From a virus: a DNA stretch of 64,000 nt. The notes below the pieces were generated by a model. That model had not been told where the DNA came from. It did no database searches and saw only the letters and a program-made list of their open reading frames with translations. The stretch lies in the IMG/VR virus record IMGVR_UViG_3300015263_000653, positions 25,857 to 89,856 of that record. One strand, written 5' to 3'. Position 1 is the first letter of the stretch, and the number at the start of each line of letters is the position of its first letter. This document shows, in pieces, positions 1 through 64,000 of this stretch. Both the position numbers and the translations under genes were made by a program.

Positions 1-25
1 CCCTCTAACACCCACTTGGAGGACA

Positions 26-184
26 ATGATGGAAGACGGGACAAGAGTGTATGTGCCAAGCGTTGGCAAGAGCGGAACGATGAAGTTCTCAGTGCCCGGC
101 AATGGCACGTTCCGCTGGTATATCGTCGAGTTCGACGACGGCACTGAGGATCGTTTTGTCCTTGAGGATTTGCAGCGGGAGTAA
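26..184 (+). CDS. Small hypothetical cassette protein (52 aa, MMEDGTRVYVPSVGK...LEDLQRE)
   Basis: Translated by hand; GGAGG just upstream; stop TAA is the first triplet of repeat 182. Confidence 0.75.
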   Translation: MMEDGTRVYVPSVGKSGTMKFSVPGNGTFRWYIVEFDDGTEDRFVLEDLQRE

Positions 185-232
185 CACCCGCTTGAGTCCT
201 GTACAACACACAACACCTTTTGGAGATCGCTG

Positions 233-547
233 ATGTTGACAGACGAACAAAAGAAAGAGCGTCGGTTTCTCAGTCACAACATTGAACTGGGACAACGGGG
301 CCGCAAGCGGATGCCGTTCAGCGAAGTCTGTATGCACATGCGGATCGCTGGCAAGTACATGGATTTCGAGTTGCTCAACAAGGAGTATCCCGGAGTCCAG
401 TTGTACGAAGACGGTCGCCCGTTCTCTGGCTCGATCACGACCGGCGAAGCTGGCATCTTCCATGACTCGGAGCGGGGATATTACTACTACCCCCACGAGT
501 ACAACGCCGAGAACATGGACGACGCCGCCGACAACCCGCCCAGTTGA
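233..547 (+). CDS. Hypothetical cassette protein (104 aa)
   Basis: TTTTGGAG RBS; stop TGA begins repeat 545. Confidence 0.85.
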   Translation: MLTDEQKKERRFLSHNIELGQRGRKRMPFSEVCMHMRIAGKYMDFELLNKEYPGVQLYEDGRPFSGSITTGEAGIFHDSERGYYYYPHEYNAENMDDAADNPPS

Positions 548-562
548 CACCCGCTTGAACCT

Positions 563-593
563 CACCTCAGTAACTCAAAGAGTTACTGAGGTG
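563..593. other. Perfect 14-bp hairpin CACCTCAGTAACTC-AAA-GAGTTACTGAGGTG
   Basis: Inverted repeat read directly; sister copy at 5328-5358. Confidence 0.9.
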
Positions 594-626
594 GACAACC
601 CCGAACCCATTTGGAGGAACACCCAC

Positions 627-830
627 TTGAAAGACAGAACAACCCTTGGCCTGATGGCAGCACTGCTGAGCATGGGCGGCATCATCCCGATGCCATCGTC
701 GGAACCTCGTCGCCGTGTGTATCGGTCGCCAGAGGAACGGCGAGACCTGAACGCCGTCAAGGCGGAAAAGAAGCGAAAGCGGAAGATTTCGCAGAAGTCC
801 CGCAAGGCCAATCGACGCAAGGCGGCATAA
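627..830 (+). CDS. Small protein with hydrophobic N-part and very basic C-terminus (67 aa, ends RRKAA)
   Basis: GGAGG then TTG start; stop begins repeat 828; start uncertain. Confidence 0.7.
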   Translation: MKDRTTLGLMAALLSMGGIIPMPSSEPRRRVYRSPEERRDLNAVKAEKKRKRKISQKSRKANRRKAA

Positions 831-880
831 CACCCGCTTGAACAACGTACAACACACAACACTTTCTGAGGAGATCGCTG

Positions 881-1273
881 ATGAGTTTCAAGTTTCGCCA
901 CGTTACCGTCAAGCTCGGCAACATGCGGAAAGAGGCCGAGTTCGTGGTCTGTCCGGTGAGCAATACCGCTCCCCATGAGATCACGATTCAGAGTGACAAG
1001 CGGATTGCCCGTGTCAATCTGGAGACGAAAAAGGTCATCGTGAGCGATGGCAAGGGCGGGCATCCGGGCTTCCACAAGCTGCAAGCGTTCTGTGGAGCGA
1101 AGGAATACGACGCCCCGCAAGACCTGCTCGACCAGTTGTCCGCACTGGAAGAGGATCACGGCCCGATGGAGTCTGGCCCGGTGGTTGTCATGGATGAGAA
1201 CGGCCCGGCCCCCAGCGTCCACGCTCGGCGTGAGACTGTCCCCAGCGGCCCGGTTTCCATCTTCGACCTGTAA
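881..1273 (+). CDS. Hypothetical cassette protein (130 aa)
   Basis: GAGGAG RBS; stop begins repeat 1271. Confidence 0.85.
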   Translation: MSFKFRHVTVKLGNMRKEAEFVVCPVSNTAPHEITIQSDKRIARVNLETKKVIVSDGKGGHPGFHKLQAFCGAKEYDAPQDLLDQLSALEEDHGPMESGPVVVMDENGPAPSVHARRETVPSGPVSIFDL

Positions 1274-1341
1274 CACCCGCTTGGAGACTGTGAGACAGGA
1301 GTGGCCTGTCTCACAGTCAATCCAACTTTTGGAGTGGACCA

Positions 1342-1665
1342 ATGGCGAAAGACAAGCCAAAGATTGAGATCAAGTATGCTGACCGTGTTGTCGGCAGCTA
1401 CACCCTGTACCGCTCAATGCCAAAGGGCGCACGAGTCACCCAATGGGGAACATTCTTCCCCGGTCAAGGCGAGGATGGTTATGGTCGCAAGATCACAACC
1501 GACATCATCTTGATTTTCAATGGCGAGAGCAAGCGGAAATACCGGGTCTATGCGACCTGCTTTTCCAACTGTGCAAGCCACTGGATCACCTATCAGGGGC
1601 AGACGTTGCACCTTGGCACTCACTTTCAGGATGAGATCAAGCCGGAAAGTGAGATCCCGAAGTAA
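1342..1665 (+). CDS. Hypothetical phage protein (107 aa; GYGRKITT...RVYATCFSN)
   Basis: TTTTTGGAG RBS after a 14-bp hairpin; stop begins repeat 1663. Confidence 0.85.
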   Translation: MAKDKPKIEIKYADRVVGSYTLYRSMPKGARVTQWGTFFPGQGEDGYGRKITTDIILIFNGESKRKYRVYATCFSNCASHWITYQGQTLHLGTHFQDEIKPESEIPK

Positions 1666-1717
1666 CACCCGCTTGGAAGGTGTCAGCAATGGGGCTGACA
1701 CCTTTCTGGAGAACACA

Positions 1718-2050
1718 ATGCACCAACTCGTTATCGCCCATCACCCGCAGGACGTTGACCCTTCCGCCCCGATGGCGGACTCGCCGTTCTGGGCGTGGCT
1801 GGAAGAACACCCGCTTTCAGTCTGTCACGTTGCACTGCTCAAGTATCTCGGAGCGGAGAATTATCCACGAGAGATGCGGCGTGGAATGCTCAACGAAACT
1901 GAGCACATGTGCTACAAGCACATCCATGCTCACTTTTGGTGGACTCGGTTGCGGCAGCCGAAACCGGTGGTTGAGAAGACCCCGGAGCCGATCACGCCCC
2001 CGGAGTTGATTTCAGTCATCAGCTTCGATGGCATCAAGCGGCTGGTCTGA
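1718..2050 (+). CDS. Hypothetical cassette protein (110 aa, His-rich)
   Basis: GGAG RBS and ATG at 1718; stop TGA begins repeat 2048. Confidence 0.8.
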   Translation: MHQLVIAHHPQDVDPSAPMADSPFWAWLEEHPLSVCHVALLKYLGAENYPREMRRGMLNETEHMCYKHIHAHFWWTRLRQPKPVVEKTPEPITPPELISVISFDGIKRLV

Positions 2051-2101
2051 CACCCGCTTGGAGAGTGTACAACACACAACACACTTTTGGAGATCGCCAT
2101 C

Positions 2102-2434
2102 ATGGCACGTTGCGAAGACTTCCCCTGCTGTGGGCATGAACCCGGATGCTGCCCGGACTACGATGAGTCGGGCCGTCAGTTGAACATGGTTTGCGTCTGT
2201 GGGGCAAAGCTGCCCATCGACAGCCGCTACTCGATCTGTGCGAGTTGTATGCGAGACCCGGACGACCCCGATTTCGACCGGGATTTCGATGACGACTTCG
2301 AGGATGACGAAGAGGATTTCGACGAAGAGGACGACTACGAGCGTCGTCAGGACGAGATTCTGGAGCGTCAGGAACTCGAAGACTTCGAGCAGGCCGACGA
2401 ATACTTCGGTGGCTACGGCGGGGAGGACTGGTAG
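2102..2434 (+). CDS. Cys-rich (putative Zn-binding) protein with highly acidic C-terminal half (110 aa)
   Basis: CEDFPCCGH, CVCG, CASC motifs then D/E tract; stop TAG overlaps repeat 2434. Confidence 0.85.
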   Translation: MARCEDFPCCGHEPGCCPDYDESGRQLNMVCVCGAKLPIDSRYSICASCMRDPDDPDFDRDFDDDFEDDEEDFDEEDDYERRQDEILERQELEDFEQADEYFGGYGGEDW

Positions 2435-2446
2435 GACACCCGCTTG

Positions 2447-2590
2447 GAATACACTGGGGGAGACCGGGTAAAACGCCTCGGTCCCCAACTATCAAACCTA
2501 AAGCGACCCGACAGGCCGCACCCGGTTCTCCCCCTTTGATTTACCTTTTTCGTCACTGGGCGACGGCGAATGTCCAGAACACAACGCCAG
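2447..2590 (+). ncRNA. Non-coding cassette, candidate structured small RNA
   Basis: No RBS-led ORF; GGGGGAGACCGGGT pairs with ACCCGGTTCTCCCCC, followed by a T-rich tract. Confidence 0.5.
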
Positions 2591-2639
2591 TAACACCCGC
2601 TTGGACAGCGGTAACACAACACAACTTTTGGAGTCAGCC

Positions 2640-2819
2640 ATGACACCGGCTCAACGTCAGCAGCGGCAAAACATTCGCAATGCGTATCTTGTGGCATCCA
2701 TCGAAGAGATGGAAGCTGGCAAGGCTCAACAGAACGATTTCGGCAAGAGCGTCCTGCAAGAGATGATCGACGAGTGCAAACAGCACGGCGTTGACAACTA
2801 TGGGAAGACTCCCCTCTAA
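2640..2819 (+). CDS. Small hypothetical cassette protein (59 aa)
   Basis: TTTTGGAG RBS; stop begins repeat 2817. Confidence 0.8.
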   Translation: MTPAQRQQRQNIRNAYLVASIEEMEAGKAQQNDFGKSVLQEMIDECKQHGVDNYGKTPL

Positions 2820-2868
2820 CACCCGCTTGGGGAGTGTACAACACACAACACCTTTTTCGGAGATCGTG

Positions 2869-3372
2869 ATGAAAACCGTCACACGTCAAAGCCAGTGGGG
2901 GACTGGCAACATGGTTGTCGAGATCAGCGATGGTGGGATTGACTACTGCAACCCCGATGCACTGTCCGCAAAGTATCGGGGCGAGTTCGAGGAATTTGCC
3001 GATCCTCGTGAGGCAGTGGAAACCGCTATCACCATCGCTCAACAGTGGCAGGCGGATGCTCCCGATAAGACCATCCTGATTGACCACGGTGGCACCGGTG
3101 GAATGACCATGCCATTCGATGGGATGGAACTGGGAGAGGAAACCTACACCGCTCTGAGGGAGTGGGCAAACAGCCAGTATGAGGAACTGGAGAAATGTTG
3201 CCGCTGTGGCGACATCCTCGGCAAAGAGCGATGGACACACCCGGAACTCTGCGAAGAGGAAAAGTTCTGCTCTGAGAACTGCTGTGACAACGCCTACTGG
3301 GACATGATGAAAGAACTCGAAGAGGAGGAGGAGGAGGAGGACGAGGATGAAGAAGTAGAGGACGACGAGTAA
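2869..3372 (+). CDS. Acidic protein with C-terminal Zn-finger-like motif and poly-E/D tail (167 aa)
   Basis: CCRCG...FCSENCC, EEEEEEEDEDEEVEDDE; stop begins repeat 3370. Confidence 0.85.
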   Translation: MKTVTRQSQWGTGNMVVEISDGGIDYCNPDALSAKYRGEFEEFADPREAVETAITIAQQWQADAPDKTILIDHGGTGGMTMPFDGMELGEETYTALREWANSQYEELEKCCRCGDILGKERWTHPELCEEEKFCSENCCDNAYWDMMKELEEEEEEEDEDEEVEDDE

Positions 3373-3440
3373 CACCCGCTTGGAAGGTGTCAGGCAGGAG
3401 AATGGGCCTGCCTGACACTTTTCACAACTCGGAGAACACC

Positions 3441-3647
3441 ATGCCAAAGGCGCAATCGCAGTACAAGCCTATCGGCCAGTATCGGTTTCCCGCAATGGGC
3501 GGGCCGACTGTGACCTATGGGCAGAAACCCTACTACGGCAGGCGGATGCAGTATTTGCCAGCCGTGAGAACGACAATGCTTCAAGTCCAAGTGATGGTTC
3601 TCGGCTCGTTGATGTGGATCAACGTGAGGCCCGAGGATCTGAAGTAA
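3441..3647 (+). CDS. Small hypothetical cassette protein (68 aa)
   Basis: GGAG RBS after hairpin; stop begins repeat 3645. Confidence 0.75.
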   Translation: MPKAQSQYKPIGQYRFPAMGGPTVTYGQKPYYGRRMQYLPAVRTTMLQVQVMVLGSLMWINVRPEDLK

Positions 3648-3697
3648 CACCCGCTTGGGTGATGTAACATCAGCAACCCCCGTAAGGGAGAAGAACA

Positions 3698-3847
3698 GTG
3701 CATTTCGACAAACGCAAGGCCAAACGTGCCGACAAACGACGCCGAGACAAGGAGATCGAGCGTTGCAAGAGGGAGCACGGGAATCGGGGTGAAAAGAACA
3801 CTCGGAAGCGTCCCCGATTCGACGAGTTTGACAGGGAAGCGGCGTAA
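3698..3847 (+). CDS. Small basic protein (49 aa, ends DREAA)
   Basis: Translated by hand from GTG after AAGGGAG; stop begins repeat 3845. Confidence 0.65.
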   Translation: MHFDKRKAKRADKRRRDKEIERCKREHGNRGEKNTRKRPRFDEFDREAA

Positions 3848-3896
3848 CACCCGCTTGGGGACTGTCAATCAACAATCCAACTTTTGGAATGAAGCC

Positions 3897-4082
3897 ATGA
3901 AGGTCGCCACGCATCGTTACCCCCGGACTGCTCAGGAGTCTCGGGAAGTCATCACCGACGTTGATTTCAGCGTCAAGGCCCGCAAGCGGAAGTTGCCCAA
4001 CTGCTGGGACGACAAGCCACGGGGAGACCACGATCACCGCTCGTGGAAGCGTCATCGCCGCAACCAGTGGAAGGCAGCCTAA
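3897..4082 (+). CDS. Small basic protein (61 aa, ends QWKAA)
   Basis: RYPRT, LPNCWDD, SWKRHRR; stop begins repeat 4080. Confidence 0.8.
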   Translation: MKVATHRYPRTAQESREVITDVDFSVKARKRKLPNCWDDKPRGDHDHRSWKRHRRNQWKAA

Positions 4083-4132
4083 CACCCGCTTGTAGGCTGT
4101 ACAACACACAACACCTTTTCAGGAGTCGAGCG

Positions 4133-4504
4133 ATGAACTTCGCCGTCAACACCAAAGACAGCATCTTGGCAACCTTGCGGGATGCGATTGATTTGCAGGA
4201 TTACATGGTCAAGGCCGACCACATTCTGGATGCCCTGATGACGACGGCAGGCGTCTGGACTGAGTGTGGCTATGCCTACAAGGCGACTGAGATCGCCAAT
4301 ATCATCGGCCAGCGGTTCACCGATGAGATCGGCAATTGCCATCACCACAAGACCCACGCCAAGATCGACACCATGCGGATCAAGGCGTACACCGTCGCCC
4401 GGTTCTTCTGTGAACAGCAGTACGAGTATCGGGAAGCCCAGCAAGCGGAGATCGACGCCATGTTGGGCATCGAACACAAGACCGATATGGAGCTTGCGAG
4501 CTAA
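4133..4504 (+). CDS. Hypothetical cassette protein (123 aa)
   Basis: AGGAG RBS; stop begins repeat 4502. Confidence 0.85.
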   Translation: MNFAVNTKDSILATLRDAIDLQDYMVKADHILDALMTTAGVWTECGYAYKATEIANIIGQRFTDEIGNCHHHKTHAKIDTMRIKAYTVARFFCEQQYEYREAQQAEIDAMLGIEHKTDMELAS

Positions 4505-4514
4505 CACCCGCTTG

Positions 4515-4585
4515 GAAGGTGTTGAGAGGGTGCTGTCTGGAGGCGACAGCCAAGTGTCACCCAGTCTCAGGTGAAACAGCCCGAT
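4515..4585 (+). ncRNA. Short non-coding cassette with nested stems
   Basis: TGAGA/TCTCA, GGGTG/CACCC and GCTGTC/GACAGC pairings; no ORF. Confidence 0.45.
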
Positions 4586-4616
4586 CAACACCCGCTTGTA
4601 AAGTGTCACCGGTGGC

Positions 4617-4824
4617 AAGGACGACCGGGGAGAACACTGAGACAACCGATTAGCCCACCGCTACCTACTGTCTTTACCGAAACTGCTGTGACAGCCGCCA
4701 GTCTGATGACGGGTTTACCGTACCTTGGCCGAGGCGTTGTCCACTGGAAACGGCGACAGCAAAAGTAGGCAGAGTGGACGGTGTGCGAATCGAGTCTCAG
4801 TGAAGTATCCCCGGTCCTCTCCTT
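4617..4824 (+). ncRNA. ~210-nt rod-like structured RNA cassette (6S-like architecture)
   Basis: Nested pairings AAGGA/TCCTT, GACCGGGGA/TCCCCGGTC, CACTGAGAC/GTCTCAGTG, CGATT/AATCG, CCAC/GTGG, CCTAC/GTAGG, TGCTGT/ACAGCA, GCCG/CGGC, CCAGT/ACTGG. Confidence 0.7.
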
Positions 4825-4873
4825 CAACACCCGCTTGTACAACGTAACAACAACACCTTCTGAGGGCCACAAG

Positions 4874-5014
4874 ATGAATCAGCGTCGGATCTACCAACTC
4901 ATGACGGAGTTGGGCAAGGAACTGGAGTCGTACAATCCGCCCGGCAATGTCAAGTTCAAGGCGGCAATCGCTGGCCTGCGAGCGGCCATCAAGAGTTTGC
5001 GAGTGTTCTTCTAA
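4874..5014 (+). CDS. Small hypothetical cassette protein (46 aa)
   Basis: GAGG RBS; stop begins repeat 5012. Confidence 0.75.
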   Translation: MNQRRIYQLMTELGKELESYNPPGNVKFKAAIAGLRAAIKSLRVFF

Positions 5015-5065
5015 CACCCGCTTGGACAACGTAACAACACAACCCACTTCTCAGGAGTTCACACG

Positions 5066-5299
5066 ATGAACCACAATCCCGGCGTCAACCGCATGAAGAA
5101 CATCGCCCGCAATGGCTTCCTGTCCTCGCTGGTCGCCAAGGCCCACGCCGGGCAGCGGCCCGACATCACCCTCAAGCCGAAGGGCGTCACCTGTGAGGAA
5201 CTGGAGAAGTACCTCAAGGCCAACAACTGCGGCTGGACCAAGCACGCTGGCGGACGGTATGTCATCGGCTCCCTGCGACCGGCCCGCAAGGCAGCGTAA
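5066..5299 (+). CDS. Small basic cassette protein (77 aa, ends ARKAA)
   Basis: AGGAG RBS; stop begins repeat 5297. Confidence 0.8.
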   Translation: MNHNPGVNRMKNIARNGFLSSLVAKAHAGQRPDITLKPKGVTCEELEKYLKANNCGWTKHAGGRYVIGSLRPARKAA

Positions 5300-5309
5300 C
5301 ACCCGCTTG

Positions 5310-5375
5310 GAGAGTGTCAGCCAACAACCCCTCAGTTACTCTTTGAGTAACTGAGGGGGAGCGGCTGGCCGGGAC
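5310..5375 (+). other. Non-coding cassette containing a perfect 14-bp hairpin (5328-5358)
   Basis: CCCCTCAGTTACTC-TTT-GAGTAACTGAGGGG inside an outer GTCAGCC/GGCTGGC stem. Confidence 0.8.
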
Positions 5376-5428
5376 CAACACCCGCTTGGACCGTGTTAAG
5401 ACCACAACACCTTTTTGGAGATCGAGTC

Positions 5429-6001
5429 ATGTTGAAGTTGTTTGTTCTGGAGTGCAGCACCGTCGAGGAACTGGAATCGGCAATGTCCCGCATGGGGCTG
5501 AGCAAGGTCAAGCCCGAACTGGCTGTGCTGGTCACGCCCGGTGGCAACGTCGAGGAGCCGACGCCAACGCCGCCTGCCCCCAAGGCTGACACCCGCTTGG
5601 AAAGTGTTGAGACGGAAACGACTCAACCGCCAGCCCCCAAGGCTGACGCCAAGCCGCCCCGCAAGTCGAAGCGGAAGGGTGGCGGGGGTGGCTTCCGCAA
5701 GGCAGCCCCCAAGACGTTCACCGATTTGTCGAAGCTGGAAGGCATCGGCATCTATCACAAGGCCGATGGCACGCAGAAGGTTGTGGGCATCATCGGACGG
5801 AGCGAAGGCAAGGGCGGCAACGCTGGTCACGAGATTCTGTGGCTCGGCAACGTCGAGCGGAAGGACGGCGAGATTGTGTGCTGGTCCTTCGCCAACGGCG
5901 ACCCGTGGACGCACAACGCCACCCGCTTCCCGGAAACGATCACCGATCTGGCCCCGTACAGCCCGGACTACGCCGAACTGCTGGTCGAGATGGTGGGCTA
6001 A
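5429..6001 (+). CDS. Hypothetical protein (190 aa) with Pro/Lys linker that reads through an internal array repeat
   Basis: TTTTTGGAG RBS; repeat 5587 is translated as ADTRLESV; stop begins repeat 5999. Confidence 0.8.
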   Translation: MLKLFVLECSTVEELESAMSRMGLSKVKPELAVLVTPGGNVEEPTPTPPAPKADTRLESVETETTQPPAPKADAKPPRKSKRKGGGGGFRKAAPKTFTDLSKLEGIGIYHKADGTQKVVGIIGRSEGKGGNAGHEILWLGNVERKDGEIVCWSFANGDPWTHNATRFPETITDLAPYSPDYAELLVEMVG

Positions 6002-6011
6002 CACCCGCTTG

Positions 6012-6099
6012 GAAAGTGTCGAGAGGGGGACGACAACCCCTCTCGCTCTTTCCTCTCTCTCACTCTCAACTGCGAGTGAGTGAGAGGGGAGAGACAGAC
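6012..6099 (+). other. Non-coding cassette with two hairpins
   Basis: CGAGAGGGG/CCCCTCTCG and TCCTCTCTCTCACTC...GAGTGAGTGAGAGGGGA. Confidence 0.6.
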
Positions 6100-6152
6100 T
6101 AACACCCGCTTGTAAGTTGTGAGAGGACACAACACTAACCGAAAGGGATCGA

Positions 6153-6611
6153 ATGCTGCAAGAGTTGAAAGGGATCGTCGAGGGCATGGGCAAGAGCAAA
6201 GCCAAGCCCGAACTGGTCGCTCTGATCGAGCGAGCCGAGACGCAAGGCCAAGCCGCTGATCCGAAGCGATGGGCCTATGCGGGAGTCACCTTGATGGCCG
6301 TGATGAGTGCTGGACTCAACGGCTACGCCAACGCACAGCACGCAACTGTGCCGATGGCAGGGTGGGCGATGGGGATTGCAATCCCCGCCATCGTCCTGAT
6401 CCTCGCCCGTGTGGCAGGGATCAACTGGAAGGCAGGACGCAAGGCGATGGCGAAGGCCGGGGCTGGCGTCGGCATCGGATTGCTTGTCTTGTCAGTGTGG
6501 CACTGTGCTACTAGCATCAGCCTGCTGACTGGCAGCCATGTGCTACTCGCACTGCCGATGGCACTGGCTATTGATGCGGGGCTGGTGTACTGCGAGTGCA
6601 ACACATTGTAA
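6153..6611 (+). CDS. Multi-pass membrane protein (152 aa)
   Basis: About four hydrophobic segments; stop begins last repeat 6609. Confidence 0.85.
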   Translation: MLQELKGIVEGMGKSKAKPELVALIERAETQGQAADPKRWAYAGVTLMAVMSAGLNGYANAQHATVPMAGWAMGIAIPAIVLILARVAGINWKAGRKAMAKAGAGVGIGLLVLSVWHCATSISLLTGSHVLLALPMALAIDAGLVYCECNTL

Positions 6612-6869
6612 CACCCGCTTGTATTATGTAAGAGGGACACATGACTCACTCGCTGAATCGCAGCGAGTGAGTGTGTTGCAAAAATTGTAATTGAGAAACT
6701 CTCAATTTTTTTTGTGCCATGTGGCCCATGGGGGAGGCACCCCCGCCGCTATGTCACCCCCCTCTCTTATATTAACAAGAAGAAATTTTTCAGACGCCTG
6801 CGCAGCAAAAACCGAAACTCCGAAACTTCTTTGGAGTGAGGCTATATCTCAGAAAAGGAGAAGAAAGCG

Positions 6870-7061
6870 ATGTTGCAAAAAATCCGCCGACAGAAAATCG
6901 TCGCACGCATATTGCGAGCGGTAGCCGAAGAAACTCAAGAGCCGTCTCTTCAGCAGATGAAAGAGGTGGCAGCCCTCGCCTGCAAGATTGCGGCGAAGGT
7001 CCATCCAGATCCGAAGCATCGGTGCGAGCACTGCGAACGACGGCAGCGTCAGTACGCCTAA
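6870..7061 (+). CDS. Small hypothetical protein (63 aa)
   Basis: AGGAG RBS; converges on the minus-strand block. Confidence 0.6.
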   Translation: MLQKIRRQKIVARILRAVAEETQEPSLQQMKEVAALACKIAAKVHPDPKHRCEHCERRQRQYA

Positions 7062-7372
7062 GCCGTCTCGACGAGAATCTCGATGATCTCGTCCATCATG
7101 AATTCGAGTTTGTCGCCGCAAGTCCAAGCGGTGGCGACGACGGGATCGTTATTCAGTTCGCCCAAGAGATCCTCTTGCTCACCGACGCCCTGAACCATGA
7201 CCCACATGTATTCTCGGCGATCTCTGGCGGCAAGAAACGCCAGCTTCACAAAAGCCCCGATCAAGTCTTCGGGCTTTAGATTGTGCTCTGCGATCAACCT
7301 CTGCGTTGTGGCCTTCCGTTCCTCGTTACAGCCTTCGCAGACGTGGAAGATGTTGGCAATTGGCTCCGTCAT
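7058..7372 (-). CDS. DUF2314/YegJ-like protein
   Basis: EYMWV...GELNNDP...GD..F...I motif pattern. Confidence 0.6.
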   Translation of the reverse strand: MTEPIANIFHVCEGCNEERKATTQRLIAEHNLKPEDLIGAFVKLAFLAARDRREYMWVMVQGVGEQEDLLGELNNDPVVATAWTCGDKLEFMMDEIIEILVETA

Positions 7373-7611
7373 GACTCAAGGACTTCCTTTCTGCCCTTTT
7401 CGGTCAGGAATCCTTTCATGAAGGTTTCCTGCTCAAGTTCTACTTCTTCGACCCGCAACCATCCCTGATCGATGGCATAGTTCCATCCGTTGCGGAGGAA
7501 CTCATTGCGAGCGGTGTGTCCGTCGAATCGGCAGTAAGTCAAATCGAGGTTCTGTCCTGTGAACAGACGCTTGAAGGACTGCCGATATTCTTCTTCGAGG
7601 TTCTCGCTCAT
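7369..7611 (-). CDS. Hypothetical protein
   Basis: Translationally coupled ORF, start MSENLEE. Confidence 0.7.
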   Translation of the reverse strand: MSENLEEEYRQSFKRLFTGQNLDLTYCRFDGHTARNEFLRNGWNYAIDQGWLRVEEVELEQETFMKGFLTEKGRKEVLES

Positions 7612-7847
7612 ACTACCCTCAACTCTGGTTTTTCTTCTTGGTAGCCCCAGTGTATCTTCAACAGGCTCTCGGGAACATCCTGCCCGACAGATTTCTTGGC
7701 TTCGAAAATCATCTTCGACATTTCGGGCATCATCATGGGCGCATAGACGCTGGTAACTTTGCCGCAGTTGGGACACCAAGTGATCCCATCAGCCAGCGAA
7801 GTCATTGGAACTTTGCAGTGTCGGCACTCCCATTCACAGCCCAGCAT
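7608..7847 (-). CDS. Zinc-ribbon protein
   Basis: CRHC...WCPNCG. Confidence 0.7.
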   Translation of the reverse strand: MLGCEWECRHCKVPMTSLADGITWCPNCGKVTSVYAPMMMPEMSKMIFEAKKSVGQDVPESLLKIHWGYQEEKPELRVV

Positions 7848-7848
7848 G

Positions 7849-8094
7849 TTATTCTCGCTTTCCAGTTCGGCCCAAGATCCTCTTCCCTTTGTGGATGACG
7901 CTCCCGCTGGGATCGACGTAGACCTTGCCACGTTCACACAACTCACCATTGACGGTGATCGTGCGGGGGCCGTCCACATGAATTCCATGGGCGACAAGAT
8001 AGGCGTCGATGGCAACAGCGACTTCATCGCCACTGAGTTTGATCTCGACGCCCGGCCCGTATTCGGTGGGGCCTTTCCCTGCTTTGACTTTCAT
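7849..8094 (-). CDS. Hypothetical protein
   Basis: Coupled ORF in minus-strand operon. Confidence 0.7.
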   Translation of the reverse strand: MKVKAGKGPTEYGPGVEIKLSGDEVAVAIDAYLVAHGIHVDGPRTITVNGELCERGKVYVDPSGSVIHKGKRILGRTGKRE

Positions 8095-8681
8095 GATGCA
8101 CCCATGAATTCTTTCCGAGGCTCATACAGCAGATGTCTGCCGGATTCGAGTCCTTTGGGGAACTGTTGCAAAATTTGTGTCTGCCACTCGTTGGGCTGGA
8201 AGTCTTCGTGTTGAGCGAGGGTGAGGAGCATCTCCGCTTCGTACATGTGGCCTCGGGAGTTGGACCGATCTCGTTCCGTGAGGATTTTGCCGTTATAGAA
8301 ATCACGGCACTGAGAGGCGGCGAGGCAGATGGCTCCGAGACCCATCGTGCGGTTATTGCTGGCGAACGGGAGCCAGTCTGCCCGGATGGCGACGACGGGG
8401 ATGGGATGTTCCAGAGAACCGATGATGGCAAAGCCGAAGTTGGTGGGAATCGGCAGTCCCATTGCGACATTGACAACTCGATTGCCGATCAATCGCCATG
8501 CCAAGGTGCAGAGTTGGTTGATCTCTTTGTTGGGGAAGTCTGTCCGCAGGAAGTCGATGAGGTAGTCGAACATCGTTGTGACGCTGTTGAGATGCGTCTT
8601 GAGGGGATCACCTTCTGTGAGGAACTGCTCATGGGTGAACATGAAGTCGAACAGCGGATGTTGGAACATTGGTCGTTTCAT
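8091..8681 (-). CDS. Hypothetical protein (196 aa)
   Basis: Coupled ORF with GAGG RBS. Confidence 0.8.
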   Translation of the reverse strand: MKRPMFQHPLFDFMFTHEQFLTEGDPLKTHLNSVTTMFDYLIDFLRTDFPNKEINQLCTLAWRLIGNRVVNVAMGLPIPTNFGFAIIGSLEHPIPVVAIRADWLPFASNNRTMGLGAICLAASQCRDFYNGKILTERDRSNSRGHMYEAEMLLTLAQHEDFQPNEWQTQILQQFPKGLESGRHLLYEPRKEFMGAS

Positions 8682-8878
8682 GACTTCCTCGGATTCAGCA
8701 GGGGTTCATAGGATGATTCGAAGACCACGATAGCGGCGGCTTCGATATCATCCTTGAGCACTTCGGTTCGTCCCTCGTCGGCGACGAGTCGTTTGGCGGT
8801 TTCTTCGATTTCAGTTCTGGTGGCCCTGATGATCTTGTCAAGGCGGATCACGGCATCGGCTGTGACTTTCACTTTCAT
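8678..8878 (-). CDS. Small helical protein, histone-fold-like or PCP_red-like (66 aa)
   Basis: KVTADAVIRLDKI...AKRLVADEGRTEVLKDDIEAA. Confidence 0.55.
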   Translation of the reverse strand: MKVKVTADAVIRLDKIIRATRTEIEETAKRLVADEGRTEVLKDDIEAAAIVVFESSYEPLLNPRKS

Positions 8879-8889
8879 TGAAGACTCGT

Positions 8890-9360
8890 TTATCTCTTCA
8901 CGAGCGTCCCGCTCTCGACAGCCCAAGCCAGTCCATGACAAGGGCAAACGTAGCACGATTGTCCTTTGACTTCTGTGGTCGCTTCGAGGCGGCAGCCTTG
9001 GTGTGGGCAATGCAGCTTCGAGAGATCGACTCTTCTGTTCTGGTTTCGTTCCTGAAGCACGGCGATTCCAGCCATTTGTTTTGTGCTGAGGGCTTCGAGT
9101 TCGACGGTGGCTGCTTCACGCACACAGCGGCGAATCTTCTTCTCGACCTTGTTCTCTGTCCCGCAGGCGAGGATGCTGTTGGGCGAAGACTCAAGGAGAC
9201 GCAAAATCCGATCCGGGATGAATCTCATGTCCAGATGATGGTGCTCTTCGCCGCTGATGTCTCCGTAGTGGGTATGGAGAATAGCGAACCAGAAGTTCAC
9301 ACCATTAGTAACTGGCAGTTTGATGCACGGGCGGGTGTAATTGCGTCCGATCACAAACAT
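8890..9360 (-). CDS. Protein with C-terminal Rieske [2Fe-2S] domain
   Basis: CPHQG...CPCHGLAW...G Rieske ligand motifs. Confidence 0.8.
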   Translation of the reverse strand: MFVIGRNYTRPCIKLPVTNGVNFWFAILHTHYGDISGEEHHHLDMRFIPDRILRLLESSPNSILACGTENKVEKKIRRCVREAATVELEALSTKQMAGIAVLQERNQNRRVDLSKLHCPHQGCRLEATTEVKGQSCYVCPCHGLAWAVESGTLVKR

Positions 9361-9379
9361 TGTATGGCACTTTTGGGAG

Positions 9380-9775
9380 TCAGTTTCGTGGGTGGAAAAT
9401 ATCGTACAGATCGTTGTGCATCCGGTGCAGTGGTCCTCCCTCGTACTTCCCGGCGTGCAGCATCCAGCACATCAAATCATATTCCGTGTGGCCGTCGTCC
9501 CCATGATCGGCCCAGATTTCGTAGAGATGGACTTGGGTTTCATGGCTGACGCCATTGAAGTTTCCCATCTTCCGCAGTTCGTCGTATGACACGAGAAATT
9601 TTTCCCGCACATACAGATCAAGTTGGTAGTAACGCCCTTGGACGGGCGTAAAGAACTCTGGCTTTTCGACCACGACTTCGGTAGGAATCCAGAAGTATCG
9701 GATGGTCGAACGGGTGAACCATCGAGGATCGGGATTGTCGATCCGCTTCATGAGTTCGGTGATCTCTAGGATCAT
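9380..9775 (-). CDS. Hypothetical protein
   Basis: ORF, start MILEIT. Confidence 0.7.
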   Translation of the reverse strand: MILEITELMKRIDNPDPRWFTRSTIRYFWIPTEVVVEKPEFFTPVQGRYYQLDLYVREKFLVSYDELRKMGNFNGVSHETQVHLYEIWADHGDDGHTEYDLMCWMLHAGKYEGGPLHRMHNDLYDIFHPRN

Positions 9776-10083
9776 TAGATGAAGGCCCCCATGTTTCTTC
9801 GAGCTTCGGCCTGCTCGATCTTTCGTTGAATGGCTCGTTCGGCGGCGTCGATCACACATTGTGGGCCGAACAATCGGTAAGGCATTTCCAGATGTAGGCG
9901 ACGGACCCACTTCTGGATTTCGTGTTGACATCCGGGGCATTTGGGATCAGGAGGCCACGGATATCTGAGATACGATAGTTGGCAGGTGTGATGCTGCTCA
10001 GCCATCATTTCGGTGCGAGCGGACAACTGCCCCATTTGGAAGTTGATGTCGCACATCATTTTGTTGAGGACAGCGGTGGTCAT
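9775..10083 (-). CDS. Hypothetical protein
   Basis: GGAGG RBS before MTTAVL; CPGC motif. Confidence 0.7.
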   Translation of the reverse strand: MTTAVLNKMMCDINFQMGQLSARTEMMAEQHHTCQLSYLRYPWPPDPKCPGCQHEIQKWVRRLHLEMPYRLFGPQCVIDAAERAIQRKIEQAEARRNMGAFI

Positions 10084-10481
10084 TTTTCCTCCGGTTGTGA
10101 GAACATCCATTGATCGCCGTCCTTGATAATCTCCAGCCACTTTGTGTGGTCTTTGGAGATGATCTGCGGATCGAGCATAAGGCGGACTCGTCGGTGTTCG
10201 ACGGTGATGCCATAGAGACTGGCGAAGAACTCTGCGGGATCATCCACCTGTTTGATGATGTAGTCCAGCTTGTGACGGAAGAGATTCTCTTCCATGTAGC
10301 TGATGTAGCTGCGAAGATCTTCGACCTTCGAGAACATGGGGATGAAGAAGTCCTCGCAGCCATTGAGAAGGACGAGCAACGGTCCAAAAGTTGGATCGAA
10401 CGGAAATACGAGACCCTTGAGATCGACGGGTCGTTCGACGCCATTCCATTTAGGCGGGCCTGTCCAGACGGATTCACTCAT
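10080..10481 (-). CDS. Hypothetical protein
   Basis: Coupled ORF. Confidence 0.75.
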   Translation of the reverse strand: MSESVWTGPPKWNGVERPVDLKGLVFPFDPTFGPLLVLLNGCEDFFIPMFSKVEDLRSYISYMEENLFRHKLDYIIKQVDDPAEFFASLYGITVEHRRVRLMLDPQIISKDHTKWLEIIKDGDQWMFSQPEEK

Positions 10482-10663
10482 TCGACTTCCTCCACAGATT
10501 TCGTGATGAACTCTTCTCCCTGTTGAAATTGATCGTAGGCGATGTCGTGCCCTCGATCAATTGCCTCATTGCGATCCTCGGCATGAAAAGGGCCAACGGT
10601 CTCAATGACCATGCGATTTCTGAGGTTGCACCAAAATTCCACCTTCGCTGTCCATTTCTTCAC
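10478..10663 (-). CDS. Small hypothetical protein
   Basis: Coupled ORF. Confidence 0.65.
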   Translation of the reverse strand: MKKWTAKVEFWCNLRNRMVIETVGPFHAEDRNEAIDRGHDIAYDQFQQGEEFITKSVEEVE

Positions 10664-10946
10664 GTCGATTCCTTTCTTTTCGCTTCCTTGCTCGAATGAA
10701 CAAGCCCAGAATAATTCCGAAGCTCACTGCCCCGGAGACGAAATGATGGAGGGGAACTGGCTCGACGGGATGTTCGAGGTAGTTCCGCCATCCTTGAAAC
10801 GCAATGATGCCGGGAATCTTGAAGACGCTGTAGACAAGCAGCATTCCCATGAAGAGGCCGACAGCATCCATGAGTCCTTTGATCGGCATGAACCATCTGT
10901 GGAAGATGACGGCAAGGACACCGATGAAGATGAAGTCAAAATTCAT
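10602..10946 (-). CDS. Membrane protein
   Basis: Three hydrophobic segments. Confidence 0.7.
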   Translation of the reverse strand: MNFDFIFIGVLAVIFHRWFMPIKGLMDAVGLFMGMLLVYSVFKIPGIIAFQGWRNYLEHPVEPVPLHHFVSGAVSFGIILGLFIRARKRKERNRREEMDSEGGILVQPQKSHGH

Positions 10947-11383
10947 AACTCTTTCCTCTGCAAATCGACCACGCAAGCGTGGTGCCCACGCTGGGCTTCA
11001 CCAAACGTGCGATAGCGATTGAAGGTGTATGTGGTTGGACCGAAGACCATTGTTTCAAACCAGTCCGGGCCGTCTCCCTCGTCGAAGTCGGCGGCGACCT
11101 TCGCCAGATGTTCTTGAGTGGCTCTTGGCAGGTGGGTCGTCTTAATATGTCGGGGCGTCGTGTAGCCGTTTAGTGGGACGACGCTGAAGATGGTGGAGAC
11201 TTCGTACTCACCGACTTGGGTTTTCTCAACTCGGAGGGCGTCTTCATGCTCCATCTGCCAGAAGATGGCTTCGATGAAGTGAACGGGAACGACTTGTTTG
11301 TTCTCGTCGAGGATCGCTGACATGAATGGTGGTTCGGGAACCATCTTCTTCATGTGGTCGATGAGTTCTTGTCTTTCATCCAT
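10943..11383 (-). CDS. Hypothetical phage protein
   Basis: VSTIF...FETMVFG...RY.T..EA..GH pattern seen in phage hypotheticals. Confidence 0.75.
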   Translation of the reverse strand: MDERQELIDHMKKMVPEPPFMSAILDENKQVVPVHFIEAIFWQMEHEDALRVEKTQVGEYEVSTIFSVVPLNGYTTPRHIKTTHLPRATQEHLAKVAADFDEGDGPDWFETMVFGPTTYTFNRYRTFGEAQRGHHACVVDLQRKEL

Positions 11384-11391
11384 CTCAATTC

Positions 11392-11679
11392 TCAGTCGTA
11401 CAAACGGGCCACTGTGACACCAAACTTCTTATCGAGTGCGAGGATTTCGGCTTCAAGCGAATCCAGAGCGGCTTTGGCGCAAGTGACGGTGATTGATTGT
11501 TCTGCCCATTCCTGTTCGATCAAAGGCGAGAGGGTGCGAGCCAGCCGGTAGCTGGAGTCTCTGACCTTTGCCCAGATTTCTCCGCTGTCGCTTCTGTTGA
11601 AAAAGGTTCCTCGATCTGTTCGTAGTCCGAGCAGATAGAGGGATTGTTGTTGGACAGCGAGAATCAATGCTTGGTTCAT
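11392..11679 (-). CDS. Hypothetical protein
   Basis: ORF in operon. Confidence 0.7.
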   Translation of the reverse strand: MNQALILAVQQQSLYLLGLRTDRGTFFNRSDSGEIWAKVRDSSYRLARTLSPLIEQEWAEQSITVTCAKAALDSLEAEILALDKKFGVTVARLYD

Positions 11680-12044
11680 GGCGTAAAGTTGCCTTCGTCG
11701 ATGAGAAAGCCATATCCATGTCCGTTGGCCGAGAGCATGTCTGCGACGACTTCTTCGACGGATCGTGATGGCTGAAACATGACGAAGCCTTGTGCTTCCT
11801 TGACGGCAACTCCGAGGACGAGATCACTGAGCTTCCAGCGATCTTCCTCTTCTCCTTGTTCGGTTCCCACGATGGCTTCATCACCTTCGGCTCTGATGAA
11901 GAATTTCGAGGTTGAGTTGCCGGTCTCGTTGATGTGTTTGTGGTTCCAGATTCCTTTGGCTTTTCCCGGAAAGCTGTCGAGGGCGATCCGTCGTTGGGTA
12001 TAGCCGTGGGCGATCTCCAAGATTTTCTGACTGTTGGCATCCAT
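11676..12044 (-). CDS. Hypothetical protein
   Basis: Coupled ORF, start MDANSQ. Confidence 0.7.
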   Translation of the reverse strand: MDANSQKILEIAHGYTQRRIALDSFPGKAKGIWNHKHINETGNSTSKFFIRAEGDEAIVGTEQGEEEDRWKLSDLVLGVAVKEAQGFVMFQPSRSVEEVVADMLSANGHGYGFLIDEGNFTP

Positions 12045-12316
12045 TAGATCGAGTTCACAATACGAAGGTGAGCGACAAGGTTGTTCCATCGTGGAACATC
12101 AATGTAGGCCACACCATCCTCGATGTAGCCATTGCTGAGGCCCATACGTTCGCAGACCTTGTATTCTCCTGACGAGAGCAGATCGAGCAGGGCTTGTCCG
12201 TCTTCCTCGACGAGCATCTTCTGCTGAAAGGCGTCCCGAGTGAGATGAAGGTCTGTGCTCTCGGGGGTTTCCGAGGTTTCTTCACACAGACCACGAAGTT
12301 TGTCCAAAAAGCTCAT
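12044..12316 (-). CDS. Hypothetical protein
   Basis: TAATG-coupled ORF, start MSFLDK. Confidence 0.7.
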   Translation of the reverse strand: MSFLDKLRGLCEETSETPESTDLHLTRDAFQQKMLVEEDGQALLDLLSSGEYKVCERMGLSNGYIEDGVAYIDVPRWNNLVAHLRIVNSI

Positions 12317-12528
12317 TACTGCATCCTTATCGTGACGTTGTGCTTGCGACAATAGCGTTGGAGAGCTTCTGCCCGAAGTTGATGAAGTCGTCCTTTGCCC
12401 TCGTGAAACTGTTCGAAAATTGCCGCCAGTTGCACGGCATCGACTTCATTCTGGGCTTCGAAGACGAGCTTGCCGACTTTCTCAGAAGTGCATCCCTTGC
12501 GGCCAAAGGCTTTTGCTTCGACTTTCAT
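12316..12528 (-). CDS. Small hypothetical protein
   Basis: Coupled ORF. Confidence 0.65.
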   Translation of the reverse strand: MKVEAKAFGRKGCTSEKVGKLVFEAQNEVDAVQLAAIFEQFHEGKGRLHQLRAEALQRYCRKHNVTIRMQ

Positions 12529-13046
12529 GTGATGTTCGCTCCCCGCCAGATGAGATGACTGTTGGCATATTCACCCTCGATCATGAATGTTCGGTTGTCT
12601 TTGGTGTTGAGACCAGCTTGTCTGTAGAAGTGGCTGAGAGCGAGATAGTAATCACTCTGGCTCAACTCGAAGACGTGTTCCCAAGCGTTATCGAGGTAGA
12701 TGACGGTGAGTGAGCAGTCGTGCCCATTCGCCATCAGAGTACAATTGTTGGGATACAGGTCGAGTGCGGTGATGCTGTTGTCTTGAATGCGATAGCAGGT
12801 CTCGGGGCACCTCTTGATGGCTTCTGGATCGAGACCGATCCCACCTTCATCTTCGAGGGCGAGCCGCAGACAAGGATAGCCGTCCAGCCATTTGTGGGGA
12901 TTGTTTCCCCAGATGGCATCGACCAATTGCCACTTCTGCCGTCCCCGTTGAACTGTTTCGGCGGCGGGAGCTTGTGTGAGTTCCACGAAGGGCAGGAGCA
13001 GGGATGCCGCTGTGATTCCGAGTGCTTCTCTACGGGTGATTTCCAT
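12525..13046 (-). CDS. Hypothetical protein with twin-arginine-like N-terminus
   Basis: MEITRREALGITAASLLLPF. Confidence 0.7.
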   Translation of the reverse strand: MEITRREALGITAASLLLPFVELTQAPAAETVQRGRQKWQLVDAIWGNNPHKWLDGYPCLRLALEDEGGIGLDPEAIKRCPETCYRIQDNSITALDLYPNNCTLMANGHDCSLTVIYLDNAWEHVFELSQSDYYLALSHFYRQAGLNTKDNRTFMIEGEYANSHLIWRGANIT

Positions 13047-13266
13047 CGTCGTCTTTCTTGTCTGGTGGTCTTCTGACGGAGGACTGTGCGAGTCCTGCTT
13101 GGAGTTGACCGAGTGTGACTTGTTCCCCGGCCTTGAGTGACACGATGTCGCCGTTACATTCTGGGCAGCCGCCTTTGGTGCTGAACCAGTAGTTGGGGAT
13201 CGGCATCTGCCATTCGTGATTGTTCTGACACTTGGCGTGCAGAGTGGGGAACACAGGTTCGTTCAT
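13030..13266 (-). CDS. Zinc-ribbon protein
   Basis: CQNNHEW...GCPECN. Confidence 0.7.
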   Translation of the reverse strand: MNEPVFPTLHAKCQNNHEWQMPIPNYWFSTKGGCPECNGDIVSLKAGEQVTLGQLQAGLAQSSVRRPPDKKDDDGNHP

Positions 13267-13643
13267 TGTAGCTCCGCAATGACTTCTACGATTTCGTTCT
13301 CACAACTGATCTGACATTCTTCGAATGGCGGGAATCCCAACTGATCGCAGATGAGGCGGATTGTTATTATGTTCGGCACTCGGCCCGGTCTCGAAAGTGA
13401 CATACTCATGTGTCGAACCCATACAGCCCCTCTTCCACTCTTCGTCGGGTACTCCGAAATAGAATACACCAACTTCCAGCAGGGTTCCAGATCAATGCAG
13501 TATCCGGGGCGATCTCCGGGCGGTGGGGCAGTCCCTTCAATGATCTTCAGGCAGTCCTCGAAAGGAATGCGGTTTTCCTCTGCTTCTGCGAAGGCTCTAA
13601 GGTTGCCTATCTTAACATCGTCTAACAAAATGGGCGTTCCCAT
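13263..13643 (-). CDS. Hypothetical protein
   Basis: ORF in operon. Confidence 0.75.
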   Translation of the reverse strand: MGTPILLDDVKIGNLRAFAEAEENRIPFEDCLKIIEGTAPPPGDRPGYCIDLEPCWKLVYSISEYPTKSGRGAVWVRHMSMSLSRPGRVPNIITIRLICDQLGFPPFEECQISCENEIVEVIAELQ

Positions 13644-13653
13644 TGTGAGCCTC

Positions 13654-13896
13654 TCAGTGGCCTTCTAAGGGCCTGATCAGGATATGTGGCTTCCCGTCTG
13701 TGTAGAGGCGGTAGCACTCCACACAGACGAATTCTGAGCTTACAGCGGCCTTCCGTGCCAACGAATCCGGTGCGGCCATGATTTCATGGTCACAATTGTA
13801 ACAATTTCGCTTTTGGCTCCCGGCTTTTCCGTTCCAGTAGGGATCACCTACCCGGCAGCATATGAGAGCGACGGCATCGGCAGGCCACGGCTTCAT
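13654..13896 (-). CDS. Small Cys-rich protein
   Basis: CYNC...CVEC. Confidence 0.7.
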   Translation of the reverse strand: MKPWPADAVALICCRVGDPYWNGKAGSQKRNCYNCDHEIMAAPDSLARKAAVSSEFVCVECYRLYTDGKPHILIRPLEGH

Positions 13897-14480
13897 TCGT
13901 CGTATCTTTCGGTTCGATAGTCTTCGCCTTCCACGACTGGTCGTGGGGTCGGCCAGATTCTTCTCAGTGCAGTCATGAGATCACAGCCGCACCATGGAAG
14001 TTTGATTTCGGCAGGCTGGTTGTTCTTGTCTCTCAGCCAGACGAGGATTCGGTCGGACTGGTTGTCGCAGTAGTGGCATTTGGCTCGACGGGCCTTTGCT
14101 GCTTCTCGGACCTGATCCAGTTGTGCGAGGACGACGGACGATTGAGTGGCGATCTCTTTCTCCAGAGTCCCCAGAGCGATAGCGGCAGAGAGGAGGATAT
14201 TGGAGTTGGTGGGTTCGTGTCGAATGGATTCGAAAAGGTTTCGAGCCCACTTCTTGACTATTGGGTTGTCCAAACCTTCGACGATCTGTTCGAGACTGTT
14301 GGAGTCTTCTACGATCTCCAATCCATCCCTGAGTGGAATGGATGCGTCATCATGTCCATCGATTTCGGTCCAGAGGCCGTTGTTCATCAGCCAAACATCC
14401 TTGCCGTTCCGCACGCCGTGGACGAATGGATGATCTTGATAGGGAAGCTTGCAAATTTGTATGTCAGTGACTTGGCTCAT
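13893..14480 (-). CDS. Hypothetical protein (195 aa)
   Basis: Coupled ORF; CHYC and WCGC. Confidence 0.75.
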   Translation of the reverse strand: MSQVTDIQICKLPYQDHPFVHGVRNGKDVWLMNNGLWTEIDGHDDASIPLRDGLEIVEDSNSLEQIVEGLDNPIVKKWARNLFESIRHEPTNSNILLSAAIALGTLEKEIATQSSVVLAQLDQVREAAKARRAKCHYCDNQSDRILVWLRDKNNQPAEIKLPWCGCDLMTALRRIWPTPRPVVEGEDYRTERYDE

Positions 14481-15610
14481 CGGGTAACGCCTCTCAATTC
14501 ATGCCAATGTAAAACGTGGAAGTCATAGCACGCCGCTTCCAGAGCGGACGAGTAGCGGCCATGACGGAACGAAACTGACTCCATGCCTCGTTGGACTGAT
14601 TCGCAGATATCCACGTCTTGGCGTTGGATCAGATGGCTGCTTGCCATGTCTTGCCGCATTCTCTTCTGCGACTGCCAATCTTCCATGTTGTCGTAGGCGA
14701 AGAAGAAGTCGAAGATGACTCGGCACTTGTTGACGCCGAGCGGCTCCACGATGTTGATGTCCATCATGTTGCCGTACCTATTAACGAACAGGTTGGGATA
14801 GAGGTAGCAGTAGGCGACGGTATCGCCGAGCCGCTTATCTTTCCCGTGCGTCTTCGTCATCTGCACCGACGATCTGTCGAACAGCTTAACTTCGAACTCA
14901 TTGAGGTCGAGTTCTGCTGCGAGTTGTTCATGGGCGTAGAGGCAGTGGTAGCATCCGTCGAGGCTGTTATCAACGAAGACCTTCCAGTTACAGTTCATCG
15001 TGTAGACTTCACGATGAAAGAACTTGAGGTTGTTCCAGCCGGTGGGTTCAAGGATGGCATCCAAGTCCTTCACATCTTCAGCGAGGGACCGAGGGTTGTT
15101 CTCCCCCTTGATTGTTTTGCCATCGAGATCGAGGAAGACGAGTGGTCCCCAAGTATCGACAGCGATGGGTTGTAGGCCGTAGCGTGCCGTGTTGAAGCTC
15201 ACCTGTTTACCCAGCATGGGAGCTTTCTTCAGACGGCCATCGTGGTGATATTCCCAGCCATGAAAGGGGCATTGGAAGAAGGCACACGATTGCCTGCCTG
15301 CGTGTTCGGATTCGGCGACGACGGCTCCCTTGTGTCGGCAGACGTTGTGGTGGGCGTAGATTTCGTTGTCTTCTTCGTTCCTGACGACAACGTAGGGGTT
15401 GCCTACGATGTCGCCGGTGAAGTAGCGACCCGGCTTGTTGAGTTGATCGAGGCGACCGACTGGGAGCCAGAGTCGTTGGAAGATTCGGGCCATCTCCTGT
15501 TCGTAGAAACCCTGATCGGTGTACCAAGTGTACGGGGGCGTGCGGCTGTCTTCGAGTCCCCGTTTCGGATCGAACTGATCGAGGAGTTCATCGAACTGTT
15601 TGAAGGCCAT
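14477..15610 (-). CDS. Rieske non-heme iron oxygenase alpha subunit (choline monooxygenase-like)
   Basis: NVCRHKGA and CPFHGWEY (Rieske); NWKVFVDNSLDGCYHCLYAH (mononuclear Fe); QDVDICESVQRG. Confidence 0.92.
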   Translation of the reverse strand: MAFKQFDELLDQFDPKRGLEDSRTPPYTWYTDQGFYEQEMARIFQRLWLPVGRLDQLNKPGRYFTGDIVGNPYVVVRNEEDNEIYAHHNVCRHKGAVVAESEHAGRQSCAFFQCPFHGWEYHHDGRLKKAPMLGKQVSFNTARYGLQPIAVDTWGPLVFLDLDGKTIKGENNPRSLAEDVKDLDAILEPTGWNNLKFFHREVYTMNCNWKVFVDNSLDGCYHCLYAHEQLAAELDLNEFEVKLFDRSSVQMTKTHGKDKRLGDTVAYCYLYPNLFVNRYGNMMDINIVEPLGVNKCRVIFDFFFAYDNMEDWQSQKRMRQDMASSHLIQRQDVDICESVQRGMESVSFRHGRYSSALEAACYDFHVLHWHELRGVTR

Positions 15611-15614
15611 GGCA

Positions 15615-15872
15615 TCATCCTTGATTTGGGTGAACGGTAATCAGTTCTTCGACAAATTGATAACGGCACAAGCGGATCGTCTTGCCATAGGCGTTGGCTT
15701 GAGCCTGCATCTGGGCACGGAGTGGTTCCATCTTGTGCAGATCTTTGGCGGCGAGTGGAATGCAACCGGCTGGAACGAGTCCAGCCTTGATGCCGACTTC
15801 CCCGGAGCCAAGTTCATCTTCGCCGATCCAAGCGAAGATTTCCATGTCTTGGAAGTGTTCTGCATCAGCCAT
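15615..15872 (-). CDS. Hypothetical protein
   Basis: ORF in operon. Confidence 0.7.
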   Translation of the reverse strand: MADAEHFQDMEIFAWIGEDELGSGEVGIKAGLVPAGCIPLAAKDLHKMEPLRAQMQAQANAYGKTIRLCRYQFVEELITVHPNQG

Positions 15873-16173
15873 GAAACCAACTCCAGTAGAGAAGTGTTCC
15901 GAGGATGCCCGTCAGGATTACAATTTTTGCGATGAGTAGTTTGCGGCGACGGCGTTCAAACTCATCGACCTGACTGAAGGGGACGTGGTATTCGTGGCCG
16001 AGCGAATCTTTGTAGATGACGCACGGCTCACAGCGATGCGTCATGATCGGGACGTTCTTTGCCCCGCAGTTGGTGCAATCGCCATTGAGCATGTTTTCTC
16101 CGTCAGATTTCATGTTTACAAAAAAGGCAAAAGGTTCTGTGGGTTGATCATCCGGTTCGACGGCTGCGATCAT
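15865..16173 (-). CDS. Cys-containing protein with C-terminal TM helix
   Basis: CTNC, CEPC, hydrophobic tail. Confidence 0.65.
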   Translation of the reverse strand: MIAAVEPDDQPTEPFAFFVNMKSDGENMLNGDCTNCGAKNVPIMTHRCEPCVIYKDSLGHEYHVPFSQVDEFERRRRKLLIAKIVILTGILGTLLYWSWFHG

Positions 16174-16552
16174 TGTGGTCTTCCGTGTCTTTACTGTCCA
16201 ATCTTTCTAAAGCGGACTGCCAGAACGTCTGGAAGTCGAGAGGGGATTCGTCTTCGGGCAAAGGCCCAATGAGTTCGAGGGCTGTGGTGGCGTCCATCAC
16301 CAGTTCTTCTGAGTCGCCACTGAGAGCTTCGTTGTATCCATGGACGAGTTTCTGGGCGACCTGTTGCAGCACTGCTCGATCTCGGTTGATTCTGTCGTTC
16401 AGAACTTCGCCGACGATCTCGATCAGCGTCTTGTGTTCATAATCCTCAACACCTCGCCCGGCGAGTTGGTGGTTGCGAAACCTTTCGGCTTCGTTCTCGT
16501 GACGGCAAACGATTTCACGAGCGAGTGCGGCGATGGTGTTGGCAGCATCCAT
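16148..16552 (-). CDS. Hypothetical protein
   Basis: GAGG RBS. Confidence 0.7.
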   Translation of the reverse strand: MDAANTIAALAREIVCRHENEAERFRNHQLAGRGVEDYEHKTLIEIVGEVLNDRINRDRAVLQQVAQKLVHGYNEALSGDSEELVMDATTALELIGPLPEDESPLDFQTFWQSALERLDSKDTEDHNDRSRRTG

Positions 16553-16607
16553 TTAGTAACCTCTTTCCTTCATAATGTTGATTCGGTAGTTGGGCGGAAA
16601 TCGGGTC

Positions 16608-17012
16608 TCAGCATTCGTGTTCGTTGACGAGGACTCCAGCGGCTCTACATTTCAAACAGTTGCCTGTGAGTCGTTGTTCTTCGTCAAGTCCCAGATTGTT
16701 AAAGCGTGTGGCCTTGTAGTCTTCTCCTTCCAGATCATCGAGTCGTTTATTGATAGCCGTGTGCAAGAGGTTGGAAGTCTCTCGCAGGTAGGCGACGATC
16801 TTTCGGAATTGTTCTTCGGTTTCAAATGGGACACGAACGAACTTGACCTTGGAATCAGACAGCCGCCATTCGCAGATCATGTCCATCTCGACGACTTTGA
16901 GATGGTTGCTATTATCGTCTTCCTCGAAGGCCGAGTAGACGGGGAAGTATCCATCCGGGTTTTGGATGAAGTGCTTCTCGAAGTCGTCGAATTCAATTGT
17001 GTCACGTCTCAT
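16608..17012 (-). CDS. Hypothetical protein
   Basis: Coupled ORF, start MRRDTI. Confidence 0.7.
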   Translation of the reverse strand: MRRDTIEFDDFEKHFIQNPDGYFPVYSAFEEDDNSNHLKVVEMDMICEWRLSDSKVKFVRVPFETEEQFRKIVAYLRETSNLLHTAINKRLDDLEGEDYKATRFNNLGLDEEQRLTGNCLKCRAAGVLVNEHEC

Positions 17013-17251
17013 TTGAAAATCACCGTCAGAAATTGTCCCACTACGCAACCTATGATGACCATGATGGAAAAGAATACAAGTGTGAGGACAAAGCCTGTGC
17101 GGCTCAATCCTTTCTTATGAAATTCCACAACTTGATCCATCTGCTCACGATCCAGATGTTGCGTGACGATGAAGAAGTTGTATTGTTGCTCGTTGATCTG
17201 TCCCGTCGCATATCTGAATGCGAGTTCGATATCAACTTTTGGATTGCTCAT
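17009..17251 (-). CDS. Small membrane protein
   Basis: AGGAGG RBS; C-terminal TM. Confidence 0.7.
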   Translation of the reverse strand: MSNPKVDIELAFRYATGQINEQQYNFFIVTQHLDREQMDQVVEFHKKGLSRTGFVLTLVFFSIMVIIGCVVGQFLTVIFK

Positions 17252-17426
17252 CCGTTTCGCCTCCTTGCGGTTCTTCTCTGGAGTTGCATTCTCCTTTGTC
17301 GAGGTTCACATTCTTCTCAAGACCTTTGCGGCATCCGGCGAACTTGTCACGGCCATCGAGGCGAAATTTGCCATCGATATAGGCGGCGTGGGCACAACCG
17401 TCGCAAATGGTTTCGAGTTCGGTCAT
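17232..17426 (-). CDS. Small Cys-containing protein
   Basis: GGAGG RBS; coupled ORF. Confidence 0.6.
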   Translation of the reverse strand: MTELETICDGCAHAAYIDGKFRLDGRDKFAGCRKGLEKNVNLDKGECNSREEPQGGETDEQSKS

Positions 17427-18394
17427 TGGTCCTCCATTGCTTTCATCGAATCACGCATACGGCGAATCTCCCGAACGGCCTGATCGTCTTGGGCTTCAGT
17501 GGCGGCTCGTTCGAGAGCGTCAAGTTGTTCCATCATTTCTTCGGGGCTGGCGATGATCATCGGACTGCGAGCGGCCATTGCTTTCTCATAAGTGTCGGCC
17601 ATGTCGGTCATGAATTCCTCGAAGGAATTACCGATGGTCAGAACTTCCATGACGATGAAGTCTTGGTTGAGAAGTTGCCGACGAGTAGCGATCTCCATTT
17701 GCTTTGCGAACTTGGCGGGATCGGTGATCCCAAAGATTTTGAAAGCGGCTTGGGCTTGAGGGTCTTCGAAGATGCTGGGTTGCGCCATGATGGCTTTGAG
17801 TGAGCAGGGGACGATACCAGAGATCACGGCTTCCGGCACGTTGTTGTTAGCCCGAGCTTCTTCGAGTTCCTCTTCTTCCATGATGGGGCAATCGAGCATT
17901 TCTTGATTGTGCTCTGGCATCCAGTTGAACTCGACGCCGCCGTCTTTGCCGTGATAGTCGTATGGGTAGCTGCCCATGAAGAAGCGGCCATCTTCTGAGA
18001 GGTAATGGACGCAGAGGCAGTCGGCGATTTCGCCGAGAGAGCAGGCCCCTTCTTCGTCACATGCTCTCTGCATGGAGCCGGGTTTGCCAGCGTACTTCTC
18101 ATAGAGACGCTGGACTTCTTCGGGGCTCTTGCCGTTGGTGAGGATGGTATGTCCGTCTGTGACAAGAATGACGGAGTTGATACCCAAGCCACGCCGAAGA
18201 ATGTTGCAGGCGTTCAGCCCTTCGTACTTATCGAGTTGCGGGGCGACTACTAAGAGAGTCGGCTTCCCGTCTTTGATGCCAACGACAGTGGGGTTCATAT
18301 CGCCCCGCTGTGTTGAATGCACCCAAGCCATCTTATGATGTTTGGCGAGCCTCACGAACTCCTGAAAGTTGAAGAGCGTGGCGTCGGTGGTCAT
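17423..18394 (-). CDS. Hypothetical protein (323 aa)
   Basis: Long ORF with RBS. Confidence 0.85.
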   Translation of the reverse strand: MTTDATLFNFQEFVRLAKHHKMAWVHSTQRGDMNPTVVGIKDGKPTLLVVAPQLDKYEGLNACNILRRGLGINSVILVTDGHTILTNGKSPEEVQRLYEKYAGKPGSMQRACDEEGACSLGEIADCLCVHYLSEDGRFFMGSYPYDYHGKDGGVEFNWMPEHNQEMLDCPIMEEEELEEARANNNVPEAVISGIVPCSLKAIMAQPSIFEDPQAQAAFKIFGITDPAKFAKQMEIATRRQLLNQDFIVMEVLTIGNSFEEFMTDMADTYEKAMAARSPMIIASPEEMMEQLDALERAATEAQDDQAVREIRRMRDSMKAMEDQ

Positions 18395-18409
18395 CCTTCA
18401 TCCTCCATG

Positions 18410-18667
18410 TCATCCGTCTTTGTTCACGTCAAAAGCGGTTGAAGTAATATGGGCGGGCCAATCAACTCGCTCCAAGACGCCACGAGTTTGCAGGGAGTCT
18501 TGAGTCAGTTCGTGCATAGCACGTTGATAGCCGTTGTAGATGGGGGTGAGCAACTGTGTGTTCGCCATGAGATGAGATTGCGGAGCTTTCCAGCCATGTA
18601 TGGACACGAGGGCTTCGCAGACTCGATCAAAGAAATTGCCGAACTCCATGTTGGTCTCCCATTCCAT
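18410..18667 (-). CDS. Hypothetical protein
   Basis: ORF; start uncertain. Confidence 0.65.
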   Translation of the reverse strand: MEWETNMEFGNFFDRVCEALVSIHGWKAPQSHLMANTQLLTPIYNGYQRAMHELTQDSLQTRGVLERVDWPAHITSTAFDVNKDG

Positions 18668-18744
18668 TGTTGTGCGATCTCCGAAATTCCACAGCCGCCC
18701 CCGCCCTCAGACCGAAGACGAGGGCGACTGGGATGGTGGGCAGC

Positions 18745-19071
18745 TTACACCATGTCCTTGAGACCCTTGAGGGGTCGGACCTTGACGACGTTGCGTGCCG
18801 GTTTGGCGGGTCGGTCTTGCAGTTCGCCGGTGAAGGGGTTCTTGACGTTTTTCTGCGCCTTGACGGCGGGCTTGCGGACCCTGACGATTTTCACGAGGCC
18901 GGGAATGGTGAGTGCCCCGGCTCCTTTCCGTCCGCCGACTTCGGACTGAACGACGTTGACGAGGGCGTCGAAGACTTCGCCGACCTGTCGTTTGTTGAGT
19001 CCGGTTTGGTCAGCAATCTGCGTGAGTAGCTGCGTCTTCGTCAAGGGGCGATTCTCGGTTGCAGTCGCCAT
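18745..19071 (-). CDS. HU/IHF-family DNA-binding protein
   Basis: LTKTQLLTQIADQTGLNKRQV, IPGLVKI, KNPFTGE, KPARNVVKVRPLKGLKDMV; GGAGG RBS. Confidence 0.92.
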   Translation of the reverse strand: MATATENRPLTKTQLLTQIADQTGLNKRQVGEVFDALVNVVQSEVGGRKGAGALTIPGLVKIVRVRKPAVKAQKNVKNPFTGELQDRPAKPARNVVKVRPLKGLKDMV

Positions 19072-19194
19072 GGTCTGGGGTTCCTCCAAAGTGCCAAGTG
19101 TGAATACGATTGAGCAATACAATCGAGCCAAAAGCATTGTAAGGCACGGAATGAGGGCAGTAAAGCATAGATACTGAAAAACAGGAGGTTGTCA

Positions 19195-19647
19195 ATGTTT
19201 CGCAAACTGCTCACCATTTTGCTGTTTTCTACAATGCTTGTGTCCACCGGATGCGAGATGTTCAATCCGATTGGCCCCATCATCCAACTGGGGGTCATGT
19301 GGTACGAGGGCGAGGCTTCCAAGTATTACAACACCGATCAGGAAACAATCCACATTGCGGTGAAGAAGGTTCTCAATGATCTTGAGTTCCCCATCACGAA
19401 AGAGACGAACGAGGGCGACTACATCTACATCATTGCTGATGCAGATGATCGCTTCAAAATCAAGGTTCGAGAGGTTCGCCACAATGTGACGAAGTTGTCG
19501 ATTCGCATCAACACATGGGGCGACCGGCCATATGCCGAAATGATTTTCCGCCATGTGGATCGAGAACCAAAGGTTATTGACTTTGTGACAGTCGAAGAGT
19601 TGAACACCGCTCTCCAAGAAAGAAAGCGGGTTCGCCACAACAAGTGA
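19195..19647 (+). CDS. DUF3568-like lipoprotein
   Basis: Lipobox-like VSTGC after a hydrophobic signal; TKLSIRINTWGD C-terminal pattern. Confidence 0.7.
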   Translation: MFRKLLTILLFSTMLVSTGCEMFNPIGPIIQLGVMWYEGEASKYYNTDQETIHIAVKKVLNDLEFPITKETNEGDYIYIIADADDRFKIKVREVRHNVTKLSIRINTWGDRPYAEMIFRHVDREPKVIDFVTVEELNTALQERKRVRHNK

Positions 19648-19648
19648 T

Positions 19649-19810
19649 TCAGTCCAAAAGTTGGAACAGTGTCACGCACCCAGCGAGGAAGTTCAGGGCT
19701 CCAAGGCCGAGCAAAAGGCTTTGGAGCCATTTTTGTTGGATCTTCTTCTGATAGAAGTAGATCCAATAAGCCCAGCCGAAGTTCACGATGATGACAATGA
19801 TGGGGAGCAT
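19649..19810 (-). CDS. Small two-TM membrane protein (53 aa)
   Basis: Translated by hand: MLPIIVIIVNFGWAYW...LAGCVTLFQLLD. Confidence 0.55.
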   Translation of the reverse strand: MLPIIVIIVNFGWAYWIYFYQKKIQQKWLQSLLLGLGALNFLAGCVTLFQLLD

Positions 19811-20009
19811 CCTACTGCCCTTCTAATATGTTTCAAAATCTCCTCAGTTTCGGAGATGGTTAATGGTTTGCCGAAGAACACCATCAGTTCGCCCTTGACA
19901 TGGGCGTAGTGACATTTGATTTCTCCGTTTGCGTCACAAACTTGGAAAGTCCGCTGATCGGAACCCAGACCACACAGGCTGGTGCTAGGGGTGATGCGTA
20001 GCACGAGAG

Positions 20010-20600
20010 CTACTCCTTCATATCGGTGGCAATCCGCTGAGCAAGATCGACATCTTTCGTAGATGTCATAAGATCTTTCACATTGTCTGCACAGAAGCCA
20101 TGTGCTCCCCTTTGTATGAACTCGTAGATCACTCCAGTCAACATGCTTGGCTTGGTGAAGCACTGCACGAGGTCTGGGCATGTGAGAGGCTTCTCAGAAG
20201 TGAACTCGGCGTAGCCCAATTCTCTCCATTCTCTCATGGTGTCTTCTACGGATTCGACTTGGTAGGCGAGGTGGTGAATTCCGCCAACTCCCTGCCGTGC
20301 TGCGACCCACTTTCCAACGATGCTGTCGGAATCACCGTCTGAGACAAAGATCTCAGGGGCCATATGAAACTCGGCGACAGGAAATGTGCCACCGGGATTG
20401 TCATGCCACAGGAAGTGTTTCCACGGTGCCATATCATGTGTGGGCTTCTCTGGTGGTTCCAGAGCGAAGCATTTGACGTGGCTTCCGTCATCGAAGTTGA
20501 GTTCGAATTCTGTTTGAACTCGATACCCAAAAGCGGCCTTAAAGAAATCGACTGTTTTGTGTCGGTCGGCGACTCGGTATGCGATATGATCTAATCTCAT
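20010..20600 (-). CDS. VOC-family protein, HPPD C-terminal-like
   Basis: LDHIAYRV, GGIHHLAYQV, QCFTKP...YEFIQRG..GF...NV. Confidence 0.8.
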   Translation of the reverse strand: MRLDHIAYRVADRHKTVDFFKAAFGYRVQTEFELNFDDGSHVKCFALEPPEKPTHDMAPWKHFLWHDNPGGTFPVAEFHMAPEIFVSDGDSDSIVGKWVAARQGVGGIHHLAYQVESVEDTMREWRELGYAEFTSEKPLTCPDLVQCFTKPSMLTGVIYEFIQRGAHGFCADNVKDLMTSTKDVDLAQRIATDMKE

Positions 20601-21199
20601 TTTCCCTCCGCAGGTAATTGAGTTTGGCTCCGGTATTTCTCACCAAGAGCCACCAAAATTCCTGCGATGGCACCGCATAGATGGCCTTCCCAACTGATCG
20701 TCGGATCGCTGGGAATCATCCCGCTGACGAACGTGAAGGCGTTCAGGGAAAGCGTCATAAGAGCATAGAACAGAAGGGCTTCCTTATGATGGACGATGGC
20801 TCCCATGAGCATGTATGTCGTCAAGCCGTAGCAGAGAAGGCTGGCCCCGATATGGTCATGTGGGCGACCCATCAACCAGAGCAATGTTCCACCGAGAATG
20901 CAGATCTTGAAGATGACTTCCGGCATGTGGAACTCACCGTCGAAAGACAGGAACAGTGGGATGAGGACCAAGAAGATGCCGATGGAGTTGACGACGAGGT
21001 GGAGTAGATGGGCGTGCAAGAAGTGCATGGTGATGATTCCCAGCAAGCCGTCAAACTGTCTGGGGATTACGCCGTACTCTCTGAGATCGATTCCGAGCGG
21101 AATGAACATGACCGTTATGATGAAGACGGCCCACATGGCTTGGACCAAACCCGCTGTTCTCAGCACTGCTACCAGAGCCCTCTTGGCTTTCTGTTTCAT
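20597..21199 (-). CDS. Rhomboid-family intramembrane serine protease
   Basis: HFLHAHLLHLVVN, HIGAS, SWEGHLCGAIAG; multiple TMs. Confidence 0.88.
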   Translation of the reverse strand: MKQKAKRALVAVLRTAGLVQAMWAVFIITVMFIPLGIDLREYGVIPRQFDGLLGIITMHFLHAHLLHLVVNSIGIFLVLIPLFLSFDGEFHMPEVIFKICILGGTLLWLMGRPHDHIGASLLCYGLTTYMLMGAIVHHKEALLFYALMTLSLNAFTFVSGMIPSDPTISWEGHLCGAIAGILVALGEKYRSQTQLPAEGK

Positions 21200-21223
21200 C
21201 GTTCGCTTCCTTGCAAAAGTCAG

Positions 21224-21844
21224 TCAGTTGAAGTTCTCTCGAAGATACTCAAGGCATTCTTGGGCGCACCGGCGAGTTGACGCAACGAGTTTTTCATCGT
21301 TGACATCGTGAATGGTGCCGTTGAGGTATTCACGATGTCGAATGGTTCCCAGCAGGTGTTGTGACGCATCATCCTCCCGTTGCTCCAAAGCATCTGTGAG
21401 ATGGTGCAGACAGCCCATGACATGGTTTGCCCCGCAAGTCAAATCATCCCGGCTGAGTTTGTCGGTGACTTCTTTGACGCCGAGAACGGTGATGTAAGCC
21501 AACAGGTGCTCGACCATGATTTGCCTTCCTCGTAGTTCTCGGTATTCGAGAGGATTATCTTTGGCCCATTGTAGCATCAATTCACGCAACAGGGCCATCC
21601 GACTTTTGCCTTCGTCGGTTTCATTCCAACTTTTGCAACCTCCCACACACCAGTCGGTATCGACTTGCGGGAGATCATCGTCGAACATTGCGTTTTGCAA
21701 GGCGTTCCGAGCTTCGGCCCCACCGAGGAGAGCGGCATTCAGCATACAACACGGTCGGAGACAGTGAGTACACCGAATGACGCCCTTCTCGAAAGGAATC
21801 TTAAATGATCTCAGGGCCACGCCAGAACTCCAGCTTTTGGGCAT
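21224..21844 (-). CDS. Hypothetical protein (start uncertain)
   Basis: Long ORF in operon. Confidence 0.65.
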   Translation of the reverse strand: MPKSWSSGVALRSFKIPFEKGVIRCTHCLRPCCMLNAALLGGAEARNALQNAMFDDDLPQVDTDWCVGGCKSWNETDEGKSRMALLRELMLQWAKDNPLEYRELRGRQIMVEHLLAYITVLGVKEVTDKLSRDDLTCGANHVMGCLHHLTDALEQREDDASQHLLGTIRHREYLNGTIHDVNDEKLVASTRRCAQECLEYLRENFN

Positions 21845-22307
21845 GATACTCGTATTCGGGTCGGTAGAAGTGGCCTTCCAGAACTGTTTCCCTCAGTTCC
21901 TTTGGGAACCATTCTTCTCCGTCCAACCAACTTTCCAAAGCGGCCTTGTGTCGTTCATGCCAAGCATCAACCACTTCTCCGTGGGCTTGATAGAGGGCAT
22001 GGTTGTGATCTTCGATGGCCTTTCTTTCGGCCCGCATTTCATCTGTGATCTCTTCTTTGCGAAGACCAGACTTCCACACCACTCGTTCCTTGAGTCCCGA
22101 GCGATCCATCTCTGGCATGGGGTTTTGTTCTCGCCATGCTTCGTCGAAGGTGCGGGCGAGGCTAAGCCAAGTCCTGATGTTCTGGTCTTGTTCTTTGAGC
22201 GTGTTGATGACGCCCTGTGGATCGATGCCATCAGGCACGGCCCAGATAACCCAAGGATCAACCCAGTGTTCATCCGGGTCAGATCGTTTGATGATGTTGA
22301 CAGACAT
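21801..22307 (-). CDS. Hypothetical protein
   Basis: TAATG-coupled, start MSVNII. Confidence 0.7.
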   Translation of the reverse strand: MSVNIIKRSDPDEHWVDPWVIWAVPDGIDPQGVINTLKEQDQNIRTWLSLARTFDEAWREQNPMPEMDRSGLKERVVWKSGLRKEEITDEMRAERKAIEDHNHALYQAHGEVVDAWHERHKAALESWLDGEEWFPKELRETVLEGHFYRPEYEYHAQKLEFWRGPEII

Positions 22308-22447
22308 TAGTAGGCCCACAGCAGATAAGCGGAAACGATGAGAACAACCGCCGCCCAGAACCACGGACTTTTCAGTGGTTCAAAGTAAGCCTTCACGGCC
22401 TCGACGACGGATTGTTTGAGGTAGTACCAGAAGTCACGGGGATTCAT
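22307..22447 (-). CDS. Small membrane protein (46 aa)
   Basis: MNPRDFWYY...WFWAAVVLIVSAYLLWAY. Confidence 0.6.
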   Translation of the reverse strand: MNPRDFWYYLKQSVVEAVKAYFEPLKSPWFWAAVVLIVSAYLLWAY

Positions 22448-22887
22448 ACTTGCTCCGGGACATGGGGCTTGAAGGCTCCTTTTCGACGAGCCTTCCGTTC
22501 TCGTTCGATTCGCCAAGCCCCTTTCACCGGGCGTGAATCTTCGACCTTGTGGGTATCGTAAACCACGCCGTCCTTGACACACATAACGTGTCCTTTCATC
22601 TGAAGGATGAACGTGCCATCGGGATGTTGTTCGCAGAACTCTTCAGCGGTCATCTGCCAATCAAACTCGTACCAGACGAATATGTGGCCGAAGACAACCT
22701 CTCTGGTGATGATCGAGAAGGGGAAGCGTCGATGGGAGTCCCGGCCACGTTCTCTGAGTTCATCGTAGGCGATGTCATAGTCAGTGCCGGTGGCAATGGC
22801 GAGTGCCCGGACTGTGCAGTCTTCTTTTTGTCTCGGGCGTCGGCTGAATCGTCTGCCGCCGTCGTTTTGTTCCCATTCGAAGCTCAT
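22444..22887 (-). CDS. Conserved phage hypothetical (DCTVRA motif), possibly papain-like
   Basis: NDGGR, EDCTVRALAIATG, GHVMCVKDGVVYDT (Cys-His-Asp). Confidence 0.7.
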   Translation of the reverse strand: MSFEWEQNDGGRRFSRRPRQKEDCTVRALAIATGTDYDIAYDELRERGRDSHRRFPFSIITREVVFGHIFVWYEFDWQMTAEEFCEQHPDGTFILQMKGHVMCVKDGVVYDTHKVEDSRPVKGAWRIERERKARRKGAFKPHVPEQV

Positions 22888-23189
22888 TGTGCCTCCAGAT
22901 CGAAAAGTGCGATTACCTCATTGAGTTGTGATTGGGTCATGATGTTGACCTTCTTGTTGGACCCCATGACCATCACGCCACGGGCCATACCATCCATCGC
23001 CATCTTCATCGGATCAAGGCTTTCTGAGATTGAAGCCAATCCGACGTAGTGGGGACACTGAAAACTGATCAGGTCGATGCCGGGAAATTTTTCCTGAACA
23101 TCCTTGACGATATTCGGCCATTCTTCTGTGAGAAATGGGTCGGCGGCATACACGCCATCGAGCGTCACAGTTTTACCGTTGAGTTTCAT
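22884..23189 (-). CDS. Hypothetical protein
   Basis: Coupled ORF. Confidence 0.65.
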   Translation of the reverse strand: MKLNGKTVTLDGVYAADPFLTEEWPNIVKDVQEKFPGIDLISFQCPHYVGLASISESLDPMKMAMDGMARGVMVMGSNKKVNIMTQSQLNEVIALFDLEAQ

Positions 23190-23932
23190 CAAGTCACCCA
23201 TTCGAGTTGTTGGTCTGTGAGTTGTCCGTTGCCATCGTCTTTGTACGAATAGCAGCAGCAACTTCCATACTCTCCCGCCATTTTGTGCTTGCTGGGCAAT
23301 TGATCACAGGTGTCGAACACCGCTGCGTCTTCTGTATCGCCGCCGCCTGCCCGAGAGTCATAGATGATGTAGACTCTCTTCTCCTTCTTGGCCTTCGGTC
23401 GCTTCGTCATGTACTTGACGGGCCGCTTGTTCTGGTAGCAGAAGATCTCATATCGATCTCGCCCAAGTGCGTCGGCGTCTTCGTTCTCTTCACGAGGCAC
23501 CCATCGAACGATGAGGTTTTTGCCTCGCTCCAACTCCATCTCTTCAAACAAGTCCCAGACTCGTTGTCGGAGTTTCTGGAGATGCTCAGCGTTACAGTTC
23601 CATTCCCGCTTGACTTGGCAGACGACAAGTTTCGAGTCGCCTGTGACGAGGAGTTGTCCTCGCCACCCCTGTTCTTTGAGCCAGCGGAGCGGGAAGCCGA
23701 GGGCACAGTATTCGGCGAAGTTGTTTGTGGCGAGTTTGCCACCGTCCGCCACGACTTGTGCGCCTTGGGCCAACCGCTTACCAGTGAGCTTGTCGTTGAT
23801 GAGCCAACCGATACTGGCAACACCACCGGGGTTTTTTGGTTCGCAACTTCCATCGAAGGCAAGGTGCAGATCTTTGTGTTCGGTGATCTTGCCTTCCGTA
23901 AAGTCTTGGACGTTGATTTTGGCTTCAGCCAT
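23189..23932 (-). CDS. rnhA: Ribonuclease HI (archaeal/actinobacterial-like) with C-terminal extension
   Basis: FDGSCEPKNPG, TNNFAEYCAL, GDSKLVV.QV..EW, WVPREENEDADAL. Confidence 0.9.
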   Translation of the reverse strand: MAEAKINVQDFTEGKITEHKDLHLAFDGSCEPKNPGGVASIGWLINDKLTGKRLAQGAQVVADGGKLATNNFAEYCALGFPLRWLKEQGWRGQLLVTGDSKLVVCQVKREWNCNAEHLQKLRQRVWDLFEEMELERGKNLIVRWVPREENEDADALGRDRYEIFCYQNKRPVKYMTKRPKAKKEKRVYIIYDSRAGGGDTEDAAVFDTCDQLPSKHKMAGEYGSCCCYSYKDDGNGQLTDQQLEWVT

Positions 23933-24140
23933 GAGTGAATTTCCTCCGCAGGTCATTGTATGGCTGTTTTTCTAGGCTGTAAAGCCAAATCAGCCCGATA
24001 CAAATTTTGCGTTAGAAATTCCGGCTGATCCAGTAGAAGGCGAGTTGGAAGCAGCGGAAGATGAGTGCTCCGAGGAGCATCATCAGGAAGAAAGTGGCGA
24101 GTGTGATGTTGTGACCCATTTTGTTCATCGGTGTTTCTCC

Positions 24141-24177
24141 AAAAGAAAAAGCCCCAGAGCGACTTCGCTCCGGGGCT
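24141..24177 (-). terminator. Rho-independent terminator
   Basis: Minus strand AGCCCCGGAGCGAAGTCGCTCTGGGGCTTTTTCTTTT. Confidence 0.8.
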
Positions 24178-24180
24178 CAC

Positions 24181-24366
24181 TTACAGTTGACCCCCGTGAA
24201 TCCAAACCCGAGTCATCTGGAGGGGTTCGAGTTCGACCCCAAAGATTCGTTGGGCTGACCACGGGCACATGTGGCGATAGCCGATGCCGTCGCCGGGAAC
24301 AACATATAGGTCTTCCTCTTCAGTCTGCCCTACACGTTTCAACTCTGGCTTGTATTGAGTAAGCAT
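24181..24366 (-). CDS. Small hypothetical protein
   Basis: Start MLTQYK; ends just before the terminator. Confidence 0.6.
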   Translation of the reverse strand: MLTQYKPELKRVGQTEEEDLYVVPGDGIGYRHMCPWSAQRIFGVELEPLQMTRVWIHGGQL

Positions 24367-24410
24367 GTACAAGCCGCTGCGTTGGCGAGAGAGCCAACCG
24401 GGCGTGGGTC

Positions 24411-24695
24411 TTAGGTTGACGCCGCCCTGAGTGCCTTGAGTGCGTCCATGCGTTGGTCGAGACCGAGCATGGACATGCGGTTTCCCAGTCCACCCTCCAT
24501 CGCCGTCACAACTCCCCACTCATTCATCTGACTGAGAAGATCGATCATCCCAGATTCGATGGCGACGATTCCATCATAGCCGATGCCATGGTAGGTCAGG
24601 TCGTTGTCGAAGAACGGTTCCAGACCTTCTGGCTTTTGTTCTGCGACTTCCAACCGAATCCTCAACTCGAACTTCTTTCCTGTCATGTCCTTCAT
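24411..24695 (-). CDS. Hypothetical protein
   Basis: GGAG RBS. Confidence 0.7.
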   Translation of the reverse strand: MKDMTGKKFELRIRLEVAEQKPEGLEPFFDNDLTYHGIGYDGIVAIESGMIDLLSQMNEWGVVTAMEGGLGNRMSMLGLDQRMDALKALRAAST

Positions 24696-24770
24696 GTCTC
24701 AATTCTCCATTTGCTGAGACTTAGAAACGAAACACCACTGGCGAGAGTGTATGACTTCTGAGAAATCGTG

Positions 24771-24891
24771 AAAGGACTAGAAAAGAACTACAAAGGAACT
24801 AGAAGGAACTAGGCAAACCCCGCATCAGTGGTAGTTCTTCGTTGTTGAAACACGAGGAATACGCTAGTTCCCCACCCGTTGGTGGTAGTTC
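24771..24891. repeat. Cluster of short direct and inverted GGAACTAG-like repeats
   Basis: Four ~10-bp-periodic copies at 24771-24812 and three inverted TAGTTC copies near 24832, 24865, 24885. Confidence 0.65.
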
Positions 24892-24911
24892 CTTTTTGTT
24901 TTGAAAAATTC

Positions 24912-25973
24912 TCAAACAACCCAGTGTGGATTTTGTAAGGTCCAGTTCACGATGAGTTCTAAGCTTTCTCGGAACGTCATGGGTTGTTTCCAACCGGCCT
25001 CTGCCATCTTGGTTCCATCAAGGGCATAGCGTCGGTCATAGCCGGGTCTGGCTGATTCGCTGGGGATCAAACGATACTTCAAATCCTTGCCCATGATCTC
25101 AGCGACCATCTTGGCGAGTTGCAAGTTGTTGAGTTCTGTGTCGCCGCAGATGTTGTATCGATCTGGTCGTGAGTCACCGGTTTCTCCTCTCTGGACGAGA
25201 TCGAGGTAACGGGTCGGATTTCTTTTTGCCAGAAAGACGAGAGCGTCGGCCATGTTCTTAGCATGGAGATAGATGCGGCTGCCGATGGAATCTTCTGAGT
25301 CTCCATAGATCGGCATCTCTTCTCCCTTGGCGACCTTCTGGATGATCTTTGGCAAGAACTTCTCTGGGTCTTGTCGTTCTCCGATGATGTTCATCGTATT
25401 GGTCAGCACGATAGGCAGGTTGTATGTACGCCAGTAGCTAATAGCCATAGCTTCTTGTGCTGCCTTCGATGCTGCATATGGGTTCGATGGCAGAATGACA
25501 TCCCATTCTTTGTGGGCCGAGTCTGCCTTGGCTTCTCCATAAACTTCGTCGGTGCTGATTTGCACGAAGAGTTCGAGCCCTTTGCACTTGCGGGCGAACT
25601 CCAACATGTTGATAGCGAGGTGCCAGTTGTTATGAAGGCAGGAGACGGGATCGATGGTGGATCTCTCGACTGCACTTTCTGAGGCCATGTTGATGATGTA
25701 GTGAATCGGTTTTTCTCTGACGACTCCCCGATCATCGATCCATCGTTCGAAGATGAGGTTCTCCGTCTGTGGATCAATTGGCACAGAGAGATCGTGGATA
25801 ATAGTCGTGACTCTTGGGTTGTCTTGAGTGACTTCTGCGACTCGTCGGATGGTTCCTTTGTGTCGGAACGAGTCAAGGCAGATCAGTTCCCAGTCAGTGT
25901 GTTCCAAGAAGTATTGGAGGCAGTGGTGGCCCACGAAGCCGCCATGTCCGGTGAAAAGAACTCGTTTAGGCAT
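24912..25973 (-). CDS. dTDP-glucose 4,6-dehydratase-like NAD-dependent epimerase/dehydratase (RmlB-like)
   Basis: TGHGGFVG, QISTDEVYG, PSNPYAASKA, PEKFLP, RPGYDRRY. Confidence 0.9.
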   Translation of the reverse strand: MPKRVLFTGHGGFVGHHCLQYFLEHTDWELICLDSFRHKGTIRRVAEVTQDNPRVTTIIHDLSVPIDPQTENLIFERWIDDRGVVREKPIHYIINMASESAVERSTIDPVSCLHNNWHLAINMLEFARKCKGLELFVQISTDEVYGEAKADSAHKEWDVILPSNPYAASKAAQEAMAISYWRTYNLPIVLTNTMNIIGERQDPEKFLPKIIQKVAKGEEMPIYGDSEDSIGSRIYLHAKNMADALVFLAKRNPTRYLDLVQRGETGDSRPDRYNICGDTELNNLQLAKMVAEIMGKDLKYRLIPSESARPGYDRRYALDGTKMAEAGWKQPMTFRESLELIVNWTLQNPHWVV

Positions 25974-26029
25974 AGTTCCTCCAGAGATGAGTTTGATGTT
26001 TTAAGAGAGTGCGCCCGCTAGATAATCTC

Positions 26030-26749
26030 ATGGGTCTGATCTGTTTTCATAGGTGTATCGAGAACTGGCGAGAGAAGTCTGATGTCTCTGTGATGAATGG
26101 CATTCTCACCCCAAGTGAACTGAAGATATACAAGGAATCAGCAGGTAATTGGAATCGTCGGTGTTCCATGAGCTTGTTTGAATTTCGCCATCGCATTCAA
26201 GAGATACATCTAAAAAGCATTCGAGTTTCTGGAATGAAAGAGGTCAGTGATTTCGAAGAACTCATGTCAACTGCTGCTGACGATGACATCATAATTCCGA
26301 GCGATGACGACGATTTCTACCACCCAGACATAGCTTCACATCTTAATGTTCCAGACAAGGGAGTTCTGGCGTGGAAGTTTCTGGGGGTGACATTCGGTTT
26401 CAGGACCATTCGCCCCACAACTCCAACCACAGATGGCTGCCTGATATCCTGTGGTTACGCCATCAAGATGAAATGGCTCAGAGAGATCCGACCACAGAAG
26501 GCCCGTGAAATTTTGATGTGGCATTGGACGCCGCACAGGATGCGAGCGATCATGGACATTTACACTGGGGACTGTCTCAGCTTCTATAACTATCATCCAG
26601 CCACAACAAGCAGCTTAAGGTACGAGCGTTATCAGTTTAACCCAACTGCCGTGTGGCCCAGATCTCGTCAGTTTTGGGTCTATCCATACATGCGAGATCT
26701 CTACCATGTTTATGAGGAAGCGGGTTTGTTTCGGATCAAGTTTACTTGA
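26030..26749 (+). CDS. Putative GT-A-fold glycosyltransferase-like protein
   Basis: IIIPSDDDDFYHP motif; adjacent to the sugar dehydratase. Confidence 0.5.
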   Translation: MGLICFHRCIENWREKSDVSVMNGILTPSELKIYKESAGNWNRRCSMSLFEFRHRIQEIHLKSIRVSGMKEVSDFEELMSTAADDDIIIPSDDDDFYHPDIASHLNVPDKGVLAWKFLGVTFGFRTIRPTTPTTDGCLISCGYAIKMKWLREIRPQKAREILMWHWTPHRMRAIMDIYTGDCLSFYNYHPATTSSLRYERYQFNPTAVWPRSRQFWVYPYMRDLYHVYEEAGLFRIKFT

Positions 26750-26937
26750 GCGGAGCCACCTGTCTTAGATCCGCCAGACATCTGATTGTTCTTGATGACT
26801 CGATCTTCCATCGAGACCAGTGTGCGTCGGTAGTTGAAGGTGCCGCCCTTGATCTCTGGGTTTGCTATGAAGGTCACTTCTGCACAGGGGATTAGTTTTC
26901 TCATTCAGTAATTGAGTGTGGGACCATAAATAATCCC

Positions 26938-27162
26938 ATGGCTAGGCCCGTTCGAAGTTTCGCCAAAGCAATTGTGTGGCGAATAATTGCATCGCTAACA
27001 ACCGTTTCATGTGTCTGGTTCTTTACGGGAAGTCTGGAGATGGGTGGTTTGGTAGGCGGTGCAGACTTCTTCATCAAGCTGTTTTTGTACTATGTCCACG
27101 AAAGGGTGTGGGCCAACATTGAATGGGGCAGAAGCTTCACCCACCCCGAGAGAGAGAAATGA
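26938..27162 (+). CDS. DUF2061 membrane protein
   Basis: RSFAKAIVWRII...LYYVHERVW. Confidence 0.85.
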   Translation: MARPVRSFAKAIVWRIIASLTTVSCVWFFTGSLEMGGLVGGADFFIKLFLYYVHERVWANIEWGRSFTHPEREK

Positions 27163-28178
27163 ATCAGCGAATCCTCCTTGCATTAGCAAATCTTATCGTA
27201 TTCAACTTGGGCCTCTTTGTCTTAATGAGCAAAGAGAGAGATACACACAGTTTGCCTCCAGTTCACGAGGCACCAATCGTGGATGTGATACCGATCACTC
27301 CCGAGCCGCCGCCACCCAAGATCAACTACGACATTGCTGATCCAATGCCTGCTTACTTAAATTATGAGCAGACAGTGGCTCAGCTAAAGAAGTGGCACGA
27401 GGAAGCTCCTGAGCTTACGGAGATTGGCACTTACGGCAAAAGCTCAGATGGCACAGACTTGTACTTCATCAAGGTCCGCAATGATCGTGCTGTTAAGTAT
27501 TGGGGAGGCAAGCCGAAGGTTTTGATAACGGCCTGTATTCATGGAAACGAGCCACTGTCGGCCTCGACGGTAATGGGGTATATCGGAACGATTCTGGACA
27601 AGTACGGCGATGACGACAAGATCACAGAGCTTGTGGACACAAGGGACTTGTATTTCGTTCCAGTAGTTTCCCCTGACAGTTATCCGAACTCACGATACGT
27701 TGACGGAGTTGATCCCAATCGGGACTTCCCAACGGAGCGAAACCCGAACAAGGTATCTGTGCCGCCGATCAAAGCACTGCAAGACTTCTTCTTAAAGATC
27801 GAACCGAACGCCGTGATCTCGGGCCACACATGGGGACGAGTCTATCTGACGCCGTGGGGCGACCAGACACGTCTTTGCCCGAACGACGACGACTATAAGC
27901 GAATCATCGGCAAGATGACAGAACTCAGCCAGTACCGAATGCAGCGGGCCTGCCAGATGTACAGCCGCCCGATTTATGGGACTGAGGTGGACTGGTACTA
28001 TCGTCACGGGGCGTTCAGCATTGTGATGGAGTTTGGCACACATCAACGCATTCCATCAACATCAGATATCAAGACTGAATTTGACAGAACATTTGAGGCG
28101 GTTCTTCATTTCATTGAAGAGGCTCCGAAGGTCGAGGTCAAGTTCTTTGTAGAAGATGATTGGAGACAAGCAGCATGA
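27159..28178 (+). CDS. M14-family zinc carboxypeptidase with N-terminal anchor
   Basis: IHGNE, VDPNRDFP, SGHTWG, downstream catalytic-type E. Confidence 0.88.
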   Translation: MNQRILLALANLIVFNLGLFVLMSKERDTHSLPPVHEAPIVDVIPITPEPPPPKINYDIADPMPAYLNYEQTVAQLKKWHEEAPELTEIGTYGKSSDGTDLYFIKVRNDRAVKYWGGKPKVLITACIHGNEPLSASTVMGYIGTILDKYGDDDKITELVDTRDLYFVPVVSPDSYPNSRYVDGVDPNRDFPTERNPNKVSVPPIKALQDFFLKIEPNAVISGHTWGRVYLTPWGDQTRLCPNDDDYKRIIGKMTELSQYRMQRACQMYSRPIYGTEVDWYYRHGAFSIVMEFGTHQRIPSTSDIKTEFDRTFEAVLHFIEEAPKVEVKFFVEDDWRQAA

Positions 28179-28423
28179 ATTTCAAACAGTGGTTAGAACA
28201 AGACGAGATCACAAAAGCAAAGAAAAGCAGCAAGCTGAACCTTTCGAAGTATGACCCAGATCAATTGAAGATGGGTTATGAAGCCGAGAAGGAGCATGAC
28301 GACGGCAGTGATGTGGATGTGGTGGACAAGAAGTCGGATCTGGTGAAGATCGCCGTGGCGCATCTGCGAGAAGATCCGAAGTATTACACGAAGCTCAAGA
28401 AAGTAGAAAAGCCCGGATCGTGA
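28175..28423 (+). CDS. DUF5661-like phage protein
   Basis: QLKMGYEAEKEH...KIAVAHLREDPKYYTKL. Confidence 0.75.
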   Translation: MNFKQWLEQDEITKAKKSSKLNLSKYDPDQLKMGYEAEKEHDDGSDVDVVDKKSDLVKIAVAHLREDPKYYTKLKKVEKPGS

Positions 28424-28433
28424 GATCCGGGCT
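28410..28433. terminator. Hairpin between convergent genes
   Basis: AGCCCGGATC-GTGA-GATCCGGGCT with AAAA upstream. Confidence 0.7.
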
Positions 28434-28438
28434 CTGGC

Positions 28439-28870
28439 TCATGGTGAGCTACCTTTGCCCTTGAATTTGGGGCGAAGAGCGTGTTTGCCAGCCAAATGAG
28501 TTTTGGATGGCACACAGGTTACGACAACTTTCTTGCCTTTGTCGATGACTACGATGAATAGGATTTCGTCGTGGATGAGGAATTGAAACCTCTTATCGAA
28601 ACCATATTTCTCATAGTACCAAGACATGAAACCGCTGTTGTTGATATAACTGCGGTTCTCTTCAGACAAGCCTAATCGTCGTGCGATTTCGGTGTCAACT
28701 TGTTTTCCCTCCGTGCTTAGTGTGAACCTGATCTGCTCTCGAAGGTCATCGCATTCATCACAATTCTCTTTTCGGCAGGTTTGCAGGTGATGGAACTTTT
28801 TGTTGGTCCTCTGTAAGAACCGTTCTCTCAAGTGGTGCGTGAAGTAGTATTCACGCCGATTCTTCACCAT
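28439..28870 (-). CDS. Hypothetical protein
   Basis: FTHHLRERF...VVVTC pattern. Confidence 0.75.
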   Translation of the reverse strand: MVKNRREYYFTHHLRERFLQRTNKKFHHLQTCRKENCDECDDLREQIRFTLSTEGKQVDTEIARRLGLSEENRSYINNSGFMSWYYEKYGFDKRFQFLIHDEILFIVVIDKGKKVVVTCVPSKTHLAGKHALRPKFKGKGSSP

Positions 28871-28888
28871 CCTTGGCGTCCTCTCAAG

Positions 28889-30118
28889 TTACGACGACTC
28901 TCCTCCTTCCTGCGGACTGTCCGCCTCTACTTTGAGTGTAGGAGCTTTCTTTTTCCTTCGTTTCTTCTTGGAGTCGTTGCCGAAGCCCATGTTTTGCATG
29001 GTCTTTTTCTCGGCACGTCGTTCCTCAAATTCTCCGAAGGCTCCTTCCAAATCCCATGTTCCATCGCCCAGAACGAAGTTCGTGACGAGGAAAGTGCGGA
29101 TCGCCTCAAGTTCTGCGAAGGAGAAGTCGCCTGACCATTCAACGCAGTCATCCACACTGATGTTCTCTCGAATCTCAGTGGGCCAGATTTCGGAGATGAG
29201 TTTTCTCCGCAAGTCAGCATCAGGCTTGTCAAGCGTGATGCACTTGTCGATCCGTCCGGGTCGGGTAAAGGCTTTGTCGAGCCCATCCACCTTTTCGTTG
29301 GTCGTGAAGATGCGGACGAGGTGGCCTCCGTCCACAAGACCATCCATGGCCGTCAGCAGTGAGCAAGCCATCTTGCCATTGCCCTTGCTGCGATCCATGT
29401 ACGAGATGTCGATGTCGTCAAAGAACGACACCGTGTATCGTTGGAAGAGATCATTCAGTTCTTTGTCGGCGTAAGCCTGATCGATGTCGGCACTGGTGAT
29501 GATTCCCCAGCGGAATCCATTTTGAGAGCAGAGCTTTTGGATGTGGCGACACACCATTGTTTTGCCGTTGCCGGGGAGGCCATCCAGAATGATGCCTCGC
29601 TTGATTTTGACACCATATTTCTCGATGTCTTTCGATCTCAGCAAAAAGCCGATGGTGTTCTGGACGATCTCATCGAGGAGACCTTCTCTGAGGATTGGGA
29701 TTTCTGTGATTTGCCCAGCCAATCGGTTTAGCCGGGTCGCCATGCGTCTGAGGCGGTAGAGTTTGCCTTTGGGGATGATGAGATAAGTTTCATCCCACAT
29801 GTTGCCTCGGGCGGTGAAGGTGCAGTATTGGAGTTCTGCATCGAGGCGGCATTGATGGACGTAAATGCCATAGCCGACAGCACCGGGGACTTGCAGACGC
29901 CGCTTCTGGATGTGCGGCATCCCTTCCAGCGGACCTTCGCAGGCGACGACTGGATCACGGTGTTTGGTCGTCATGTATTCCCGAGGGAACCAGTCGTAAT
30001 CCAAAATTTGGAGTTCGTTGGCTTCAACTCCAAGAAGCTGAGCCATGCGGGGCAGACGACGCTTAAGTTCTGCGAAGACGGGTTGTGTGGTTTCTGAAGA
30101 AACGATTTGGACATCCAT
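28889..30118 (-). CDS. AAA+ ATPase
   Basis: Walker A GLPGNGKT, Walker B FFDDID, TTN, RPGRID. Confidence 0.92.
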   Translation of the reverse strand: MDVQIVSSETTQPVFAELKRRLPRMAQLLGVEANELQILDYDWFPREYMTTKHRDPVVACEGPLEGMPHIQKRRLQVPGAVGYGIYVHQCRLDAELQYCTFTARGNMWDETYLIIPKGKLYRLRRMATRLNRLAGQITEIPILREGLLDEIVQNTIGFLLRSKDIEKYGVKIKRGIILDGLPGNGKTMVCRHIQKLCSQNGFRWGIITSADIDQAYADKELNDLFQRYTVSFFDDIDISYMDRSKGNGKMACSLLTAMDGLVDGGHLVRIFTTNEKVDGLDKAFTRPGRIDKCITLDKPDADLRRKLISEIWPTEIRENISVDDCVEWSGDFSFAELEAIRTFLVTNFVLGDGTWDLEGAFGEFEERRAEKKTMQNMGFGNDSKKKRRKKKAPTLKVEADSPQEGGESS

Positions 30119-30194
30119 GTCTGACTTCCTTGTACTGGGACACTTCCTTGTGTTCGAAAATCATACCTTCAGAAACCACATGATGCAACCCTTC

Positions 30195-30401
30195 TTAGGT
30201 TTTCTTTTCCACGCTGGCCTTGGCATCTTCAAGAATCTTCAGGGTTCCATCTGTGTTGATGGACGTGAACATTCGAAAGTCGTCATGGCATTGACCGGGA
30301 ACACGATGTTCGTCGGGCGACCAGATGATCATACCGACAAAGGTTGTGCGTTTGCTGAGTTCTTCAATCAACTCTTGCGTGGATGCAAGCTCAAGCTCCA
30401 T
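30195..30401 (-). CDS. Small hypothetical protein
   Basis: GGAGG RBS; LELASTQELIEELSKR. Confidence 0.7.
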   Translation of the reverse strand: MELELASTQELIEELSKRTTFVGMIIWSPDEHRVPGQCHDDFRMFTSINTDGTLKILEDAKASVEKKT

Positions 30402-30435
30402 GTTTGCCTCCGTTTTGCAAGAGGCTGGCTGCCCC

Positions 30436-31047
30436 TTACCCAAAGGTGATATCGAGGCCAATTTTGACCTCAAACTTCGGGACATGCAGGTGGTTGGCAA
30501 TCTTGTGCTTCTTTGCTTCTTTCGCCGTGAGGAACCAGTCCACATGGTGATTCTCTTTGATCAGGTTGCCGATGTAGTCCGCTGGATGTCCCAAGTGTTT
30601 TGATACTCTCTTATACATCCTTTGGTTAAGATTGTCCATCTGTTTTGCGTCGGCTTTGATTTCTTCGACCTTTCCGCCTGTCATGCTGCCGACATCGTGA
30701 ATCATCAGCCAAGCCTCGGGGTGCATGAACCTGTAACCTTCGGTCCCAAAACAAAAAAGAATCGCCCCTGCCGACATTGCTTTGGCCGTGAGGATCGTGG
30801 CAACAGGAATCTTGGAGTTCTCGATGGCAGCAACCATTCCGAGAATTCCATAAGCACTGCCACCGAAAGAATCGATCACGATAGGGATGACTGGTTGGCC
30901 GGTGCTGTGGGCATCGTCCATTTCTTCTTCAAAGTCCTCCAGAGCATCTTCATCAAACTTGTTGACCCGGATCACCACCGGTTTGTCAAGGAGATCATCG
31001 AGTTTGTGTCGATGCAAGCGAGGGTCTACATTGATTATCGTTCTCAT
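30436..31047 (-). CDS. clpP: ClpP-family protease subunit
   Basis: IDSFGGS, AMSAG (Ser), LMIHD (His), DWFLTAKEA. Confidence 0.88.
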   Translation of the reverse strand: MRTIINVDPRLHRHKLDDLLDKPVVIRVNKFDEDALEDFEEEMDDAHSTGQPVIPIVIDSFGGSAYGILGMVAAIENSKIPVATILTAKAMSAGAILFCFGTEGYRFMHPEAWLMIHDVGSMTGGKVEEIKADAKQMDNLNQRMYKRVSKHLGHPADYIGNLIKENHHVDWFLTAKEAKKHKIANHLHVPKFEVKIGLDITFG

Positions 31048-31760
31048 GTTTCCAACTTCCTGACCTCCTGTTGATGAATGTATGTGACACTGGCGGGAGG
31101 CACGCCCTGATTTAAGATGAAGCGAGCTTTTGCTTCACAAAGAGCCAACTTCGTGATGTTGCAGATCACCCCAAAATGGGTGATCAAGGTACAACTATGT
31201 GGCAATCCTTGCAATACAAATAGAGTACGTTGCAGGAAAGTCTGAGGCGATTCACTTCTAAGAATGAAGTCATCTTCTGTTTGCCAATCGAAGTTTGGAA
31301 ACTTCTCACATCGATTGGAAAGGCAGAACTCTTCGTCATCTTCTAAGAAAGATGGAGTTTCTGCGATCAGGGGTTCGACAAGAACTTTGGTTCTTAAATT
31401 TCTTTGCAGGACATCGGCAGTGCGGAGACAGCGAAGGAATGGGCTGACGATGAACGTATGGTCTTCCGCATTTGAAGTGCGCAACAAAGAGGCGAGCGAC
31501 TCGGCTTGTCGCTCGCCTTCACTGGAAATATCTGTATCGGGATCGTTGGTGTCGTCTACAAGGGCGTGCCGAATAAGCAGAATGTCCTTGTCGAAGAAAT
31601 GATCGGTTTCGACTTCTCCGAGGAATTCCTGCGTCTCGGAGTTGAAGAATCCGCTGAGAATTTCTTCGTTTTGTTCTTGTTCTGTAAGTTTGCCAAAGGC
31701 ATCTCCGTGGTTTACGCCAACCACGATCCGTCCCTTAACGTACAAAGCGGCCCTTCTCAT
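31044..31760 (-). CDS. Histidine phosphatase (phosphoglycerate mutase-like)
   Basis: LLIRHA, SPFLRCLRTA, ITHFGVI. Confidence 0.85.
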   Translation of the reverse strand: MRRAALYVKGRIVVGVNHGDAFGKLTEQEQNEEILSGFFNSETQEFLGEVETDHFFDKDILLIRHALVDDTNDPDTDISSEGERQAESLASLLRTSNAEDHTFIVSPFLRCLRTADVLQRNLRTKVLVEPLIAETPSFLEDDEEFCLSNRCEKFPNFDWQTEDDFILRSESPQTFLQRTLFVLQGLPHSCTLITHFGVICNITKLALCEAKARFILNQGVPPASVTYIHQQEVRKLET

Positions 31761-31861
31761 TGAACCCTCCCATCCTTTGATAAGGTTCCCGAAACCGACC
31801 GAAAATGCGTCGTGAGTAATATATAGTAATAGTCACTTAACATCCAGAGGAGAAATCTGCT

Positions 31862-32119
31862 ATGAGAGACTTTGTAAACTGGGCATACCAGAATGAGTTA
31901 GTTGATGTCTTCGAAGATGGAACGGTAGCTTGGAAAGAAGCCGCCATGCGTGGTCAACAGAAGGGCTCTCATAAAGAGAAGTTCGACGGTGGCCGTGATG
32001 GTCGCAAAGATCTGAGTGACGACTACAAGGACTATTGCCACATGATGGGAACAGTCTGGCCTTACAAGGTAGTCGCTAAGGGCAAGGGCGGAAAAGCCGT
32101 AGCTCCGGTTGGCAAGTAA
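31862..32119 (+). CDS. Small hypothetical protein
   Basis: GAGGAG RBS; TATATA upstream; terminator downstream. Confidence 0.75.
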   Translation: MRDFVNWAYQNELVDVFEDGTVAWKEAAMRGQQKGSHKEKFDGGRDGRKDLSDDYKDYCHMMGTVWPYKVVAKGKGGKAVAPVGK

Positions 32120-32151
32120 CTGAATACCGACATCATCGATGAGTCAAAAGG

Positions 32152-32181
32152 AAAAGCCGACGAGCAATCGTCGGCTTTTTT
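32152..32181. terminator. Bidirectional rho-independent terminator
   Basis: AAAAGCCGACGA-GCAA-TCGTCGGCTTTTTT. Confidence 0.88.
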
Positions 32182-32341
32182 AACTTATGCAAATCATTCC
32201 AATTTTCATCCCACACGGCCCAGACAAATGCCCTCATTGTGGGAAAGACCTCAAGGGTCCGCCACCAACCAGAAGAGATTGGTTGTGGTTGGGAATAATT
32301 TTGATGACCACCATCAATGTGCTTTTTTGGTTCTTTGTGCT

Positions 32342-32647
32342 TTAAGCAGTTTCTTCGAGAAATTCTTTCAAGAAGATTCTGTAGACTGTGGCGTAGGCAA
32401 TTCCCCACTCTCGACTGTGGGCGTCCTTATTGTCATACCACGCCATTGTATGCGCCCACTCATGCAACAAAACGTCAATCGCTTCATGCTCGGGCAGATG
32501 CCGGTCAATGCGAATCAGATACCGCTCACTCGAACGACGACAATCCCCATCCAGATCTTTCGGCAAAGCAACACGACGGACGCTGACCGGCAAATCAGTG
32601 GAGAATCGTCTTTTGAGGAATAGGATGACACGTCTGTAAGTTCTCAC
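32342..32647 (-). CDS. Small zincin-like metallopeptidase (HEXXH)
   Basis: LLHEWAH...AH..EW. Confidence 0.75.
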   Translation of the reverse strand: MRTYRRVILFLKRRFSTDLPVSVRRVALPKDLDGDCRRSSERYLIRIDRHLPEHEAIDVLLHEWAHTMAWYDNKDAHSREWGIAYATVYRIFLKEFLEETA

Positions 32648-32671
32648 AACCGTATTTAACGGTTATGAAAA

Positions 32672-33322
32672 TCAATTCTGCACAAACTGGACCACAACCT
32701 CGGGTTCCACCAGTTCATTCAACTCTCGAAATTCCTTCGCATGTTCTTCACGATCCTCCCAGATTACAACTTTTGTGATGGAAGGATGTGATGTGAGGTA
32801 CTGGTCGATGATCCAGAACTTCCATGGAAGAGTTTCGCTGGGAATGGTTCCCTGTGGTGCTGGCCCTTTATCGCCGAGAAACCAGCATGTAATCTGAGAA
32901 TCAACGATATCACAGAAGAGATCCTTCTGAGACTTCTTGCGTCGAATCTCTACCAAGCCGCCATCGCCAGCGATTCGGAGCACCTGATTACGCAGTCCGC
33001 CGTGTCGCCCCGTCATCAGGAGCGTGATTGTCTCTGGATTGGCCTTGCTCTCCTTCAGAGCTTGGCACGGCTCGGGGATGAACAGGTCTTTTGGAGTCGG
33101 ATCAGGGACCAATGGCGGTTCCAGAGTTTCCCGACGCCCGAACCAGCCCCGCCGCATTCCGATGAATTTCCCGTGCTTTTTCGAGAGTTCACGGGACTTA
33201 TTCTTGTCGATGAGCCATGGAATCCCCGTGGCCTTCTCGAATTTCCGCCTGTTTTCCGGCGTATCCAGAGGTGTTTTGACGAGAGTTCCGTCGAAATCGA
33301 AGATGTCTAATTGGGTTGCCAT
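32672..33322 (-). CDS. HAD-family phosphatase, Swiss-Army-Knife RNA-repair-like
   Basis: IFDFDGTLVKTP, LMTGR, K, WEDREEH. Confidence 0.8.
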   Translation of the reverse strand: MATQLDIFDFDGTLVKTPLDTPENRRKFEKATGIPWLIDKNKSRELSKKHGKFIGMRRGWFGRRETLEPPLVPDPTPKDLFIPEPCQALKESKANPETITLLMTGRHGGLRNQVLRIAGDGGLVEIRRKKSQKDLFCDIVDSQITCWFLGDKGPAPQGTIPSETLPWKFWIIDQYLTSHPSITKVVIWEDREEHAKEFRELNELVEPEVVVQFVQN

Positions 33323-33451
33323 CCTTGGCTCTCCTTTCACTTTTGGCCCGAAATGGATTGTCCCACAATTCAATCAAAGGCGCAATACCTTTGTTTCTCT
33401 GACACTTGCGGTGAATTCGGGTTCGCTTCCAAATTTTTTTTCGTGGGACCG

Positions 33452-33479
33452 TTGACAGCCAGATTCCATTCGATATCTT
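33452..33479 (+). promoter_or_regulatory. Sigma70-like promoter TTGACA-N16-TATCTT
   Basis: Perfect -35 box and plausible -10 in intergenic DNA. Confidence 0.55.
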
Positions 33480-33549
33480 ATGACCATCGCACTTGCGAGC
33501 GGCCAAAACGAGACGCAAACGAGTGCAGAAAAAAAATGAAAACAGTGAG

Positions 33550-33578
33550 TTGACAACCGCAACACGAAAGGATAAAAC
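33550..33578 (+). promoter_or_regulatory. Sigma70-like promoter TTGACA-N17-TAAAAC
   Basis: Perfect -35, 17-nt spacer, about 10 nt upstream of the first stem of the large RNA. Confidence 0.65.
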
Positions 33579-33584
33579 AACGAA

Positions 33585-34615
33585 CATGACAGTCATCGCC
33601 GGGAAACGCAACACCGTTTGTGACACAAGGTTATGACTGTTCACTGAGTCCATCGGGAAACCTTAGAAGGGGTAGGAAACTGCAACTTCTAAGAGTACGA
33701 AACCCAAAACCATCAAAGCGAAGTAAGGTTGTCTTATAGAAGAGATTCTTTAAGACGGCGACTGCTTCGAGGGTGGGCACGATCCGAAAGTTCAGACACT
33801 ACTTCTGAGATGCGTCAAGGAAGCAAGACTGTTCTATAAGGTGAGTGGCGATTCAGGCTAACCATAGGTGGAGACACCGAGTCCGTCAGTACAACGGACG
33901 AGTTGGGTAAACCTGAGATCGCAAACCGATGGCGGGCACCAATGTCTGGGTGCAGTTGGTCGTATGAAGCCCAAACCCAGAAATGGGGTAAGGAGAAAAG
34001 GGCCAACATCACGGAGGAGTTCAGACCCATGCTGGGAAACGAAGGCATCGGCAGATGTCTCCAGTAATGATCTGAGCTAACTACCCAGACTGAGAGAGCG
34101 GCTAAATCAAAGGGCGTCGTGCCGTGACAAACGGAGACGAAGTAAGTGGGTGAATAGCCTACCAAAAGCAGCACCCTTTGGGAACGCCGTCCGCAAGGAG
34201 AACCAGAGTCGTTCTGGAATACTCTCGATGAGCCTACGAGGTAACACGGCCTCGTTAGAAATGGCGCAGGACCGAACCTGCGACGACAAAAAGGAACTTG
34301 GGAGAATGACACCGAGGCGAAGGCATTCGAAAGAGATGGTCACTTGTTGAAGGGCTAACCGCTGGTAACAGGCGTACTCCTGACGATGAGCGAACATTGT
34401 TTGAAGTCTGCAAGAGCTAAAAGTCGTCAACCCAAGATCGGTGCTTGAAAGGTCAAACTGATGGTCGGGGGAGAGAACCTCCTCTGAAGGTGAGTGCTAC
34501 CTTTCAAGAAGGCTGCGTAAAGACCGAGTAAACGTGGCGGCGATACGGAAAGTGTCGTTGCACAAAGCACTTGCTGAGGGAAGCCCGGTCCAACCGAAAG
34601 GTTGGGCCGGGTTTT
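33585..34615 (+). ncRNA. Candidate large (~1 kb) structured non-coding RNA
   Basis: No convincing gene in an otherwise gene-dense genome; promoter in front and terminator behind; many stems (ACAGTCAT/ATGACTGT, CTTAGAAG/CTTCTAAG, GTCTTA/TAAGAC, GTCCGT/ACGGAC, GGAGACA/TGTCTCC, TGACGA/TCGTCA, CTTGAAAGGT/ACCTTTCAAG); frequent GNRA loops. Confidence 0.75.
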
Positions 34616-34622
34616 TCTTTTC
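34581..34622 (+). terminator. Strong rho-independent terminator
   Basis: GCCCGGTCCAACC-GAAA-GGTTGGGCCGGGT then TTTTCTTTT. Confidence 0.9.
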
Positions 34623-34730
34623 CTTCCCTTCCTTGACCATCGGTCAACTCCGTCCTAAAATGAAACATTCAACCAGCCGTATCGTGCGGCGGTTAGCGAC
34701 AATCTGTTTCTGATTGGAGGTTTAGCCACC

Positions 34731-34991
34731 ATGGCGCAACCTAACGAGTTCGTTCTTGCAAAGGACGACAACGGAAGACATTTCGAAGAATTCTGTGGAG
34801 AAGACGAGCCAGACAAGCTCATGGAGATCACCCAGCGAGCTTTGGCTGGAACTCTGGGAGGCCATGTACCGGTTCCCGGAGAGCGGTATGCGGGGCGTCT
34901 GTATGGATACCCCGGTCGCATTCTCGTCAAGCTGACACGTCGTCGCCCGAAGCACATCCGGCGACAAGGCCGTCTGATCAAAGTGGCGTAG
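34731..34991 (+). CDS. Hypothetical protein (86 aa)
   Basis: GGAGG RBS; terminator downstream. Confidence 0.75.
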   Translation: MAQPNEFVLAKDDNGRHFEEFCGEDEPDKLMEITQRALAGTLGGHVPVPGERYAGRLYGYPGRILVKLTRRRPKHIRRQGRLIKVA

Positions 34992-35030
34992 GTTTCTCCA
35001 GATGGTTCCCTGCCTCTGGTTTCTGCGGTG

Positions 35031-35070
35031 AGAGCCGCTTCCCTTCACGGGGAGGCGGCTCTTTTTCTTT
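35031..35070 (+). terminator. Rho-independent terminator
   Basis: AGAGCCGCTTCCC-TTCAC-GGGGAGGCGGCTCT-TTTTCTTT. Confidence 0.85.
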
Positions 35071-36401
35071 CAGTAGATCTCTTCCCAGTTGAGCGATCCG
35101 TAACTCAGCGTCGAGCTTCCGGTGACGCTGGTGATCACAATGCTCAACACGTCGCTGTTTGTCAGCGATTGTTTGGAAAGCAAACCTTCTCCCAGTCCAG
35201 AATTTGTGTTGTTGCCCTGAGCGTTGGCCGGAACGTATCCCGAGGCCACGATCTGTCCGCCAGTGATCGCTGTGGCAGCAACATCTCTTTCTGCCAAGCT
35301 GTTGCTGCCGACCGATGCCCATGATGGCCCGGTGAGGGTTCCGCCGAGAACCACCTCGAAGAAAATGTTCTCCGAAGCGGACAAGACAGAGAAGGCAGTG
35401 GGGACTATGTGCCCATGGTTCGTCAGGGTGTTGAAGAGTGCCGACTTTCTGACCGAAAGAATCGGCCTTCTCGTTGTGACTGCGATTCCAGTTGCGCCAT
35501 TGGCTGCTGAGAATGGATAGCCTTCTCTCTCAAGGCCACCCTCGCTGATCACAGCCGAACAAATCTGGATGAGATCGGTGTTGCTGGCTGATGTTGATGT
35601 GTTCTCGATCTCATATCGCAGCGGCAAATTCGCCGTCTGGGTGTAAACCATCGTGACGAAGTTTGCGTGCAAAAATTCGTGGCAGTAAACCAGAACACCA
35701 TCGATGTCAAAACCAAAGCGAACTCGGCCCACACCCAACCATTGAAAGTCGATCACAAAGATGTGTGCTTTCGAGATGTCGAGAGTTTTGCCTGAGTTGC
35801 CAGAGCCATCGAGCGGATCGAGATTCCAAGATGATTGAGAAACAGGCGTGTTGACGACAGAGCCACTGGCCGAGGATCGGATAACCACCTTGAGGTTGTC
35901 GGCGTCCTGCTCGAAGAACATTCCATCTGAATCTTCGAAGTATCCGATTCGCTGAACAACACCGGTTTTCTTGGCTCCCATCACGCCGGTCATGAAGATC
36001 TGTTGGCTCTTGCCCGGCAGATAACGGAAGTATCTCTTGGTTGTCCGAGTTACCTTGTCGCCGCTGGCGGTTCCAACTCTCAATCGAACAGATGATTGGT
36101 CGGCCAGATGGGCAATCGTGCCGCCGCCTGATGTCGAATCGCTCCAGACAAGAGGTTGAGTGTTGTACTGGTGCTGGACTTCGAAGATCGTGAGGGGGTT
36201 GGAGACTCGGAACCGACCGAACGCATCTTGTGTTGCAGTTGGGAGCCGTACAGGAATTGGATTGATCAGTGATGCGTCGGTTGCTGTCCCGTCTGCGCCG
36301 TATTGGAGTTTTACTCGTTGGTGCTGTACGCCGCCGATCTCGTCTGTGGCAACGCTGGCCCCTTTGGTTTTCGGTTGATTGATTATTACGTTGTCTGTCA
36401 C
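35070..36401 (-). CDS. Probable virion/structural protein, beta-rich (443 aa)
   Basis: S/T/G-rich; DAFGRFRVSNP, RYLPGK, DFQWLGVGRVRFGF motifs typical of a phage family. Confidence 0.7.
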   Translation of the reverse strand: MTDNVIINQPKTKGASVATDEIGGVQHQRVKLQYGADGTATDASLINPIPVRLPTATQDAFGRFRVSNPLTIFEVQHQYNTQPLVWSDSTSGGGTIAHLADQSSVRLRVGTASGDKVTRTTKRYFRYLPGKSQQIFMTGVMGAKKTGVVQRIGYFEDSDGMFFEQDADNLKVVIRSSASGSVVNTPVSQSSWNLDPLDGSGNSGKTLDISKAHIFVIDFQWLGVGRVRFGFDIDGVLVYCHEFLHANFVTMVYTQTANLPLRYEIENTSTSASNTDLIQICSAVISEGGLEREGYPFSAANGATGIAVTTRRPILSVRKSALFNTLTNHGHIVPTAFSVLSASENIFFEVVLGGTLTGPSWASVGSNSLAERDVAATAITGGQIVASGYVPANAQGNNTNSGLGEGLLSKQSLTNSDVLSIVITSVTGSSTLSYGSLNWEEIY

Positions 36402-36811
36402 TCTTGCCCCTTGATGAATCTATCCATCCGTTTGTCTTCGAAGATCGCTCGCAAGTTTTGGTTGCAAACGGTGATAGGGGGCACAATGGCCCGGCTGTTC
36501 CGGCCCTCGAAGTCTCGACGACGAATCATTGCCATTGCTTCGACGAATTTGGTGTCAACGGAGTGTGGGCCGCAGATGTAATCGCCGTCGTCATACTCAA
36601 AATTGTTGTTGAACAGCAGCAGCATGAATTCCCCCGTTTGTATATATGCGCCCCGAATCTCGCTTGCATCCGGGTGGACATGTGCTACTATCCGATTGGC
36701 TCGGTTGAGTTCACCTGCGTTCCGGTTGAGGCCCGCACTGGAATCCAGATGAACCTCCGAGCCATTTTTGTGCGCATGAAAAAAAAAAGCCGCCCCCGAA
36801 GAGACGGCCAC
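36398..36811 (-). CDS. Hypothetical protein
   Basis: Coupled ORF; contains a T10 run near the 5' end. Confidence 0.65.
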   Translation of the reverse strand: MAVSSGAAFFFHAHKNGSEVHLDSSAGLNRNAGELNRANRIVAHVHPDASEIRGAYIQTGEFMLLLFNNNFEYDDGDYICGPHSVDTKFVEAMAMIRRRDFEGRNSRAIVPPITVCNQNLRAIFEDKRMDRFIKGQE

Positions 36812-36835
36812 ATGTACCTGTAGCGAAATTCCAAA

Positions 36836-38338
36836 TCAAACAGGTCGCATGTATTCCATGTGTTTGCGGAAGTTGTCGAGTTCGAGGTTTCTCTTTCTCT
36901 CCTCGATTCCATCCTTGTCCTGCTGGCCCGTGAACGGGTCGATCAGATCGAGGAACGCATCGTCGATGGTTTCTTGCCCATCTTCGCTCGACTTGTAGAC
37001 CTTCACTCTGGGGCTCTTGCTGAAGCCGAGGAAGGCGTCAACCACGCTACCGTCGAGGCCACCGAGTTTGGTTCCCCACTCTCGAAGTTTTCGGCCCGAA
37101 ATACCGCTGCTCATCATGCCGTTGGTGAGATCCATGAGCGTGTTACCGTCCATGTTCTCATTCATTCCAAGGCTCTTGATGAGGAAGGCGATCTTCTTCA
37201 TGTCCTTCTGATCCAAACCAAGATCTTCCAACATCTCAGGTGGGTTGCCACGCAAGGCCCAAGCGAGCGGCATGTGCTTGTCGCCCATCTCGGAAAGTTC
37301 TTTGGGCAGATCGCCGTCGATCATCTTGCCGGGGAACAAGGAATCCAGCAGGCCGAAGTCCTTGAACAGCTTCAGGAACTTTCTGGTATCTGTGTCGTCC
37401 TTGTCCATGCACTTCTTGAATTCGCCCATCTTGGTCTTGGAGTCCAGCTTAGACAGAAGTTCTGGGCCAAGTTTGGCAATGGTTTCTCTGTCTTCAACTG
37501 GAACCTTCTTCGAATCACCATAGCCGTTCATGAACCGCATATAACGCATGAGGCGTTTTGGGTCTTCCTTGAACTTCTTCTTCATGTCGCCGATAGGAAC
37601 AACCTTGCCCGCTGCCATGTGATGGATTCCACCGTGAAAGTCAGTCAGTTCTTTGTTGGGGCCGTTGTCATTACTCAGAAGGATATACATCCCGTTCATC
37701 GTAAAGTCACGGCTGTTGGAATCATCACCTTGGGTTCCGGGTTCTCTGTCCCCATCAACGCCACGAGGTGACTTGGTGAAGCATTCGAGTTCGAATTCGT
37801 CTTCATTGACCTTGAGTCCGAAGACAAAGGGTCGGCCATTCTTATTGGCCTGTTGCACCCAGAACAACTGGTTAGCACCTTCCTTCTTATTCGGATTTGC
37901 ATGGGCACTCTTAGAAGATGAGCCATCGTTCTTGATGAACGAGAATCCGTTCTGCTTCAGAAGGTGATACACTTCGTCTGGGGAAGCATTGGTCGCCAGT
38001 TCGATATTTCTGGCTTTGCGGCCTGCGAGATAGTCTCGGACAGCACCACCGGCGAGGTACAATTTCTTGCCAGAGATCTTCACTGGCTTGTCTTCACCGC
38101 TGGCGTCATCTTTGGACCAACCCCAGTTGCCGCCTGATTTGAAAGCACGCACGATGGGTGCGAGGTTCTTGTTTTTTCCGTAGTGTTCTGACTTCGGATC
38201 GTCTGAGACATTGAAGGGTTCGTAGTCATTGCCATCGCCAAGTGTGACCTTGGCACTCAATGCACCACTATCGGCACTCTTGTCGTGCTCGTTGCCTTCT
38301 CTCAGATTTCTGAATTGATTGAATGATTTGAAACTCAT
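36836..38338 (-). CDS. CCA-adding/poly(A) polymerase-family nucleotidyltransferase, divergent active site
   Basis: LAGGAVRDYL, NIELATNASP (DxD position reads NxE), SRDFTMN, EDPKRLMRYMRF. Confidence 0.85.
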   Translation of the reverse strand: MSFKSFNQFRNLREGNEHDKSADSGALSAKVTLGDGNDYEPFNVSDDPKSEHYGKNKNLAPIVRAFKSGGNWGWSKDDASGEDKPVKISGKKLYLAGGAVRDYLAGRKARNIELATNASPDEVYHLLKQNGFSFIKNDGSSSKSAHANPNKKEGANQLFWVQQANKNGRPFVFGLKVNEDEFELECFTKSPRGVDGDREPGTQGDDSNSRDFTMNGMYILLSNDNGPNKELTDFHGGIHHMAAGKVVPIGDMKKKFKEDPKRLMRYMRFMNGYGDSKKVPVEDRETIAKLGPELLSKLDSKTKMGEFKKCMDKDDTDTRKFLKLFKDFGLLDSLFPGKMIDGDLPKELSEMGDKHMPLAWALRGNPPEMLEDLGLDQKDMKKIAFLIKSLGMNENMDGNTLMDLTNGMMSSGISGRKLREWGTKLGGLDGSVVDAFLGFSKSPRVKVYKSSEDGQETIDDAFLDLIDPFTGQQDKDGIEERKRNLELDNFRKHMEYMRPV

Positions 38339-38373
38339 ATTTCGGGCTCCAACAACGATAATAACTGACTACC

Positions 38374-38964
38374 TTATGTAGATCTCTGTCGCAAATAATT
38401 CAGGATCGCTCTTGGGTAAAGCAGTCTTTCTCGTTCCTTCACGGCTTCCTCCAGATCTCTGACGGTTTCCCATGGAAGGACAGCTACTTGTTCCTGAGCG
38501 ATGACTTCTCCGTTATCGTACTCGTTGTCTACGATGTGAACGGTGCAACCAGAGATAGACTCCCCCGCCGCCACGACAGCCTCATGCACTTTACGGCCAT
38601 ACATTCCTTGGCCGCTGTATTTAGGGTCGATGGACGGATGAATGTTAAGGATTTTGTTCTCTGCCCACTGGGGAACATGAACTTTTCTTAGCCAGCCCGC
38701 CATGACGTGCAAGTCAACGGCATCTGGGTCATCCTCGGGAAAGAGGCCCTCAGACCATGCCACAAGGTCATCTGAAGGCGGCGATACAATTTTTGGAATG
38801 CGCCACTTGTCGGCAATCTCAAGGGCGGGGCATTCCCGGTCTGCGATGACTCTTTCGATTTTGATGAAGCCTCGCACCATGCCGTCATCGTGGTAGCAAT
38901 GGTGGGCCAGATTGTCTAGGGTTGTGCCTTCGCCCGAGACCAAAACAGCTATCTTGTACATCAT
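38374..38964 (-). CDS. purN: Phosphoribosylglycinamide formyltransferase
   Basis: KIAVLVSGEGT, LNIHPS, GMYG..VH..V, SGCTVHIVDNEYDNG. Confidence 0.9.
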   Translation of the reverse strand: MMYKIAVLVSGEGTTLDNLAHHCYHDDGMVRGFIKIERVIADRECPALEIADKWRIPKIVSPPSDDLVAWSEGLFPEDDPDAVDLHVMAGWLRKVHVPQWAENKILNIHPSIDPKYSGQGMYGRKVHEAVVAAGESISGCTVHIVDNEYDNGEVIAQEQVAVLPWETVRDLEEAVKERERLLYPRAILNYLRQRST

Positions 38965-39329
38965 TCTTCTCTTTCATGTCTGCGTCTATGGTCGTGACAG
39001 TCATCAGTCTCGACATCTGGAGCGACAGGTAGAGTCTTTTCGATTCCCATTGAACTTAAAGAACGATTGGGCACCACGAGTCGTCGATTGGTATCCGTCA
39101 GGTAGAAAACAGTTTTCGTGAACGTCTGACGCACGATACGGGCTTTCTTCCGACCATAGATGAATACTACGTCATCAACATTATAGTCTGATCCGAAGTA
39201 GAACATCAAACCTGAGACGAGGTTCTCGATGGCTGACTTAAAGAATAGAGCACTGGCACCGCCAACGAACCACCAAGTGTATTGGCTCATGAGTTCTTCG
39301 ATTGTCTTTTGAATGGTTAGCGGGTCCAT
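38961..39329 (-). CDS. Minimal MscS-like membrane protein
   Basis: GGAGG RBS; IENLVSGL...YNVDDVV...LVVPN MscS TM3/beta pattern. Confidence 0.6.
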   Translation of the reverse strand: MDPLTIQKTIEELMSQYTWWFVGGASALFFKSAIENLVSGLMFYFGSDYNVDDVVFIYGRKKARIVRQTFTKTVFYLTDTNRRLVVPNRSLSSMGIEKTLPVAPDVETDDCHDHRRRHEREE

Positions 39330-39340
39330 GCCACCTCCTA

Positions 39341-39754
39341 TTAAGGAACTGCTGGTGCTTGCAGGCCGAGTTTCATAAGGAGCCATGCCGCCAGCAGCAC
39401 CCAAACGATTTGAAGGATGAAGGTGAAGATTTTGTTCCAACGATCTTTACTTTGACCGCTGGCGGACTCGACTGCGATCAAACGCTTTTCAAGAGCGTTG
39501 ATTTCCTTCTTGACCTCATTTTGGCACTCAGCGAACTTCTGTGTGAGCATTCCAATATCTTTTGATTCCAGCACAGCCACTTTCTGCATAATCTCCCCGT
39601 GGGACTTGATGAGATCACTAATGTCCTCTTCCAATCCTTTGTGTTGATGCTGGATGGTCTTGACCCGCTCGTCGATTCGTGTGCTCAGGTCGTAGAGCTT
39701 TTGAATGTTTTCTGCGGTTTGGGCCAAGATCTGTGCTGTGATATCTTCCGGCAT
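39341..39754 (-). CDS. Coiled-coil protein with C-terminal TM (holin/XhlA-like architecture)
   Basis: LSTRIDERV, coiled coil, hydrophobic tail. Confidence 0.6.
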   Translation of the reverse strand: MPEDITAQILAQTAENIQKLYDLSTRIDERVKTIQHQHKGLEEDISDLIKSHGEIMQKVAVLESKDIGMLTQKFAECQNEVKKEINALEKRLIAVESASGQSKDRWNKIFTFILQIVWVLLAAWLLMKLGLQAPAVP

Positions 39755-39798
39755 TGTTTCCCCTTAATATCTCTCCACCTACCCTATATATCATTGTT

Positions 39799-40317
39799 AT
39801 GGAAAAGCATGAACCACCAAAAACAGAAGTCGTGGACAAAGACGACGACCTTAGCGATATCGCCCCAGAACTCATTGAGGAATTGGAGGCGGACATCGAC
39901 GAGTTGATGATGCCCACGATGACTGTTGACCAAAGCCTAATCGAGCCTGAAGAGAAGGAGTGCATCGTTAGCGATGACGACCTGCTGGGCCTCTACAAAG
40001 AAATCTTGGACAACTGCCGACAGGACCGAGCGGCCATAGATGAAATCTTAGTGAACTTCATCGATATGGTCATCAACGAAGGTGACGCCTCTTCTGCGAG
40101 CAAGGAAGCCGTCGTCAATCTGATCAAAACCAAGACAGATGTGAACGATAAGATGGCGAAGATTGCCGATCTTGAAACTCGTATGAAGCTAAAGGAAAAG
40201 GACACCTTCCCTAGATATCTTGCCGCCCAGCAGAACAACAAGGTTGTCATCGAAGGCAGCAAGCGGGAGATGATCAAGAGTGTCAACAAGCTGATGGCGA
40301 GGAGCAAGAAAAAATGA
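39799..40317 (+). CDS. Hypothetical acidic/helical protein
   Basis: TATATA just upstream; first gene of the late block. Confidence 0.75.
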   Translation: MEKHEPPKTEVVDKDDDLSDIAPELIEELEADIDELMMPTMTVDQSLIEPEEKECIVSDDDLLGLYKEILDNCRQDRAAIDEILVNFIDMVINEGDASSASKEAVVNLIKTKTDVNDKMAKIADLETRMKLKEKDTFPRYLAAQQNNKVVIEGSKREMIKSVNKLMARSKKK

Positions 40318-41612
40318 CAAACAGAATCAATGACTACGATTGGATCGATGAAGTCTCCAAGAAGTTTCATGAGCAGGACATTCCTCCGATGGGTGGTCAG
40401 CCTGACATGGGGGCTGGCGGGCCTCCTATGACTCAACCCGGTGGTCCCGGCGATCCCATGGGGCAAGAACCACCAAACCAGATGTCGATGGACATGCAAC
40501 CGGGAGAGGATATCACACAAGATCCTCAGTTCCCAGACATGCCCGAGGAAGAGGAGCAGGACGATTTCGAGATCTGGAAGATCAAGTTCATTAAGGAATC
40601 AATCAAAGGCGATCCGAACTCACTGATCGAAAAGATCATGCAGGTTCGTGACCGAGAACTCGATCCCCCACAACGCAAGTTTGTGGAGGACAACCTCGAC
40701 ATCAACTTCCTTCGACAAAACTCCAACGTCTTCCAAGCATCCAACGAGATTCGCAAACGAATCAAAAAGGATTTCGACAGAACCAACCCATCCACGTCGG
40801 TCGTCAATCACATCACCGCAGTTTTGGATGAGAGCCCGATGATGAATCAGGTCTACATCAAACTGACTGGTCTGGGTGGCGGCAAGATGGACCAACACAG
40901 AAAGTTTATCGGATCATTGGTGGGTGCTGTTCAAGTCGGCAGCGGCGGACAGAACGAGGACTTGGTGTTCGAAGAGGCCGACTACTCAATCCGTCTCTCG
41001 ACTCGATTCAACTCGAAGTGGGGTGATGTGAACATCGGACGCTGGTATCTGAAAGAAGATGATCCTGATAGATTCTTGAAGGAAGCTGAACTAGATCGTT
41101 TGGAAGGTGGAAGTCCTGAAGAGAAAGACGTGCTTCGCCGACGTATCGTGATTGAGTCGATTGCGGCTCAGTTCATGGAGCGGGCTTTCATCATCAACGT
41201 GATTAGCCCAGATGGAGCAGTCCAACATTTGGGTTGGGATCTCGGCAACTCTTTGAAGGGAGCCTTCTTGGACGGCAAGCTGGTTGTTCGCACGGGCGAC
41301 AATGACAACAAGGAAGCCTTCATTGATGAGGAGGGCTCAATCATCACTGTGCCTCACATGGCGATCTACTACATCAAGGAGAGTGCAGAACTCGACAGCA
41401 TGGGCAAGACGAGCATTGAAGAAGTTCAATTCATGGAACACAGAGATGGGATGTTGTACCTGACGGCTCCTTTGGATTTGGTCAAGGAAGCATCTGTTTC
41501 TCTTCAAGGAATGGTTTTCAAGGAAACACTTTGGCAGGGCAACCCAACCGATCTTCTGAAGGTCCAGCGTTGCGTGCCGTCAACACCCGAGATGCTGCTG
41601 CGTCAGTGCTAA
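40314..41612 (+). CDS. Hypothetical protein (432 aa) with P/G/M-rich N-terminus
   Basis: Long coupled ORF. Confidence 0.85.
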   Translation: MTNRINDYDWIDEVSKKFHEQDIPPMGGQPDMGAGGPPMTQPGGPGDPMGQEPPNQMSMDMQPGEDITQDPQFPDMPEEEEQDDFEIWKIKFIKESIKGDPNSLIEKIMQVRDRELDPPQRKFVEDNLDINFLRQNSNVFQASNEIRKRIKKDFDRTNPSTSVVNHITAVLDESPMMNQVYIKLTGLGGGKMDQHRKFIGSLVGAVQVGSGGQNEDLVFEEADYSIRLSTRFNSKWGDVNIGRWYLKEDDPDRFLKEAELDRLEGGSPEEKDVLRRRIVIESIAAQFMERAFIINVISPDGAVQHLGWDLGNSLKGAFLDGKLVVRTGDNDNKEAFIDEEGSIITVPHMAIYYIKESAELDSMGKTSIEEVQFMEHRDGMLYLTAPLDLVKEASVSLQGMVFKETLWQGNPTDLLKVQRCVPSTPEMLLRQC

Positions 41613-41621
41613 GGAGACTAC

Positions 41622-42131
41622 ATGAAAAGACGAACATTCGGCGAATTCGTGGATCGCAAAAAGCGTGAGTGCATCAAACAACTGATGACAATCAAAGAGA
41701 TGTTGGCATCCAACGGCCTGAAAGTGGACAACTTCTTGACTGAGAGCGAAGACGATCCATACATCTACTGCTACAACCCGGCACGAAGCGGCAGTTTTGA
41801 TGGGATTCGGATATATAAGGTTGGCAACACCATTGCCTTTCGTATTCAAAAAGAAAACGAAACCCATCCTTACGGTTCTGCCTACCAACTCCCAATTGAA
41901 GAAATGTTCCACGACTTTCTTGGCGATGGAGATATGGATCAGGAAAAGGCTGGCAAAAAAGTCATTGAATCTGTGACAAAAGAGATTCGTCGATTCTTTG
42001 ATAAGAGTGCTGAAGCAGAAAGCAAAGAAAGAGAGCAGAACAGTGAAATGAACAAAGACAGTGCAGGTGCGGCACTGGTACGAACGACTGGTACTGATTA
42101 CTCGGCGTTAATTTACAACAAAGCAGGCTGA
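41622..42131 (+). CDS. Hypothetical protein
   Basis: AAGGAG RBS. Confidence 0.8.
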   Translation: MKRRTFGEFVDRKKRECIKQLMTIKEMLASNGLKVDNFLTESEDDPYIYCYNPARSGSFDGIRIYKVGNTIAFRIQKENETHPYGSAYQLPIEEMFHDFLGDGDMDQEKAGKKVIESVTKEIRRFFDKSAEAESKEREQNSEMNKDSAGAALVRTTGTDYSALIYNKAG

Positions 42132-42134
42132 TGA

Positions 42135-42824
42135 ATGGCAGGGCTCTTCGAAGATTTCAACCCGGTCCAAAGGTTGGCTTCGAACCAGTATGGGGTGAGT
42201 GTAAACAAGATCACTTCGGGTTCGTTGGTTGCATTCCATTACCCACTGAGCTACGCCACGATCCCAAATGTGATTCATGATCCATACCCAATGGTCTTAA
42301 TCACAGACATCTGGCCCCGCTACATCCGAGGTGTCAACCTACATTATCTGACGTTTCCATACATTAAGAGACTTTTGACAGGTTTCGGTGGTCGCCCTTT
42401 CAACTATCAGGCGAACATCAAGGCCGACAAGTATCTGGCTAATTCGTTCAGGATGTATGTAAGGCAAGGAATTCGCCAACCAAAAAGGCTTGATACAGAC
42501 TTTCTCTTAAACGTACTGGCAAGCGTTCGATCATTTGCACCGGGCGAGCTTGAGCGAATTCGGATGAACATTCAACAGCAAATCCAAAATCGACTCCAAG
42601 CCAAAGCCAGCGAACTGACTTCCTACGAACAGTGGCGAGCTTCTTTGACGGAATCTCAGAAGCGGCAACTGCGAGGCAAGGGCCTTGAAACTCAACAAGC
42701 CCTGACGGGAGGCATAGAACGAAACTTGATCTATCCAAACGAAGGTCAGGCAGGACTGAGGCCATCACCAAACCCTCCACAACCGGGAGAGGGAGGGCCG
42801 ATGAGTACAGACTCGAATCTGTAA
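42135..42824 (+). CDS. T4 gp2-like DNA end-protector protein
   Basis: HDPYPMV...GVNLHYL...FRMY motif; located in the tail module. Confidence 0.6.
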   Translation: MAGLFEDFNPVQRLASNQYGVSVNKITSGSLVAFHYPLSYATIPNVIHDPYPMVLITDIWPRYIRGVNLHYLTFPYIKRLLTGFGGRPFNYQANIKADKYLANSFRMYVRQGIRQPKRLDTDFLLNVLASVRSFAPGELERIRMNIQQQIQNRLQAKASELTSYEQWRASLTESQKRQLRGKGLETQQALTGGIERNLIYPNEGQAGLRPSPNPPQPGEGGPMSTDSNL

Positions 42825-42835
42825 CGGAGTAAGAA

Positions 42836-45800
42836 TTGGCAATCGATAACTTAGGCAGAGACACCGGCGAATTGAATGCAAGGTCACTGCTTTCCGGCCT
42901 CAACAAACAAGTTGGCGAGGTGATGGAAACCAGTGACTCTCGTAATTCGGGGAAGATGAACGATCTCCTCGAAGCCGTGAACAATCTGTCTGATGTCATC
43001 GGTGACAACCTTAATGAATCATCCAGAGAAGCGAGCGGCTACGCCCAGCAAATCATCTCTGCTTTCGAGAACATCCACAAGAGAGAAGCTCGCCAAGATC
43101 GCAATCAATCCGACGCCTCAGCAGCTTATGCCAAGAAAGGCGTCGATCTCATTGAGCGTATCTACAAGATGGGTAAGTCCCCAAGAACCTTCTGGGTTGG
43201 TTTGGGACATCTACATCCCACTGCCGTCAGTCAGTTCCAGAAGATTCTGAAGGACTGCGGATTGTGCAGGAGCGGTGCGTCAAATGTTGCCGAGAGCATC
43301 AAAGAATCTGTGCTTCGCAGAAGTGCAGGATCAGGTGGTCGTGGCACGGGACCACTGGGAGATGTCATGAGCGGCCCAGCCGGTGGTGTAATGGGCGGCG
43401 GACCCGGTGGCATGGGATTTATGGTCGCAGCAAAGGGCATCACGGCTGCGGTTCACTTGCTTACAGCAGCATCTCAGAGATTGATGAATGCCTTCAATGT
43501 CAATGTCATGAATGCCTTCGATGGCGTCTTGTCACAAAGCAATGCGTTCCGTGAAAGAATCAGAGCTATTGTTTATGAAACGAGAGGCTTCGGTGATCTG
43601 AACAGAGATATTGAGAAACAATACACAAACATCACCGCCGCTGTTTCGGCTACAGGAGTGCAACGAGGAAAATTCCAGCAAGTCTGGGTTGGAAACCTCC
43701 AGCGAGGCTTGGTGATGGAGAATGCTCTGTCTGAAGCTGGTAAAGAATACAACAAACTCATGACTGATCGCATCAAGAAGACGATGCGAGTGCAAACGAC
43801 TGCGATGCACACAGCCATGCAGCTTAACATGAGCGTCGATAACATGAACAACTTGTTCATGGATTGGCGTATGCACCTCGGCATGGGTGTGCTTGAGATC
43901 CAATCAATGGGTCGAGGGATGCAGGATGTCGCCCGTGCCACCGGACTCACTGGAGCCGAGCTTGAAAAAGCTGTCAAGGCCACCGACCAGATCATGAAGA
44001 AGATGAAGAATGCTGGTCGTCTTTCGGCTGAATCTGCCAAGGCTGTGATGGGAATGATGGCAGCGGCACAGAAGTATGGTGTCGGCGACCAAATGGGCAA
44101 GATGATGGAAGCCCTCTCCAGTCCTCGTGGGTTCCTTGAGGCCAGCAACCAGATGAAGGTTTTGTTGCTCCGTTCGGCACAATTGAGTGGCGATAACGGA
44201 CTCGCCCAACGTGTGATGTTTGGTCAGGCCACAAGTGCCCAAGATCTGAACAACTTGGCAAAGGGTTTTGAAGAGAACATGCGTCGGACGCTGAAGGGCT
44301 TCGGCATCGACGATGATTATTTGAAGATGCAGCTTGGCATCGAAGGCGGTTTGGACATGACCAACTTGAGTGGCATGATCCAAGAAATGGAACGTCTCGA
44401 TCCGGCCAAAGCTCGCCATCTCCAGTTGACGCTTGAGCAAGCTTATGGAATGGGCATCGGAGAAATCGAACAGTTGTCGAAGGCCATGGCTGAAGCTGCC
44501 GAAGCAAACAAGCCATTCGGCGAACGCATCGACAAGATGACGCAAGAACTCAGAGACATGGAACGAGCAGGCATGGGTGCCAGCGATGCGGCCAATGAAC
44601 TCCGTGCTCGACTCCAAGAAACAAACACATCTGCTCTTCAGGATGGTTTTACTGCTTGGCAGAAAGCTATTCAGAGAAGCAATGGCGACATGGTTGCAGC
44701 CCAACGAGACTTGGAGCAGCGACTTCAGAGTTCAATGGGTCCAGAGATGGCCCGAGAATTCGCTGCAAACATTGGCGGAAAAGCGGGCGAACTTCTCGAT
44801 GATTTGAGAGCAAGAGCGGCAGCACAAGGTAAAGACCTTGACGCTCTTCTGCAAAAACGTGGCTTCAACATGGCTCAAATCAAAAGAGCGATGACGAGTG
44901 GCACCGCAGAAGAGATGGAAAACGCCATGTCCATTCTGAACGAAGCTCAGCAAGAGATCGGCAGAAAGGAACGTGAAGGCCAAGATCCGATCACGGAAAT
45001 CCGTGGACAGATCGTGGATATCAATAACAAGCTCGGATCGATTGCTGACAGCATTCTGTTCGCAATCCCCAACATGTTAATGAAGATCATCTTCTGGACG
45101 GCCACTATCGGCGGTGTTATTACATCGCTTTTGGCCTTCTTCATGAGCGGGGCATGGCTGGCAGGTCTCTTCAGTGGTGCTGGCATTCCCGGTGGCGGCG
45201 GCTTGATGGGAATGCTTGGCGGTGGCGGGGGCCTCATGGGAGGCGTCGGCGGCGGTGGCGGATTAGCTGCCGGTGCTTCAATTGCAGGAGCCATTGCTGC
45301 TCCAATCATGGCCCTTGTCGGTGCCGTCAAAGGATTCTCTGAGGCCGAAGAAGCTGGCCGTACCAAACTGGGCGGCACACTGTTGGGAATTCTTACAGGT
45401 GGTGCTGGAACAGGTGGCGGCTTAGTTGGAAAAATGTTTGGGACAGAGGAAGGGACTGGAGCCGACAAAGCGGCAGGCGTGGCAACTGCTGGTTTGTGGG
45501 GTGCGGGTCTTGGTGCAGCGATTGGTACTGCCATTGCTCCCGGTATCGGTACGGCCATTGGAGCCGCAATTGGCGGTGTGGTCGGAATGGGAACTCAGTT
45601 CCTCAAGATCATCACAGCAGGCACGACAATCCTTGAAGATCTGCTGCAACCATTCCAGATTTTGATCACTTACGTCACAGAAAACCTGAAGGACGTATGG
45701 GCGATCATTAAGGCAATCTTCAGCTTTGATCTCGGAACCATCATGGACAGTGTGCTCAACATCATTGGGCGGACGATCATGTTGATCCCGAGCTTGATCT

Positions 45801-48127
45801 GGGCTGGATTGAAGATGATCGTCATCACACTGCCTCAGTTGTTCTTCGCTGCGATCAAAGGCATCTTCGTCGATCTCCCAATGTTCCTTTGGGGAGCAGT
45901 CAAGTCTGGACTGGAGAGTTTGGCGAACAGCGAATGGGTTGGTCCAATCTTCGAGACACTCAGCGAAGCATTCAATGAAATCTATGATGGGGTCATGGCG
46001 ATCTACGAGCCGATCTCGGAAGCTTTCGGGGCTATCATCGGAATCTTCCAAGAGATCGGTGAAGCCCTGTTTGGAGCGAGTGATGGCGGCACAGCCTTGG
46101 GCTTCGTGATGGATCTTCTGAAGGGAGCGATTCATGGTCTCGCCACAGTAATTGGTTGGGCTTTGAAGCCTGTCGTTTGGTTGGCTCAAGCATTCGGTGC
46201 GGTTCTTAAAACTGTCGGTTGGATTGTTGAAGGAATCGTGGCTCCGTTCAAATGGTTGTACGATGTGCTGGTTGGACACTCAATCATCCCAGATCTTGTG
46301 TTCGGTATTGTGAAATTCTTCGCCATGCTTCCGATCAGAATCTTGGAAGCTTTGGGCGAACTTGCAATTTCGATTGTTGGATTCTTCTTAGAACTGCCCG
46401 GTAAGATCTTGGATGCACTGGCAACTCTGGCTGGCAAGATCGTCGATTTCTTCTTGGAGCTTCCCGGCAAGATTATTGCCGCTTTGGGCGATCTCGCTGG
46501 GGCACTGGCTGCAAAAATCGGGGACATCATCACTGGCATTCCAATGATGCTGCTGGATGCCGCCAAGAGCGTCTTTGTTGACTTCCCATCTTGGTTGTTC
46601 GACACACTCACAGGCGGGTTGGCAGACCTTGGCACATGGATTTGGGACCACACTATCGGTGCTCTCATCAACATGATCCCTGACTGGATCAAGAACATGT
46701 TCACCGATGAGAACTCTGTCTTGAAAGACGAGGGTGGCGGCACAGTCTTGGGCGAAGCTGGAGAAACCTTGTCTGATGTTGCTGGCGGTGCTGGCCGCAT
46801 GACTCTCGGTGCGGGCGGCAAGTTGCTTGAAGGCGACGTGTTGGGAGCGGCTGGCGAAGTTCTCGGCGGCGCAAAAGATATGGTAGTAGGTGCCGTTGAC
46901 GGCATCATCGATACCGGTGCGGCTGTGCTTGATGCTGTGAACCCGTTCAACTGGTTCGATGCTGGATCGAGAGAGATTAAAAACACCGGTGTCGCCATGG
47001 TTCACGAAGGCGAAATGATCATCCCGAAGGATATTTGGGAATCGATTACCGCTGTCGGTGGTGGCTTTGGTAGTGGGGGCGGAATCACAGATGCCTTTGC
47101 TACCTTGCTCAATCCACTGGGAATGATGGGAGGCGGCGGCTTGTCTTCGATCTTCAATCCGGTTGGTTTGATCGGAGATGCAATGACGGGAATCGGAAGC
47201 GTTGTGTCCGGTGCGGTTGACATGCTGAATCCGTTCAATTGGTTTGGCGGCAACGAAGATGTAGCCGAAGCACTACCTGAAGAAACAGCGGCAGCAGTAG
47301 GCTTGTATGATTATCTCGATATCGCAATCGACGCCTTGATGTCAATTGCTGGCTCTAACGAAGCAATCGCCGAGAATCTCGGTGCTTTCTCCCCAGAAGC
47401 TCCAACAACAGCTTTAGAAAAGGGCATCGAAGAGAAAGCATCTGATTCTGATAGCGGTTGGCTTAGTTCTGTGTCTGACATGATTTCTGGTTGGTTCGGC
47501 GAACCTGCTGGAGACATGTTCGATGACATCGTGGCCGACTTGGAATCTGCTTTTGGGTTCAAGTCTGAGGCTGACAAGAAATCTCCGGTCGCAGATGCAG
47601 GCAAGGGTTTGTACTACGACATGAACAACCCAATGATGACTGCATTCAATGCGATCACCAACCCTGTCGGAGCAATTGCATCTGGAATCGGCAGCCTGTT
47701 TGGAATTGGCGGCAGCGGCGGTTCAATAAGTGCAGGGTCGGGACTCAATTACAGAGACCAGATGAAGGGAGAAGTTTCGGCTTCGACAATGACTCTGGGT
47801 GCTATGGAACAAAGGCTTGCTAGTGAGAAGGCTGGTTCTGAAGGAAGTGGCACGGGAACCGCCATGGGCATGAGTGGTGTGGAGGGTTTGCTGCATGAAG
47901 AGGTTACTTTGATGGGAATGATGTACGAAACACTTGAAGCAATCAAATCCAACACCAGCAGCAAACCGAGACCGAAGGTTATCGATGCACCGGGTGCTGG
48001 AAACAGACCACCTCACGCTCAAGGTGTGAAATCAATCGCAATGGATTATGTAAGAGGTTACTGGGATCTGACCACGGGCGATTACGCACCGCCAGCAGTC
48101 ACCAATGACGGACGAGGAGGCAACTAA
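42836..48127 (+). CDS. Tail tape-measure protein (1763 aa)
   Basis: Very long, helical, A/G/M-rich; Gly-rich hydrophobic centre; FFLELPGKI repeats; MVHEGEMIIP; precedes baseplate genes. Confidence 0.88.
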   Translation: MAIDNLGRDTGELNARSLLSGLNKQVGEVMETSDSRNSGKMNDLLEAVNNLSDVIGDNLNESSREASGYAQQIISAFENIHKREARQDRNQSDASAAYAKKGVDLIERIYKMGKSPRTFWVGLGHLHPTAVSQFQKILKDCGLCRSGASNVAESIKESVLRRSAGSGGRGTGPLGDVMSGPAGGVMGGGPGGMGFMVAAKGITAAVHLLTAASQRLMNAFNVNVMNAFDGVLSQSNAFRERIRAIVYETRGFGDLNRDIEKQYTNITAAVSATGVQRGKFQQVWVGNLQRGLVMENALSEAGKEYNKLMTDRIKKTMRVQTTAMHTAMQLNMSVDNMNNLFMDWRMHLGMGVLEIQSMGRGMQDVARATGLTGAELEKAVKATDQIMKKMKNAGRLSAESAKAVMGMMAAAQKYGVGDQMGKMMEALSSPRGFLEASNQMKVLLLRSAQLSGDNGLAQRVMFGQATSAQDLNNLAKGFEENMRRTLKGFGIDDDYLKMQLGIEGGLDMTNLSGMIQEMERLDPAKARHLQLTLEQAYGMGIGEIEQLSKAMAEAAEANKPFGERIDKMTQELRDMERAGMGASDAANELRARLQETNTSALQDGFTAWQKAIQRSNGDMVAAQRDLEQRLQSSMGPEMAREFAANIGGKAGELLDDLRARAAAQGKDLDALLQKRGFNMAQIKRAMTSGTAEEMENAMSILNEAQQEIGRKEREGQDPITEIRGQIVDINNKLGSIADSILFAIPNMLMKIIFWTATIGGVITSLLAFFMSGAWLAGLFSGAGIPGGGGLMGMLGGGGGLMGGVGGGGGLAAGASIAGAIAAPIMALVGAVKGFSEAEEAGRTKLGGTLLGILTGGAGTGGGLVGKMFGTEEGTGADKAAGVATAGLWGAGLGAAIGTAIAPGIGTAIGAAIGGVVGMGTQFLKIITAGTTILEDLLQPFQILITYVTENLKDVWAIIKAIFSFDLGTIMDSVLNIIGRTIMLIPSLIWAGLKMIVITLPQLFFAAIKGIFVDLPMFLWGAVKSGLESLANSEWVGPIFETLSEAFNEIYDGVMAIYEPISEAFGAIIGIFQEIGEALFGASDGGTALGFVMDLLKGAIHGLATVIGWALKPVVWLAQAFGAVLKTVGWIVEGIVAPFKWLYDVLVGHSIIPDLVFGIVKFFAMLPIRILEALGELAISIVGFFLELPGKILDALATLAGKIVDFFLELPGKIIAALGDLAGALAAKIGDIITGIPMMLLDAAKSVFVDFPSWLFDTLTGGLADLGTWIWDHTIGALINMIPDWIKNMFTDENSVLKDEGGGTVLGEAGETLSDVAGGAGRMTLGAGGKLLEGDVLGAAGEVLGGAKDMVVGAVDGIIDTGAAVLDAVNPFNWFDAGSREIKNTGVAMVHEGEMIIPKDIWESITAVGGGFGSGGGITDAFATLLNPLGMMGGGGLSSIFNPVGLIGDAMTGIGSVVSGAVDMLNPFNWFGGNEDVAEALPEETAAAVGLYDYLDIAIDALMSIAGSNEAIAENLGAFSPEAPTTALEKGIEEKASDSDSGWLSSVSDMISGWFGEPAGDMFDDIVADLESAFGFKSEADKKSPVADAGKGLYYDMNNPMMTAFNAITNPVGAIASGIGSLFGIGGSGGSISAGSGLNYRDQMKGEVSASTMTLGAMEQRLASEKAGSEGSGTGTAMGMSGVEGLLHEEVTLMGMMYETLEAIKSNTSSKPRPKVIDAPGAGNRPPHAQGVKSIAMDYVRGYWDLTTGDYAPPAVTNDGRGGN

Positions 48128-48678
48128 TGGCCCAACAACATAAAGCAACAAACACCGGTAGTCTAAATCGGATTGAAGATTGTTATCTTACAATTCCCGG
48201 AGCAGGTACTATCATAATGAACAACCTGCCAGACATCTCTGATTCTAAAGGGGCTGTCTACAACAACGAAGCGATCATCGGTCGTTCTTTTCCGTTGTAC
48301 ACATATTCGCATTCGGCAGATCGAACGATCAGTATGCAAATGCACTTTTTCGTCGTTGATCCCAACGATGTATTTCAGAACTTAAACTATCTGAGATGGA
48401 TTGAAAGTGCCGTGTATCCCCGTGAAGGCGGAAGCATCGGTGCCCCATTCATTCCACCTCCTGTGTGTCAAATCAAGTGTGGAGAACTTTTGGCTAAGGA
48501 GCCACTTTGTGTGGTTCTACAGTCTTATAGTGTGAAGTTTCCTACAGAAGTAGCGTGGGCACTAGATCCTCAGCCTGTCTTCACTCCATTTCGATTTGAC
48601 GTGGACACACAATGGTTGACGGTTTATACCTCGCCGGATCTTCCGTTCCAGAGCAGGATTGTACAGACAGGAAGGTAA
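48127..48678 (+). CDS. Tail tube initiator / CIS tube-like baseplate protein
   Basis: IIGRS.P...Y..S..R.I, VYP...PPPVC.I..G...V..SYSV pattern; follows the TMP. Confidence 0.65.
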   Translation: MAQQHKATNTGSLNRIEDCYLTIPGAGTIIMNNLPDISDSKGAVYNNEAIIGRSFPLYTYSHSADRTISMQMHFFVVDPNDVFQNLNYLRWIESAVYPREGGSIGAPFIPPPVCQIKCGELLAKEPLCVVLQSYSVKFPTEVAWALDPQPVFTPFRFDVDTQWLTVYTSPDLPFQSRIVQTGR

Positions 48679-48679
48679 C

Positions 48680-49006
48680 ATGGCTGATATTCCAATTGAA
48701 ATCGCAAACATTAGAACAGAAACAATTGTAGCCCCTCAGAGCAGATACACCAAGCAGAACGTGATCTACTATGGCGAGAATCGGTTTTTGACCTTTGACA
48801 CATATCTGCGTGTTCCTTATGTACCAGAAGGGAATGAGCAGGTGATGTTGGTTAGCAAAGGTGTGGAGTACAGACCAGATCTAGTTTCTTTTGACGTATA
48901 TGGGTTCCCCGATGCTTGGTGGAACATTCTTGAAGCCAATGGCATGAAGGACGTATTTGAGTTTAAGGCCGGAAGAACAATCATGATTCCGAACCGAGTG
49001 GGATGA
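48680..49006 (+). CDS. Baseplate wedge protein, T4 gp53/LysM-like
   Basis: YRPDLVSFDVYG...WWNILEAN...F..G..I.IP. Confidence 0.8.
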   Translation: MADIPIEIANIRTETIVAPQSRYTKQNVIYYGENRFLTFDTYLRVPYVPEGNEQVMLVSKGVEYRPDLVSFDVYGFPDAWWNILEANGMKDVFEFKAGRTIMIPNRVG

Positions 49007-49007
49007 T

Positions 49008-50561
49008 ATGGCTGGATGTATTGAGACATACCAAAGCAGTTGTGTTAAGAAATTGCCGGAACCGGGCGAGACGCTCGCTCCATGGGTACAGATCACCATT
49101 CAAAATCCATCGGCTGGCGCAGGGAGTGGTGGCTCGATTACGGTCGGCAATCGTTCTTTCCCTTCAAACCCTCACACTGCCGTCATCAAATCTTTTGAAT
49201 TCGGCAAAGCCGATTCCTTGAGTTGCCGTGTGGTTGTCCATGACGAACAAGGCGGAAGCTTTGTGAAATTCGCCGAAGCACTTCTTAAAGATTACAAGTG
49301 TGCCAAACCTCCATTCAATATGAAGGTCGAATGGGGTTGGGTGAAAACAAACTGTGGTGCGCCAGCGTCCCCCAGACTCTCCAAGCCTGCCTATATGATC
49401 GTAGGTATGATGGAGACCAACTTCACTGGAGGAAAGTTTCAATACGAGATCACCGGAACAGAAGTGTTTTCTTCTGGTCAAGAAGGTGGTTCAGAAGAAG
49501 TGATTGGCGGTGACGGAGATGAGGGCGTTTATCTTAGAGATGCCATTGAACAATATCTGACCGAAGAACCACCACCAATCGTTGGCAAAGTGAAATTCTG
49601 TAAGGTTGTTCGAGGAAACTGTGTTCCTGTTGCTTTTGAGGAAGGAGAGAAGACCTCAGAAAATGGTCGCTCTGCTTCTTGGAAAGGCCCGAAAGGAAAG
49701 TGGCAGTGTCAGGGTCAAGATAAACTGCGAACAGTGGTTCGTTGGTTGGAAGGATGGCGCAGCGAAAACAAGAAGGCGTTTGTTCCGTTCTACAACGACG
49801 AATCCGCTGATGGCGAGGTGATCTTCTGGGAAGATCCAAAGCCTCAGTGTAGCCAGAATTCCCCCGACGAAGGATGTGTGGGTTTTTACCTAGTCAACGG
49901 CGGCAAAGAGAGCCCGGTGATTGAGTTCAATCCATCCTTTAAGTGGGACTTTGCCATGCTCACCAACGTCGGTGGTAACACGTCTGTTCAGACTATTGAT
50001 CCTACAGACAATAACGCAAAGACAAAAGGACGAGATGAATGTCCTACTTTGTCACGAACGGGAAATCCGGGTGCTGGTCATGGTATGTCAACACCACAAA
50101 GCGAAAACCACGATAACCGGTTCGGACAAGGCGGAACCGAGAAAAACAGAGAAGCTCAAGATGCAATGTTTCGAGCTTTAAGGCCAGCCGACATGATCGA
50201 GGCCGATCTGGTGTTAGTCGGAGATCCATCAATCCATCCTCTGACACATTACCAGAAGCCAGTTTCAATTGCTTTCATCAATCCATTTCACTTGTTGGGA
50301 GCGAGCAATGCTGCCTTCGGGGGAGCAACAGATACATCGGGAATTGGTTCTTGTGGAGAGTGGTTGGCACTTCCATTGTGCAACCCTGTCTTAAGCAACG
50401 ACAAATGGCAAATCAAATCAATCACACATCGAATCGAAGCTGGGAAATATACTACTACTCTAAGAGTATATCTCGCCGTGCCCGGCGTGGACCTTGATAC
50501 AGGTCAGAATCTTGGCGGATCAGCATTAGGATGGAAACCTCCTGCGGGCTGCCCGTCATAA
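49008..50561 (+). CDS. Baseplate hub protein (gp27/GpD-like)
   Basis: Position between gp53-like and spike; V.WGW, GDPSI, W.IKSITH.I..G.YTT.L. Confidence 0.7.
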   Translation: MAGCIETYQSSCVKKLPEPGETLAPWVQITIQNPSAGAGSGGSITVGNRSFPSNPHTAVIKSFEFGKADSLSCRVVVHDEQGGSFVKFAEALLKDYKCAKPPFNMKVEWGWVKTNCGAPASPRLSKPAYMIVGMMETNFTGGKFQYEITGTEVFSSGQEGGSEEVIGGDGDEGVYLRDAIEQYLTEEPPPIVGKVKFCKVVRGNCVPVAFEEGEKTSENGRSASWKGPKGKWQCQGQDKLRTVVRWLEGWRSENKKAFVPFYNDESADGEVIFWEDPKPQCSQNSPDEGCVGFYLVNGGKESPVIEFNPSFKWDFAMLTNVGGNTSVQTIDPTDNNAKTKGRDECPTLSRTGNPGAGHGMSTPQSENHDNRFGQGGTEKNREAQDAMFRALRPADMIEADLVLVGDPSIHPLTHYQKPVSIAFINPFHLLGASNAAFGGATDTSGIGSCGEWLALPLCNPVLSNDKWQIKSITHRIEAGKYTTTLRVYLAVPGVDLDTGQNLGGSALGWKPPAGCPS

Positions 50562-50574
50562 TTAAGGGGGACCA

Positions 50575-52854
50575 TTGACGACTAATCCATTACGAGGGAC
50601 CGATGTTCCTATCGAAGATCATGTAACTCACATGGCCGAACGAATCGCCGAACTTGAGCGAGTCGTTACGATGATCGGATACCACTCGAAAGCTTCTAAG
50701 AAAAGAAGATTCAAGAGCAAGAAGCAAGCCTCTGTATATTGGGGTTTCAACCGTGCTTTCTGCGTAGAAACTGTGGACCCATGGAAGCAGAATCGGGTTC
50801 GTTTCTATCATCCGATGCTTCATGATCCCGAGACAAAACTGCTCGACCTTCCATTTGCCAATGCTGTATCGGCCATGGGAGGCTTCGATGATTGTGGGCT
50901 GAACTGGGTTCCTCCTGCTGGTTCGACCATCGTGCTGTTTTTCGAGGGTGGACACCGTGATGCTCCCTTCTATATGGGAACAGTCTGGCACAGACACCGT
51001 GGACCGGGCGGCGGCAAGCACCCATTCCCGAGCCGTGAATGGGATAGCGTCTACCGTGGGCACCGAAAGGGTTACTTCTTGGGGCCGGGTGGCGATCCCA
51101 ACAGTGAAGATCAGGTTCTTCCACCATGGAACACCGAGAGCTACAACGGCTATGACATCGATGACATTCGGGAATTCACAGAAGATCCTCAAGAACAACG
51201 ACGAGTGACCTACCCGAACATCTATGGCTTCAAGACTCCTGAGAAGCACATGTTCAAGATGGTCGATGGAAACGCCAAGTGTAATCGCAGATGGAAGCGT
51301 CTGGAGATTCAATCGGGCTGTGGCAACTACATGGTCTTCAAAGACGATCACCTTCATTATGGGGGTCAGTGGGCACATCCTTCGTGTCCTCCAACACCGG
51401 GTGGCGCAGGACTTGATGTTTGCTCGATCCACAATGACGGCAATCCGGGGCCATTCTTTACAGACTTTCACGGAAAGCCCATTGAAGGCAAAGCATTGTG
51501 CGAACCCGGATGTGCCAATCCAGAAGGTGTCCAGTGTAGCAAGATCTTGGGCGGACACAGCAGTACGCCCGGTTTGCCGCCTGACAATCCAACCAAATAT
51601 CACGAAGTACAATCGGGTGCCAACAAGTTCTTCAAACACGAAAACGAATGTCGCCCAGTTAAAGGGCCGGGCACGCCTCAGAACAACAAGTTGGATTTGC
51701 CACAATCTGGCATCCAGTTCTTGTCGATCAGCGGTCACACGATGGTTATGGACGATTCGGTCGAAGAGCCCAAGGGTATTCCAGAGTGGGAGCGATCCAC
51801 CAAAGCTTTTGACTTCGGATGTAATGACAAGTATCTCGGCGTCTTCTATATGAAGTCGGCCACCGGCCACTCCTTCACCATGAGCGATGTGGAAGAATTG
51901 AGCCAACTTCGAGGCAAAGACAACTACGTCGAATTGAAGTCGGCCAGTGGAAACAAGATTCAACTGAACGATCATACGATTGGTGCCCCGGATTGCCCCG
52001 GCTGCCCACCGAATATCGCTGGTGAGGAGCGTGGCATTCATCTGGAGAGCACAAGCACGCACAGAATCAAGATGATCGACCATCTTAATGAACAGTGTGC
52101 TCCTTGCCGCAAAGAGGGCGGAACTCCAACACCAAAGGCTACCAGAGCTTACATCCAGATCAGATCGGGATACGGTCTGGAGATGCGATACAACGACGAC
52201 TTCTCACAGCAGGAGACCCAGCAGCAGTGGATACAAATTTTGCATCCACAGTGCGTGGACCCGAACACAGATGTTTATTGTAACTCCTGCGAGAGTGCGG
52301 AGTGTCGTGGGCCTCACTTCCTGAGATTCCAAGGGCGACCCAAGGGAACTCCGGGCGTGGTGTTCTTGCGAGCGGGCGGACATGCGATCCGGCAGACTTA
52401 TGATATGGATATCGTTCTGGTGGGCGACAAGGAAAAGAACCCATCAGACAAGTTTACTTATGTTTCCAAGAAGTTCATCACTTCTGCGGAAGACATTCAC
52501 TTCAGGTATTCTGGAGAACTACACATCTTCTTTGCGGAGAAACAGATTCTCCTGATGGCTGGTCGAGACTGTCCACCGCCAGAAGATGATCCGACCGGAT
52601 GTAAGGGTCCGTGCCTATATAACGTAATCGTGGCTCGTTGCCCAGTCATCTGTCCTCTCACTGGTATCCTACACTGGACCGAGAAGGCAGCCAGCGAGCG
52701 TGTGTTTGCTTCGGCATACCATCCATGTCAGGTGCCTTGCGGCGGCGGCGATTGCGGCAGTTATTTTGCTCGAATGGCAGCAGCGGGCGATCCGCCAGAG
52801 TGTCTGGAGCAGAATAGCGGTTTCGGAATTGACACAGGAGCAGGGACAATCTAA
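50575..52854 (+). CDS. Baseplate central spike, gp5/VgrG OB-fold protein, Cys-rich
   Basis: DPWKQNRVR...WVPPAGSTIVLFFEGG...PFYMG; SGH...M.D beta-helix-type repeats. Confidence 0.8.
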   Translation: MTTNPLRGTDVPIEDHVTHMAERIAELERVVTMIGYHSKASKKRRFKSKKQASVYWGFNRAFCVETVDPWKQNRVRFYHPMLHDPETKLLDLPFANAVSAMGGFDDCGLNWVPPAGSTIVLFFEGGHRDAPFYMGTVWHRHRGPGGGKHPFPSREWDSVYRGHRKGYFLGPGGDPNSEDQVLPPWNTESYNGYDIDDIREFTEDPQEQRRVTYPNIYGFKTPEKHMFKMVDGNAKCNRRWKRLEIQSGCGNYMVFKDDHLHYGGQWAHPSCPPTPGGAGLDVCSIHNDGNPGPFFTDFHGKPIEGKALCEPGCANPEGVQCSKILGGHSSTPGLPPDNPTKYHEVQSGANKFFKHENECRPVKGPGTPQNNKLDLPQSGIQFLSISGHTMVMDDSVEEPKGIPEWERSTKAFDFGCNDKYLGVFYMKSATGHSFTMSDVEELSQLRGKDNYVELKSASGNKIQLNDHTIGAPDCPGCPPNIAGEERGIHLESTSTHRIKMIDHLNEQCAPCRKEGGTPTPKATRAYIQIRSGYGLEMRYNDDFSQQETQQQWIQILHPQCVDPNTDVYCNSCESAECRGPHFLRFQGRPKGTPGVVFLRAGGHAIRQTYDMDIVLVGDKEKNPSDKFTYVSKKFITSAEDIHFRYSGELHIFFAEKQILLMAGRDCPPPEDDPTGCKGPCLYNVIVARCPVICPLTGILHWTEKAASERVFASAYHPCQVPCGGGDCGSYFARMAAAGDPPECLEQNSGFGIDTGAGTI

Positions 52855-53285
52855 TGGCAAAAGCAAAGTTTCTAGGACTGCAATACCCGTTGGTTAAGAC
52901 GCCCAGAGGCATCTTGGCCCAGAAAAGCGGCGTCGATCAGATCAAGGCGGATTTGTTGCAATTGCTTCTGACGAACCCCGGCGAACGTGTCATGTTACCC
53001 ACATATGGAACGCCTTTACGGGAATTGTTCTTCGAACAGAATGACAGATCACTGGAGTTACAGGCCAGAAATATGATCGCCAGTGCTATTTTGAGATGGG
53101 AGCCCCGAATTGTCGTTCAGAACATCACTGTTCAAGCCGGGTTGGACAGAAACGACAGCCGATTACACCCAGATGATTCTCAGGACGAAGTTGAGAGCAT
53201 CTTAATGATCAGCATTGAGTTTGTGGACCCAGAAAACATTTCGGAAGTTGAAGAACTTGTTCTTCAAGTCCCTGTACAGAGGTAA
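52854..53285 (+). CDS. GPW/gp25-family baseplate wedge protein
   Basis: LLLTNPGERVMLPTYG..L..L.FE, RWEPRI. Confidence 0.92.
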   Translation: MAKAKFLGLQYPLVKTPRGILAQKSGVDQIKADLLQLLLTNPGERVMLPTYGTPLRELFFEQNDRSLELQARNMIASAILRWEPRIVVQNITVQAGLDRNDSRLHPDDSQDEVESILMISIEFVDPENISEVEELVLQVPVQR

Positions 53286-54844
53286 TGATGGCTTACAAGA
53301 ACTGCCCTTTCGAGGTAACACCTTACGACACATCCAACTTGGTCAAAACGCCAAACTTGGTCAGTCTGAACTACACCAACCAAGACTTTTGGTCGATGAA
53401 GGCACGTCTGATCGATTTCATCAAGGAAAAATTCGCTGAGCAGTTCAACGACTTTGTGGAATCAGACTTGGCGATCATGTTGATTGAGAACTGGGCATTC
53501 GTCGCAGACACTCTTTCCTTCAAGATCGATCAGATCGCCAACGAGATCTTCATCGACACTGTGACTGAGGTGGACAATGCCTTTCGTTTGGCGATGTTGG
53601 TTGGATTCCGACCAACACCTCCAATTGGGGCACGCTCGCTATGGTCGGCCACCATCACGAATGTTTTGGAAACCGACATGGTGATCGACGCACCAGTTTC
53701 GATTCCCATCACAACAGAAGAAGGCCCCAAAACGATTGAGTTGTTCCCCGCCGATGCAGACAACAATCCAATTTTTGGACAGTCCATCATCATCCCTGCG
53801 GGCAGCTTCTTGAATACTGGTGTCGTTGGTGTGGAAGGCGAAACGAGAGTTCAAGTCCAGATTGCCACTGGTGAAATCAACCAGTCGGTCGCATTGAGCT
53901 TCGGCCCAGTGATCCAGAAATCAATACGAGTCAAAGTGGATGGCGTGGAGTGGACCCAAGTTCCTTATTTCACAGACTCGCAACCTCGTCGAGAATTCCG
54001 AGTTGAATACGACCCCAACTACAACGCCTTTGTGATGTTCGGCAACAGCCGGGCGGGAATGATCCCGTCTTCTGGTTCTAACATTCAGATCACCTATCGG
54101 GTCGGCGGCGGCGTTTCTGGGAACATCGTGACCGGATCTGTAGAAATTCAGAGAAACTACATTGTGCCGGGATTCGACTTCCGTGTCCCAGTAACCTTCA
54201 GAAATTACACCAGAGGTGAGTTCGGTTACGCTGGCGACACAATTGATGACATCAAACGTAAATTGCCGCCATGGCTCAGAACACAAAACCGTGCTGTGAC
54301 GGGCGACGACTATGAAACGCTGGCAGATCAATTTGTGACGGAGTTCAATGGGCAGATTGGGAAATCCAAAGCGGCCCTGAGAAATTACGGCTGTGCCGCT
54401 AATTTAATTGATCTCTACATCCTGTCCTTGGATGGCGAAGATGGCCTGCAAGAAGCCACCGATGGTTTGAAGAATGAACTGGCTGATGAATTGGATTCCA
54501 AGAAGATGATCACAGATACCGTCTGCATCAGAGACGGCATCATCATCGAGACCGATGTGTCTATCGACTGTGTTCTCGACAAGTTCTATCGAAAGTTCGA
54601 GGACGAGATCGAGATCAGAATCCTCAGAAGAATGAACTCGTTCTTCTCTTTGAACAACTGGGATTATGGGAAGCCGTTGCGATCCATTGATCTCGTCAAA
54701 GAATTGTCTGATATCAAGGAAGTTCGGACCTTTGAAATCAATTTCATCACGGATGACCCTGACAACTCGGGCGAACTGGTAACGACTAAGTTCAACGAGA
54801 TCATCAGACCGGGAACACTAGAAATCAATTTTGTGTATGAGTAA
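53285..54844 (+). CDS. Baseplate wedge protein, T4 gp6/baseplate J-like
   Basis: NYTNQDF, FNDFVESD, FGN...G.IP, YRVGGG..GN, QNRAVT.DDY. Confidence 0.88.
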   Translation: MMAYKNCPFEVTPYDTSNLVKTPNLVSLNYTNQDFWSMKARLIDFIKEKFAEQFNDFVESDLAIMLIENWAFVADTLSFKIDQIANEIFIDTVTEVDNAFRLAMLVGFRPTPPIGARSLWSATITNVLETDMVIDAPVSIPITTEEGPKTIELFPADADNNPIFGQSIIIPAGSFLNTGVVGVEGETRVQVQIATGEINQSVALSFGPVIQKSIRVKVDGVEWTQVPYFTDSQPRREFRVEYDPNYNAFVMFGNSRAGMIPSSGSNIQITYRVGGGVSGNIVTGSVEIQRNYIVPGFDFRVPVTFRNYTRGEFGYAGDTIDDIKRKLPPWLRTQNRAVTGDDYETLADQFVTEFNGQIGKSKAALRNYGCAANLIDLYILSLDGEDGLQEATDGLKNELADELDSKKMITDTVCIRDGIIIETDVSIDCVLDKFYRKFEDEIEIRILRRMNSFFSLNNWDYGKPLRSIDLVKELSDIKEVRTFEINFITDDPDNSGELVTTKFNEIIRPGTLEINFVYE

Positions 54845-57800
54845 TGGCACTTAAGAAGATAACCGAAAATCCGAAGATCACCGACACCATCCTTTTCGAG
54901 ATCGAAACGCCCGATGGGGATGATTGTTTTGTAAGTGATCCATACAAAGTAGACAGTGTAATCGTGTATTACATTGAACGGGATTTTCTCGGCACGAACT
55001 TCGGCGATTACGATGTCCTCGTTCAAGACGCCGATCTGGTGGCTGCTGTAGAAGCAGCTAAGGCTGCTGTGTGTGCCGATCCCAGCGAGGCGAATCTTCA
55101 AGAACTCACGGAAGCCGTCAACAAGCTTGAATCATCGCAACAAAAGAACACCTACTACTACAAAGATCGAGTGGCGGTAGAAGTCTTTGGGAATTCCAGT
55201 TTCCCAGCGTGGCTATCCACAGACACCGACAACTCCCCCATGGTCAAGGTGGAAGAGGATGAAGACGGCAATCCTTTGTATGGTCATTTCACTTTAGAGT
55301 GGATGCCGCAAGGAAAGGTCAGAGAAGGCGACTACATCGTCTGTTGGACTTGGACCCCATTGGCAGCAGGCGAGAAACTTTCGGCCCACACGCCGTTCTC
55401 GATCAGCGGCGACCCAAAAGCTGTCACCACGATCCCAACGCACATTACGCCAGACGGCAAGTACGACACATTGTTGGAACGCTATCTCCCCGAAATGTAC
55501 AAGGCGGTTTTGTGTGAGGGAGACCTGACCCCCGAAACAACTTTGAGGTTCAACCGAGCCGTGGCGGAAGGGTTCACATTCATCGAAGATTTTGCGAATC
55601 AGATCATCGACTTGTTCGATGCCAATGCTTTGCACGAATCGCTGTTGATGTATCTGTCGAATTTGTTCCACCTGAAGTTGAAGTCCGACGATCCGACATT
55701 GTGGCGGCGTCAAATCAAAGAGGCAGTGCCATTGTTCAAAAAGAAAGGCACGCTCTCAGGTCTACAGGACGCTTTCGCACAAGCTGGGATGACTCTCGAC
55801 AAATACACACAGTTTTGGCAACTGGTGTCTCCTTACACATGGCAAGAGTCGTTCAAGGTTGAAGGGTCGGCAATGTGGATCTTGGAGAAGGACAACATTG
55901 TTCTTCCCATCAATACTACAAATTTTGGACTGTGGCTTCGACGAGCGGGCACCGATACCTACACGCCGCTAACAGCAGACTATGTTGATTTCCAGATCGA
56001 AGAGGATTCCTGTCAAGTCAAGATGATCTGGATTGGCGACGAACTCTCTGTGAACCCGGTGGTTTTGAACACAGGGGATTTTGTCAGAGTTCTCTACGAA
56101 TACAACGATGTGCCGGATGTTTCTGCTCAGACTCTTGAGGAGTACATTCGAAACTTACCATTGGCCGATCTGCGTGACGAGGCCGATCAGGATTATCCGC
56201 CGAAAAACTGGAATGTACGAGTTATTGATGAAGAAGACCCGCTCTTCGACATTCTGATTCCTGTGCGCCATCCGTTCCATGATGCACTGATTTTTGGATA
56301 CATCCGAACGGAGTTTCCATACGGCGAAAACATCTACAACATGGAAGAGTACAACGGCAGCACTCGACCTGCCTTCGAAGCGTGCTTCATTGACAAAGAT
56401 TTCATTGATCCATGTGGGTCGTGTCTCGGATCGAAGTACAGCGTCGATGTCAGTGTGGAGGCCCTGTCGAATGACCGGATGATTGAGTCACAGGACATTC
56501 TCCGGGAATACATGCCGTTTCATGCCCAGTTGCACTCAATTAACTTCACTGGCGATGTGGTGGAATTTGTCACATCTCCGGTGGAAGACATCGATTTGTT
56601 GATCACGATTGACCGTACAGAAAACCATCTTTCGGGACAAGCAAATCCGTTCTTCCATAGGGTAATGGAGGGTGGATTGGCAGAATGGATCATCGACAGA
56701 GAAGACCTGACAACTAAGACAACGGTGCTCTCTGGAAAATTGGGAACCGGCTATAACAGCAACATCATCGTGATTTCCCCAGATGTGATTCTTGAAGACT
56801 TAGGAGTCTATCCACTCGGACAACATATCTTTGAAGTTCTGAGTCCTTCCGCAAATGCGGGAAACTATAAGATCAAAGACATCTCGGGCCATATCGCCGT
56901 GGTAAGTTCTGCCGTCACAGAACCATTGGACGAAAGCCAATTCACGTTCAGACTGTCGAACATCACTTACGAAAGCCCGAACCCAGTTTCGATTCTTCAG
57001 GCTGACAAGTTCATATTCACAGATGATAGCCAAAGCTTTTCGGAGATCGGTGTCAAGGGAACGTGGGATGTGAACAATGTGCCCGATTACACGGGCGGTG
57101 CTTGGGAAGTGTCAATTCCGTCATTGTCGGCAACGCCATATGTGGTTGAAAACGTCATTGGCGATCAATTGATTCTTACAGATGATGGATCGCTCCCAGT
57201 CTCAGGAACATTTACTTACACACTGTATGATGATTCGTCAAACGCAGTCCTGAGCAGCACCACTGGAGCTTTGGCGAGCGAGAAGCGGGGGTTAGTAGAT
57301 CTGAATGACCCCAACATCATCAATCGAGACGAAATCTTCCAAATCGGCGACTTCTTATACTACGACGGAACCGAGTATGAGATCATTGAGTTTACTGGCA
57401 CCGACAGTTTCTACATTTACGGATGGGTAGATGGAGATGTGGCCGGGGCCGACGTAGAGACTCGACGCCGTTTGGTGAAAAGTTCTGTGGGCCAGTTTGG
57501 TTACAGAGGTTTGGAACTGATCACATTCTCTGATCATGAGGCTGAGTTCGGCATTGTCAACGGCGAAAACCCGCCGAGCATCATCACCGACAACAACCTT
57601 TTCAAAGAGAACTTCATGTTCTTAATCAACAACCAATTCTTCCGCATCCTTGAGTGGGACGGGGTGAATGTCAAATTGGCAGGCCGAGAACAATCATGGA
57701 CCACACTGACAGCGGGCGGCACCGTCCTTGCTTACAGTCTGGTGCAATTTACAAAGAATCAAGTGAACGTCCAATTCATTGTGTTCGATCACCTAGATAG

Positions 57801-57975
57801 AGATGGGCACGACCCCATCATTCGCACCATCGAAGACCTTACGGATATGAATCAGGCGATTGTCGCACTTTCGTCTGGCCCGTCCAGCGGTGTGCAAGAG
57901 CAGGTGGGACAAGACGAAAGCATCTCTTTCGTGATTGAGACAAGCAGCGGACAGATTGAAGAAGGTGAGATATGA
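54844..57975 (+). CDS. Large baseplate/tail protein with P2 gpI-like domain (gp7-like)
   Basis: LMYLSNLF...WRRQIKEAVPLFKKKGTLSGL; follows gp6-like. Confidence 0.72.
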   Translation: MALKKITENPKITDTILFEIETPDGDDCFVSDPYKVDSVIVYYIERDFLGTNFGDYDVLVQDADLVAAVEAAKAAVCADPSEANLQELTEAVNKLESSQQKNTYYYKDRVAVEVFGNSSFPAWLSTDTDNSPMVKVEEDEDGNPLYGHFTLEWMPQGKVREGDYIVCWTWTPLAAGEKLSAHTPFSISGDPKAVTTIPTHITPDGKYDTLLERYLPEMYKAVLCEGDLTPETTLRFNRAVAEGFTFIEDFANQIIDLFDANALHESLLMYLSNLFHLKLKSDDPTLWRRQIKEAVPLFKKKGTLSGLQDAFAQAGMTLDKYTQFWQLVSPYTWQESFKVEGSAMWILEKDNIVLPINTTNFGLWLRRAGTDTYTPLTADYVDFQIEEDSCQVKMIWIGDELSVNPVVLNTGDFVRVLYEYNDVPDVSAQTLEEYIRNLPLADLRDEADQDYPPKNWNVRVIDEEDPLFDILIPVRHPFHDALIFGYIRTEFPYGENIYNMEEYNGSTRPAFEACFIDKDFIDPCGSCLGSKYSVDVSVEALSNDRMIESQDILREYMPFHAQLHSINFTGDVVEFVTSPVEDIDLLITIDRTENHLSGQANPFFHRVMEGGLAEWIIDREDLTTKTTVLSGKLGTGYNSNIIVISPDVILEDLGVYPLGQHIFEVLSPSANAGNYKIKDISGHIAVVSSAVTEPLDESQFTFRLSNITYESPNPVSILQADKFIFTDDSQSFSEIGVKGTWDVNNVPDYTGGAWEVSIPSLSATPYVVENVIGDQLILTDDGSLPVSGTFTYTLYDDSSNAVLSSTTGALASEKRGLVDLNDPNIINRDEIFQIGDFLYYDGTEYEIIEFTGTDSFYIYGWVDGDVAGADVETRRRLVKSSVGQFGYRGLELITFSDHEAEFGIVNGENPPSIITDNNLFKENFMFLINNQFFRILEWDGVNVKLAGREQSWTTLTAGGTVLAYSLVQFTKNQVNVQFIVFDHLDRDGHDPIIRTIEDLTDMNQAIVALSSGPSSGVQEQVGQDESISFVIETSSGQIEEGEI

Positions 57976-58445
57976 TCCAAGAACAACTCCAGACAAGGGG
58001 TGATGTCGAAATTATCGCAGAATGGAAGGATGGTAGGAAAGAACTGTTAGATGTTCGGAACACAATTCTTCTGACTGGCCGACGTGCTCTGGCACTGGGT
58101 CTGGCGAATGCCATTGGTGACGCCTTCGAGTTCTATATCACTCGAATGTTGTTCGGCGATGGCGGCACCAGCGGTGGCGAAAAGCGTTTCGTGAATGCGA
58201 ACCGAGATGGTTTGTTCGGTGTGGTAAAGGTGTCGAAGCCTGTCCTATCGAACATTGACAACTCGATTCCCACTCAGGTCATTCTGACATCTGTATTGGC
58301 CTATGATGAGGCTGTGGGCATTACTCTGAATGAGATGGCCCTCCAGATGGCAAACGGTGATTTGTACAGCATGACGACATTTCCTGACTTGAACAAAACA
58401 GAAGACATGCAGATTACGTTCAACTGGCGGTTGAACTTCATCTAA
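57972..58445 (+). CDS. Baseplate/tail-fibre attachment protein
   Basis: NTILLTGR, FGDGG, LNEMAL, K......FNW.L pattern. Confidence 0.6.
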   Translation: MIQEQLQTRGDVEIIAEWKDGRKELLDVRNTILLTGRRALALGLANAIGDAFEFYITRMLFGDGGTSGGEKRFVNANRDGLFGVVKVSKPVLSNIDNSIPTQVILTSVLAYDEAVGITLNEMALQMANGDLYSMTTFPDLNKTEDMQITFNWRLNFI

Positions 58446-58506
58446 GATTTCGGGGGCGTTTTGGCTAAATACCATAGAAAACACGCTTCCCAAAGAGGTT
58501 GGATAA

Positions 58507-59286
58507 ATGCCACGCATTGAATTGATTGATCCAGTATATTACGCTCCCAACGATCCGATCCATTGGGAGATCGACAATCTGCCCTTAAAGAACATCATCC
58601 GTCGCCAAGAACTCATCAATTTGGCTTTGGATGGGGCTTTGGAGCAGATGCGGGATGCCATCGGCACACAGGGATCTTTCGCCAACCGCCTCAACCAGTC
58701 TCTCAATGCTGACGGTAGCCTTAAAACAACCGCCGTTGATGAAGCCCTTCATAGCATTGAAGAGCACCAAGACACAGACAACTATGTTCGAATGACCAAA
58801 GATCAATCGGACAAACTGGATCTTATCGCCAGCGAAGCTACAGATTTGGCCTTGCATATTTCAGCAGATGGCAGTAGTTTTATAACATTCGATGGCGGGG
58901 TCGTGAAGCTTGTTCCTTCAGACACAGTTACGCCCAGCATTGATGCACCAAACATCTTAAAGCTGCATTTGGCGTTTCCGGCTTCGGCGGCACATCAGCA
59001 TTTCTACAGCCTTACGCCTGTGGATGTTGACACACTCGATCCTGATTACATCAATTACAAAGTAAACTCGGTCTCGTCTCCCTACATTGACGGGTCTCTC
59101 CGAGTTTTCATCAACGGAGTGAGAATCTTCGAAGATGATGCCGTCTATGTTCCGGGCAATCTGGTAGACGACCCTTGGACGCTCCTTTCCTATACGTCCG
59201 ACGCCACCAGCGGAACATTCGCTTTGTCACAAGCGATCTCAAGCGACGACATCATCAAAATTGATTTCGATATCTCCTTCGTGTAA
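58507..59286 (+). CDS. Probable virion structural protein
   Basis: DNLPLKNI..R, GSLRVFINGVRI. Confidence 0.7.
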   Translation: MPRIELIDPVYYAPNDPIHWEIDNLPLKNIIRRQELINLALDGALEQMRDAIGTQGSFANRLNQSLNADGSLKTTAVDEALHSIEEHQDTDNYVRMTKDQSDKLDLIASEATDLALHISADGSSFITFDGGVVKLVPSDTVTPSIDAPNILKLHLAFPASAAHQHFYSLTPVDVDTLDPDYINYKVNSVSSPYIDGSLRVFINGVRIFEDDAVYVPGNLVDDPWTLLSYTSDATSGTFALSQAISSDDIIKIDFDISFV

Positions 59287-59299
59287 AGCGAGGAAAAAC

Positions 59300-59839
59300 A
59301 TGGAAGTCGATCTAGGCTTCATCATCTTATGTCCCGACAGGAACATAGGAGGATTGAAGAATACTTACGGTTCCATCAACTACCACTCATACAACAGGGA
59401 TGCTATATGCGTGGTCGGCAATGATGCGACACCAACAGACATCAAAGAAATGAAGGAGATTTGCCCGACCTACAAGGGCAAGGATACCATCACCAGCCTC
59501 ATAAACACAGGGTTCCGCCATCTTAAACATGAATGGGGTCTCCTGCTGTTCGGCGGAAGCCGAATCCCTATCTTCTTAGAAAGAAGAATATCCTCTTTTA
59601 CCAAGAATGAAGAAGACATCTTATTCCCAGTCGTAGAAAAGAGATACGACTTTGTAAGCGGCTCGTTCAACGGCGTCTTAATCAATAAGAAGTTCTTCAA
59701 GAAAGTTGGCAACTTCCCTGACACACAGATGGAAAAGGCCGGAATGAATGACTTCGAAATGGCAAAGTTGTTATGGGCTCTTGACGCACACGAAAAAGGT
59801 GCTATATTTAAGGGAATTGTCGGAATGAGAATCATCTAG
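59300..59839 (+). CDS. Hypothetical protein, possibly a degenerate GT-A fold
   Basis: GAGG RBS; SLINTGF, GVLINKKFFKKVGNF. Confidence 0.6.
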   Translation: MEVDLGFIILCPDRNIGGLKNTYGSINYHSYNRDAICVVGNDATPTDIKEMKEICPTYKGKDTITSLINTGFRHLKHEWGLLLFGGSRIPIFLERRISSFTKNEEDILFPVVEKRYDFVSGSFNGVLINKKFFKKVGNFPDTQMEKAGMNDFEMAKLLWALDAHEKGAIFKGIVGMRII

Positions 59840-59847
59840 GAGGGCAG

Positions 59848-60369
59848 TTGCCAGAAGTACGCAACTGGGTTGTTCACATCAAGGACGTTGAGACCGGGCA
59901 CCACATCATAGAACCAGTGGTAGCATCTAAGATTCAGGTCTCATATGAACAATGGTCGCAGGAAATATCCACTCTGAGGGGCGACGTATTTCAAGTCGCC
60001 GGGCCACGCACTGGCTCGATCAGGATGGAATTCGACCTCTTCAACGACAACTACAGGATGTTCACGGCGTTGTGGGATAATGCTCCACAGCGAGCAGACA
60101 TTCAAGTTAATCCGAGGGACAACGATCAGAATAATGGCTACAGCCGATGTGTTCTTAGATCGATGAACTTCGACCCCGCACCTGCCCCAGACTGGAACGA
60201 TGTACTCGTTCTGGAGTGGGTCTTCATGAACGCAGAAGCCCAAATCAACGTACCCAGAGAACTCCAAAGTGACTATGTGTCACCTTGGCAACATGCAATG
60301 GGACGACTTGGCCGAAGAAGACGAATTGAACCAGTACAAAAATTGGACTGGCGAGTATCAGGCTTTTGA
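59848..60369 (+). CDS. Hypothetical protein
   Basis: AGGAGG RBS, TTG start. Confidence 0.65.
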   Translation: MPEVRNWVVHIKDVETGHHIIEPVVASKIQVSYEQWSQEISTLRGDVFQVAGPRTGSIRMEFDLFNDNYRMFTALWDNAPQRADIQVNPRDNDQNNGYSRCVLRSMNFDPAPAPDWNDVLVLEWVFMNAEAQINVPRELQSDYVSPWQHAMGRLGRRRRIEPVQKLDWRVSGF

Positions 60370-60957
60370 TCTTCGCCGTTCGATGTCCTTCCGCACAAGC
60401 ACCCACTCATCACTCAAAGGTTTCTGGCCCGAGTTCAAGGCGACCAATTCGGCCACAACATCCTCGACACTTTGATAGACGTTTGATTGCTTGATGGCTT
60501 CTTCTGGGTCGTCTGTCTCGATCTTATCGATGACATCGAAGAGCCAGCGTGGAAGGTTATAGAGAGAATTCTCACAGATGAAGAAGTTCGGCTTGTGCTG
60601 GCCTTCTCCCAGATAGACCTCGTTCCCGGTTCCCCACTGAGGCACACGAGGATCGACGACTGTGACGAGAAAGTCTGAAATGTCCACGAATCGCAGATCG
60701 TACCTTCGGTACTCGTGAACGTACTCCTGAAGCTCCCTGAAACGTCCATCACGCTGAAGTTGTTCTTGAACGGCTTTGTTCTCGCCGATCTTGATGTCCT
60801 CGCCACCGGGTTTGTCTGTGGGATCAATCAAGTCGATATCAAGACCCGCTTCACGGATCAACTTAATGAACTTACGCCGCCATTCTACGCCGTGGTCGGC
60901 CACGAATTCCATTGGGCCGCTCAAATAACCACAGGCACCATCAAGCTTTCCTGACAT
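60358..60957 (-). CDS. Nucleoside 2-deoxyribosyltransferase-like protein
   Basis: YLSGPM...WR...DP...DLRFVDISDF...WGT..EV. Confidence 0.75.
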   Translation of the reverse strand: MSGKLDGACGYLSGPMEFVADHGVEWRRKFIKLIREAGLDIDLIDPTDKPGGEDIKIGENKAVQEQLQRDGRFRELQEYVHEYRRYDLRFVDISDFLVTVVDPRVPQWGTGNEVYLGEGQHKPNFFICENSLYNLPRWLFDVIDKIETDDPEEAIKQSNVYQSVEDVVAELVALNSGQKPLSDEWVLVRKDIERRRSKA

Positions 60958-61010
60958 TTGGAGTCCTCCTTTACTCTACTAGAACAACAGCATCCCAGAA
61001 TGAGGTGAAT

Positions 61011-61736
61011 ATGTCAACAGAAGTAAATGCCGAACTGCAAGAACTCATCGTCAAGGCCGACGAAATCTTAAAGAATGCAGATCTCCCAGATCGCCATTCA
61101 TTCTTTCAGATCGAAAAATTCATCATTGGCAAGGAACCCACAGTTCACGCCCAATTGTGGCAGATTGTACGGGAAATCCAAGCAAGAGTCGAGACCTTCG
61201 ATTCCTTACAGAAGCAACTGGAGGACGCCGAGGATAATCTGGAACTGATGGATATCCAGATCCAGAAAATGGCCCGAGAAGTCCGCTTGCTTTCTGAAAG
61301 GGCAGAAATCATGACGGACCTAGAAATCCAAGAGCGAGAGATAAATATCAGAAAGCTCGAACGTGAGAAAAAGGCTCTCATCCGATCTGCCAAGAAGGTG
61401 CGGCACAAGTTTAAGTCGCTATTGGAAGAATTGTCCTTCCTAGTGGTGGGATATGAGAAGATCGTCGCCAACAACGGCGACCTAAAGCCATTCGATGACG
61501 ATCAGGCTCAAAGAGAGATGTGGAATGAGAAACTCTTGGAAGAATTCAATCTGAGAGTGATCTTGCAACGGCCTCTCGACCCCGAATTTGTGAAAACGGT
61601 TCTATGTTTGGGTGACGAGGCTCCGGTTAAGCAGCACGTCACAAAGATGATTGATCAAGTTCAGAGAAAGATGATCGAGCAAAAGAAGCAGATAGAACAA
61701 CACGTTGAAACCAAGGTGAAGCAGAGGGGAGAGTAA
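61011..61736 (+). CDS. Coiled-coil hypothetical protein
   Basis: GAGGTG RBS; HS.FQIEKFI then coiled coil. Confidence 0.75.
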   Translation: MSTEVNAELQELIVKADEILKNADLPDRHSFFQIEKFIIGKEPTVHAQLWQIVREIQARVETFDSLQKQLEDAEDNLELMDIQIQKMAREVRLLSERAEIMTDLEIQEREINIRKLEREKKALIRSAKKVRHKFKSLLEELSFLVVGYEKIVANNGDLKPFDDDQAQREMWNEKLLEEFNLRVILQRPLDPEFVKTVLCLGDEAPVKQHVTKMIDQVQRKMIEQKKQIEQHVETKVKQRGE

Positions 61737-62761
61737 TGGCAGAACGCATTTCAAGTCTGGATGTCGGATATCAGGCGGGAGACCTTTCTTTGTTTCCAGT
61801 CGCACTGGATGACAAAGAGACCCTTTATGAAGCAACCAACAACGCCAGCACCACCTTGAAGCAAACTCTGGCATTCAACAGCAAAGCCATTATCGTCGAA
61901 GACACTTCTGGGTTCCCCGACAATGGACAACTACGAATTGGCCCGCCTCCCGGAGTTCCCGGTGAGTATGAACTCGTCGCTTATGGTAAGAGAACAGCCA
62001 ACACGTTCCAACAACTACAACGAGGTTTCAAGGGTTCCAGAATCAACCAGTGGCCTGCACGCAAAACTTGGATTTCGAATGCTGTGGCCTCCGAGCACCA
62101 CAATGCCATCAAAGATGCCATCATCAACCTTGAGGTCGATCTGGGGCTCAAGAAAGATCCAGATCCAGAATCACTGAATGGTATCCTTAAGGCTCAAGAG
62201 GTTCGATTCCTAGCACCGAAGCCGCTGTTTCGGGCTTACCCGATCAAAGGTCCGCCGCCCTTACAGGTGAGATTCCAGAACTTTACTACCGGCCACATTG
62301 CTCGATTCCTTTGGGATTTTGGCGATGGCGGCACGTCACTCGAACGCAGCCCGATTCACACATATCTCACAGAGGGCGTTTATACGGTGAAACTCAATGT
62401 GGTAACAACCACAGGAGCACAGGGAATTGCAACGAAAATCGAATACATAGTTGTAGATGCCGATGAGGCATTGCCCTTCTTCTATGTGGATTCCGTGGAC
62501 GATCCATACTCAGTGCAAACAGCCACAGCCCTGAGCGAAAGTCCCAAAGAGTTTCGCTTCATCGATCAATCAGATGGCGACATTGTTCAGCGTAACTGGA
62601 TTTTTGGAGATGGCGACACCTACACAGAAGAAGACCCGGATGTTCATGAAATCACCCACATCTACCAAGAGCCGGGTGAGTACGTTGTGACAGAATTGAT
62701 TCAGTTCAGCACAGGAAGATTGAAACGGGTGGAACTCCCAGAACCGTTAGTTGTATTGTAA
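61736..62761 (+). CDS. PKD (Ig-like) domain virion protein
   Basis: PL.V.F.N, WDFGDGG.S....P.HTY...G.YTV.L, second W.FGDG. Confidence 0.85.
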   Translation: MAERISSLDVGYQAGDLSLFPVALDDKETLYEATNNASTTLKQTLAFNSKAIIVEDTSGFPDNGQLRIGPPPGVPGEYELVAYGKRTANTFQQLQRGFKGSRINQWPARKTWISNAVASEHHNAIKDAIINLEVDLGLKKDPDPESLNGILKAQEVRFLAPKPLFRAYPIKGPPPLQVRFQNFTTGHIARFLWDFGDGGTSLERSPIHTYLTEGVYTVKLNVVTTTGAQGIATKIEYIVVDADEALPFFYVDSVDDPYSVQTATALSESPKEFRFIDQSDGDIVQRNWIFGDGDTYTEEDPDVHEITHIYQEPGEYVVTELIQFSTGRLKRVELPEPLVVL

Positions 62762-62769
62762 GGTAAGAA

Positions 62770-64000
62770 ATGGCAATCCCAACAGCACCACTGTATCCAG
62801 ATCAATTCGACAATGATACAAACTTGTATCATGTCCACGACTCCATCAGACTTCGGCTGCGTGAAGATTTCAATCCGGGCGATACTGTCGTCAAGGCTTT
62901 TGGCGATCCCTTTGTTATTGCTCGAATGCCAGAGAGTGGGCGAATCACGCTCACAGAACAATGCAGCGAATTGGATACTCGTGCTGTGTCTTACCATTAC
63001 ACCACATTCGACCCACTGAATGTGGAATTCAGCGGACTAACAGTCTTGCCGGGATTCACAGAAATCGCCAAACCCAAGAGTATCACAAACGTCACCATCA
63101 ATGTGATGGCCGACGACCATAACAACATCAAGGATTCGCTGATCGCCATCCAAGAGTTTGCTGGAGTAAAGGGCACAGAAGACAAAGAACCATTCGGTGA
63201 AACTCTTGAAGGTCGCATCAATTTTCTGCGCCGTCTCGTGTTACAACCGAAGGCTTGGTTTACCTCAGATATTCGTACAGGCAATGTCCCGCTCTGTGTT
63301 GAGTTCAAAGAGCAGGCGTTTCGTCTGGGAACTGATGGAAACACTGGGACAATCAAGTACACTTGGGACTTCGGCGATCAATCTTCGATCATCTCAGTTT
63401 ACAGTACCATCAGCGTCTCTGATGCAGTCCCGAACAATAGCGTCGATGTGTTGGTGAGGGACACAGATGGTGGAACCGTTAAGAAGTGCTATTACCAGCC
63501 GGGCCTTTACACAGTGAAGCTGACTGTGGAGAACGATTTCGGTTCTGATACCGTCGAGTTCCCAGCTTACATCAATGCCAAGGTTAAGGCTCCAGAGGAC
63601 GCTATCATTCGTTTCATCGAAAACACCTCGAACCAAGACGCTACGCCGGGCGTGCCTCCGAATGGGCCATTTGAAACTCTGCCAAAGATTCGATCTCCAA
63701 TCAATACACTGATTCAGATTGAAATTCAGGACGGTGAAAACCCTGCTACGCCGGGCCGAAGTTTCGGTGGCGAACCATTGGACGAACTGGGCAACGCACT
63801 CGATCCAATCACCAATTACACATGGGAGTTGGGCGACGACCTTCTGCATCCAAACTCTCCTCTCACCAAGGCTTCTTACAGTGTTGGTGGAATCTATGAC
63901 TTGAAACTGCGTGTGGATACACAATTCGGTGCTTACAGAATTACCACCTACGAGGATAGCATTGACATCATCGAGAACACAAACCTTTGGTTGTGGACAT
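62770..64000 (+). CDS. PKD-domain virion protein, truncated by the window end
   Basis: Hand-translated MAIPTAPLYP...; TWDFGD, YYQPGLYTVKLTVEN; N-terminal domain resembles the preceding gene (HNNIKDSLI vs HNAIKDAII). Confidence 0.85.
   Translation, partial: MAIPTAPLYPDQFDNDTNLYHVHDSIRLRLREDFNPGDTVVKAFGDPFVIARMPESGRITLTEQCSELDTRAVSYHYTTFDPLNVEFSGLTVLPGFTEIAKPKSITNVTINVMADDHNNIKDSLIAIQEFAGVKGTEDKEPFGETLEGRINFLRRLVLQPKAWFTSDIRTGNVPLCVEFKEQAFRLGTDGNTGTIKYTWDFGDQSSIISVYSTISVSDAVPNNSVDVLVRDTDGGTVKKCYYQPGLYTVKLTVENDFGSDTVEFPAYINAKVKAPEDAIIRFIENTSNQDATPGVPPNGPFETLPKIRSPINTLIQIEIQDGENPATPGRSFGGEPLDELGNALDPITNYTWELGDDLLHPNSPLTKASYSVGGIYDLKLRVDTQFGAYRITTYEDSIDIIENTNLWLWT

Follow-up and report, generated by a model that had tools for sequence, protein, structure and literature searches.

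The window (64,000 nt; positions 25,857–89,856 of virus contig G000, G000:C1:25857-89856) opens with the 6.7-kb right end (1–6713, + strand) of an array of small genes and non-coding modules, each headed by the same short repeat. The whole array occupies 32.5 kb of the 89.9-kb contig (first core at 743, last at 32467), in a very large phage, probably of Planctomycetota. It carries 104 same-strand copies of T(A/G)ACACCCGCTTG, or one per 310 bp: 89 exact cores and 15 with one mismatch, all on the + strand. A preliminary description of the window had counted 24 near-identical same-strand sites and supposed that the array runs on past the left edge, and both points hold: 24 + strand matches to YRACACCCGCTTG (at most one mismatch) lie between 6 and 6621, against a chance expectation of 0.29 and a count reached in 0/100 shuffles, and copies on the contig begin at 743. 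As it had also noted, there is no copy elsewhere; none was found at this threshold in 6622–64000, and the remaining 57 kb of the contig lack the repeat, which is thus confined to the array.

A position matrix over the 104 copies gives the full site as R-ACACCCGCTTG, N5, then Y-R-T, with a purine at +17 in 100/104 copies. The core and five-letter spacer described earlier stand, while the third element, first read as YGT, becomes Y-R-T. Downstream lies a C/A-rich leader or a hairpin and then a GGAG-type RBS; upstream, a stop codon begins exactly at position -2 in 71/104 copies. The units in the window are as follows.

6–18, +: repeat copy TAACACCCACTTG, one mismatch
26–184, +: cassette ORF, 52 aa; short leader, SD from repeat +10; stop within the next repeat
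182–194, +: repeat copy
233–547, +: cassette ORF, 104 aa; TGA within the next repeat
545–557, +: repeat copy, TGA form
558–616, +: conserved palindromic hairpin CTCAGTAACTC-aaa-GAGTTACTGAG, z -6.4
617–629, +: degenerate repeat copy GAACACCCACTTG; core ACACCCACTTG at 619
654–830, +: cassette ORF, 58 aa, Lys/Arg-rich
828–840, +: repeat copy
881–1273, +: cassette ORF, 130 aa
1271–1283, +: repeat copy; leader hairpin from +13
1342–1665, +: cassette ORF, 107 aa
1663–1675, +: repeat copy; leader hairpin from +10
1718–2050, +: cassette ORF, 110 aa; internal degenerate core ACACCCGCTTT at 1807
2048–2060, +: repeat copy, TGA form
2102–2434, +: cassette ORF, 110 aa, acidic tail; TAG abutting the next repeat; homologues in arrays L186, L139 and L136
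2434–2446, +: repeat copy GGACACCCGCTTG
2447–2590, +: RNA-only cassette, 144 nt, z -3.4; 56-nt deletion in one relative
2591–2603, +: repeat copy
2640–2819, +: cassette ORF, 59 aa
2817–2829, +: repeat copy
2869–3372, +: cassette ORF, 167 aa, Cys-rich, acidic tail
3370–3382, +: repeat copy; 18-bp leader hairpin from +9
3441–3647, +: cassette ORF, 68 aa
3645–3657, +: repeat copy
3698–3847, +: cassette ORF, 49 aa, GTG start
3845–3857, +: repeat copy
3897–4082, +: cassette ORF, 61 aa
4080–4092, +: repeat copy
4133–4504, +: cassette ORF, 123 aa; homologues in arrays L142 and L186
4502–4514, +: repeat copy
4515–4585, +: non-coding cassette, 71 nt, as stable as shuffles (z 0.0)
4586–4598, +: repeat copy, CAA form, behind a non-coding unit
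4599–4824, +: RNA-only cassette, 226-nt rod, z -5.2
4825–4837, +: repeat copy, CAA form
4874–5014, +: cassette ORF, 46 aa
5012–5024, +: repeat copy
5066–5299, +: cassette ORF, 77 aa
5297–5309, +: repeat copy
5310–5375, +: RNA-only cassette with conserved CAGTTACTC/GAGTAACTG palindrome, z -6.4
5376–5388, +: repeat copy, CAA form
5429–6001, +: cassette ORF, 190 aa, reading in frame through copy 5587
5587–5599, +: repeat copy within this ORF
5999–6011, +: repeat copy
6012–6099, +: RNA-only cassette, two strong hairpins, z -5.4
6100–6112, +: repeat copy
6153–6611, +: last cassette ORF, 152 aa
6609–6621, +: last repeat copy of the array
6622–6688, +: terminal non-coding unit, a 12-bp hairpin followed by GTGTTGCAAAAATTGTAAT, an array-end element shared with metagenome array L143
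6689–6713, +: intrinsic terminator closing the array, stem TTGAGA/TCTCAA and T8

All 17 ORFs had been said to end at the next repeat; 16 do, with a stop built into or abutting it, and the exception is 5429–6001, which passes through copy 5587 to stop at the repeat after it; this copy and a short hairpin are flanked by two 15-bp direct repeats GCCCCCAAGGCTGAC. The five RNA-only units first taken to be structured are all present, and four outdo their shuffles in folding (z -3.4, -5.2, -6.4 and -5.4), whereas 4515–4585 does not. Cargo is mutually unrelated, as proposed, with no BLASTP pair at E<1e-3 among 67 G000 cassette proteins, and these have almost no Pfam matches.

The 12-letter core, N5 and Y-R-T head gene and RNA units in three further settings. 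G001, a second giant-phage contig (239 kb) with no nucleotide similarity and three weak protein matches to G000, has nine exact copies placed in the same way; metagenome contigs, no fewer than 46 of them (GC 39–58%), contribute 398 unique sites with an invariant 12-mer; and Planctomycetota chromosomes carry 8–12-kb islands, two of them in cultured Pirellulaceae, with 11–15 copies each. Novipirellula rosea JCM 17759 and Roseiconus nitratireducens JC645 are among the bearers of such an island. Within three host genomes (7.7–10 Mb) the motif occurs only in the island, and the number of matches with at most one mismatch is that of the control; the repeat is not a host regulon. Its orientation is strictly that of the genes, and it also precedes a tRNA gene in array L173 as well as a conserved ncRNA with a terminal stem and U-run of its own.

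Cassettes are exchanged at the repeat. Among 276 internal ends of homology blocks between related arrays, 51% fall within -20 to +30 of a motif, against 10.6% for random positions. Relatives in another study's sequencing runs lack single cassettes cut out at the motif: cassette 4515–4585 and one repeat copy are absent in runs X3 and X4, and the entire cassette of ORF 4874–5014 is absent in the X3 relative, where the right breakpoint is the next repeat. Several arrays share cassette proteins in differing order, and a cassette of G000 shows 63% identity to one from a chromosomal island.

The earlier description had offered three roles for the repeat: promoter, RNA-processing site or recombination site. 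The sequence evidence favors the first, and exchange is real without calling for a dedicated recombinase; the repeat is probably a compact, lineage-specific promoter that is also a recombination hot spot. It would stand at the 5' end of each expression unit (a small ORFan gene, a tRNA or ncRNA gene, or a hairpin module) of a hyperplastic accessory-gene array. It would be self-sufficient on its upstream side, since the ORF before it extends into the repeat and takes its stop codon from the repeat's opening letters.

We infer transcription initiation at the repeat, its position and its reader from several features. Repressor and immunity-type operator sites diverge fast among relatives and promoter-polymerase pairs do not, so a core conserved without common descent of its flanks counts for a promoter. 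About 8–10 strong hairpin-plus-T-run terminators end 0–12 nt upstream of a motif; behind them follow motif, SD, ATG and ORF, with the motif as the only shared element, and since the downstream gene needs a promoter of its own, this points to the motif. The same is suggested by three syntenic Planctomycetota islands whose first cassette lies at a divergent junction: conservation is lacking on the upstream side and synteny begins at the motif, the only conserved element there. Its placement ahead of tRNA and ncRNA units also argues for a promoter, as does the scarcity of sigma-70-like sites, of which 20 kb of the G000 array hold two on the + strand, both weak, and four on both strands (7.2 ± 2.6 in shuffles). 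The core itself is kept free of other signals, again as for a promoter: leader hairpins start at +8 to +18 and almost never pair with it (of about 100, four start before +8 and none before +6), and no SD sequence extends leftward past a sharp boundary at +9/+10, with 28/359 cassettes placing theirs at +9 to +16.

The RNA 5' end would lie at the 3' edge of the core, around G+10, or alternatively at the conserved purine +17. Hairpins and SDs point to a start near +10 and the fixed N5 spacer and Y-R-T to +17; both candidates, T9|G10 and Y16|R17, satisfy the Y(-1)R(+1) rule. Against a promoter count the lack of -35/-10 architecture readable by a known sigma, motifs that lead into a hairpin- or terminator-only module and then another motif, and the copy in frame within an ORF. 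So does the search for a reader, which turned up no signature of a T7-type or multisubunit polymerase in G000, in G001 or at the metagenome loci, and no protein family common to all arrays. Sigma-family genes do occur in relatives, among them a region-2-only sigma in G001 whose gene itself sits behind a motif.

The reader is probably the host core RNA polymerase with a phage- or island-encoded specificity factor; a phage polymerase is the other candidate. Phage sigma-family factors can work without a -35 reader, as do T4 gp55, with its late promoter TATAAATA, and SPO1 gp28 and gp34. The likeness lies in one rigid element kept lineage-wide regardless of host GC, in a host core polymerase with canonical intrinsic terminators, and in the sigma-family proteins of relatives. 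However, G000 has no known sigma gene, nothing in the site looks like a -10 element, the G001 sigma is itself motif-led, and the cargo is accessory or early rather than late. The late promoter of the AR9 non-virion RNA polymerase, 5'-A(-11)ACA-(6N)-U-A/G(+1) (PMC7598289; PMC5449584; PMC9209446), is similarly compact, within about -11 to +1 and without a -35 element. G000 AACA-CCCGCT-T-G (AACA-N6-T-G) fits it letter by letter, which would place +1 where hairpins and SDs begin. Unlike here, AR9 promoters depend on uracil-containing DNA and on a multisubunit phage polymerase that includes gp226, and genes for such a polymerase were not found in our elements; AR9 sites drive late genes; all six "N" positions are invariant in our repeat; and relatives begin with G, not A.

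The strongest alternative, though unlikely, is that the repeat acts in RNA, on long array transcripts, as a signal for endoribonuclease cleavage or for reinitiation or mRNA stability coupled to translation termination; a cut by a phage or host enzyme would leave a 5' hairpin on each cassette. In all lineages, about two thirds of the copies that follow an ORF have a stop codon overlapping or touching the core, a near-obligatory contact that a promoter does not demand and that suits such a signal. A ribosome at termination spans some 12 nt past the stop, and this footprint would be the core. Hairpins directly 3' of the core could serve as protective 5' stems, some non-coding modules with paired ends have a motif on both sides, and orientation is always that of the genes. 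Yet some copies lie directly behind strong intrinsic terminators, copies behind non-coding modules keep the core despite the missing stop, and the core does not fold by itself and matched no Rfam family. A promoter would moreover still be needed, with no usable sigma-70 promoter in 20 kb of array and no conserved one upstream of the first cassettes at divergent junctions.

It is less probable still, and doubtful, that the repeat binds a DNA-binding regulator, either an L5-like roadblock or silencer or an activator box, that switches the array while promoters lie elsewhere. Stoperators of mycobacteriophage L5 and cluster A are 13-bp asymmetric repressor sites, about 25–35 per genome in both arms, which vary with immunity group and stop transcription. 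The repeat shares their many 13-bp asymmetric copies, their single transcription-relative orientation and their place in tiny gaps overlapping stop codons, an anatomy that Brown et al. are said to have described for L5 in 1997. Silent chromosomal islands hold 11–15 copies, G is enriched at +13 to +15, and there is a weak dyad tendency, ACACCC-N7-GGGTGT, but its right arm is poorly conserved. In contrast to stoperators, the sites lie in one array only, can follow terminators and are invariant from 39 to 58% GC over phages and islands alike, where immunity-type operators diverge. Separate promoters are not visible in 20 kb of array, and units behind terminators would be left without one.

A dedicated integron- or Xer-like site, at which a tyrosine recombinase moves cassettes, is very improbable. 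In its favor, the repeat is the endpoint of indels and swaps, its copies are exactly identical over only 13–32 nt, one copy and its hairpin lie between direct repeats, and island-type arrays include XerC/D-like tyrosine recombinase genes. Against it, there are no paired inverted core sites or symmetric Xer/Int arms, and the recombinase is one cassette among others, not found in the 67 G000 cassettes or most phage-type arrays, with no outside integrase and attI. Integrons likewise have co-oriented, unrelated single-gene cassettes gained and lost whole at a repeated separating site. attC sites are imperfect palindromes of 57–141 bp with R''/L''-L'/R' boxes, read as folded single strands by IntI near attI and Pc; all of this is absent here. 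Homology alone, moreover, predicts mosaic boundaries at shared linkers, as for PeSLs (PMC2839356).

Returning to a promoter that also serves exchange, the closest known analogue is the promoter-early stem-loop (PeSL) cassette of T4-type phages (Arbiol et al., 2010, PMC2839356; Comeau et al., 2014, PMC4122927). Both are short repeated regulatory cassettes between small non-essential ORFans in hyperplastic regions, both form terminator-promoter composites, and both mark the endpoints of indels and replacements between relatives. PeSLs combine a strong sigma-70-like promoter with a stem-loop terminator and occur in tens of copies that vary by phage group, whereas our repeat is a GC-rich 12-mer without sigma-70 features, has a built-in stop codon and an optional stem-loop, and exceeds 100 copies while staying invariant over a very broad lineage.

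Early host-takeover or anti-defense cargo, as first suggested, finds support only in relatives, which encode ArdC-like, WGR-PARP and AAA+ proteins and a sigma factor, in keeping with a promoter; the window's own 17 proteins are ORFans. The proposal of a modular expression and exchange system is supported, with the motif kept in unrelated relatives and cassette gain and loss ending at the core. Exact identity between copies (median best 18 nt, maximum 32) offers little homology for general recombination, which weighs against our explanation. All units share their first 13–30 letters, so recombination between copies would delete, insert and swap them whole, in the manner of the T4-type PeSLs.

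The repeat array is a real, very strong and widespread feature. In its degenerate 13-letter form the repeat occurs 24 times in the window, from 6 to 6621 and always on the + strand, against 0.29 expected by chance, and it is absent from the remaining 57 kb, in keeping with a preliminary description made from the sequence alone. That description also had the array continuing left of the window, and a scan of the whole source contig (G000, an IMG/VR virus contig of 89,856 bp whose right part is the window) bears this out: copies begin at G000 743, and the 11-letter core ACACCCGCTTG is present in 89 exact and 15 one-mismatch copies, all on the + strand, from 743 to 32467, with 29-838 nt from repeat to repeat. 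Because the contig end cuts the array, its length is at least 32 kb, and with a CheckV completeness of 18% for G000 the whole genome may be about 500 kb.

In a position matrix of these 104 copies, the stretch from -1 (a purine in every copy) through +10 is invariant; weaker conservation follows at +11/+12 and at +16 to +20 (Y-R-T-M-A), with a purine at +17 in 100 copies. The T found at -2 in 85 of the 104 makes a TAA or TGA stop codon for the preceding ORF: in 71 cases an upstream ORF of 50 codons or more has its stop beginning exactly at -2. After a non-coding unit, the letter at -2 is C, A or G. The window array holds 17 ORFs of 46-190 aa, all first described as stopping at the next repeat. 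This is true of 16, which end in or against it, but not of ORF 5429-6001, which reads in frame through the copy at 5587. Five units are non-coding, as had been noted, and four of the five fold much better than shuffled controls; for one, the proposed structure did not hold. The array is higher in GC than the structural region (0.55-0.59 vs 0.47-0.53) and has a strong A>T skew. Further features of the array in the window are as follows.

Window 89-6205, minus strand: long antisense ORFs, up to 344 aa, across the array
Window 5572-5649: motif copy and short hairpin, in frame within ORF 5429-6001, flanked by 15-bp direct repeats GCCCCCAAGGCTGAC
Window 6673-6691: array end conserved with position ~1830 (oriented) of L143, a metagenome array locus of a phage with 40% GC; last motif, then GTGTTGCAAAAATTGTAAT(Y)(R)AGAAACT
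Window 6689-6713: hairpin and intrinsic terminator at the array terminus

The antisense ORFs are spurious, since the skew leaves the coding strand T-poor. The arrangement at 5572-5649 resembles a scar left by illegitimate recombination through the motif's TGAC. A/T-rich strings akin to the array-end element, ACAAWWTTTGGAG and CCAAAAWTTGTA, recur immediately 5' of many SDs.

Scanning the contig and related genomes for the motif, as had been suggested, recovered it in a second giant phage, in at least 46 metagenome arrays and in islands of Planctomycetota. The IMG/VR scan with TAACACCCGCTTGG gave one true relative, the giant-phage contig G001, against 106 chance matches, and a scan with GACACCCGCTTG-N5-TGT gave nothing beyond single chance matches. 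G001 (238,888 bp, 46% complete) carries nine exact copies on one strand between 3.1 and 28.3 kb, where, as in G000, a stop codon precedes the core and leader, SD and ATG follow it; the two contigs share no nucleotide similarity and three weak protein matches. Its genes behind the motif encode a WGR-PARP ADP-ribosyltransferase, AAA+ ATPases, a sigma-70 region-2 protein and an ArdC-like anti-restriction protein, and its large ORFs encode replication, ligase, PrkA and lectin-type proteins. When JGI metagenome contigs were scanned for two cores 311-341 nt apart, at least 80 loci matched, and 46 of the 80 listed are true one-strand arrays, from many habitats and with a GC of 0.39-0.58. The consensus of 398 unique metagenome sites is (T/A)G-ACACCCGCTTG-WWRRN-T-G-T-R-A, and stops touch the core in these arrays as overlapping TGA, TAG or TAA-G. 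Loci in which the period is 164 or 69 nt and the core is preceded by 'CC' or 'GG' are satellites of no relation to the arrays; the 11-mer occurs in them by chance, and they constitute false positives for motif-keyed searches:

L134, L140, L152, L168, L171, L175, L201 and others, and L196: chance satellites (GC-rich tandem, marine metagenomes)

The same paired-core search across prokaryotes, with one genome per species, identified six true arrays, all in Planctomycetota; five tandem-repeat loci were set aside as chance matches. Two carriers are cultured Pirellulaceae, Novipirellula rosea JCM 17759 and Roseiconus nitratireducens JC645, and another array is on a MAG contig of 3.7 Mb. These genomes have a syntenic island of 8-12 kb marked by 11-15 motif copies, in which every gene stands behind a motif:

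G002:C6:99.7-107.7 kb: island of Novipirellula rosea
G003:C30:2.7-11 kb: island of Roseiconus nitratireducens
G004:C11:3.072-3.080 Mb: island of a third genome

The islands encode an ArdC-like protein, a RuvB-like AAA+ protein, a XerC/D-like tyrosine recombinase and ~8 small uncharacterised proteins, the conserved ones of which match no Pfam family or known domain. They are embedded in defence islands comprising BREX (PglZ, methylase), type I restriction (HsdR) and CBASS-type (SMODS) genes, and could be integrative elements or phage satellites. A sigma-54 activator gene adjoins the N. rosea island and is absent as a conserved neighbour in the others. The motif is a property of mobile elements rather than of a host regulon: outside the island it occurs at control level in three host genomes of 7.7-10 Mb, one mismatch allowed, and the cluster is found in only 1-2 of 401 sampled Planctomycetota genomes. 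Phages and islands also share cargo. An MFD chromosomal-island cassette is 63% identical to a G000 cassette, and G001 (locus L115; 826-3093 and 26630-28294) has the island's first gene (ArdC-like) immediately next to its last two, which encode proteins of 170 aa and 234 aa (the latter a zinc-ribbon protein) with 45-55% identity to the island versions; it also has its WGR-PARP gene behind a motif. Given this shared cargo, the host phylum of G000 is very probably Planctomycetota.

The repeat is also where arrays differ from one another. Comparing cassette order and content between relatives, a check proposed at the outset, places both indels and the ends of homology at the core: in pairwise comparisons of related arrays (78-99% identity), 51% of 276 internal homology-block ends fall within -20 to +30 of a motif, vs 10.6% for random positions, the left ends immediately preceding the core and the right ends immediately following it. 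Contigs of a ~90-95% identical phage, from runs X3 and X4 of a different study, differ from G000 by whole cassettes. This relative is without the 71-nt unit 4515-4585 plus one repeat copy, and without the cassette of ORF 4874-5014, where the right breakpoint lies two letters before the next repeat. Homologous cassettes moreover have different neighbourhoods in different arrays. The repeat is thus the place of cassette gain, loss and replacement. The XerC/D-like recombinase genes of island-type arrays might point to a dedicated site-specific recombination system acting there, but the site has no attC or Xer architecture, most arrays carry no recombinase and those of the islands are internal cassettes, so that we regard such a system as unlikely. 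Repeat copies share only short exact matches (best match 18 nt in the median, 32 nt at most), suggesting that exchange is either a rare, microhomology-type recombination or protein-aided.

As first described, the cargo is mutually unrelated: the 67 cassette proteins of G000 have no detectable similarity to each other, and a Pfam search returned two marginal matches and no recombinase. Outside the array, the window has genes for a myovirus-type tail and baseplate, for a tape measure protein, for auxiliary enzymes and for a virion protein that many cyanomyoviruses share; no tRNA gene was found in the window. Some hairpin-only and terminator-only modules carry their own motif copy. Inside hairpin-only modules behind the motif, we observed a perfect palindrome, CAGT(A/G)ACTC-NNN-GAGT(T/C)ACTG (CAGTAACTC-N3-GAGTTACTG), with stems of 13-19 bp. 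We also observed a conserved ncRNA cassette with paired ends, GAGAG..GAGCAGGGGGATAAAGG..GTTGTGTACAGACTGTTGGGCATG.., which in AT-richer phages has a terminal stem and U-run immediately before the next motif.

Window 566-592 and 5331-5357: palindrome
G000 23.89k, 24.23k and 24.70k: palindrome
L144 ~6080; L149 ~3320 and ~3600; L173 ~2200; L162 ~2300; L186 ~4100: palindrome in metagenome arrays
G000 10851-11044, left of the window: conserved ncRNA cassette
L144 ~1187; L173 ~2896; L183 ~3345; L203: conserved ncRNA cassette in metagenome arrays

The palindrome keeps its sequence as well as its fold across phages differing in GC, which suggests that it is bound by a dimeric protein or forms a specific RNA hairpin. 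Rfam 15 gave no match at E<=1 across the 33-kb array.

Several features of the units point to transcription initiating at the motif. At ~8-10 of 508 sites, a strong hairpin and T-run terminator lies 0-12 nt upstream of the motif, which is followed by leader, SD and ORF, and the last gene of the island has the same terminator-motif-gene layout; for most copies, a stop codon adjoins the motif and a stem-loop is absent upstream. Any gene that follows a terminator requires a promoter of its own, and nothing but the motif is conserved there, which argues that the motif stands at the 5' end of its unit. The first cassette of each island sits at a divergent junction where the 95-260 nt upstream are unrelated between islands and synteny starts at the motif. 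RNA genes also stand behind it, namely one tRNA gene and the conserved ncRNA ending in its own stem and U-run. Across 20 kb of the G000 array the coding strand has two weak sigma-70-like sites, fewer than shuffled sequence. Since upstream of -2 lies the unconserved coding sequence of unrelated genes, the whole signal is contained in about 22 nt.

The leaders suggest where RNA would begin. Strong leader hairpins of many unrelated sequences start at +8 to +18 (4 of about 100 before +8, none before +6) and almost never pair with the core. The SD, whose modal position is +37, has a hard left limit at +9/+10, and 28 of 359 cassettes, with a short leader, have their sole SD at +9 to +16. These limits argue for an RNA 5' end at about +8 to +10, where T9|G10 satisfies the pyrimidine-purine start-site rule. 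A start at +17 is an alternative suggested by the fixed five-letter spacer and the conserved Y16-R17-T18, seven letters past the core, like the -10-to-+1 distance; it would cut off the SD of the short-leader cassettes, and we therefore favour a putative start at +10. Of the roles initially considered for the repeat (promoter, RNA-processing site or recombination site), sequence features favour the first, and the third survives as a recombination boundary without a probable dedicated recombinase. Our best reading is that the repeat would be a new, compact type of promoter that doubles as a cassette boundary for modular exchange. The near-obligatory contact between stop codon and core, the motif-bearing hairpin-only and terminator-only modules and the conserved palindrome do not follow from a promoter.

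The closest functional parallel is with T4-type phages, where PeSL-rich hyperplastic regions use repeated regulatory cassettes to express and shuffle small accessory genes (PMC2839356, PMC4122927). Here too a repeated intergenic cassette lies among small variable genes, and indels of relatives end at it. In contrast to PeSLs, the position matrices contain no sigma-70-type -35/-10 pair and the array is poor in sigma-70-like sites, the stem-loop is optional, the repeats are far denser and more rigid, and the repeat itself contains the stop codon. The array thus appears to function like PeSL regions, yet is not strict PeSL. In geometry, the site resembles the late-promoter consensus of the AR9 non-virion RNA polymerase, A(-11)ACA-6N-U-A/G(+1) (PMC7598289). 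The G000 site AACA-CCCGCT-T-G fits this consensus with +1 at G10, and relatives have GACA; the split beta/beta'-like RNA polymerase subunits were not found in the incomplete genomes G000 and G001. L5 stoperators are also asymmetric 13-bp sites, intergenic and in one orientation to transcription. Here, however, the core does not vary among the 46 arrays, G001 and the islands, no repressor was found and the position differs too; invariance across very different composition argues for a constrained transcription factor rather than a repressor-operator pair.

The sigma-70, sigma-54 and ECF promoter types do not fit. A sigma-70 promoter is a TTGACA-N16-18-TATAAT-like pair, and the site matrices contain no such pair. 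The sigma-54 consensus is TGGCAC-N5-TTGC, with GG and GC exactly 10 bp apart; the site reads TGACAC-N4-TTG(W), one letter short and with both key dinucleotides changed. ECF promoters pair an AAC box with a CGT box at a distance of about 16-17 bp, the spacer being variable, whereas the AC-to-YGT distance here is only 12-14 bp and the spacer invariant. Resemblances to sigma-32 sites, the MotA box and boxA were dropped for wrong spacing or missing partner elements. An integron is rejected, as there is no adjacent intI/attI/Pc, none of the 67 G000 cassettes holds a recombinase and those of the islands are internal; attC sites are 57-141-bp imperfect inverted repeats (R''/L'' + L'/R'), whereas here ~22 nt are conserved with a weak ACA/TGT dyad only. 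The mycobacteriophage start-associated sequence is a 13-bp motif 3-8 bp before the start codon that includes the RBS, from which the present motif is separate, and CRISPR arrays have a regular period and short non-coding spacers, whereas these copies lie 29-838 nt apart with ORFs between them.

The RNA polymerase that the preliminary description proposed seeking in the rest of the genome did not turn up in G000, G001 or the metagenome loci by Pfam and motif patterns. PF00940 (T7-like RNA polymerase) had no match in G000 or G001, in a search without a working positive control, and PF00562 (beta/beta') had none in either while controls gave matches, the genomes being only 18% and 46% complete. 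Across ~780 kb of lineage sequence the D[FY]DGD catalytic loop is in no real ORF and T7 motifs B and C are absent. A DFDGD match in L149 is due to chance, as it sits in a long antisense ORF, an artefact of the T-poor sense strand, and the 1763-aa ORF 42836-48127 encodes a tape measure protein rather than a polymerase. No sigma domain was found in G000. G001 has two sigma-70-family genes, one of which lies in a motif cassette and has region 2 alone, the other having regions 2 and 4, and L143 has an RpoD-like gene (1074-1937, + strand; regions 2 and 4) ~5 kb past the array end on the opposite strand, adjoining a homologue of G000 44601-44993 (window 18745-19137). No relationship was detected between the sigma proteins of G001 and L143, or between these and window ORF 17423-18394, and no protein family is common to all arrays. 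Since intrinsic terminators are canonical, sigma genes occur and the islands are without a polymerase, the most economical guess is that the site would be read by the host core polymerase with a putative specificity factor; a divergent phage polymerase is possible, the genomes being incomplete. A fuller scheme, which we consider rather improbable, would make the 12-mer a new promoter class, -35-less and read AR9-style at -11 to +1 by a putative factor shared across the lineage and acting on a host or highly divergent polymerase. The islands (ArdC, RuvB-like protein, recombinase; 11-15 copies, no visible reader) would then be satellites or parasites switched on only when a phage supplies the factor.

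To our knowledge, gene expression of Planctomycetota phages, and of huge phages generally, is almost unstudied; our literature search found the motif only in unrelated PCR primers and no paper on Planctomycetes phage promoters. The repeat provides a sharply defined cis-element of 22 bp with an invariant 12-bp core that occurs naturally hundreds of times, with protein, tRNA and ncRNA genes, and its occurrence in two cultured Pirellulaceae makes the question of its reader directly testable. If a promoter, it would be an orthogonal expression signal ready for use in a phylum for which few genetic tools exist. The motif is also a search key for a fast-evolving, probably anti-defence, accessory gene pool that virus-detection pipelines miss in metagenomes: only 2 of about 50 array contigs are present in IMG/VR. 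Our findings extend PeSL-style modular shuffling to a distant phage lineage, where the punctuation is far denser and more rigid.

Follow-up and report, generated by a model that had tools for sequence, protein, structure and literature searches.

Background

In integron cassette arrays the cassettes carry attC sites, and stop codons often lie within the RYYYAAC inverse core. The stoperators of cluster A mycobacteriophages are 13-bp asymmetric sites bound by a repressor (gp71 in L5), and about 25 to 35 of them are distributed genome-wide in temperate phages with a known repressor. The intergenic repeats of the haloviruses HF1 and HF2, and 'putative mobile promoters', place a short conserved block before many unrelated genes; to our knowledge overlap of either with stop codons has not been reported. 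In the hyperplastic regions of T4-like phages, PeSL modules extend from the upstream stop codon through a promoter and stem-loop to the Shine-Dalgarno (SD) sequence and start codon of the next gene, and mediate shuffling (Arbiol et al. 2010, PMC2839356; Comeau et al. 2014, PMC4122927).

A reiterated word between small phage genes

The window analyzed here is a 64,000-nt stretch of an 89.9-kb phage contig (G000), which CheckV places at approximately 18% of a genome. The window contains 26 copies of the 11-mer core ACACCCGCTTG with at most one mismatch, all on the + strand and spanning positions 8 to 6621. Approximately 0.94 matches are expected by chance, and none of 100 shuffled sequences contained at least 26 copies. 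Core positions are numbered 0 to 10 with the first A as position 0, and the overlapping triplet occupies -2 to 0. The array extends upstream of the window. On the whole contig there are 104 copies on one strand between contig positions 743 and 32467 (32.5 kb) and none in the remainder of the 89.9-kb fragment. The 11-letter word lies between neighbors among about 100 small genes, and a Pfam match was found for one of 75 array ORFs. The first triplets of the 104 copies are TAA (76), TGA (9), CAA (8), GAA (5), AAA (4) and GGA (2).

The initial annotation had reported that 16 ORFs use the first triplet of the repeat (TAA or TGA) as their stop and that a 17th overlaps it by one base. Both observations hold in the window; the 17th ORF ends in a TAG whose final G occupies position -2 in the 2436 copy. 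Likewise, the three CAA-type copies (position 0 at 4588, 4827 and 5378) do all follow units that are non-coding and contain no SD-led ORF. However, the T at -2 is retained at 8, 2593 and 6102 despite a non-coding unit upstream, and further copies with another base at -2 are found at 619 (GAA, behind a hairpin unit), 1807 (GAA, within an ORF) and 2436. The copy at 5589 lies within a 190-aa ORF in a different frame. The features of the window are as follows.

6–18, +, repeat copy TAACACCCACTTG, one mismatch; behind a 99-nt non-coding unit; T kept, not a stop
182–194, +, repeat copy; TAA is the stop of ORF 26–184 (52 aa)
545–557, +, repeat copy; TGA is the stop of ORF 233–547 (104 aa)
617–629, +, repeat copy GAACACCCACTTG, one mismatch; behind a 61-nt hairpin-only unit; -2 not T
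828–840, +, repeat copy; TAA is the stop of ORF 627–830
1271–1283, +, repeat copy; TAA is the stop of ORF 881–1273 (130 aa)
1663–1675, +, repeat copy; TAA is the stop of ORF 1342–1665 (107 aa)
1805–1817, +, degenerate copy GAACACCCGCTTT within ORF 1718–2050; no junction
2048–2060, +, repeat copy; TGA is the stop of ORF 1718–2050 (110 aa)
2434–2446, +, repeat copy GGACACCCGCTTG; the TAG stop (2432–2434) of ORF 2102–2434 overlaps position -2
2591–2603, +, repeat copy with TAA; behind a 146-nt non-coding unit; stop unused
2817–2829, +, repeat copy; TAA is the stop of ORF 2640–2819 (59 aa)
3370–3382, +, repeat copy; TAA is the stop of ORF 2866–3372 (168 aa)
3645–3657, +, repeat copy; TAA is the stop of ORF 3441–3647 (68 aa)
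3845–3857, +, repeat copy; TAA is the stop of ORF 3698–3847 (49 aa)
4080–4092, +, repeat copy; TAA is the stop of ORF 3897–4082 (61 aa)
4502–4514, +, repeat copy; TAA is the stop of ORF 4133–4504 (123 aa)
4586–4598, +, CAA-type repeat copy; behind a 71-nt non-coding unit
4599–4824, +, non-coding cassette with a predicted long-rod fold; MFE -100.3 kcal/mol, z -4.95; closing helix stops 2 nt short of the next repeat
4825–4837, +, CAA-type repeat copy; behind a 226-nt RNA-only unit
5012–5024, +, repeat copy; TAA is the stop of ORF 4874–5014 (46 aa)
5297–5309, +, repeat copy; TAA is the stop of ORF 5066–5299 (77 aa)
5376–5388, +, CAA-type repeat copy; behind a 66-nt hairpin-only unit
5587–5599, +, exact copy TGACACCCGCTTG within ORF 5429–6001; read through in the stop-free frame of the core
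5999–6011, +, repeat copy; TAA is the stop of ORF 5429–6001 (190 aa)
6100–6112, +, repeat copy with TAA; behind an 88-nt hairpin unit; no SD-led ORF uses the stop
6609–6621, +, last repeat copy; TAA is the stop of ORF 6153–6611 (152 aa); no same-strand gene follows within the unit
6622–6713, +, terminal non-coding unit; hairpin 6643–6671, second repeat CAAAAATTGTA at 6679–6689, weak hairpin 6691–6705, T8 run

The terminal unit is terminator-like, and was passed over by the terminator scan because its stem contains only two G-C pairs.

Conservation in related arrays

We identified about 40 related arrays in phages and Planctomycetota genomes, with 375 unique junctions. The core ACACCCGCTTG, proposed in the initial annotation as the functional part of the repeat, is unchanged at all 375 and is directly preceded by a purine. 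In sequence logos of the 104 copies here and 516 in relatives, positions 0 to 10 are invariant. The flanks differ: position -1 is A in this phage but G (87%) in relatives, and T occupies -2 in 82% of copies here compared with 47% in relatives. Downstream, a pyrimidine at +16 (79–84%) and a purine at +17 (89–97%) are common. Cassettes bearing the core are present in unrelated phage fragments, in metagenome contigs representing over 20 datasets, and in the island of a Planctomycete isolate.

Stop codons at the junction

ORF ends are tied to the repeat, as had been proposed. On the contig 66 of 76 SD-led ORFs (87%) stop at register 0, that is, in the triplet overlapping the repeat (binomial p = 5.8e-22 against the one-in-three frame expectation). 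In relatives, frames of at least 40 codons close on or against the core at 200 of 375 junctions, whereas a decoy point placed 60 nt farther upstream gives 8 of 375. However, the base-precise joining originally described is specific to this lineage. The stops of relatives fall in four registers (TGA or TAA at -2, TAG at -3, TAA or TGA at -4, and TGA at +9). Stop density has maxima at -4, -3, -2, +9, +11/12 and +18. Orthologous cassettes keep their C-terminus and change register, as in ..gaaTGAC versus ..gaaTAAGAC and ..cggTGAC versus ..cgaTAGAC. At 45 of 375 junctions the ORF traverses the entire core and ends at the TGA at +9, and several ORFs contain the core.

The suggestion that ORFs are captured and trimmed onto the repeat is not supported by cassettes encoding ArdC. 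Four of the five checked have the next repeat within 60 nt, and their genes end 22 to 55 nt short of it; the fifth (in G001) lacks a repeat over that distance. Trimming or capture is thus not obligatory. Some ArdC genes also have a terminator-like hairpin and T run between their own stop and the repeat. Judged from the related DNA, the overlap of stop and repeat is apparently tight packing against a movable gene-junction signal and not a precise capture mechanism.

The claim that the T at -2 relaxes to C only after non-coding cassettes survives as a tendency in this phage, where T is present in 9 of 16 copies following non-coding units versus 75 of 87 others (Fisher p 0.0099); even after non-coding units, it is three times above base composition. 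In relatives the base does not depend on the upstream unit (14/23 versus 169/324, p 0.52), the outcome that the initial annotation had itself set against its rule.

Cassette exchange at the core

Comparison of the arrays shows the core to be the crossover point for cassette exchange. Of 51 left block ends in the homology comparison, 21 lie 1 to 10 nt ahead of a core, and maps of unit families reveal gains, losses, duplications and reordering of single cassettes. Loci L160 and L158 differ by a clean indel from motif to motif, and between L165 and L179 one cassette is replaced. As the same core is present at every junction, it is also the site of exchange, deletion and duplication. The recombination proposed initially is borne out insofar as the repeat marks the breakpoints at which cassettes have been acquired, lost, duplicated, relocated or replaced; the capture mechanism attached to it is not supported.

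Among described systems, the PeSL modules are similar in several respects. Both are reiterated intergenic modules that extend from the stop of one gene to the SD and start of its downstream neighbor, often with a stem-loop, in early regions rich in ORFans, and in both the indels and replacements among relatives are bounded by modules. However, PeSLs have recognizable sigma70 -35 and -10 elements, are AT-rich and are similar over ~100 bp, whereas the word here is a G+C-rich 11-12-mer without a sigma70 consensus. PeSLs number ~50 per 170-kb genome, whereas 32 kb contain 104 copies of the word here; in this array stop and core physically overlap, and one word is common to phages and integrated elements across many environments. 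The HF1/HF2 repeats and putative mobile promoters likewise place one short block ahead of unrelated genes of viruses or mobile elements, but differ in sequence and hosts.

Candidate function of the core

From its position, the core is most likely an element-specific single-element promoter or a similar expression signal. The reading that we favor, with a probability of roughly 0.5, is that each cassette carries a reiterated junction signal, most likely of promoter type, which doubles as the crossover point, while the stops provide packing and backstops. The 11-mer and the preceding purine would form the core of a junction module at the front of every cassette, acting at the DNA level for mobile elements of Planctomycetota. 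The putative module consists of the core, five variable bases, Y-R-T at +16 to +18, a CA-rich or hairpin leader, GGAG and the start codon.

The genomic context is consistent with such a signal. The core is found at array heads in divergent intergenic regions with no ORF upstream; outward-facing pairs 40 to 90 bp apart occur in four independent locus families (L171/L163/L148, L142, L143 and G003:C124), and in Novipirellula rosea the head copy is behind a divergent gene. Of 49 terminator-like hairpins with T runs, 14 are followed by a core at a distance of 0 to 40 nt. Both protein-coding and structured-RNA cassettes are preceded by the core. The array shows no excess of sigma70-type promoters: a scan of 7.4 kb returned 2 promoter-like sites versus 2.1 expected, none at a junction. 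A second phage has a sigma70_r2 gene within its array.

Other features count against a promoter. In ~10% of units GGAG immediately abuts the 3' end of the core and the ATG follows at +17 to +25, so transcription starting at +17 would deprive these genes of their ribosome site, and many leader hairpins begin at +11 to +13, upstream of the putative start. The core is G+C-rich and lacks -35 and -10 elements at the spacing of the sigma70 family; the gap from its AAC-like start to YGT is only 12 to 14 nt. In the two phage fragments searched, G000 (89.9 kb, 18% complete) and G001 (238.9 kb, 46% complete), together 329 kb, we found no RNA polymerase able to recognize such a site, and the sigma70_r2 gene of the second phage was not found in the other loci. 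The T7-like RNA polymerase family PF00940 had no match in either fragment, and the control genomes were likewise without a match.

Under the promoter-type reading, stop codons would be outside the mechanism of the signal, and small, fast-evolving ORFs would be packed hard against the next core. The stops at the junction cover all three frames (T-R-A at -2; TAG at -3; TGA at +9 or T-R-A at +18; TAA, TAG or TGA at +11), and each frame would thus be closed at the first stop met. In this phage, with A at -1 and T almost always at -2, the first backstop would be the TAA at -2 that serves 87% of ORFs. The T would be maintained partly by stop use and partly as a lineage-specific flank of the core, which would account for its partial relaxation after non-coding units here. 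However, since T stays at 56 to 61% after such units, it may belong to the signal and not serve as a backstop.

It is also conceivable, but rather unlikely, that the core acts in RNA as a processing, 5'-end-defining or protein-binding site of a long polycistronic transcript, with ribosomes that terminate at the overlapping stop masking or exposing it. Both types of cargo are flush with the next core, ORFs through their stops and RNA cassettes through closing helices that end 1 to 2 nt before it; leader hairpins from +11 to +13 and the SD abutting the core in short units both fit an RNA that contains the core, and the array has no canonical promoters. However, divergent head copies only 40 bp apart leave scant space for upstream promoters, the core sits behind strong terminator-like hairpins, and the ORFs that read through to +9 indicate that translation across the core is tolerated. 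Messages cleaved at the stop codon would, moreover, be without 3' protection.

A dedicated site for an integron-like cassette-capture recombinase, whose built-in stop would terminate any captured ORF, appears quite improbable. As in integrons, one-gene cassettes in a single orientation are gained, lost and reordered with breakpoints at the core, ORF stops are frequent in the conserved junction and are on offer in several frames, and one array family, which includes the Novipirellula rosea island, has an Xer-like tyrosine recombinase among its cassettes. However, attC sites are imperfect palindromes of 57 to 141 bp with paired R''/R', while the word here is an asymmetric 11-12-mer with at most a 3-bp ACA/TGT complement, and the flanking pairs -1/+19 and -2/+20 show no covariation between lineages. 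Integrons have attI distinct from attC, whereas head and internal sites are identical here, and the cassettes, carried by phages and other mobile elements, each have their own leader and SD. The stops and terminator-like hairpins retained by ArdC cassettes also argue against capture. No adjacent IntI was found; PF00589 had no match in G000 or G001 (fragments, 18% and 46% complete), and neither tyrosine nor serine recombinases, nor any Y1 transposase, were found in their 329 kb. The integron analogy drawn originally is thus not upheld.

Highly unlikely is a stoperator-like, orientation-dependent polymerase block by an element-encoded repressor that silences the whole accessory region together: the word recalls stoperators in being an asymmetric 12-13-mer, in running with transcription in all of its many copies, in lying within minimal intergenic spaces or over stop or start codons, and in its presence in an integrated element of a cultured bacterium, but silencing needs far fewer sites than one for each gene (104 in 32 kb), the sites are confined to the accessory array (contig 743–32467) and missing from the remaining phage sequence, neither a repressor nor an integrase was found in G000 or G001, the two phage fragments, and the position after terminators and before RNA cassettes is left unexplained.

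Implications

In the most far-reaching reading, which we regard as unlikely, a cassette system private to Planctomycete phages and integrative elements would be common to both, in which a 12-nt core is read by an element-specific transcription factor or polymerase together with a recombination activity, self-expressing genes and structured RNAs are traded, and three-frame stops terminate inserted or new ORFs. Single genes and structured RNAs would then pass between very different mobile elements. The array, which packs 104 copies into 32.5 kb, takes the pattern of one signal per gene to a very high density, and offers a route into how large phages assemble and trade libraries of ORFans. For annotation, gene ends in such arrays are predictable from the core by a rule that is lineage-specific; gene ends on the core should not be read as evidence for integron-like capture. 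The cultured Novipirellula rosea JCM 17759 carries an integrated island with 11 copies of the core, whose function can therefore be tested experimentally in this isolate.

A repeated core in the phage array and its relatives

The phage record under study (G000) is a single record of 89,856 bp, estimated by CheckV to be 18% complete, that codes for tail, baseplate, tape-measure and protease genes; the window makes up its right-hand 64 kb. Most genes outside the array remain without a name after comparison with PHROGs. Allowing at most one mismatch, ACACCCGCTTG occurs in 26 copies in the window against a chance expectation of about one, all on the plus strand and all inside 8–6621. The whole contig contains 104 copies of the word between contig positions 743 and 32467, and none elsewhere. 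Only one of the 75 array ORFs matches a Pfam family. An Rfam search of window positions 1–7200 gave no matches, and a literature search found the motif string only in unrelated primer lists.

Positions 0 to 10 of the core are invariant in all copies compared. This phage has A at position -1, where 87% of other copies have G, and T is found at -2 in 82% of copies here and 47% elsewhere. Downstream, a pyrimidine at +16 is followed by a purine at +17 (97% in this phage) and mostly by T at +18. A small hairpin formed from the core was rejected, as pairing is limited to ACA/TGT and the flanks lack covariation.

Another phage fragment (G001; 238.9 kb, 46% complete), which has almost no proteins in common with the first, also contains the exact word. 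There it precedes ordinary-sized genes encoding two AAA+ ATPases, a sigma70_r2 protein, an ArdC-like protein and a PARP/WGR protein. The sigma70 region 2 protein (299 aa; L114:1042–1938, minus strand, corresponding to G001 4484–5380) is a repeat-bounded cassette, and its gene has no homologue among the other fetched loci. A scan of metagenome contigs for two-copy patterns identified 54 loci with 519 copies, a count that includes false positives later removed. Approximately 40 of the loci are genuine arrays, whose copies almost always share one strand. The false positives of the two-copy pattern were tandem repeats in L164, L167, L149, L153, L172–174 and others, and most genome_contigs matches. 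Reverse transcriptase and Prim-Pol/D5-type primase-helicase genes are repeat-bounded or adjacent in some of these arrays (L165:769–2034; L171:2817–5276).

In species genomes the same scan identified matches in Planctomycetota MAGs and in the isolate Novipirellula rosea JCM 17759, so the hosts are likely Planctomycetota; for G000 this assignment is drawn solely from the shared word. The N. rosea copies, eleven in number, lie in a 6-kb island (contig C6, ~99.7–105.9 kb) with genes for ArdC, a RuvB-like ATPase and a Xer-like recombinase, adjoining a type I restriction-modification system, a CBASS-type cyclase gene and a sigma54 enhancer-binding protein. Outside the island there are five copies in 10 Mb, the same level as a reversed-pattern control, and a host promoter or host regulatory word was rejected on this basis. 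The word is a property of mobile elements and not of the host's own regulation.

Stop codons at the repeat

The initial annotation proposed that stop codons are built into the repeat and that ORFs are joined to it with base precision. Its observation is confirmed and extended by our analysis, and its interpretation is partly supported. Of the 104 copies, 76 have TAA as the triplet whose last base is the first A of the word; TGA is found there in 9, CAA in 8, GAA in 5, AAA in 4 and GGA in 2. Sixteen ORFs in the window end on this overlapping triplet, as originally counted, and the ORF at 2102–2434 ends in a TAG (2432–2434) that reaches one base into the repeat as then defined. Across the contig, 66 of 76 ORFs led by a ribosome binding site stop in the register of the overlapping triplet (p 5.8e-22 compared with one frame in three, the expectation for ORFs simply meeting a fixed TAA). 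Among relatives, an open frame of at least 40 codons is closed on or against the core at 200 of 375 unique junctions, compared with eight such closures at a decoy point 60 nt upstream of the core.

Stop registers relative to the core among the 200 closures in relatives
Register -2: TGA, 96 closures
Register -3: TAG, its G shared with the core flank, 22 closures
Register -4: TAA or TGA, then G, 37 closures
Register +9: TGA, from the last TG of the core, 45 closures

The stop-density profile shows additional peaks at +11/+12 and +18, and thus all three frames are usually closed inside the junction. ORF ends are therefore strongly drawn to the core. However, the register differs between orthologous cassettes although their last residues are conserved. 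In addition, five cassettes encoding the known family ArdC were checked. In four of them a repeat follows within 60 nt of the stop, at a distance of 22–55 nt, and in some of these a hairpin and T run lie in the gap; the fifth, in G001, has none in that range. Given these register changes and distances, the stop codon does not belong to the repeat as a fixed element, and genes are not trimmed to fit it.

The T at -2 had further been suggested to relax to C only after non-coding cassettes. The three CAA copies in the window do follow units of 71, 226 and 66 nt, each without a credible ORF. Taking units of up to 125 nt as too short for a protein, T is present in this phage at 9 of 16 copies after short units and 75 of 87 after longer ones (Fisher p 0.0099), and even the former fraction is triple the array's T content (18.7%). 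In relatives, however, the corresponding counts are 14 of 23 and 169 of 324 (p 0.52). Over this phage and its relatives together, the TAA-type arrays covered were G000, G001, part of the N. rosea island and the locus L126. Copies lacking T in this phage are also found inside ORFs and behind ORFs that stop in another register. The relaxation is consequently a local tendency and not a rule.

Exchange of cassettes

Comparison of the arrays shows that the cassette is the unit of change. The left ends of homology blocks between arrays fall in the 10 nt before a core in 21 of 51 cases, and maps of unit families show gain, loss, duplication and reordering of single cassettes. An extra block of cassettes distinguishes locus L158 from L160, inserted precisely core-to-core, and between L165 and L179 an unrelated cassette has been swapped between two conserved cores.

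A 190-aa ORF (window 5429–6001) reads through an exact repeat copy at 5589, and the 40 nt around this copy match the junction at 5996–6034 with 87% identity. The ORF appears to have arisen by fusion of two cassettes into a single gene. A hairpin-only cassette (arms CTGAGTAACTC and GAGTTACTCAG, 4-nt loop) recurs in its own slot at window 558–616 and 5310–5375 and at contig 23890, 24227 and 24700. An unrelated array from a metagenome (L155, ~2200) has a version of it with an altered arm.

The array is a variant of a phage cassette-junction type that is already known. Of the systems described so far, PeSL modules of T4-like phages come closest. According to a published figure legend, such a module begins with the stop codon of the preceding gene, continues with a promoter and stem-loop, and reaches to the ribosome binding site and start of the next gene; it mediates modular shuffling (PMC2839356, PMC4122927). 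In contrast to PeSL, the repeat described here has a different sequence without a sigma70 consensus, occurs at a different density, physically overlaps stops, and is spread over phages and integrated elements. The analogy with integron cassettes drawn initially was not borne out, as a test for attC structure failed and no integrase was found in the G000 or G001 fragments.

Possible function of the core

The core would serve as a signal for expression, most probably as an element of the promoter type. It is found at array heads in divergent intergenic regions, with no co-oriented ORF or transcript upstream, and a further head copy lies behind a divergent gene in the N. rosea island. Outward-facing pairs of cores 40 to 90 bp apart occur in four locus families. 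Cores precede structured-RNA cassettes as well as genes, and of 49 terminator-like sites in the arrays, 14 have a core no more than 40 nt past their end. The pyrimidine/purine pair 6 nt past the core has the geometry of a -10-type element and start site, and sigma70-type promoters show no excess in the array. Against a promoter-type element, the ribosome binding site (GGAG) directly abuts the core in about one tenth of units, leader hairpins often begin at +11 to +13, and no polymerase or factor assignable to the core was found in the two phage fragments or the fetched loci. A role of the core at the RNA level, as a dedicated recombination site, or as a stoperator-like operator is possible but less probable.

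An ECF-type bipartite promoter was rejected as such since the 12 to 14 nt from the AAC-like core start to YGT are too short, and AAC is replaced by GAC in most relatives. A sigma54 promoter was rejected: a sigma54 enhancer-binding protein is divergent to the N. rosea island, but a HEAT/TPR gene takes that place in other loci, and the core lacks GG-N10-GC. Neither 16S rRNA complementarity nor a Chi-like hotspot (the complement contains AAGCGG) would explain why cores sit so strictly at gene boundaries.

A second repeated 11-mer, CAAAAWTTGTA, has 11 copies in 90 kb.

Copies of CAAAAWTTGTA
Window 6679–6689; contig 4811, 9167, 13153 and 19847: plus strand
Six more on the contig: minus strand

In the array it lies behind a G+C-rich hairpin, 2 to 4 nt before GGAG and a start codon, and outside the array it shares its strand with the leftward genes. 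This 11-mer could be a mark of another expression class.

Follow-up and report, generated by a model that had tools for sequence, protein, structure and literature searches.

The DNA analysed here, which we call the window, is a stretch of 64 kb corresponding to bases 25857-89856 of an 89,856-bp virus record in IMG/VR. CheckV puts the completeness of this contig at 18%, which implies that its source is a very large phage, and the sequencing runs with the best coverage of the stretch are marine sediment metagenomes. PHROG matches further along the window indicate a tailed phage: they comprise a tape measure protein, a baseplate wedge, a virion protein and a tRNA nucleotidyltransferase. The last of these is a 500-aa protein encoded on the minus strand at 36836-38338, which matches a phage tRNA nucleotidyltransferase family (phrog_2244, E 1.8e-23) in a window that carries no tRNA gene.

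The first 32.5 kb of the contig hold 104 copies of the motif ACACCCGCTTG (counted with no more than one mismatch), all of them on one strand and none on the other, and within the 64-kb window a 12-mer of this motif occurs 26 times against 0.36 expected. The motif punctuates an early-type array of about 100 tiny genes, all on one strand. The usual unit opens with TAA or TGA, a stop codon fused with the motif, followed by five variable bases and a TGT box, and continues with an A/C-rich leader, the sequence GGAG, an ATG some 36-41 nt past the motif and a short ORF whose stop codon falls in the next motif. According to position-frequency tables, T/C-G-T occupies +16 to +18, counted from the motif start, in this contig and likewise in 340 junctions of other metagenomes.

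Unit #95 of the array (4588-4826, motif to motif) is occupied in its entirety by a predicted rod-shaped RNA. The upstream motif ACACCCGCTTG (4588-4598, plus strand, as are all features of this unit and its neighbours) is preceded by CA, where TA or TG of a stop codon is usual, because the preceding unit is non-coding. A short leader (4599-4616) contains the second junction box (five bases, then TGT at 4604-4606) and then CACCGGTGGC. The rod itself (4617-4824) comprises a basal stem, a series of collinear helices, an asymmetric loop and a three-way junction, and its last pair lies 2 nt ahead of the next motif (4827-4837), itself preceded by CA. The preceding unit, #94 (4504-4587, 84 nt), has neither an ORF nor a significant fold (z 0.08); by inspection, it has the strings GTCTCAG and GTGTCACC in common with the rod unit. 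Upstream of it lies the gene c93 (4133-4504), which ends 113 nt ahead of the rod and encodes a 123-aa acidic, all-helical protein of a family that we call P0001, and further upstream lies c86 (2102-2434), which encodes a protein of 110 aa. Neither a sigma-70-like promoter nor an intrinsic terminator was found flanking the rod, so that its expression must depend on the signals of the array.

The plus strand of 4617-4824 folds with a minimum free energy (MFE) of -93.5 kcal/mol, compared with a mean of -64.8 (sd 4.6) for 200 dinucleotide shuffles, none of which was as stable (z -6.23). Ranked by GC-corrected MFE among 3448 overlapping 208-nt windows of the 89.9-kb contig, the rod comes seventh, and it is the fourth distinct locus. 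End-to-end folding is also seen in several more RNA-only units of this array, at z values of -4.4 to -7.6. The MFE structure contains 73 pairs (45 GC, 23 AU and 5 GU) at a mean pair probability of 0.87. An earlier note on this DNA had described a rod of about 210 nt that folds the whole cassette end to end through at least nine collinear nested helices, and the MFE and z value bear this out, with ten collinear helices in the MFE structure. The basal stem, of 23 bp, is made of three helices (4617-21/4820-24, 4623-31/4808-16 and 4635-43/4794-4802) and is continued by five further collinear helices (4647-51/4788-92, 4653-54/4785-86, 4656-64/4774-83, 4668-73/4767-72 and 4676-77/4765-66) and a closing helix (4684-89/4756-61). 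The branched apex that had been claimed is likewise there, as a three-way junction from which a long apical arm (4690-4741) and a mini-hairpin, CUG-GAAA-CGG (4744-4753), emerge. The large asymmetric internal loop is present as well, but is smaller than had been claimed, with CUGUCU paired to AGGCAG in the MFE structure; it consists of UU/AC/CGAAAC (4674-4683, 10 nt including a weak 2-bp step) facing AAA (4762-4764). Inspection of the rod loops revealed neither a K-turn nor complementarity to the array motif. The reverse strand folds almost equally well by MFE (-91.1, z -5.8), as a mostly Watson-Crick hairpin would lead one to expect, but with a centroid of only -64.8 against -89.2 on the plus strand. 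As both strands fold nearly alike, the strand of the rod is assigned from the orientation of the array and not from the fold.

Most other array units have a Shine-Dalgarno (SD) sequence and an ATG, and stop in the next motif; in the rod unit, an SD sequence with ATG is lacking, and none of the frames terminates within the next motif. Open frames of 65 aa (plus strand), 40 aa (plus strand) and 88 aa (minus strand) do cross the rod, so that a protein might be the real product, with the 65-aa ORF at 4571-4768 as the named candidate. This ORF begins with a GTG in the previous unit, however, lacks an SD sequence and runs across the motif. A frame-specific codon score trained on 56 array ORFs gave these real ORFs a mean log-odds of +0.53 (minimum +0.11) and off-frame controls -0.70, and the three ORFs over the rod scored -0.32 (the 65-aa ORF), -0.12 and -0.36, all below every real ORF. 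Six candidate ORFs over the rod were sought in a collection of 15 billion proteins and none was present, compared with all three of the flanking genes tested. The rod stretch is thus very probably non-coding, as the description of the unit as an RNA-only cassette had held, and there is next to no chance that the 65-aa ORF or another frame over the rod is the true product.

The rod matches no catalogued RNA. A cmscan search of the whole window against all 4227 families of Rfam 15 gave no match at the gathering score, in keeping with the earlier note, which had left the RNA without a family. SRP RNA, tmRNA, tRNA, known ribozymes, abiF and other antitoxin RNAs all lack a match by Rfam 15 or ARAGORN, the latter finding neither a tRNA nor a tmRNA in the window. 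At the relaxed threshold of E <= 10, the region 4450-5450 returned only chance matches to mir-7911, mir-4662 and PtaRNA1 (E 5-6.5), and no 6S RNA, SRP RNA or ribozyme; none of the models of these three kinds, for which a search by Infernal cmscan had been suggested, recognised the rod.

A resemblance to 6S RNA had been proposed for this cassette. 6S RNA is about 150-200 nt long, has a closing stem that joins both ends, binds the RNA polymerase holoenzyme and templates a product RNA; its central bubble, between long irregular helices, has about 10 or more unpaired nucleotides on each strand. With its 208 nt, its rod shape and its ends paired by the helices of 4617-43/4794-4824, the RNA described here has some likeness to 6S RNA (Rfam RF00013 and related families), and by analogy it might mimic an open promoter, bind the host RNA polymerase holoenzyme and template short product RNAs. 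The absence of any match to the 6S models of Rfam 15, even at E <= 10, speaks against this, as does the structure: of the internal loops, the largest comprises 10 nt of the 5' strand, with a 2-bp step inside, but only 3 nt of the 3' strand, so that the rod has no two-sided central bubble, and its apex is branched instead of ending in a terminal loop. Rods found in the same kind of slot in related arrays (see below) also lack a central bubble. We consider a 6S-type RNA highly improbable, and the tempting but unsupported label of a 6S mimic is removed.

Metagenomes were scanned for two array motifs lying 224-254 nt apart, and 62 stretches from many samples carry such a motif pair, most of them with several more copies on the same strand. 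In six of the 62, representing three lineages, we found rod RNAs of about 195 nt (195-200), here defined as family A, at L180:3226-3422(-), L169:4145-4341(+), L160:1161-1357(-), L135:1003-1199(+), L125:803-999(+) and L141:1951-2147(+), L141 being identical to L125. RNAalifold gives family A a consensus of 56 pairs, with 95.7% of cells paired and compensatory changes in 13 of the 56. None of 500 shuffles reached the observed level of covariation, and sliding the partners left only 0-1 such pairs. Several pairs alternate between G-U and A-U, or between U-A and U-G, and two loops are invariant, an internal AUUCAU/UAA and an apical AAAGGCCAC. Family A has no match in Rfam. Its covarying helices indicate that the rod RNAs in such slots are genuine RNA genes.

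Family A resembles the window rod in several respects. Each family-A rod fills its own unit between two ACACCCGCTTG motifs, with its 3' end abutting the next motif; it is of similar size, likewise forms a rod, whose basal stem measures about 24 bp, and lies 0-2 cassettes from homologues of P0001 and c86. The family-A loci, with 6-18 copies of the motif each, encode homologues of just two of the roughly 70 array proteins of the contig, c86 and c93 (P0001), and match the contig in nothing else. The P0001 homologues (30-38% identity) lie one cassette from the family-A rod, upstream of it in L135 and L125 and downstream in L169, L180 and L160, and a c86 homologue is found directly upstream of the rod in the latter three. 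The window rod has the same setting, in a unit of its own and 0-2 cassettes from a P0001-family gene, and in all, P0001-family genes occur within 1-2 cassettes of a rod RNA in four lineages.

In sequence and in detailed structure, the two differ. The family-A apex is unbranched and its loops are invariant, whereas the window rod has a three-way junction and other loops; both AUUCAU/UAA and AAAGGCCAC are absent from it. A family-A covariance model (CM; R1) scored 4.5 bits on 4618-4824 of the plus strand (E 1.7 over 8 kb) and 5.4 bits on the reverse strand, and a family-A nhmmer profile gave no match on the window rod. In the other direction, a single-sequence CM of the window rod (R2) had as its best match in 363 kb the family-A rod of L135 (17 bits, E 0.021). 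With filters off, R2 scores family-A rods about equally on both strands, which means that the match reflects rod shape only. Homology drawn from the L135 match together with shared short strings was accordingly dropped, in view of this strand control and of the nhmmer profile, and no significant sequence similarity or strand-specific CM similarity was found between the window rod and family A. Because family A adjoins homologues of the same two flanking proteins, the window rod is nonetheless, judged by gene order, probably its positional counterpart, and may be either a very diverged family-A orthologue or a different RNA filling the same place.

No homologue of the window rod was detected by blastn, nhmmer or CM search in 363 kb of related arrays, three IMG/VR records and 30 genome loci, and there is thus no covariation for the window rod. 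A blastn search of phage GenBank records gave no match, and the contig contains no paralogue. The IMG/VR relative that carries the same motif (G001) has no rod; nor do two further IMG/VR records with a motif pair, one of which (G004) is a tandem repeat and not an array. A scan of viral contigs for a family-A motif yielded chance matches only, and a scan of genome contigs yielded mostly unrelated repeats, with no rod and no P0001 homologue.

The P0001 family comprises 47 clusters in a database of 5.8 billion sequences, none of them named and none with a Pfam domain. Its conserved motifs are Y-x-Y-K-A-x-E-I-A and H-x-K-T. The AlphaFold model of P0001 is a confident helical bundle (pLDDT 87), for which no match was found in the PDB at E <= 0.001, and comparison with Pfam and PHROG gave sub-threshold matches only. 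By inspection of its sequence P0001 is acidic, and hence a classical RNA binder is not suggested. Homologues were located at L135:456-788, L125:143-499, L169:4903-5259, L180:2329-2673(-), L160:60-416(-) and L124:777-1091. The 5' leader of each contains a hairpin, GTGTGAGAGAC..GTCTCTCACAC, with CCTGAACCGGAGTC after it. Closer relatives of P0001, with 52-68% identity, occur in public assemblies (P0025, P0035, P0045 and P0050), and it is their contigs that would be most likely to carry rods closer to the window rod and thereby to provide covariation. A search of IMG/VR yielded no relative of P0001.

Some further observations touch on the host. Array-like units that start with GACACCCGCTTG are present in two contigs binned as Planctomycetota, L223 (Schlesneria sp., JAYVOX010000741.1) and L201 (JAYWHX010000112.1), a weak hint at the host phylum. 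The genomes searched, from a set of 401 Planctomycetota, contained no homologue of the P0001 family. Another Planctomycetota MAG contig, L209 (CAZMSZ010000199.1), carries at 7230-7740 on the minus strand a different tandem element, in which (G/A)ACACCCGCTTGTCGCACGTGCGAC recurs every 37-81 nt; this element of a bacterial bin contains the 11-mer of the phage motif joined to a palindrome.

The array with its boundary motif most closely resembles, among described architectures, the PeSL (promoter-early stem-loop) cassettes of T4-type phages, which combine sigma-70-type early promoters with terminator hairpins (PMC2839356, PMC4122927); the comparison applies to the surrounding array and not to the rod RNA. 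Both contain numerous small accessory genes, with a conserved regulatory motif at the boundary of each, and in both the cassettes vary among related phages. The boundary here differs, however, in being an 11-mer with a TGT box that overlaps the stop codon, without a sigma-70 consensus, and in that some units are RNA only. In the literature, the array motif was encountered only as primers. The element ACACCCGCTTG-N5-TGT is somewhat better than evenly placed to be a phage-specific promoter, read by a phage-specific polymerase or with a phage-specific factor; an RNA processing site is a lesser possibility, and roles other than these two take up the rest of the odds. A search for a T7-like RNA polymerase (PF00940) found no match in this contig (G000) or in G001, with a control that likewise matched nowhere.

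Several kinds of hairpin recur in the array. Short RNA-only units contain one with a conserved palindrome core, (C)AGTAACTC-N3/4-GAGTTACT(G), which occurs five times in the contig (G000 23879-23942, 24216-24280 and 24689-24748; window 547-618 and 5299-5377) and, with slightly variant cores, in the distant arrays L157, L146, L147 and L135. This hairpin makes a second conserved signal of the array and could serve as a terminator or a protein site. Four coding units (G000 3235-3300, 4766-4840, 13107-13180 and 19798-19870) have, ahead of the SD sequence, a leader hairpin CCGGGGAG-loop-CTCCCCGG followed by TCCAAAA(A/T)TTGTA(C/T)T. The string CAAAAATTGTA of these leaders is also found just past the last motif of the array (window 6672-6690), and CCGGGGAGAACA is common to the second helix of the rod and unit #50. 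At the end of the array (window 6611-6715), the last motif is succeeded by a 12-bp hairpin (CACTCACTCGCT..AGCGAGTGAGTG) and then by an AT-rich hairpin that runs into T8 (ATTGAGAAACTCTCAATTTTTTTT). The AT-rich hairpin with its T8 resembles an intrinsic terminator, which the terminator scan left unflagged because it has too few G-C pairs.

Four sequencing runs were compared with window positions 3600-5700. One library, from another study, is labelled METATRANSCRIPTOMIC, in a run flagged 'RNA? (probably DNA)' whose contigs show neither ends nor strand; it contains a 169-nt contig, at a depth of 4.9 and with 0 differences, that corresponds to 4647-4815 and so lies wholly within the rod, with the remainder of the 2.1-kb stretch uncovered. 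A 169-nt piece placed at random would fall within the 208-nt rod with a probability of about 2%, and we regard this contig as a weak hint of a discrete, abundant RNA. None of the runs listed with the stretch is on record as RNA. Runs from soil (X3), gut (X4) and sludge (X5) yielded identical pieces of 151-256 nt at depths of 2-3, located elsewhere in the stretch than the rod, which looks more like carry-over between libraries than true occurrence.

Taken together, the rod is most likely a new phage small RNA in its own array slot of a huge sediment phage, and we put at roughly 60% the probability that it is a genuine free structured small RNA, not 6S. An alternative in which the rod acts in cis, as a long hairpin for processing or stability (for instance a site for RNase III, a barrier to exonucleases or an insulator), would have it shape the polycistronic transcript of the array and the expression of neighbouring cassettes, such as P0001 upstream or a 46-aa gene downstream. 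The early mRNAs of phage T7 are separated by cleavage at RNase III hairpins, a textbook precedent for such a function. The lack of a promoter or terminator of its own would fit this role, and many cassettes carry shorter hairpins right after the motif; the CCGGGGAG-loop-CTCCCCGG hairpin is present in units #5, #28 and #50, and 12 nt are shared with the second helix of the rod. A length of 208 nt, a three-way junction and a GNRA hairpin nevertheless go far beyond the needs of a cleavage site or barrier, and the internal and apical loops of the family-A rod are invariant among related phages. Moreover, the order of the family-A rod and the P0001 homologue differs between lineages, the rod being upstream in some and downstream in others, which is at odds with a constant cis effect on a single neighbour. 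We judge a cis-acting element unlikely.

The conserved, sequence-specific loops of family A bear equally on the suggestion, made by analogy, that the rod could serve as a generic double-stranded RNA decoy, sequestering a dsRNA-binding nuclease of the host or a defence protein that senses RNA, much as adenovirus VA RNA blocks PKR. Such loops favour a specific partner over generic dsRNA recognition, and cmscan matched no defence-related RNA family. The 73 bp arranged as a rod, with breaks in the helix every 5-9 bp that could limit cleavage, and the position in an early-type array of small accessory genes are what one might expect of a decoy, and the proposal is improbable but not far-fetched. 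There is little to recommend a feature of the DNA itself, that is, a cruciform or foldback involved in replication or recombination, or a MITE-like insertion, that merely resembles an RNA gene. Both strands do fold almost equally well; the rod is, however, single-copy in the contig and fits exactly between two motifs, the G-U/A-U and U-A/U-G alternating pairs of family A hold only in RNA of the array strand, and the contig that covers nothing but the rod comes from a library labelled metatranscriptomic. A DNA-level origin of the fold is accordingly very unlikely.

For the free small RNA that we favour, the following course of events can be envisaged. The rod would be transcribed on the plus strand along with the array, the motif acting as a phage-specific promoter or processing signal. 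Its near-perfect 23-bp basal stem, which pairs the first and last bases of the rod, could be a shield against exonucleases or an RNase III-type excision stem, and through such protection or excision a discrete RNA of about 210 nt would accumulate early in infection. Most likely, this RNA would then act as a sponge or a scaffold, with its internal loops and branched apex contacting a protein, for which the co-located P0001-family protein and a host protein are candidates. That the partner is one specific protein is, within this small-RNA reading, a possibility rather than an expectation.

Few phage-encoded structured RNAs have been described and their functions are mostly unknown. The stable RNAs of phage T4, species 1 and 2, lie in a tRNA gene cluster and are excised by tRNA-processing enzymes. 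Like these and other structured RNAs of phages, which are 120-200 nt long, highly structured and made alongside small genes, the rod is phage-encoded; unlike T4 species 1 and 2, it lies in an array of protein-gene cassettes, in a window without tRNA. Adenovirus VA RNA I, which acts as a decoy for a protein, offers a functional analogy only. It too is a viral rod, some 160 nt in length, in which a terminal stem joins the two ends, the central domain is branched and there is an apical stem, but it is a Pol III transcript of a eukaryotic virus, and no homology to the window rod was found.

The repeated linkage of a rod RNA to P0001 in four lineages that share almost nothing else nearby singles out a concrete, testable pair. 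We tentatively suggest, as a doubtful but attractive idea, that a two-part module is made up of the rod RNA together with the P0001-family protein and that the window rod and family A are very divergent versions of one RNA class. If this is true, the module would be either a ribonucleoprotein particle or a counter-defence in which RNA and protein are paired; the rod and P0001 would be kept as a pair by selection amid the exchange of every other array cassette; and one RNA class would have spread through a clade of huge phages in many habitats. The rod stands as a unit of its own in a modular array, each unit of which presumably has one early function, and this suggests that huge phages deploy folded RNAs on a par with small proteins.

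Follow-up and report, generated by a model that had tools for sequence, protein, structure and literature searches.

A gene-free interval in a huge phage is a stand-alone gene for a non-coding RNA (ncRNA) of approximately 1.0 kb. The structured ncRNA gene occupies positions 33586..34621 on the + strand, which corresponds to ~1,035 nt from its proximal promoter, P2, or ~1,135 nt from its distal promoter, P1, and it was recognized by the lack of an open reading frame (ORF), the fold z-score, covariation, RNA contigs and the lack of an Rfam match. The compensatory changes found among its homologues indicate that the RNA folds into at least 34 helices: a hairpin stands at the 5' side, four domains surround a central junction, and a 3' domain precedes the terminator. 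We regard it as a new family of large ornate phage RNAs, one that belongs to no catalogued family and may well associate with itself. Taken as a whole, the explanation put forward here, i.e., a stand-alone ncRNA gene of a new family with a proposed self-association and phage role, is in our judgement very likely to be the best one. Bacterial and phage RNAs of such size and elaborate fold amount to only a handful (GOLLD, ROOL and OLE), and the known large ornate RNAs were recently found to form RNA-only dimers or cages. An unrelated ~1-kb family, so abundant that it can be assembled from small soil, mangrove and sediment metatranscriptomes, and bearing a clear dimerization-type signature, would be a fresh target for cryo-EM and could show whether large phage RNAs self-assemble in general.

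The RNA gene, its promoters and its transcripts

The window, meaning the whole 64-kb stretch of DNA that was analyzed, spans positions 25857-89856 of record IMGVR_UViG_3300015263_000653. This phage record is 89.9 kb long and its estimated completeness is 18%, so the whole genome should measure roughly half a megabase; a relative sharing the CCA-like gene described below (record G003) has 458.8 kb and is 91% complete. Proteins of the record match baseplate-wedge and virion-protein families in PHROG, and the phage is therefore a tailed one. The interval of interest extends for 1.4 kb, from the start codon of a HAD phosphatase gene (33322, - strand) to the next credible gene start (34731, + strand), which is preceded by a GGAGG ribosome site. 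Between 33322 and 34731, no + strand ORF longer than 70 aa could be found with table 11, with table 4, or with TAG or TAA read as glutamine. An earlier note on this DNA, made from the letters alone, had seen no convincing gene in the interval, and the lack of a conserved ORF under these four genetic codes bears this out.

Minus-strand frames of up to 165-174 aa do occur in the window copy, and they are what could be said for a protein-coding or recoded gene. However, these frames have no Pfam match and are not conserved: across eight sequences, the longest open frame per homologue varied between 75 and 174 aa (75 aa in L109) and the frames differed. A conserved translated ORF, which the earlier note had named as a finding that would speak against an RNA gene, was thus looked for in eight sequences and none was found. 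In the alignment of these sequences, the indels are not multiples of three. Moreover, the interval is purine-rich, as had been noticed before (59% purines vs 51% for the whole window), and spurious open frames are expected on the pyrimidine-rich strand opposite a purine-rich gene. As to a leader or antisense RNA of a neighboring gene, the strong terminator described below and a further promoter-like site both lie between the RNA gene and the next ORF. Coding, leader and antisense explanations together are therefore left with a next to negligible probability.

Two promoter-like sites precede the RNA. P1 (33452..33479, + strand; TTGACA-N16-TATCTT) is of the sigma70 type, was found by consensus scan and is preceded by a T-run; seven relatives have sequence extending this far, and six of them keep it at the corresponding alignment position; its -35 element together with a TAnnnT -10 element stands at the aligned position in L086, L087, L089, L090 and L095. 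P2 (33550..33578, + strand; TTGACA-N17-TAAAAC) has its -35 element at 33550-33555 and its -10 element, which lacks the usual final T, at 33573-33578. It is kept in L086, L089, L090, L095 and L104, and is missing in L087, where only P1 is present. In addition, the promoter module recurs in L095 and L104, with two or three copies. The longest RNA contig begins at 33588, 10 nt after the P2 -10 element, in agreement with the start that had been proposed about 10 nt after TTGACA-N17-TAAAAC. The earlier reading of tandem sigma70 promoters can be retained in part: P1 is canonical and both sites are conserved, which makes tandem P1/P2 promoters plausible, but the only start backed by RNA contigs is the one close to P2.

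At its other end, the gene closes with an intrinsic terminator (34578..34621, + strand), recognized by folding and in homologues, which consists of a GC-rich stem, a GAAA loop and a U-run. For the hairpin at 34578-34617, after which the U-run comes, the predicted energy is -33.3 kcal/mol (z = -6). All six homologues that reach the 3' end have a matching hairpin and U-run, with double changes in 15 of 20 pairs, so that the previous description as a textbook terminator is apt. The terminator is absent from the list produced by the consensus scan, probably because its stem can extend into the T-run.

Environmental RNA was then considered as evidence of expression. Thirteen runs labelled as RNA contain the stretch almost whole, and four of these carry a flag as probable DNA. 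The 13 runs belong to five of the seven listed studies, with samples described as soil, marine sediment, mangrove, 'sediment' and 'outdoor'; runs X19-X22, with small word shares, were left out of the expression evidence. Contig coverage was examined over 32600-35400 in four RNA runs from four studies. In all four libraries, the RNA contigs cover only ~33588-34577, with a word depth of ~8-230, and one contig is exactly 990 nt long and equals 33588-34577. No RNA contig of the four libraries lies on 32600-33540, 33480-33587 or 34670-35400, so that the HAD gene, the leader between P1 and P2 and the ORFs further downstream are all uncovered, an absence of coverage that is a weak hint in itself; these silent flanks argue against DNA carry-over. 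Hence the ncRNA occurs as a discrete species in environmental RNA libraries in which its neighbor genes do not appear. The RNA-seq check that the earlier note had proposed is thereby answered with contigs of ~33588-34577 in four studies, one of them of 990 nt; being assembled contigs, they carry no readable strand, exact ends or RNA level. Altogether, the gene displays what is generally expected of a structured ncRNA gene, namely a conserved fold, no conserved ORF, a promoter and a terminator, and detected RNA.

Homologues and fold

Homologues were sought in metagenome contigs, of which 79 loci were retrieved with an alignment of the HAD protein and searched for the RNA with nhmmer. Seven full or near-full homologues were obtained (L086, L087, L089, L090, L095, L104 and L109), which are only 47-61% identical to the window copy, along with a fragment in L088. 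Relatives of the HAD protein number more than 100, at 42-71% identity, some of them on contigs of 600-693 kb. The record contains the RNA only once. Covariance model R1, which was built on the conserved row of hairpins, matches exactly eight copies, with E-values from 1e-16 to 1e-25, and nothing else. Other routes were less productive: blastn against phage GenBank gave no match; in IMG/VR, a search with the single HAD protein returned nothing, the HAD alignment returned 80 loci and the CCA-like alignment seven loci, none of them with the RNA, and two RNA motif scans gave chance matches or none; and a scan of genome contigs returned three loci, without the RNA. A route through IMG/VR that used the 443-aa neighbor, a common virion protein, was discarded, as its four loci were unrelated AT-rich phages without the RNA. 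Short pieces of more divergent RNA contigs, some of them deeper than the exact copy, match the conserved cores only and keep helices H21-H23 with other stem letters; the RNA family is therefore wider than the eight copies fetched.

The claim that the interval encodes a structured RNA was evaluated by folding and by covariation. The minimum free energy of 33588-34577 is -357 kcal/mol, against -305 +/- 6 kcal/mol for dinucleotide shuffles (z = -8.4; -8.41 before rounding). For covariation, we used alignment A2, composed of eight sequences (the window copy and its seven homologues) that represent about six lineages. RNAalifold on A2 predicted 198 pairs, 120 of which have compensatory changes on both sides. 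In an independent count on the same alignment, 90.4% of the cells formed standard base pairs, compared with 32-48% when the 3' partners were slid by 1-3 columns; pairs with double changes numbered 122, compared with 26-46 in the slid controls; and the covariation score was 0.507, compared with 0.07-0.15. None of 500 shuffles reached the observed covariation values, and double changes are distributed over 25 of 34 helices. Metatranscriptome populations contribute further evidence, as contig variants are compensatory at 33664/33691, 33674/33681 and 33886/33894. The earlier suggestions of a structured RNA, and of collecting homologues for a covariation analysis, are thus both borne out, with compensatory changes across homologues of 47-61% identity, 198 pairs predicted by RNAalifold from the seven homologues and the window copy, and 122 pairs with double changes on recount.

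In the predicted fold, a 5' hairpin (33589..33640, + strand) varies among lineages, and it is formed by helix 33589-96/33633-40, which is kept in five of eight sequences with one compensatory pair and is unalignable in L095, L104 and L109. Domain 1 (33650..33932, + strand) would be closed by H1 (33650-56/33926-32), with double changes in six of seven pairs, and contain H2-H8; in H2, five of nine pairs show double changes. The central junction (33935..34439, + strand) is proposed from covariation to consist of the long-range helices H9 (33935-37/34437-39), which is nearly invariant, and H10 (33939-42/34261-64), in which three of four pairs have double changes, and to enclose domains 2-4. Domain 2 (33943..34091, + strand; H11-H17) includes hairpin B at 34043-34060 and is supported by double changes in six of 10 pairs of H11 and in all seven of H17. 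Covariation likewise delimits domain 3 (34099..34189, + strand; H18-H20), which includes an insert of variable length; L087 has an insertion of ~45 nt there. The most conserved block follows (34190..34282, + strand), for which covariance model R1 describes four predicted hairpins, H21-H24, with a GNRA loop and a AUGAGCCU...UAGAARUGGC motif. Domain 4 (34297..34436, + strand; H25-H30) appears from covariation to be a long irregular arm, with double changes in six of six pairs of H25, six of seven of H27 and 11 of 13 of H28. Finally, the 3' domain (34442..34575, + strand; H31-H33), also predicted by covariation, has double changes in four of five pairs of H32 and four of nine of H33. Three helices had been singled out in the earlier note, with different outcomes: 33662-69/33686-93 has full covariation support, 33589-96/33633-40 is limited to the five sequences mentioned above, and 34444-53/34499-508 is partial, occurs in five of eight sequences and competes with another predicted helix.

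Known RNA families and palindromic loops

Comparison with known RNAs returned no relative. Rfam 15 gave no match for the window at the gathering score and, for 33300-34750 with E-values up to 10, only noise on the terminator; the seven homologues gave none at the gathering score, and L087, L090 and L104 gave only noise at E-values up to 5. The weak matches that did appear (THF, ctRNA, snoRNA, miRNA) were rejected, as they fall on the terminator or are noise. ARAGORN found no tRNA or tmRNA in the interval, and no tRNA gene was detected across the 64-kb window or the seven homologous loci; the record to which the window belongs makes up only ~18% of the genome. Likewise, no Rfam or ARAGORN match was obtained for rRNA, RNase P RNA, tmRNA or tRNA; no model of group I or group II introns or of HEARO matched, and no ORF resembling a reverse transcriptase or an HNH nuclease lies in or beside the element; and the ROOL, OLE and GOLLD covariance models did not match at the thresholds tried. 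In the literature searched, no description of this RNA was found. The initial impression that hallmarks of tRNA, tmRNA, RNase P, rRNA and group II introns are missing is consistent with these searches. The earlier note had left two options for the RNA, a long member of a GOLLD/ROOL-type known class or a new class; the former finds no support in Rfam, where neither the window copy nor any of the seven homologues has a match, and the latter agrees with the finding that no catalogued family matches.

By analogy, the RNA seems closest in kind to GOLLD and ROOL, which are phage-borne, ornate and abundant; self-assembly is here suggested by loop palindromes. GOLLD forms a 14-mer nanocage, ROOL (RF03087) an octameric nanocage and OLE a homodimer (PMC12286853). 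With GOLLD, the new RNA shares being phage-encoded, a length above 800 nt, many covarying helices, GNRA loops and abundance in environmental RNA, but it is ~200 nt longer, does not match the model, and lies beside a HAD/CCA-like gene pair, with no tRNA gene detected in the 64-kb window; GOLLD often lies next to tRNA genes. Its assembly is a candidate one, proposed from a sequence signature. ROOL is similar in that it occurs in phages or prophages, forms a separate transcription unit, folds ornately, has no known protein partner and makes quaternary kissing loops, the last of these only a candidate feature in the new RNA. However, the new RNA is nearly twice as long as ROOL, has another helix layout, has no tRNA island nearby and gives no model match. 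OLE differs further, as it belongs to the cells of Bacillota, measures ~600 nt and acts together with Oap proteins encoded by adjacent oap genes, whereas the new RNA is phage-borne and does not match its model.

The signature in question resides in hairpin A (33881..33899, + strand), which has a predicted 6-bp stem and a 7-nt loop, CAGUACA (33887-33893), with a central GUAC, and is a candidate symmetric kissing loop. The loop has 7 nt in seven of eight sequences, and its center is GUAC in the window copy and L087, UGCA in L086 and L089, UCGA in L090, GAUC in L104 and CUAG in L095; L109 has no palindrome there. In six sequences, the palindrome always falls on loop positions 3-6. These six can be aligned without gaps (L089, whose palindrome lies one base off, was omitted), and each of them has complementary bases at positions 3/6 and 4/5, with three and four pair types; self-complementarity is 100%, compared with 33-46% in slid controls. 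As background, palindromes make up 3.7% of the 4-mers of these RNAs and 14% of their 7-mers contain one; these palindrome statistics are post hoc over ~15 loops and come from eight sequences of about six lineages. The closing pair of the loop, 33886/33894, changes from U-A to C-G in run X14. Hairpin B (H17) is palindromic as well in six of eight sequences (GUAC, UGCA, UCGA), and its loop has 7 nt in the relatives. In the window copy, its loop reads GGCA and the palindrome is lost, so that only loop A is kept.

Since adjacent bases are unable to pair inside one loop, the covariation of the palindrome points to the same loop of a second molecule. Moreover, the palindromes of loops A and B of one molecule differ, UGCA vs GUAC in L089 and UCGA vs UGCA in L090, and being non-complementary, the two loops would not pair with each other. 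The HIV-1 dimerization initiation site works in this manner, as a loop whose purine-flanked central palindrome base-pairs with its counterpart on another RNA molecule. This likeness is mechanistic only: the HIV-1 site is a 6-nt palindrome in a 9-nt loop and part of the viral genome, and the new RNA has a 4-nt palindrome in a 7-nt loop and is a stand-alone ncRNA. The argument from palindrome covariation has been validated by cryo-EM structures for OLE L9.3 and GOLLD L21a (PMC12286853). GOLLD L21a is a symmetric kissing loop with a covarying central palindrome, and OLE L9.3, which forms the dimer bridge, switches among the palindromes GGCC, GAUC and AGCU (PMC12286853); the former corresponds to the signature of hairpin A, and the latter to the kind of change observed in it.

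Based on these observations, we propose that hairpin A and, in most relatives, also hairpin B could form a symmetric loop-loop kissing contact between two copies of the RNA. One contact would give a homodimer, and two contacts a larger assembly, closed or open, as for OLE, GOLLD and ROOL. That the RNA does not act as a monomer but self-associates through such kissing loops is, as judged from the loop sequences, a serious possibility, slightly short of an even chance. A functional RNA that acts as a monomer, for example as a large ribozyme, a host-factor sponge or a regulator, and in which the palindromes arise by chance or reflect intramolecular contacts or contacts with another partner, is an improbable alternative. 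It is compatible with the conserved, single-stranded, purine-rich motifs GAGUACRAAACCCAAA, AUGAGCCU and UAGAARUGGC, and with the copies in which one of the two loops has no palindrome. It fails, however, to explain by pairing inside the loop how five different palindromes came to occupy one loop position, loops A and B of one molecule are non-complementary in L089 and L090, and no ribozyme family matches. For loop A of L095 and loop B of L109, an alternative local fold exists in which the stem reaches into the loop.

Neighboring genes and accessory status

Next to the RNA gene, and transcribed away from it, is a HAD_SAK_1 phosphatase gene (32672..33322, - strand; Pfam PF10307, E = 7e-9). Further along is a gene for a nucleotidyltransferase resembling CCA-adding enzymes (36836..38338, - strand), with a PF01743 PolyA_pol head domain and a PHROG assignment as tRNA nucleotidyltransferase. 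These are the two neighbors that the earlier note had named. In all nine RNA-bearing loci, the RNA lies directly upstream of the HAD gene on the opposite strand. In relatives, a CCA-like gene of ~500 aa, 48-69% identical to 36836-38338, is found directly upstream of the HAD gene, and in L086, L089 and L109 the RNA gene sits between the two, on the other strand. The window differs in having three more genes between the RNA and the CCA-like gene, and in L095 the RNA gene is bordered by other genes on its far side. At the site where class II enzymes have D-x-D, members of the CCA-like family show N-x-E or D-x-Q.

A link between the RNA and these RNA-end enzymes, as first suggested, is therefore borne out as a conserved neighborhood, always divergent from HAD; a functional link is at most putative, since close relatives keep both enzymes without the RNA. 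In the tree of the CCA-like protein, RNA-bearing loci are scattered, and L109 is sister to L106 and L219, which encode both enzymes without the RNA and have three small ORFs at the same spot. Moreover, in the 459-kb, 91%-complete relative G003 the flanking enzymes are kept and no match to the RNA is found anywhere. As close relatives keep the enzymes without it, the RNA is an accessory gene at a variable spot and dispensable, and it may be connected to the enzymes by position alone.

It is against this background that a role with proteins has to be weighed, in which the CCA-like protein and HAD_SAK_1 would use the RNA as scaffold, cofactor or substrate, or be lured by it as a decoy, for example in the repair or shielding of tRNA 3' ends. 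Divergence from HAD in nine of nine loci and the position between the two enzymes in L086, L089 and L109 would fit such a role, as would N-x-E or D-x-Q in place of D-x-D, with which the CCA-like protein may bind rather than extend RNA. We nevertheless regard it as rather unlikely, because relatives that have both enzymes and lack the RNA are as close as or closer than the RNA-bearing ones (L106 and L219 are sister to L109), G003 gives no match, L095 has other genes on the far side of the RNA, and no tRNA gene lies nearby. Partnership with proteins and self-association are compatible with each other.

With regard to function, self-association could give the phage a stable RNA particle or scaffold during infection, a weaker inference than the contact itself, and it is similarly tentative that the RNA may be tied to the adjacent RNA 3'-end module of CCA-like protein and HAD phosphatase. 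In its most far-reaching form, the proposal would be that this is the largest natural RNA known so far to build an RNA-only multimer (a dimer, ring or cage), joined by two independent two-fold kissing contacts at loops A and B, and an exchangeable accessory of huge phages at an RNA 3'-end repair locus that encloses or organizes RNA substrates or the catalytically odd CCA-like protein; we consider this a speculative and somewhat doubtful extension.

Patchy presence among close relatives at one intergenic hot spot, with three small ORFs at the same spot in L106, could also be read as the trace of a decayed or ORF-less mobile element between two conserved genes, such as a group II intron remnant or a transposon guide RNA. 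However, there is no match to group I or group II introns, HEARO or any other Rfam family, no reverse transcriptase, transposase or nuclease ORF adjoins the RNA, the gene has its own conserved promoters and terminator and is single copy in the record, and its fold is under strong purifying selection, which together make a mobile element very improbable. The idea that the RNA is one of the cassettes in the first 6.6 kb of the window was also rejected, as the cassette signal TAACACCCGCTTG is absent near it. For the accessory ncRNA gene favored here, the fixed place beside the RNA-end enzyme pair, combined with presence in some relatives and absence in others, provides a natural comparison from which its role can be approached.

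Wider RNA family and a candidate loop-loop contact

Divergent RNA contigs of 284-502 nt from two RNA-library runs (X5 and X14) match the RNA gene in a 46-nt conserved core (window 34256-34301), which is the only part shared and carries 6 mismatches. Word depth in a soil run reached 102 for these divergent core-sharing contigs, as compared to approximately 8 for the exact copy; soils hold relatives of this RNA family that are more abundant than the copy in the window. Moreover, the loop sequences of hairpins H22 and H23 (window 34206-34258, plus strand) were compared with those of relatives. In the copies from loci L086, L087, L089 and L095, the H22 loop is GUUG and CAAC is found within the H23 loop, while the window copy has CGU and ACG in the H22 and H23 loops. 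Judging from these sequences, the loops of the two neighbouring hairpins may form a tertiary contact.

Promoters and genes beside the RNA gene

Signal TAACACCCGCTTG (window 1-6621, plus strand) has 28 plus-strand occurrences with at most one mismatch, all confined to the window's first 6.6 kb, and allowing up to two mismatches gave 34 matches across the window versus 5.6 expected by chance. When searched window-wide, the signal was not found around the RNA gene, which has sigma70-like sites in its place. Upstream of the RNA genes of L095 (2550-2981) and L104 (1152-1466), on the minus strand of both loci, two to three copies of a promoter module lie in tandem, each ordered as TTGACG, 16-17 nt, TAAGAT or TAAACT, and a conserved CATCGTCGCTGG-like start region. 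This arrangement suggests that the RNA genes of these two loci would be very strongly transcribed.

Directly 3' of the terminator (window 34633-34991, plus strand), a consensus scan detected another promoter-like site, TTGACC-N17-TAAAAT. The same stretch contains an ORF of 86 aa that has GGAGG as its ribosome site; this ORF had no match in a Pfam search, and in relatives the region 3' of the RNA did not contain it. The interval that separates the RNA gene from the CCA-like gene contains a virion structural protein gene (window 35070-36401, minus strand; phrog_1645, E = 2e-110), placed among RNA-metabolism genes, and the IMG/VR relatives of its product are carried by unrelated AT-rich phages.

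CCA-adding-like protein and the adjacent variable spot

The conserved CCA-adding-like gene (window 36836-38338, minus strand) and the phosphatase gene HAD_SAK_1 form a constant pair in these huge phages. Motifs of the window protein were compared with those from L006, L086, L089, L097, L098, L101, L106, L108, L109 and L111. In the majority of members GGAVRD is followed by N-[IV]-E, and in L086, L089 and L097 by D-[IV]-Q. In contrast to class II nucleotidyltransferases, which have D-x-D, none of the members compared has this motif; a single carboxylate is retained, its position alternating between members.

L106 and L109 represent near-identical phage lineages that differ in the content between the CCA-like and HAD genes (compared over L106:3516-5000 and L109:3289-5000), with three small ORFs (100, 160 and 156 aa) in the former and the 1-kb RNA gene in the latter. 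This intergenic spot looks like a replacement hot spot.
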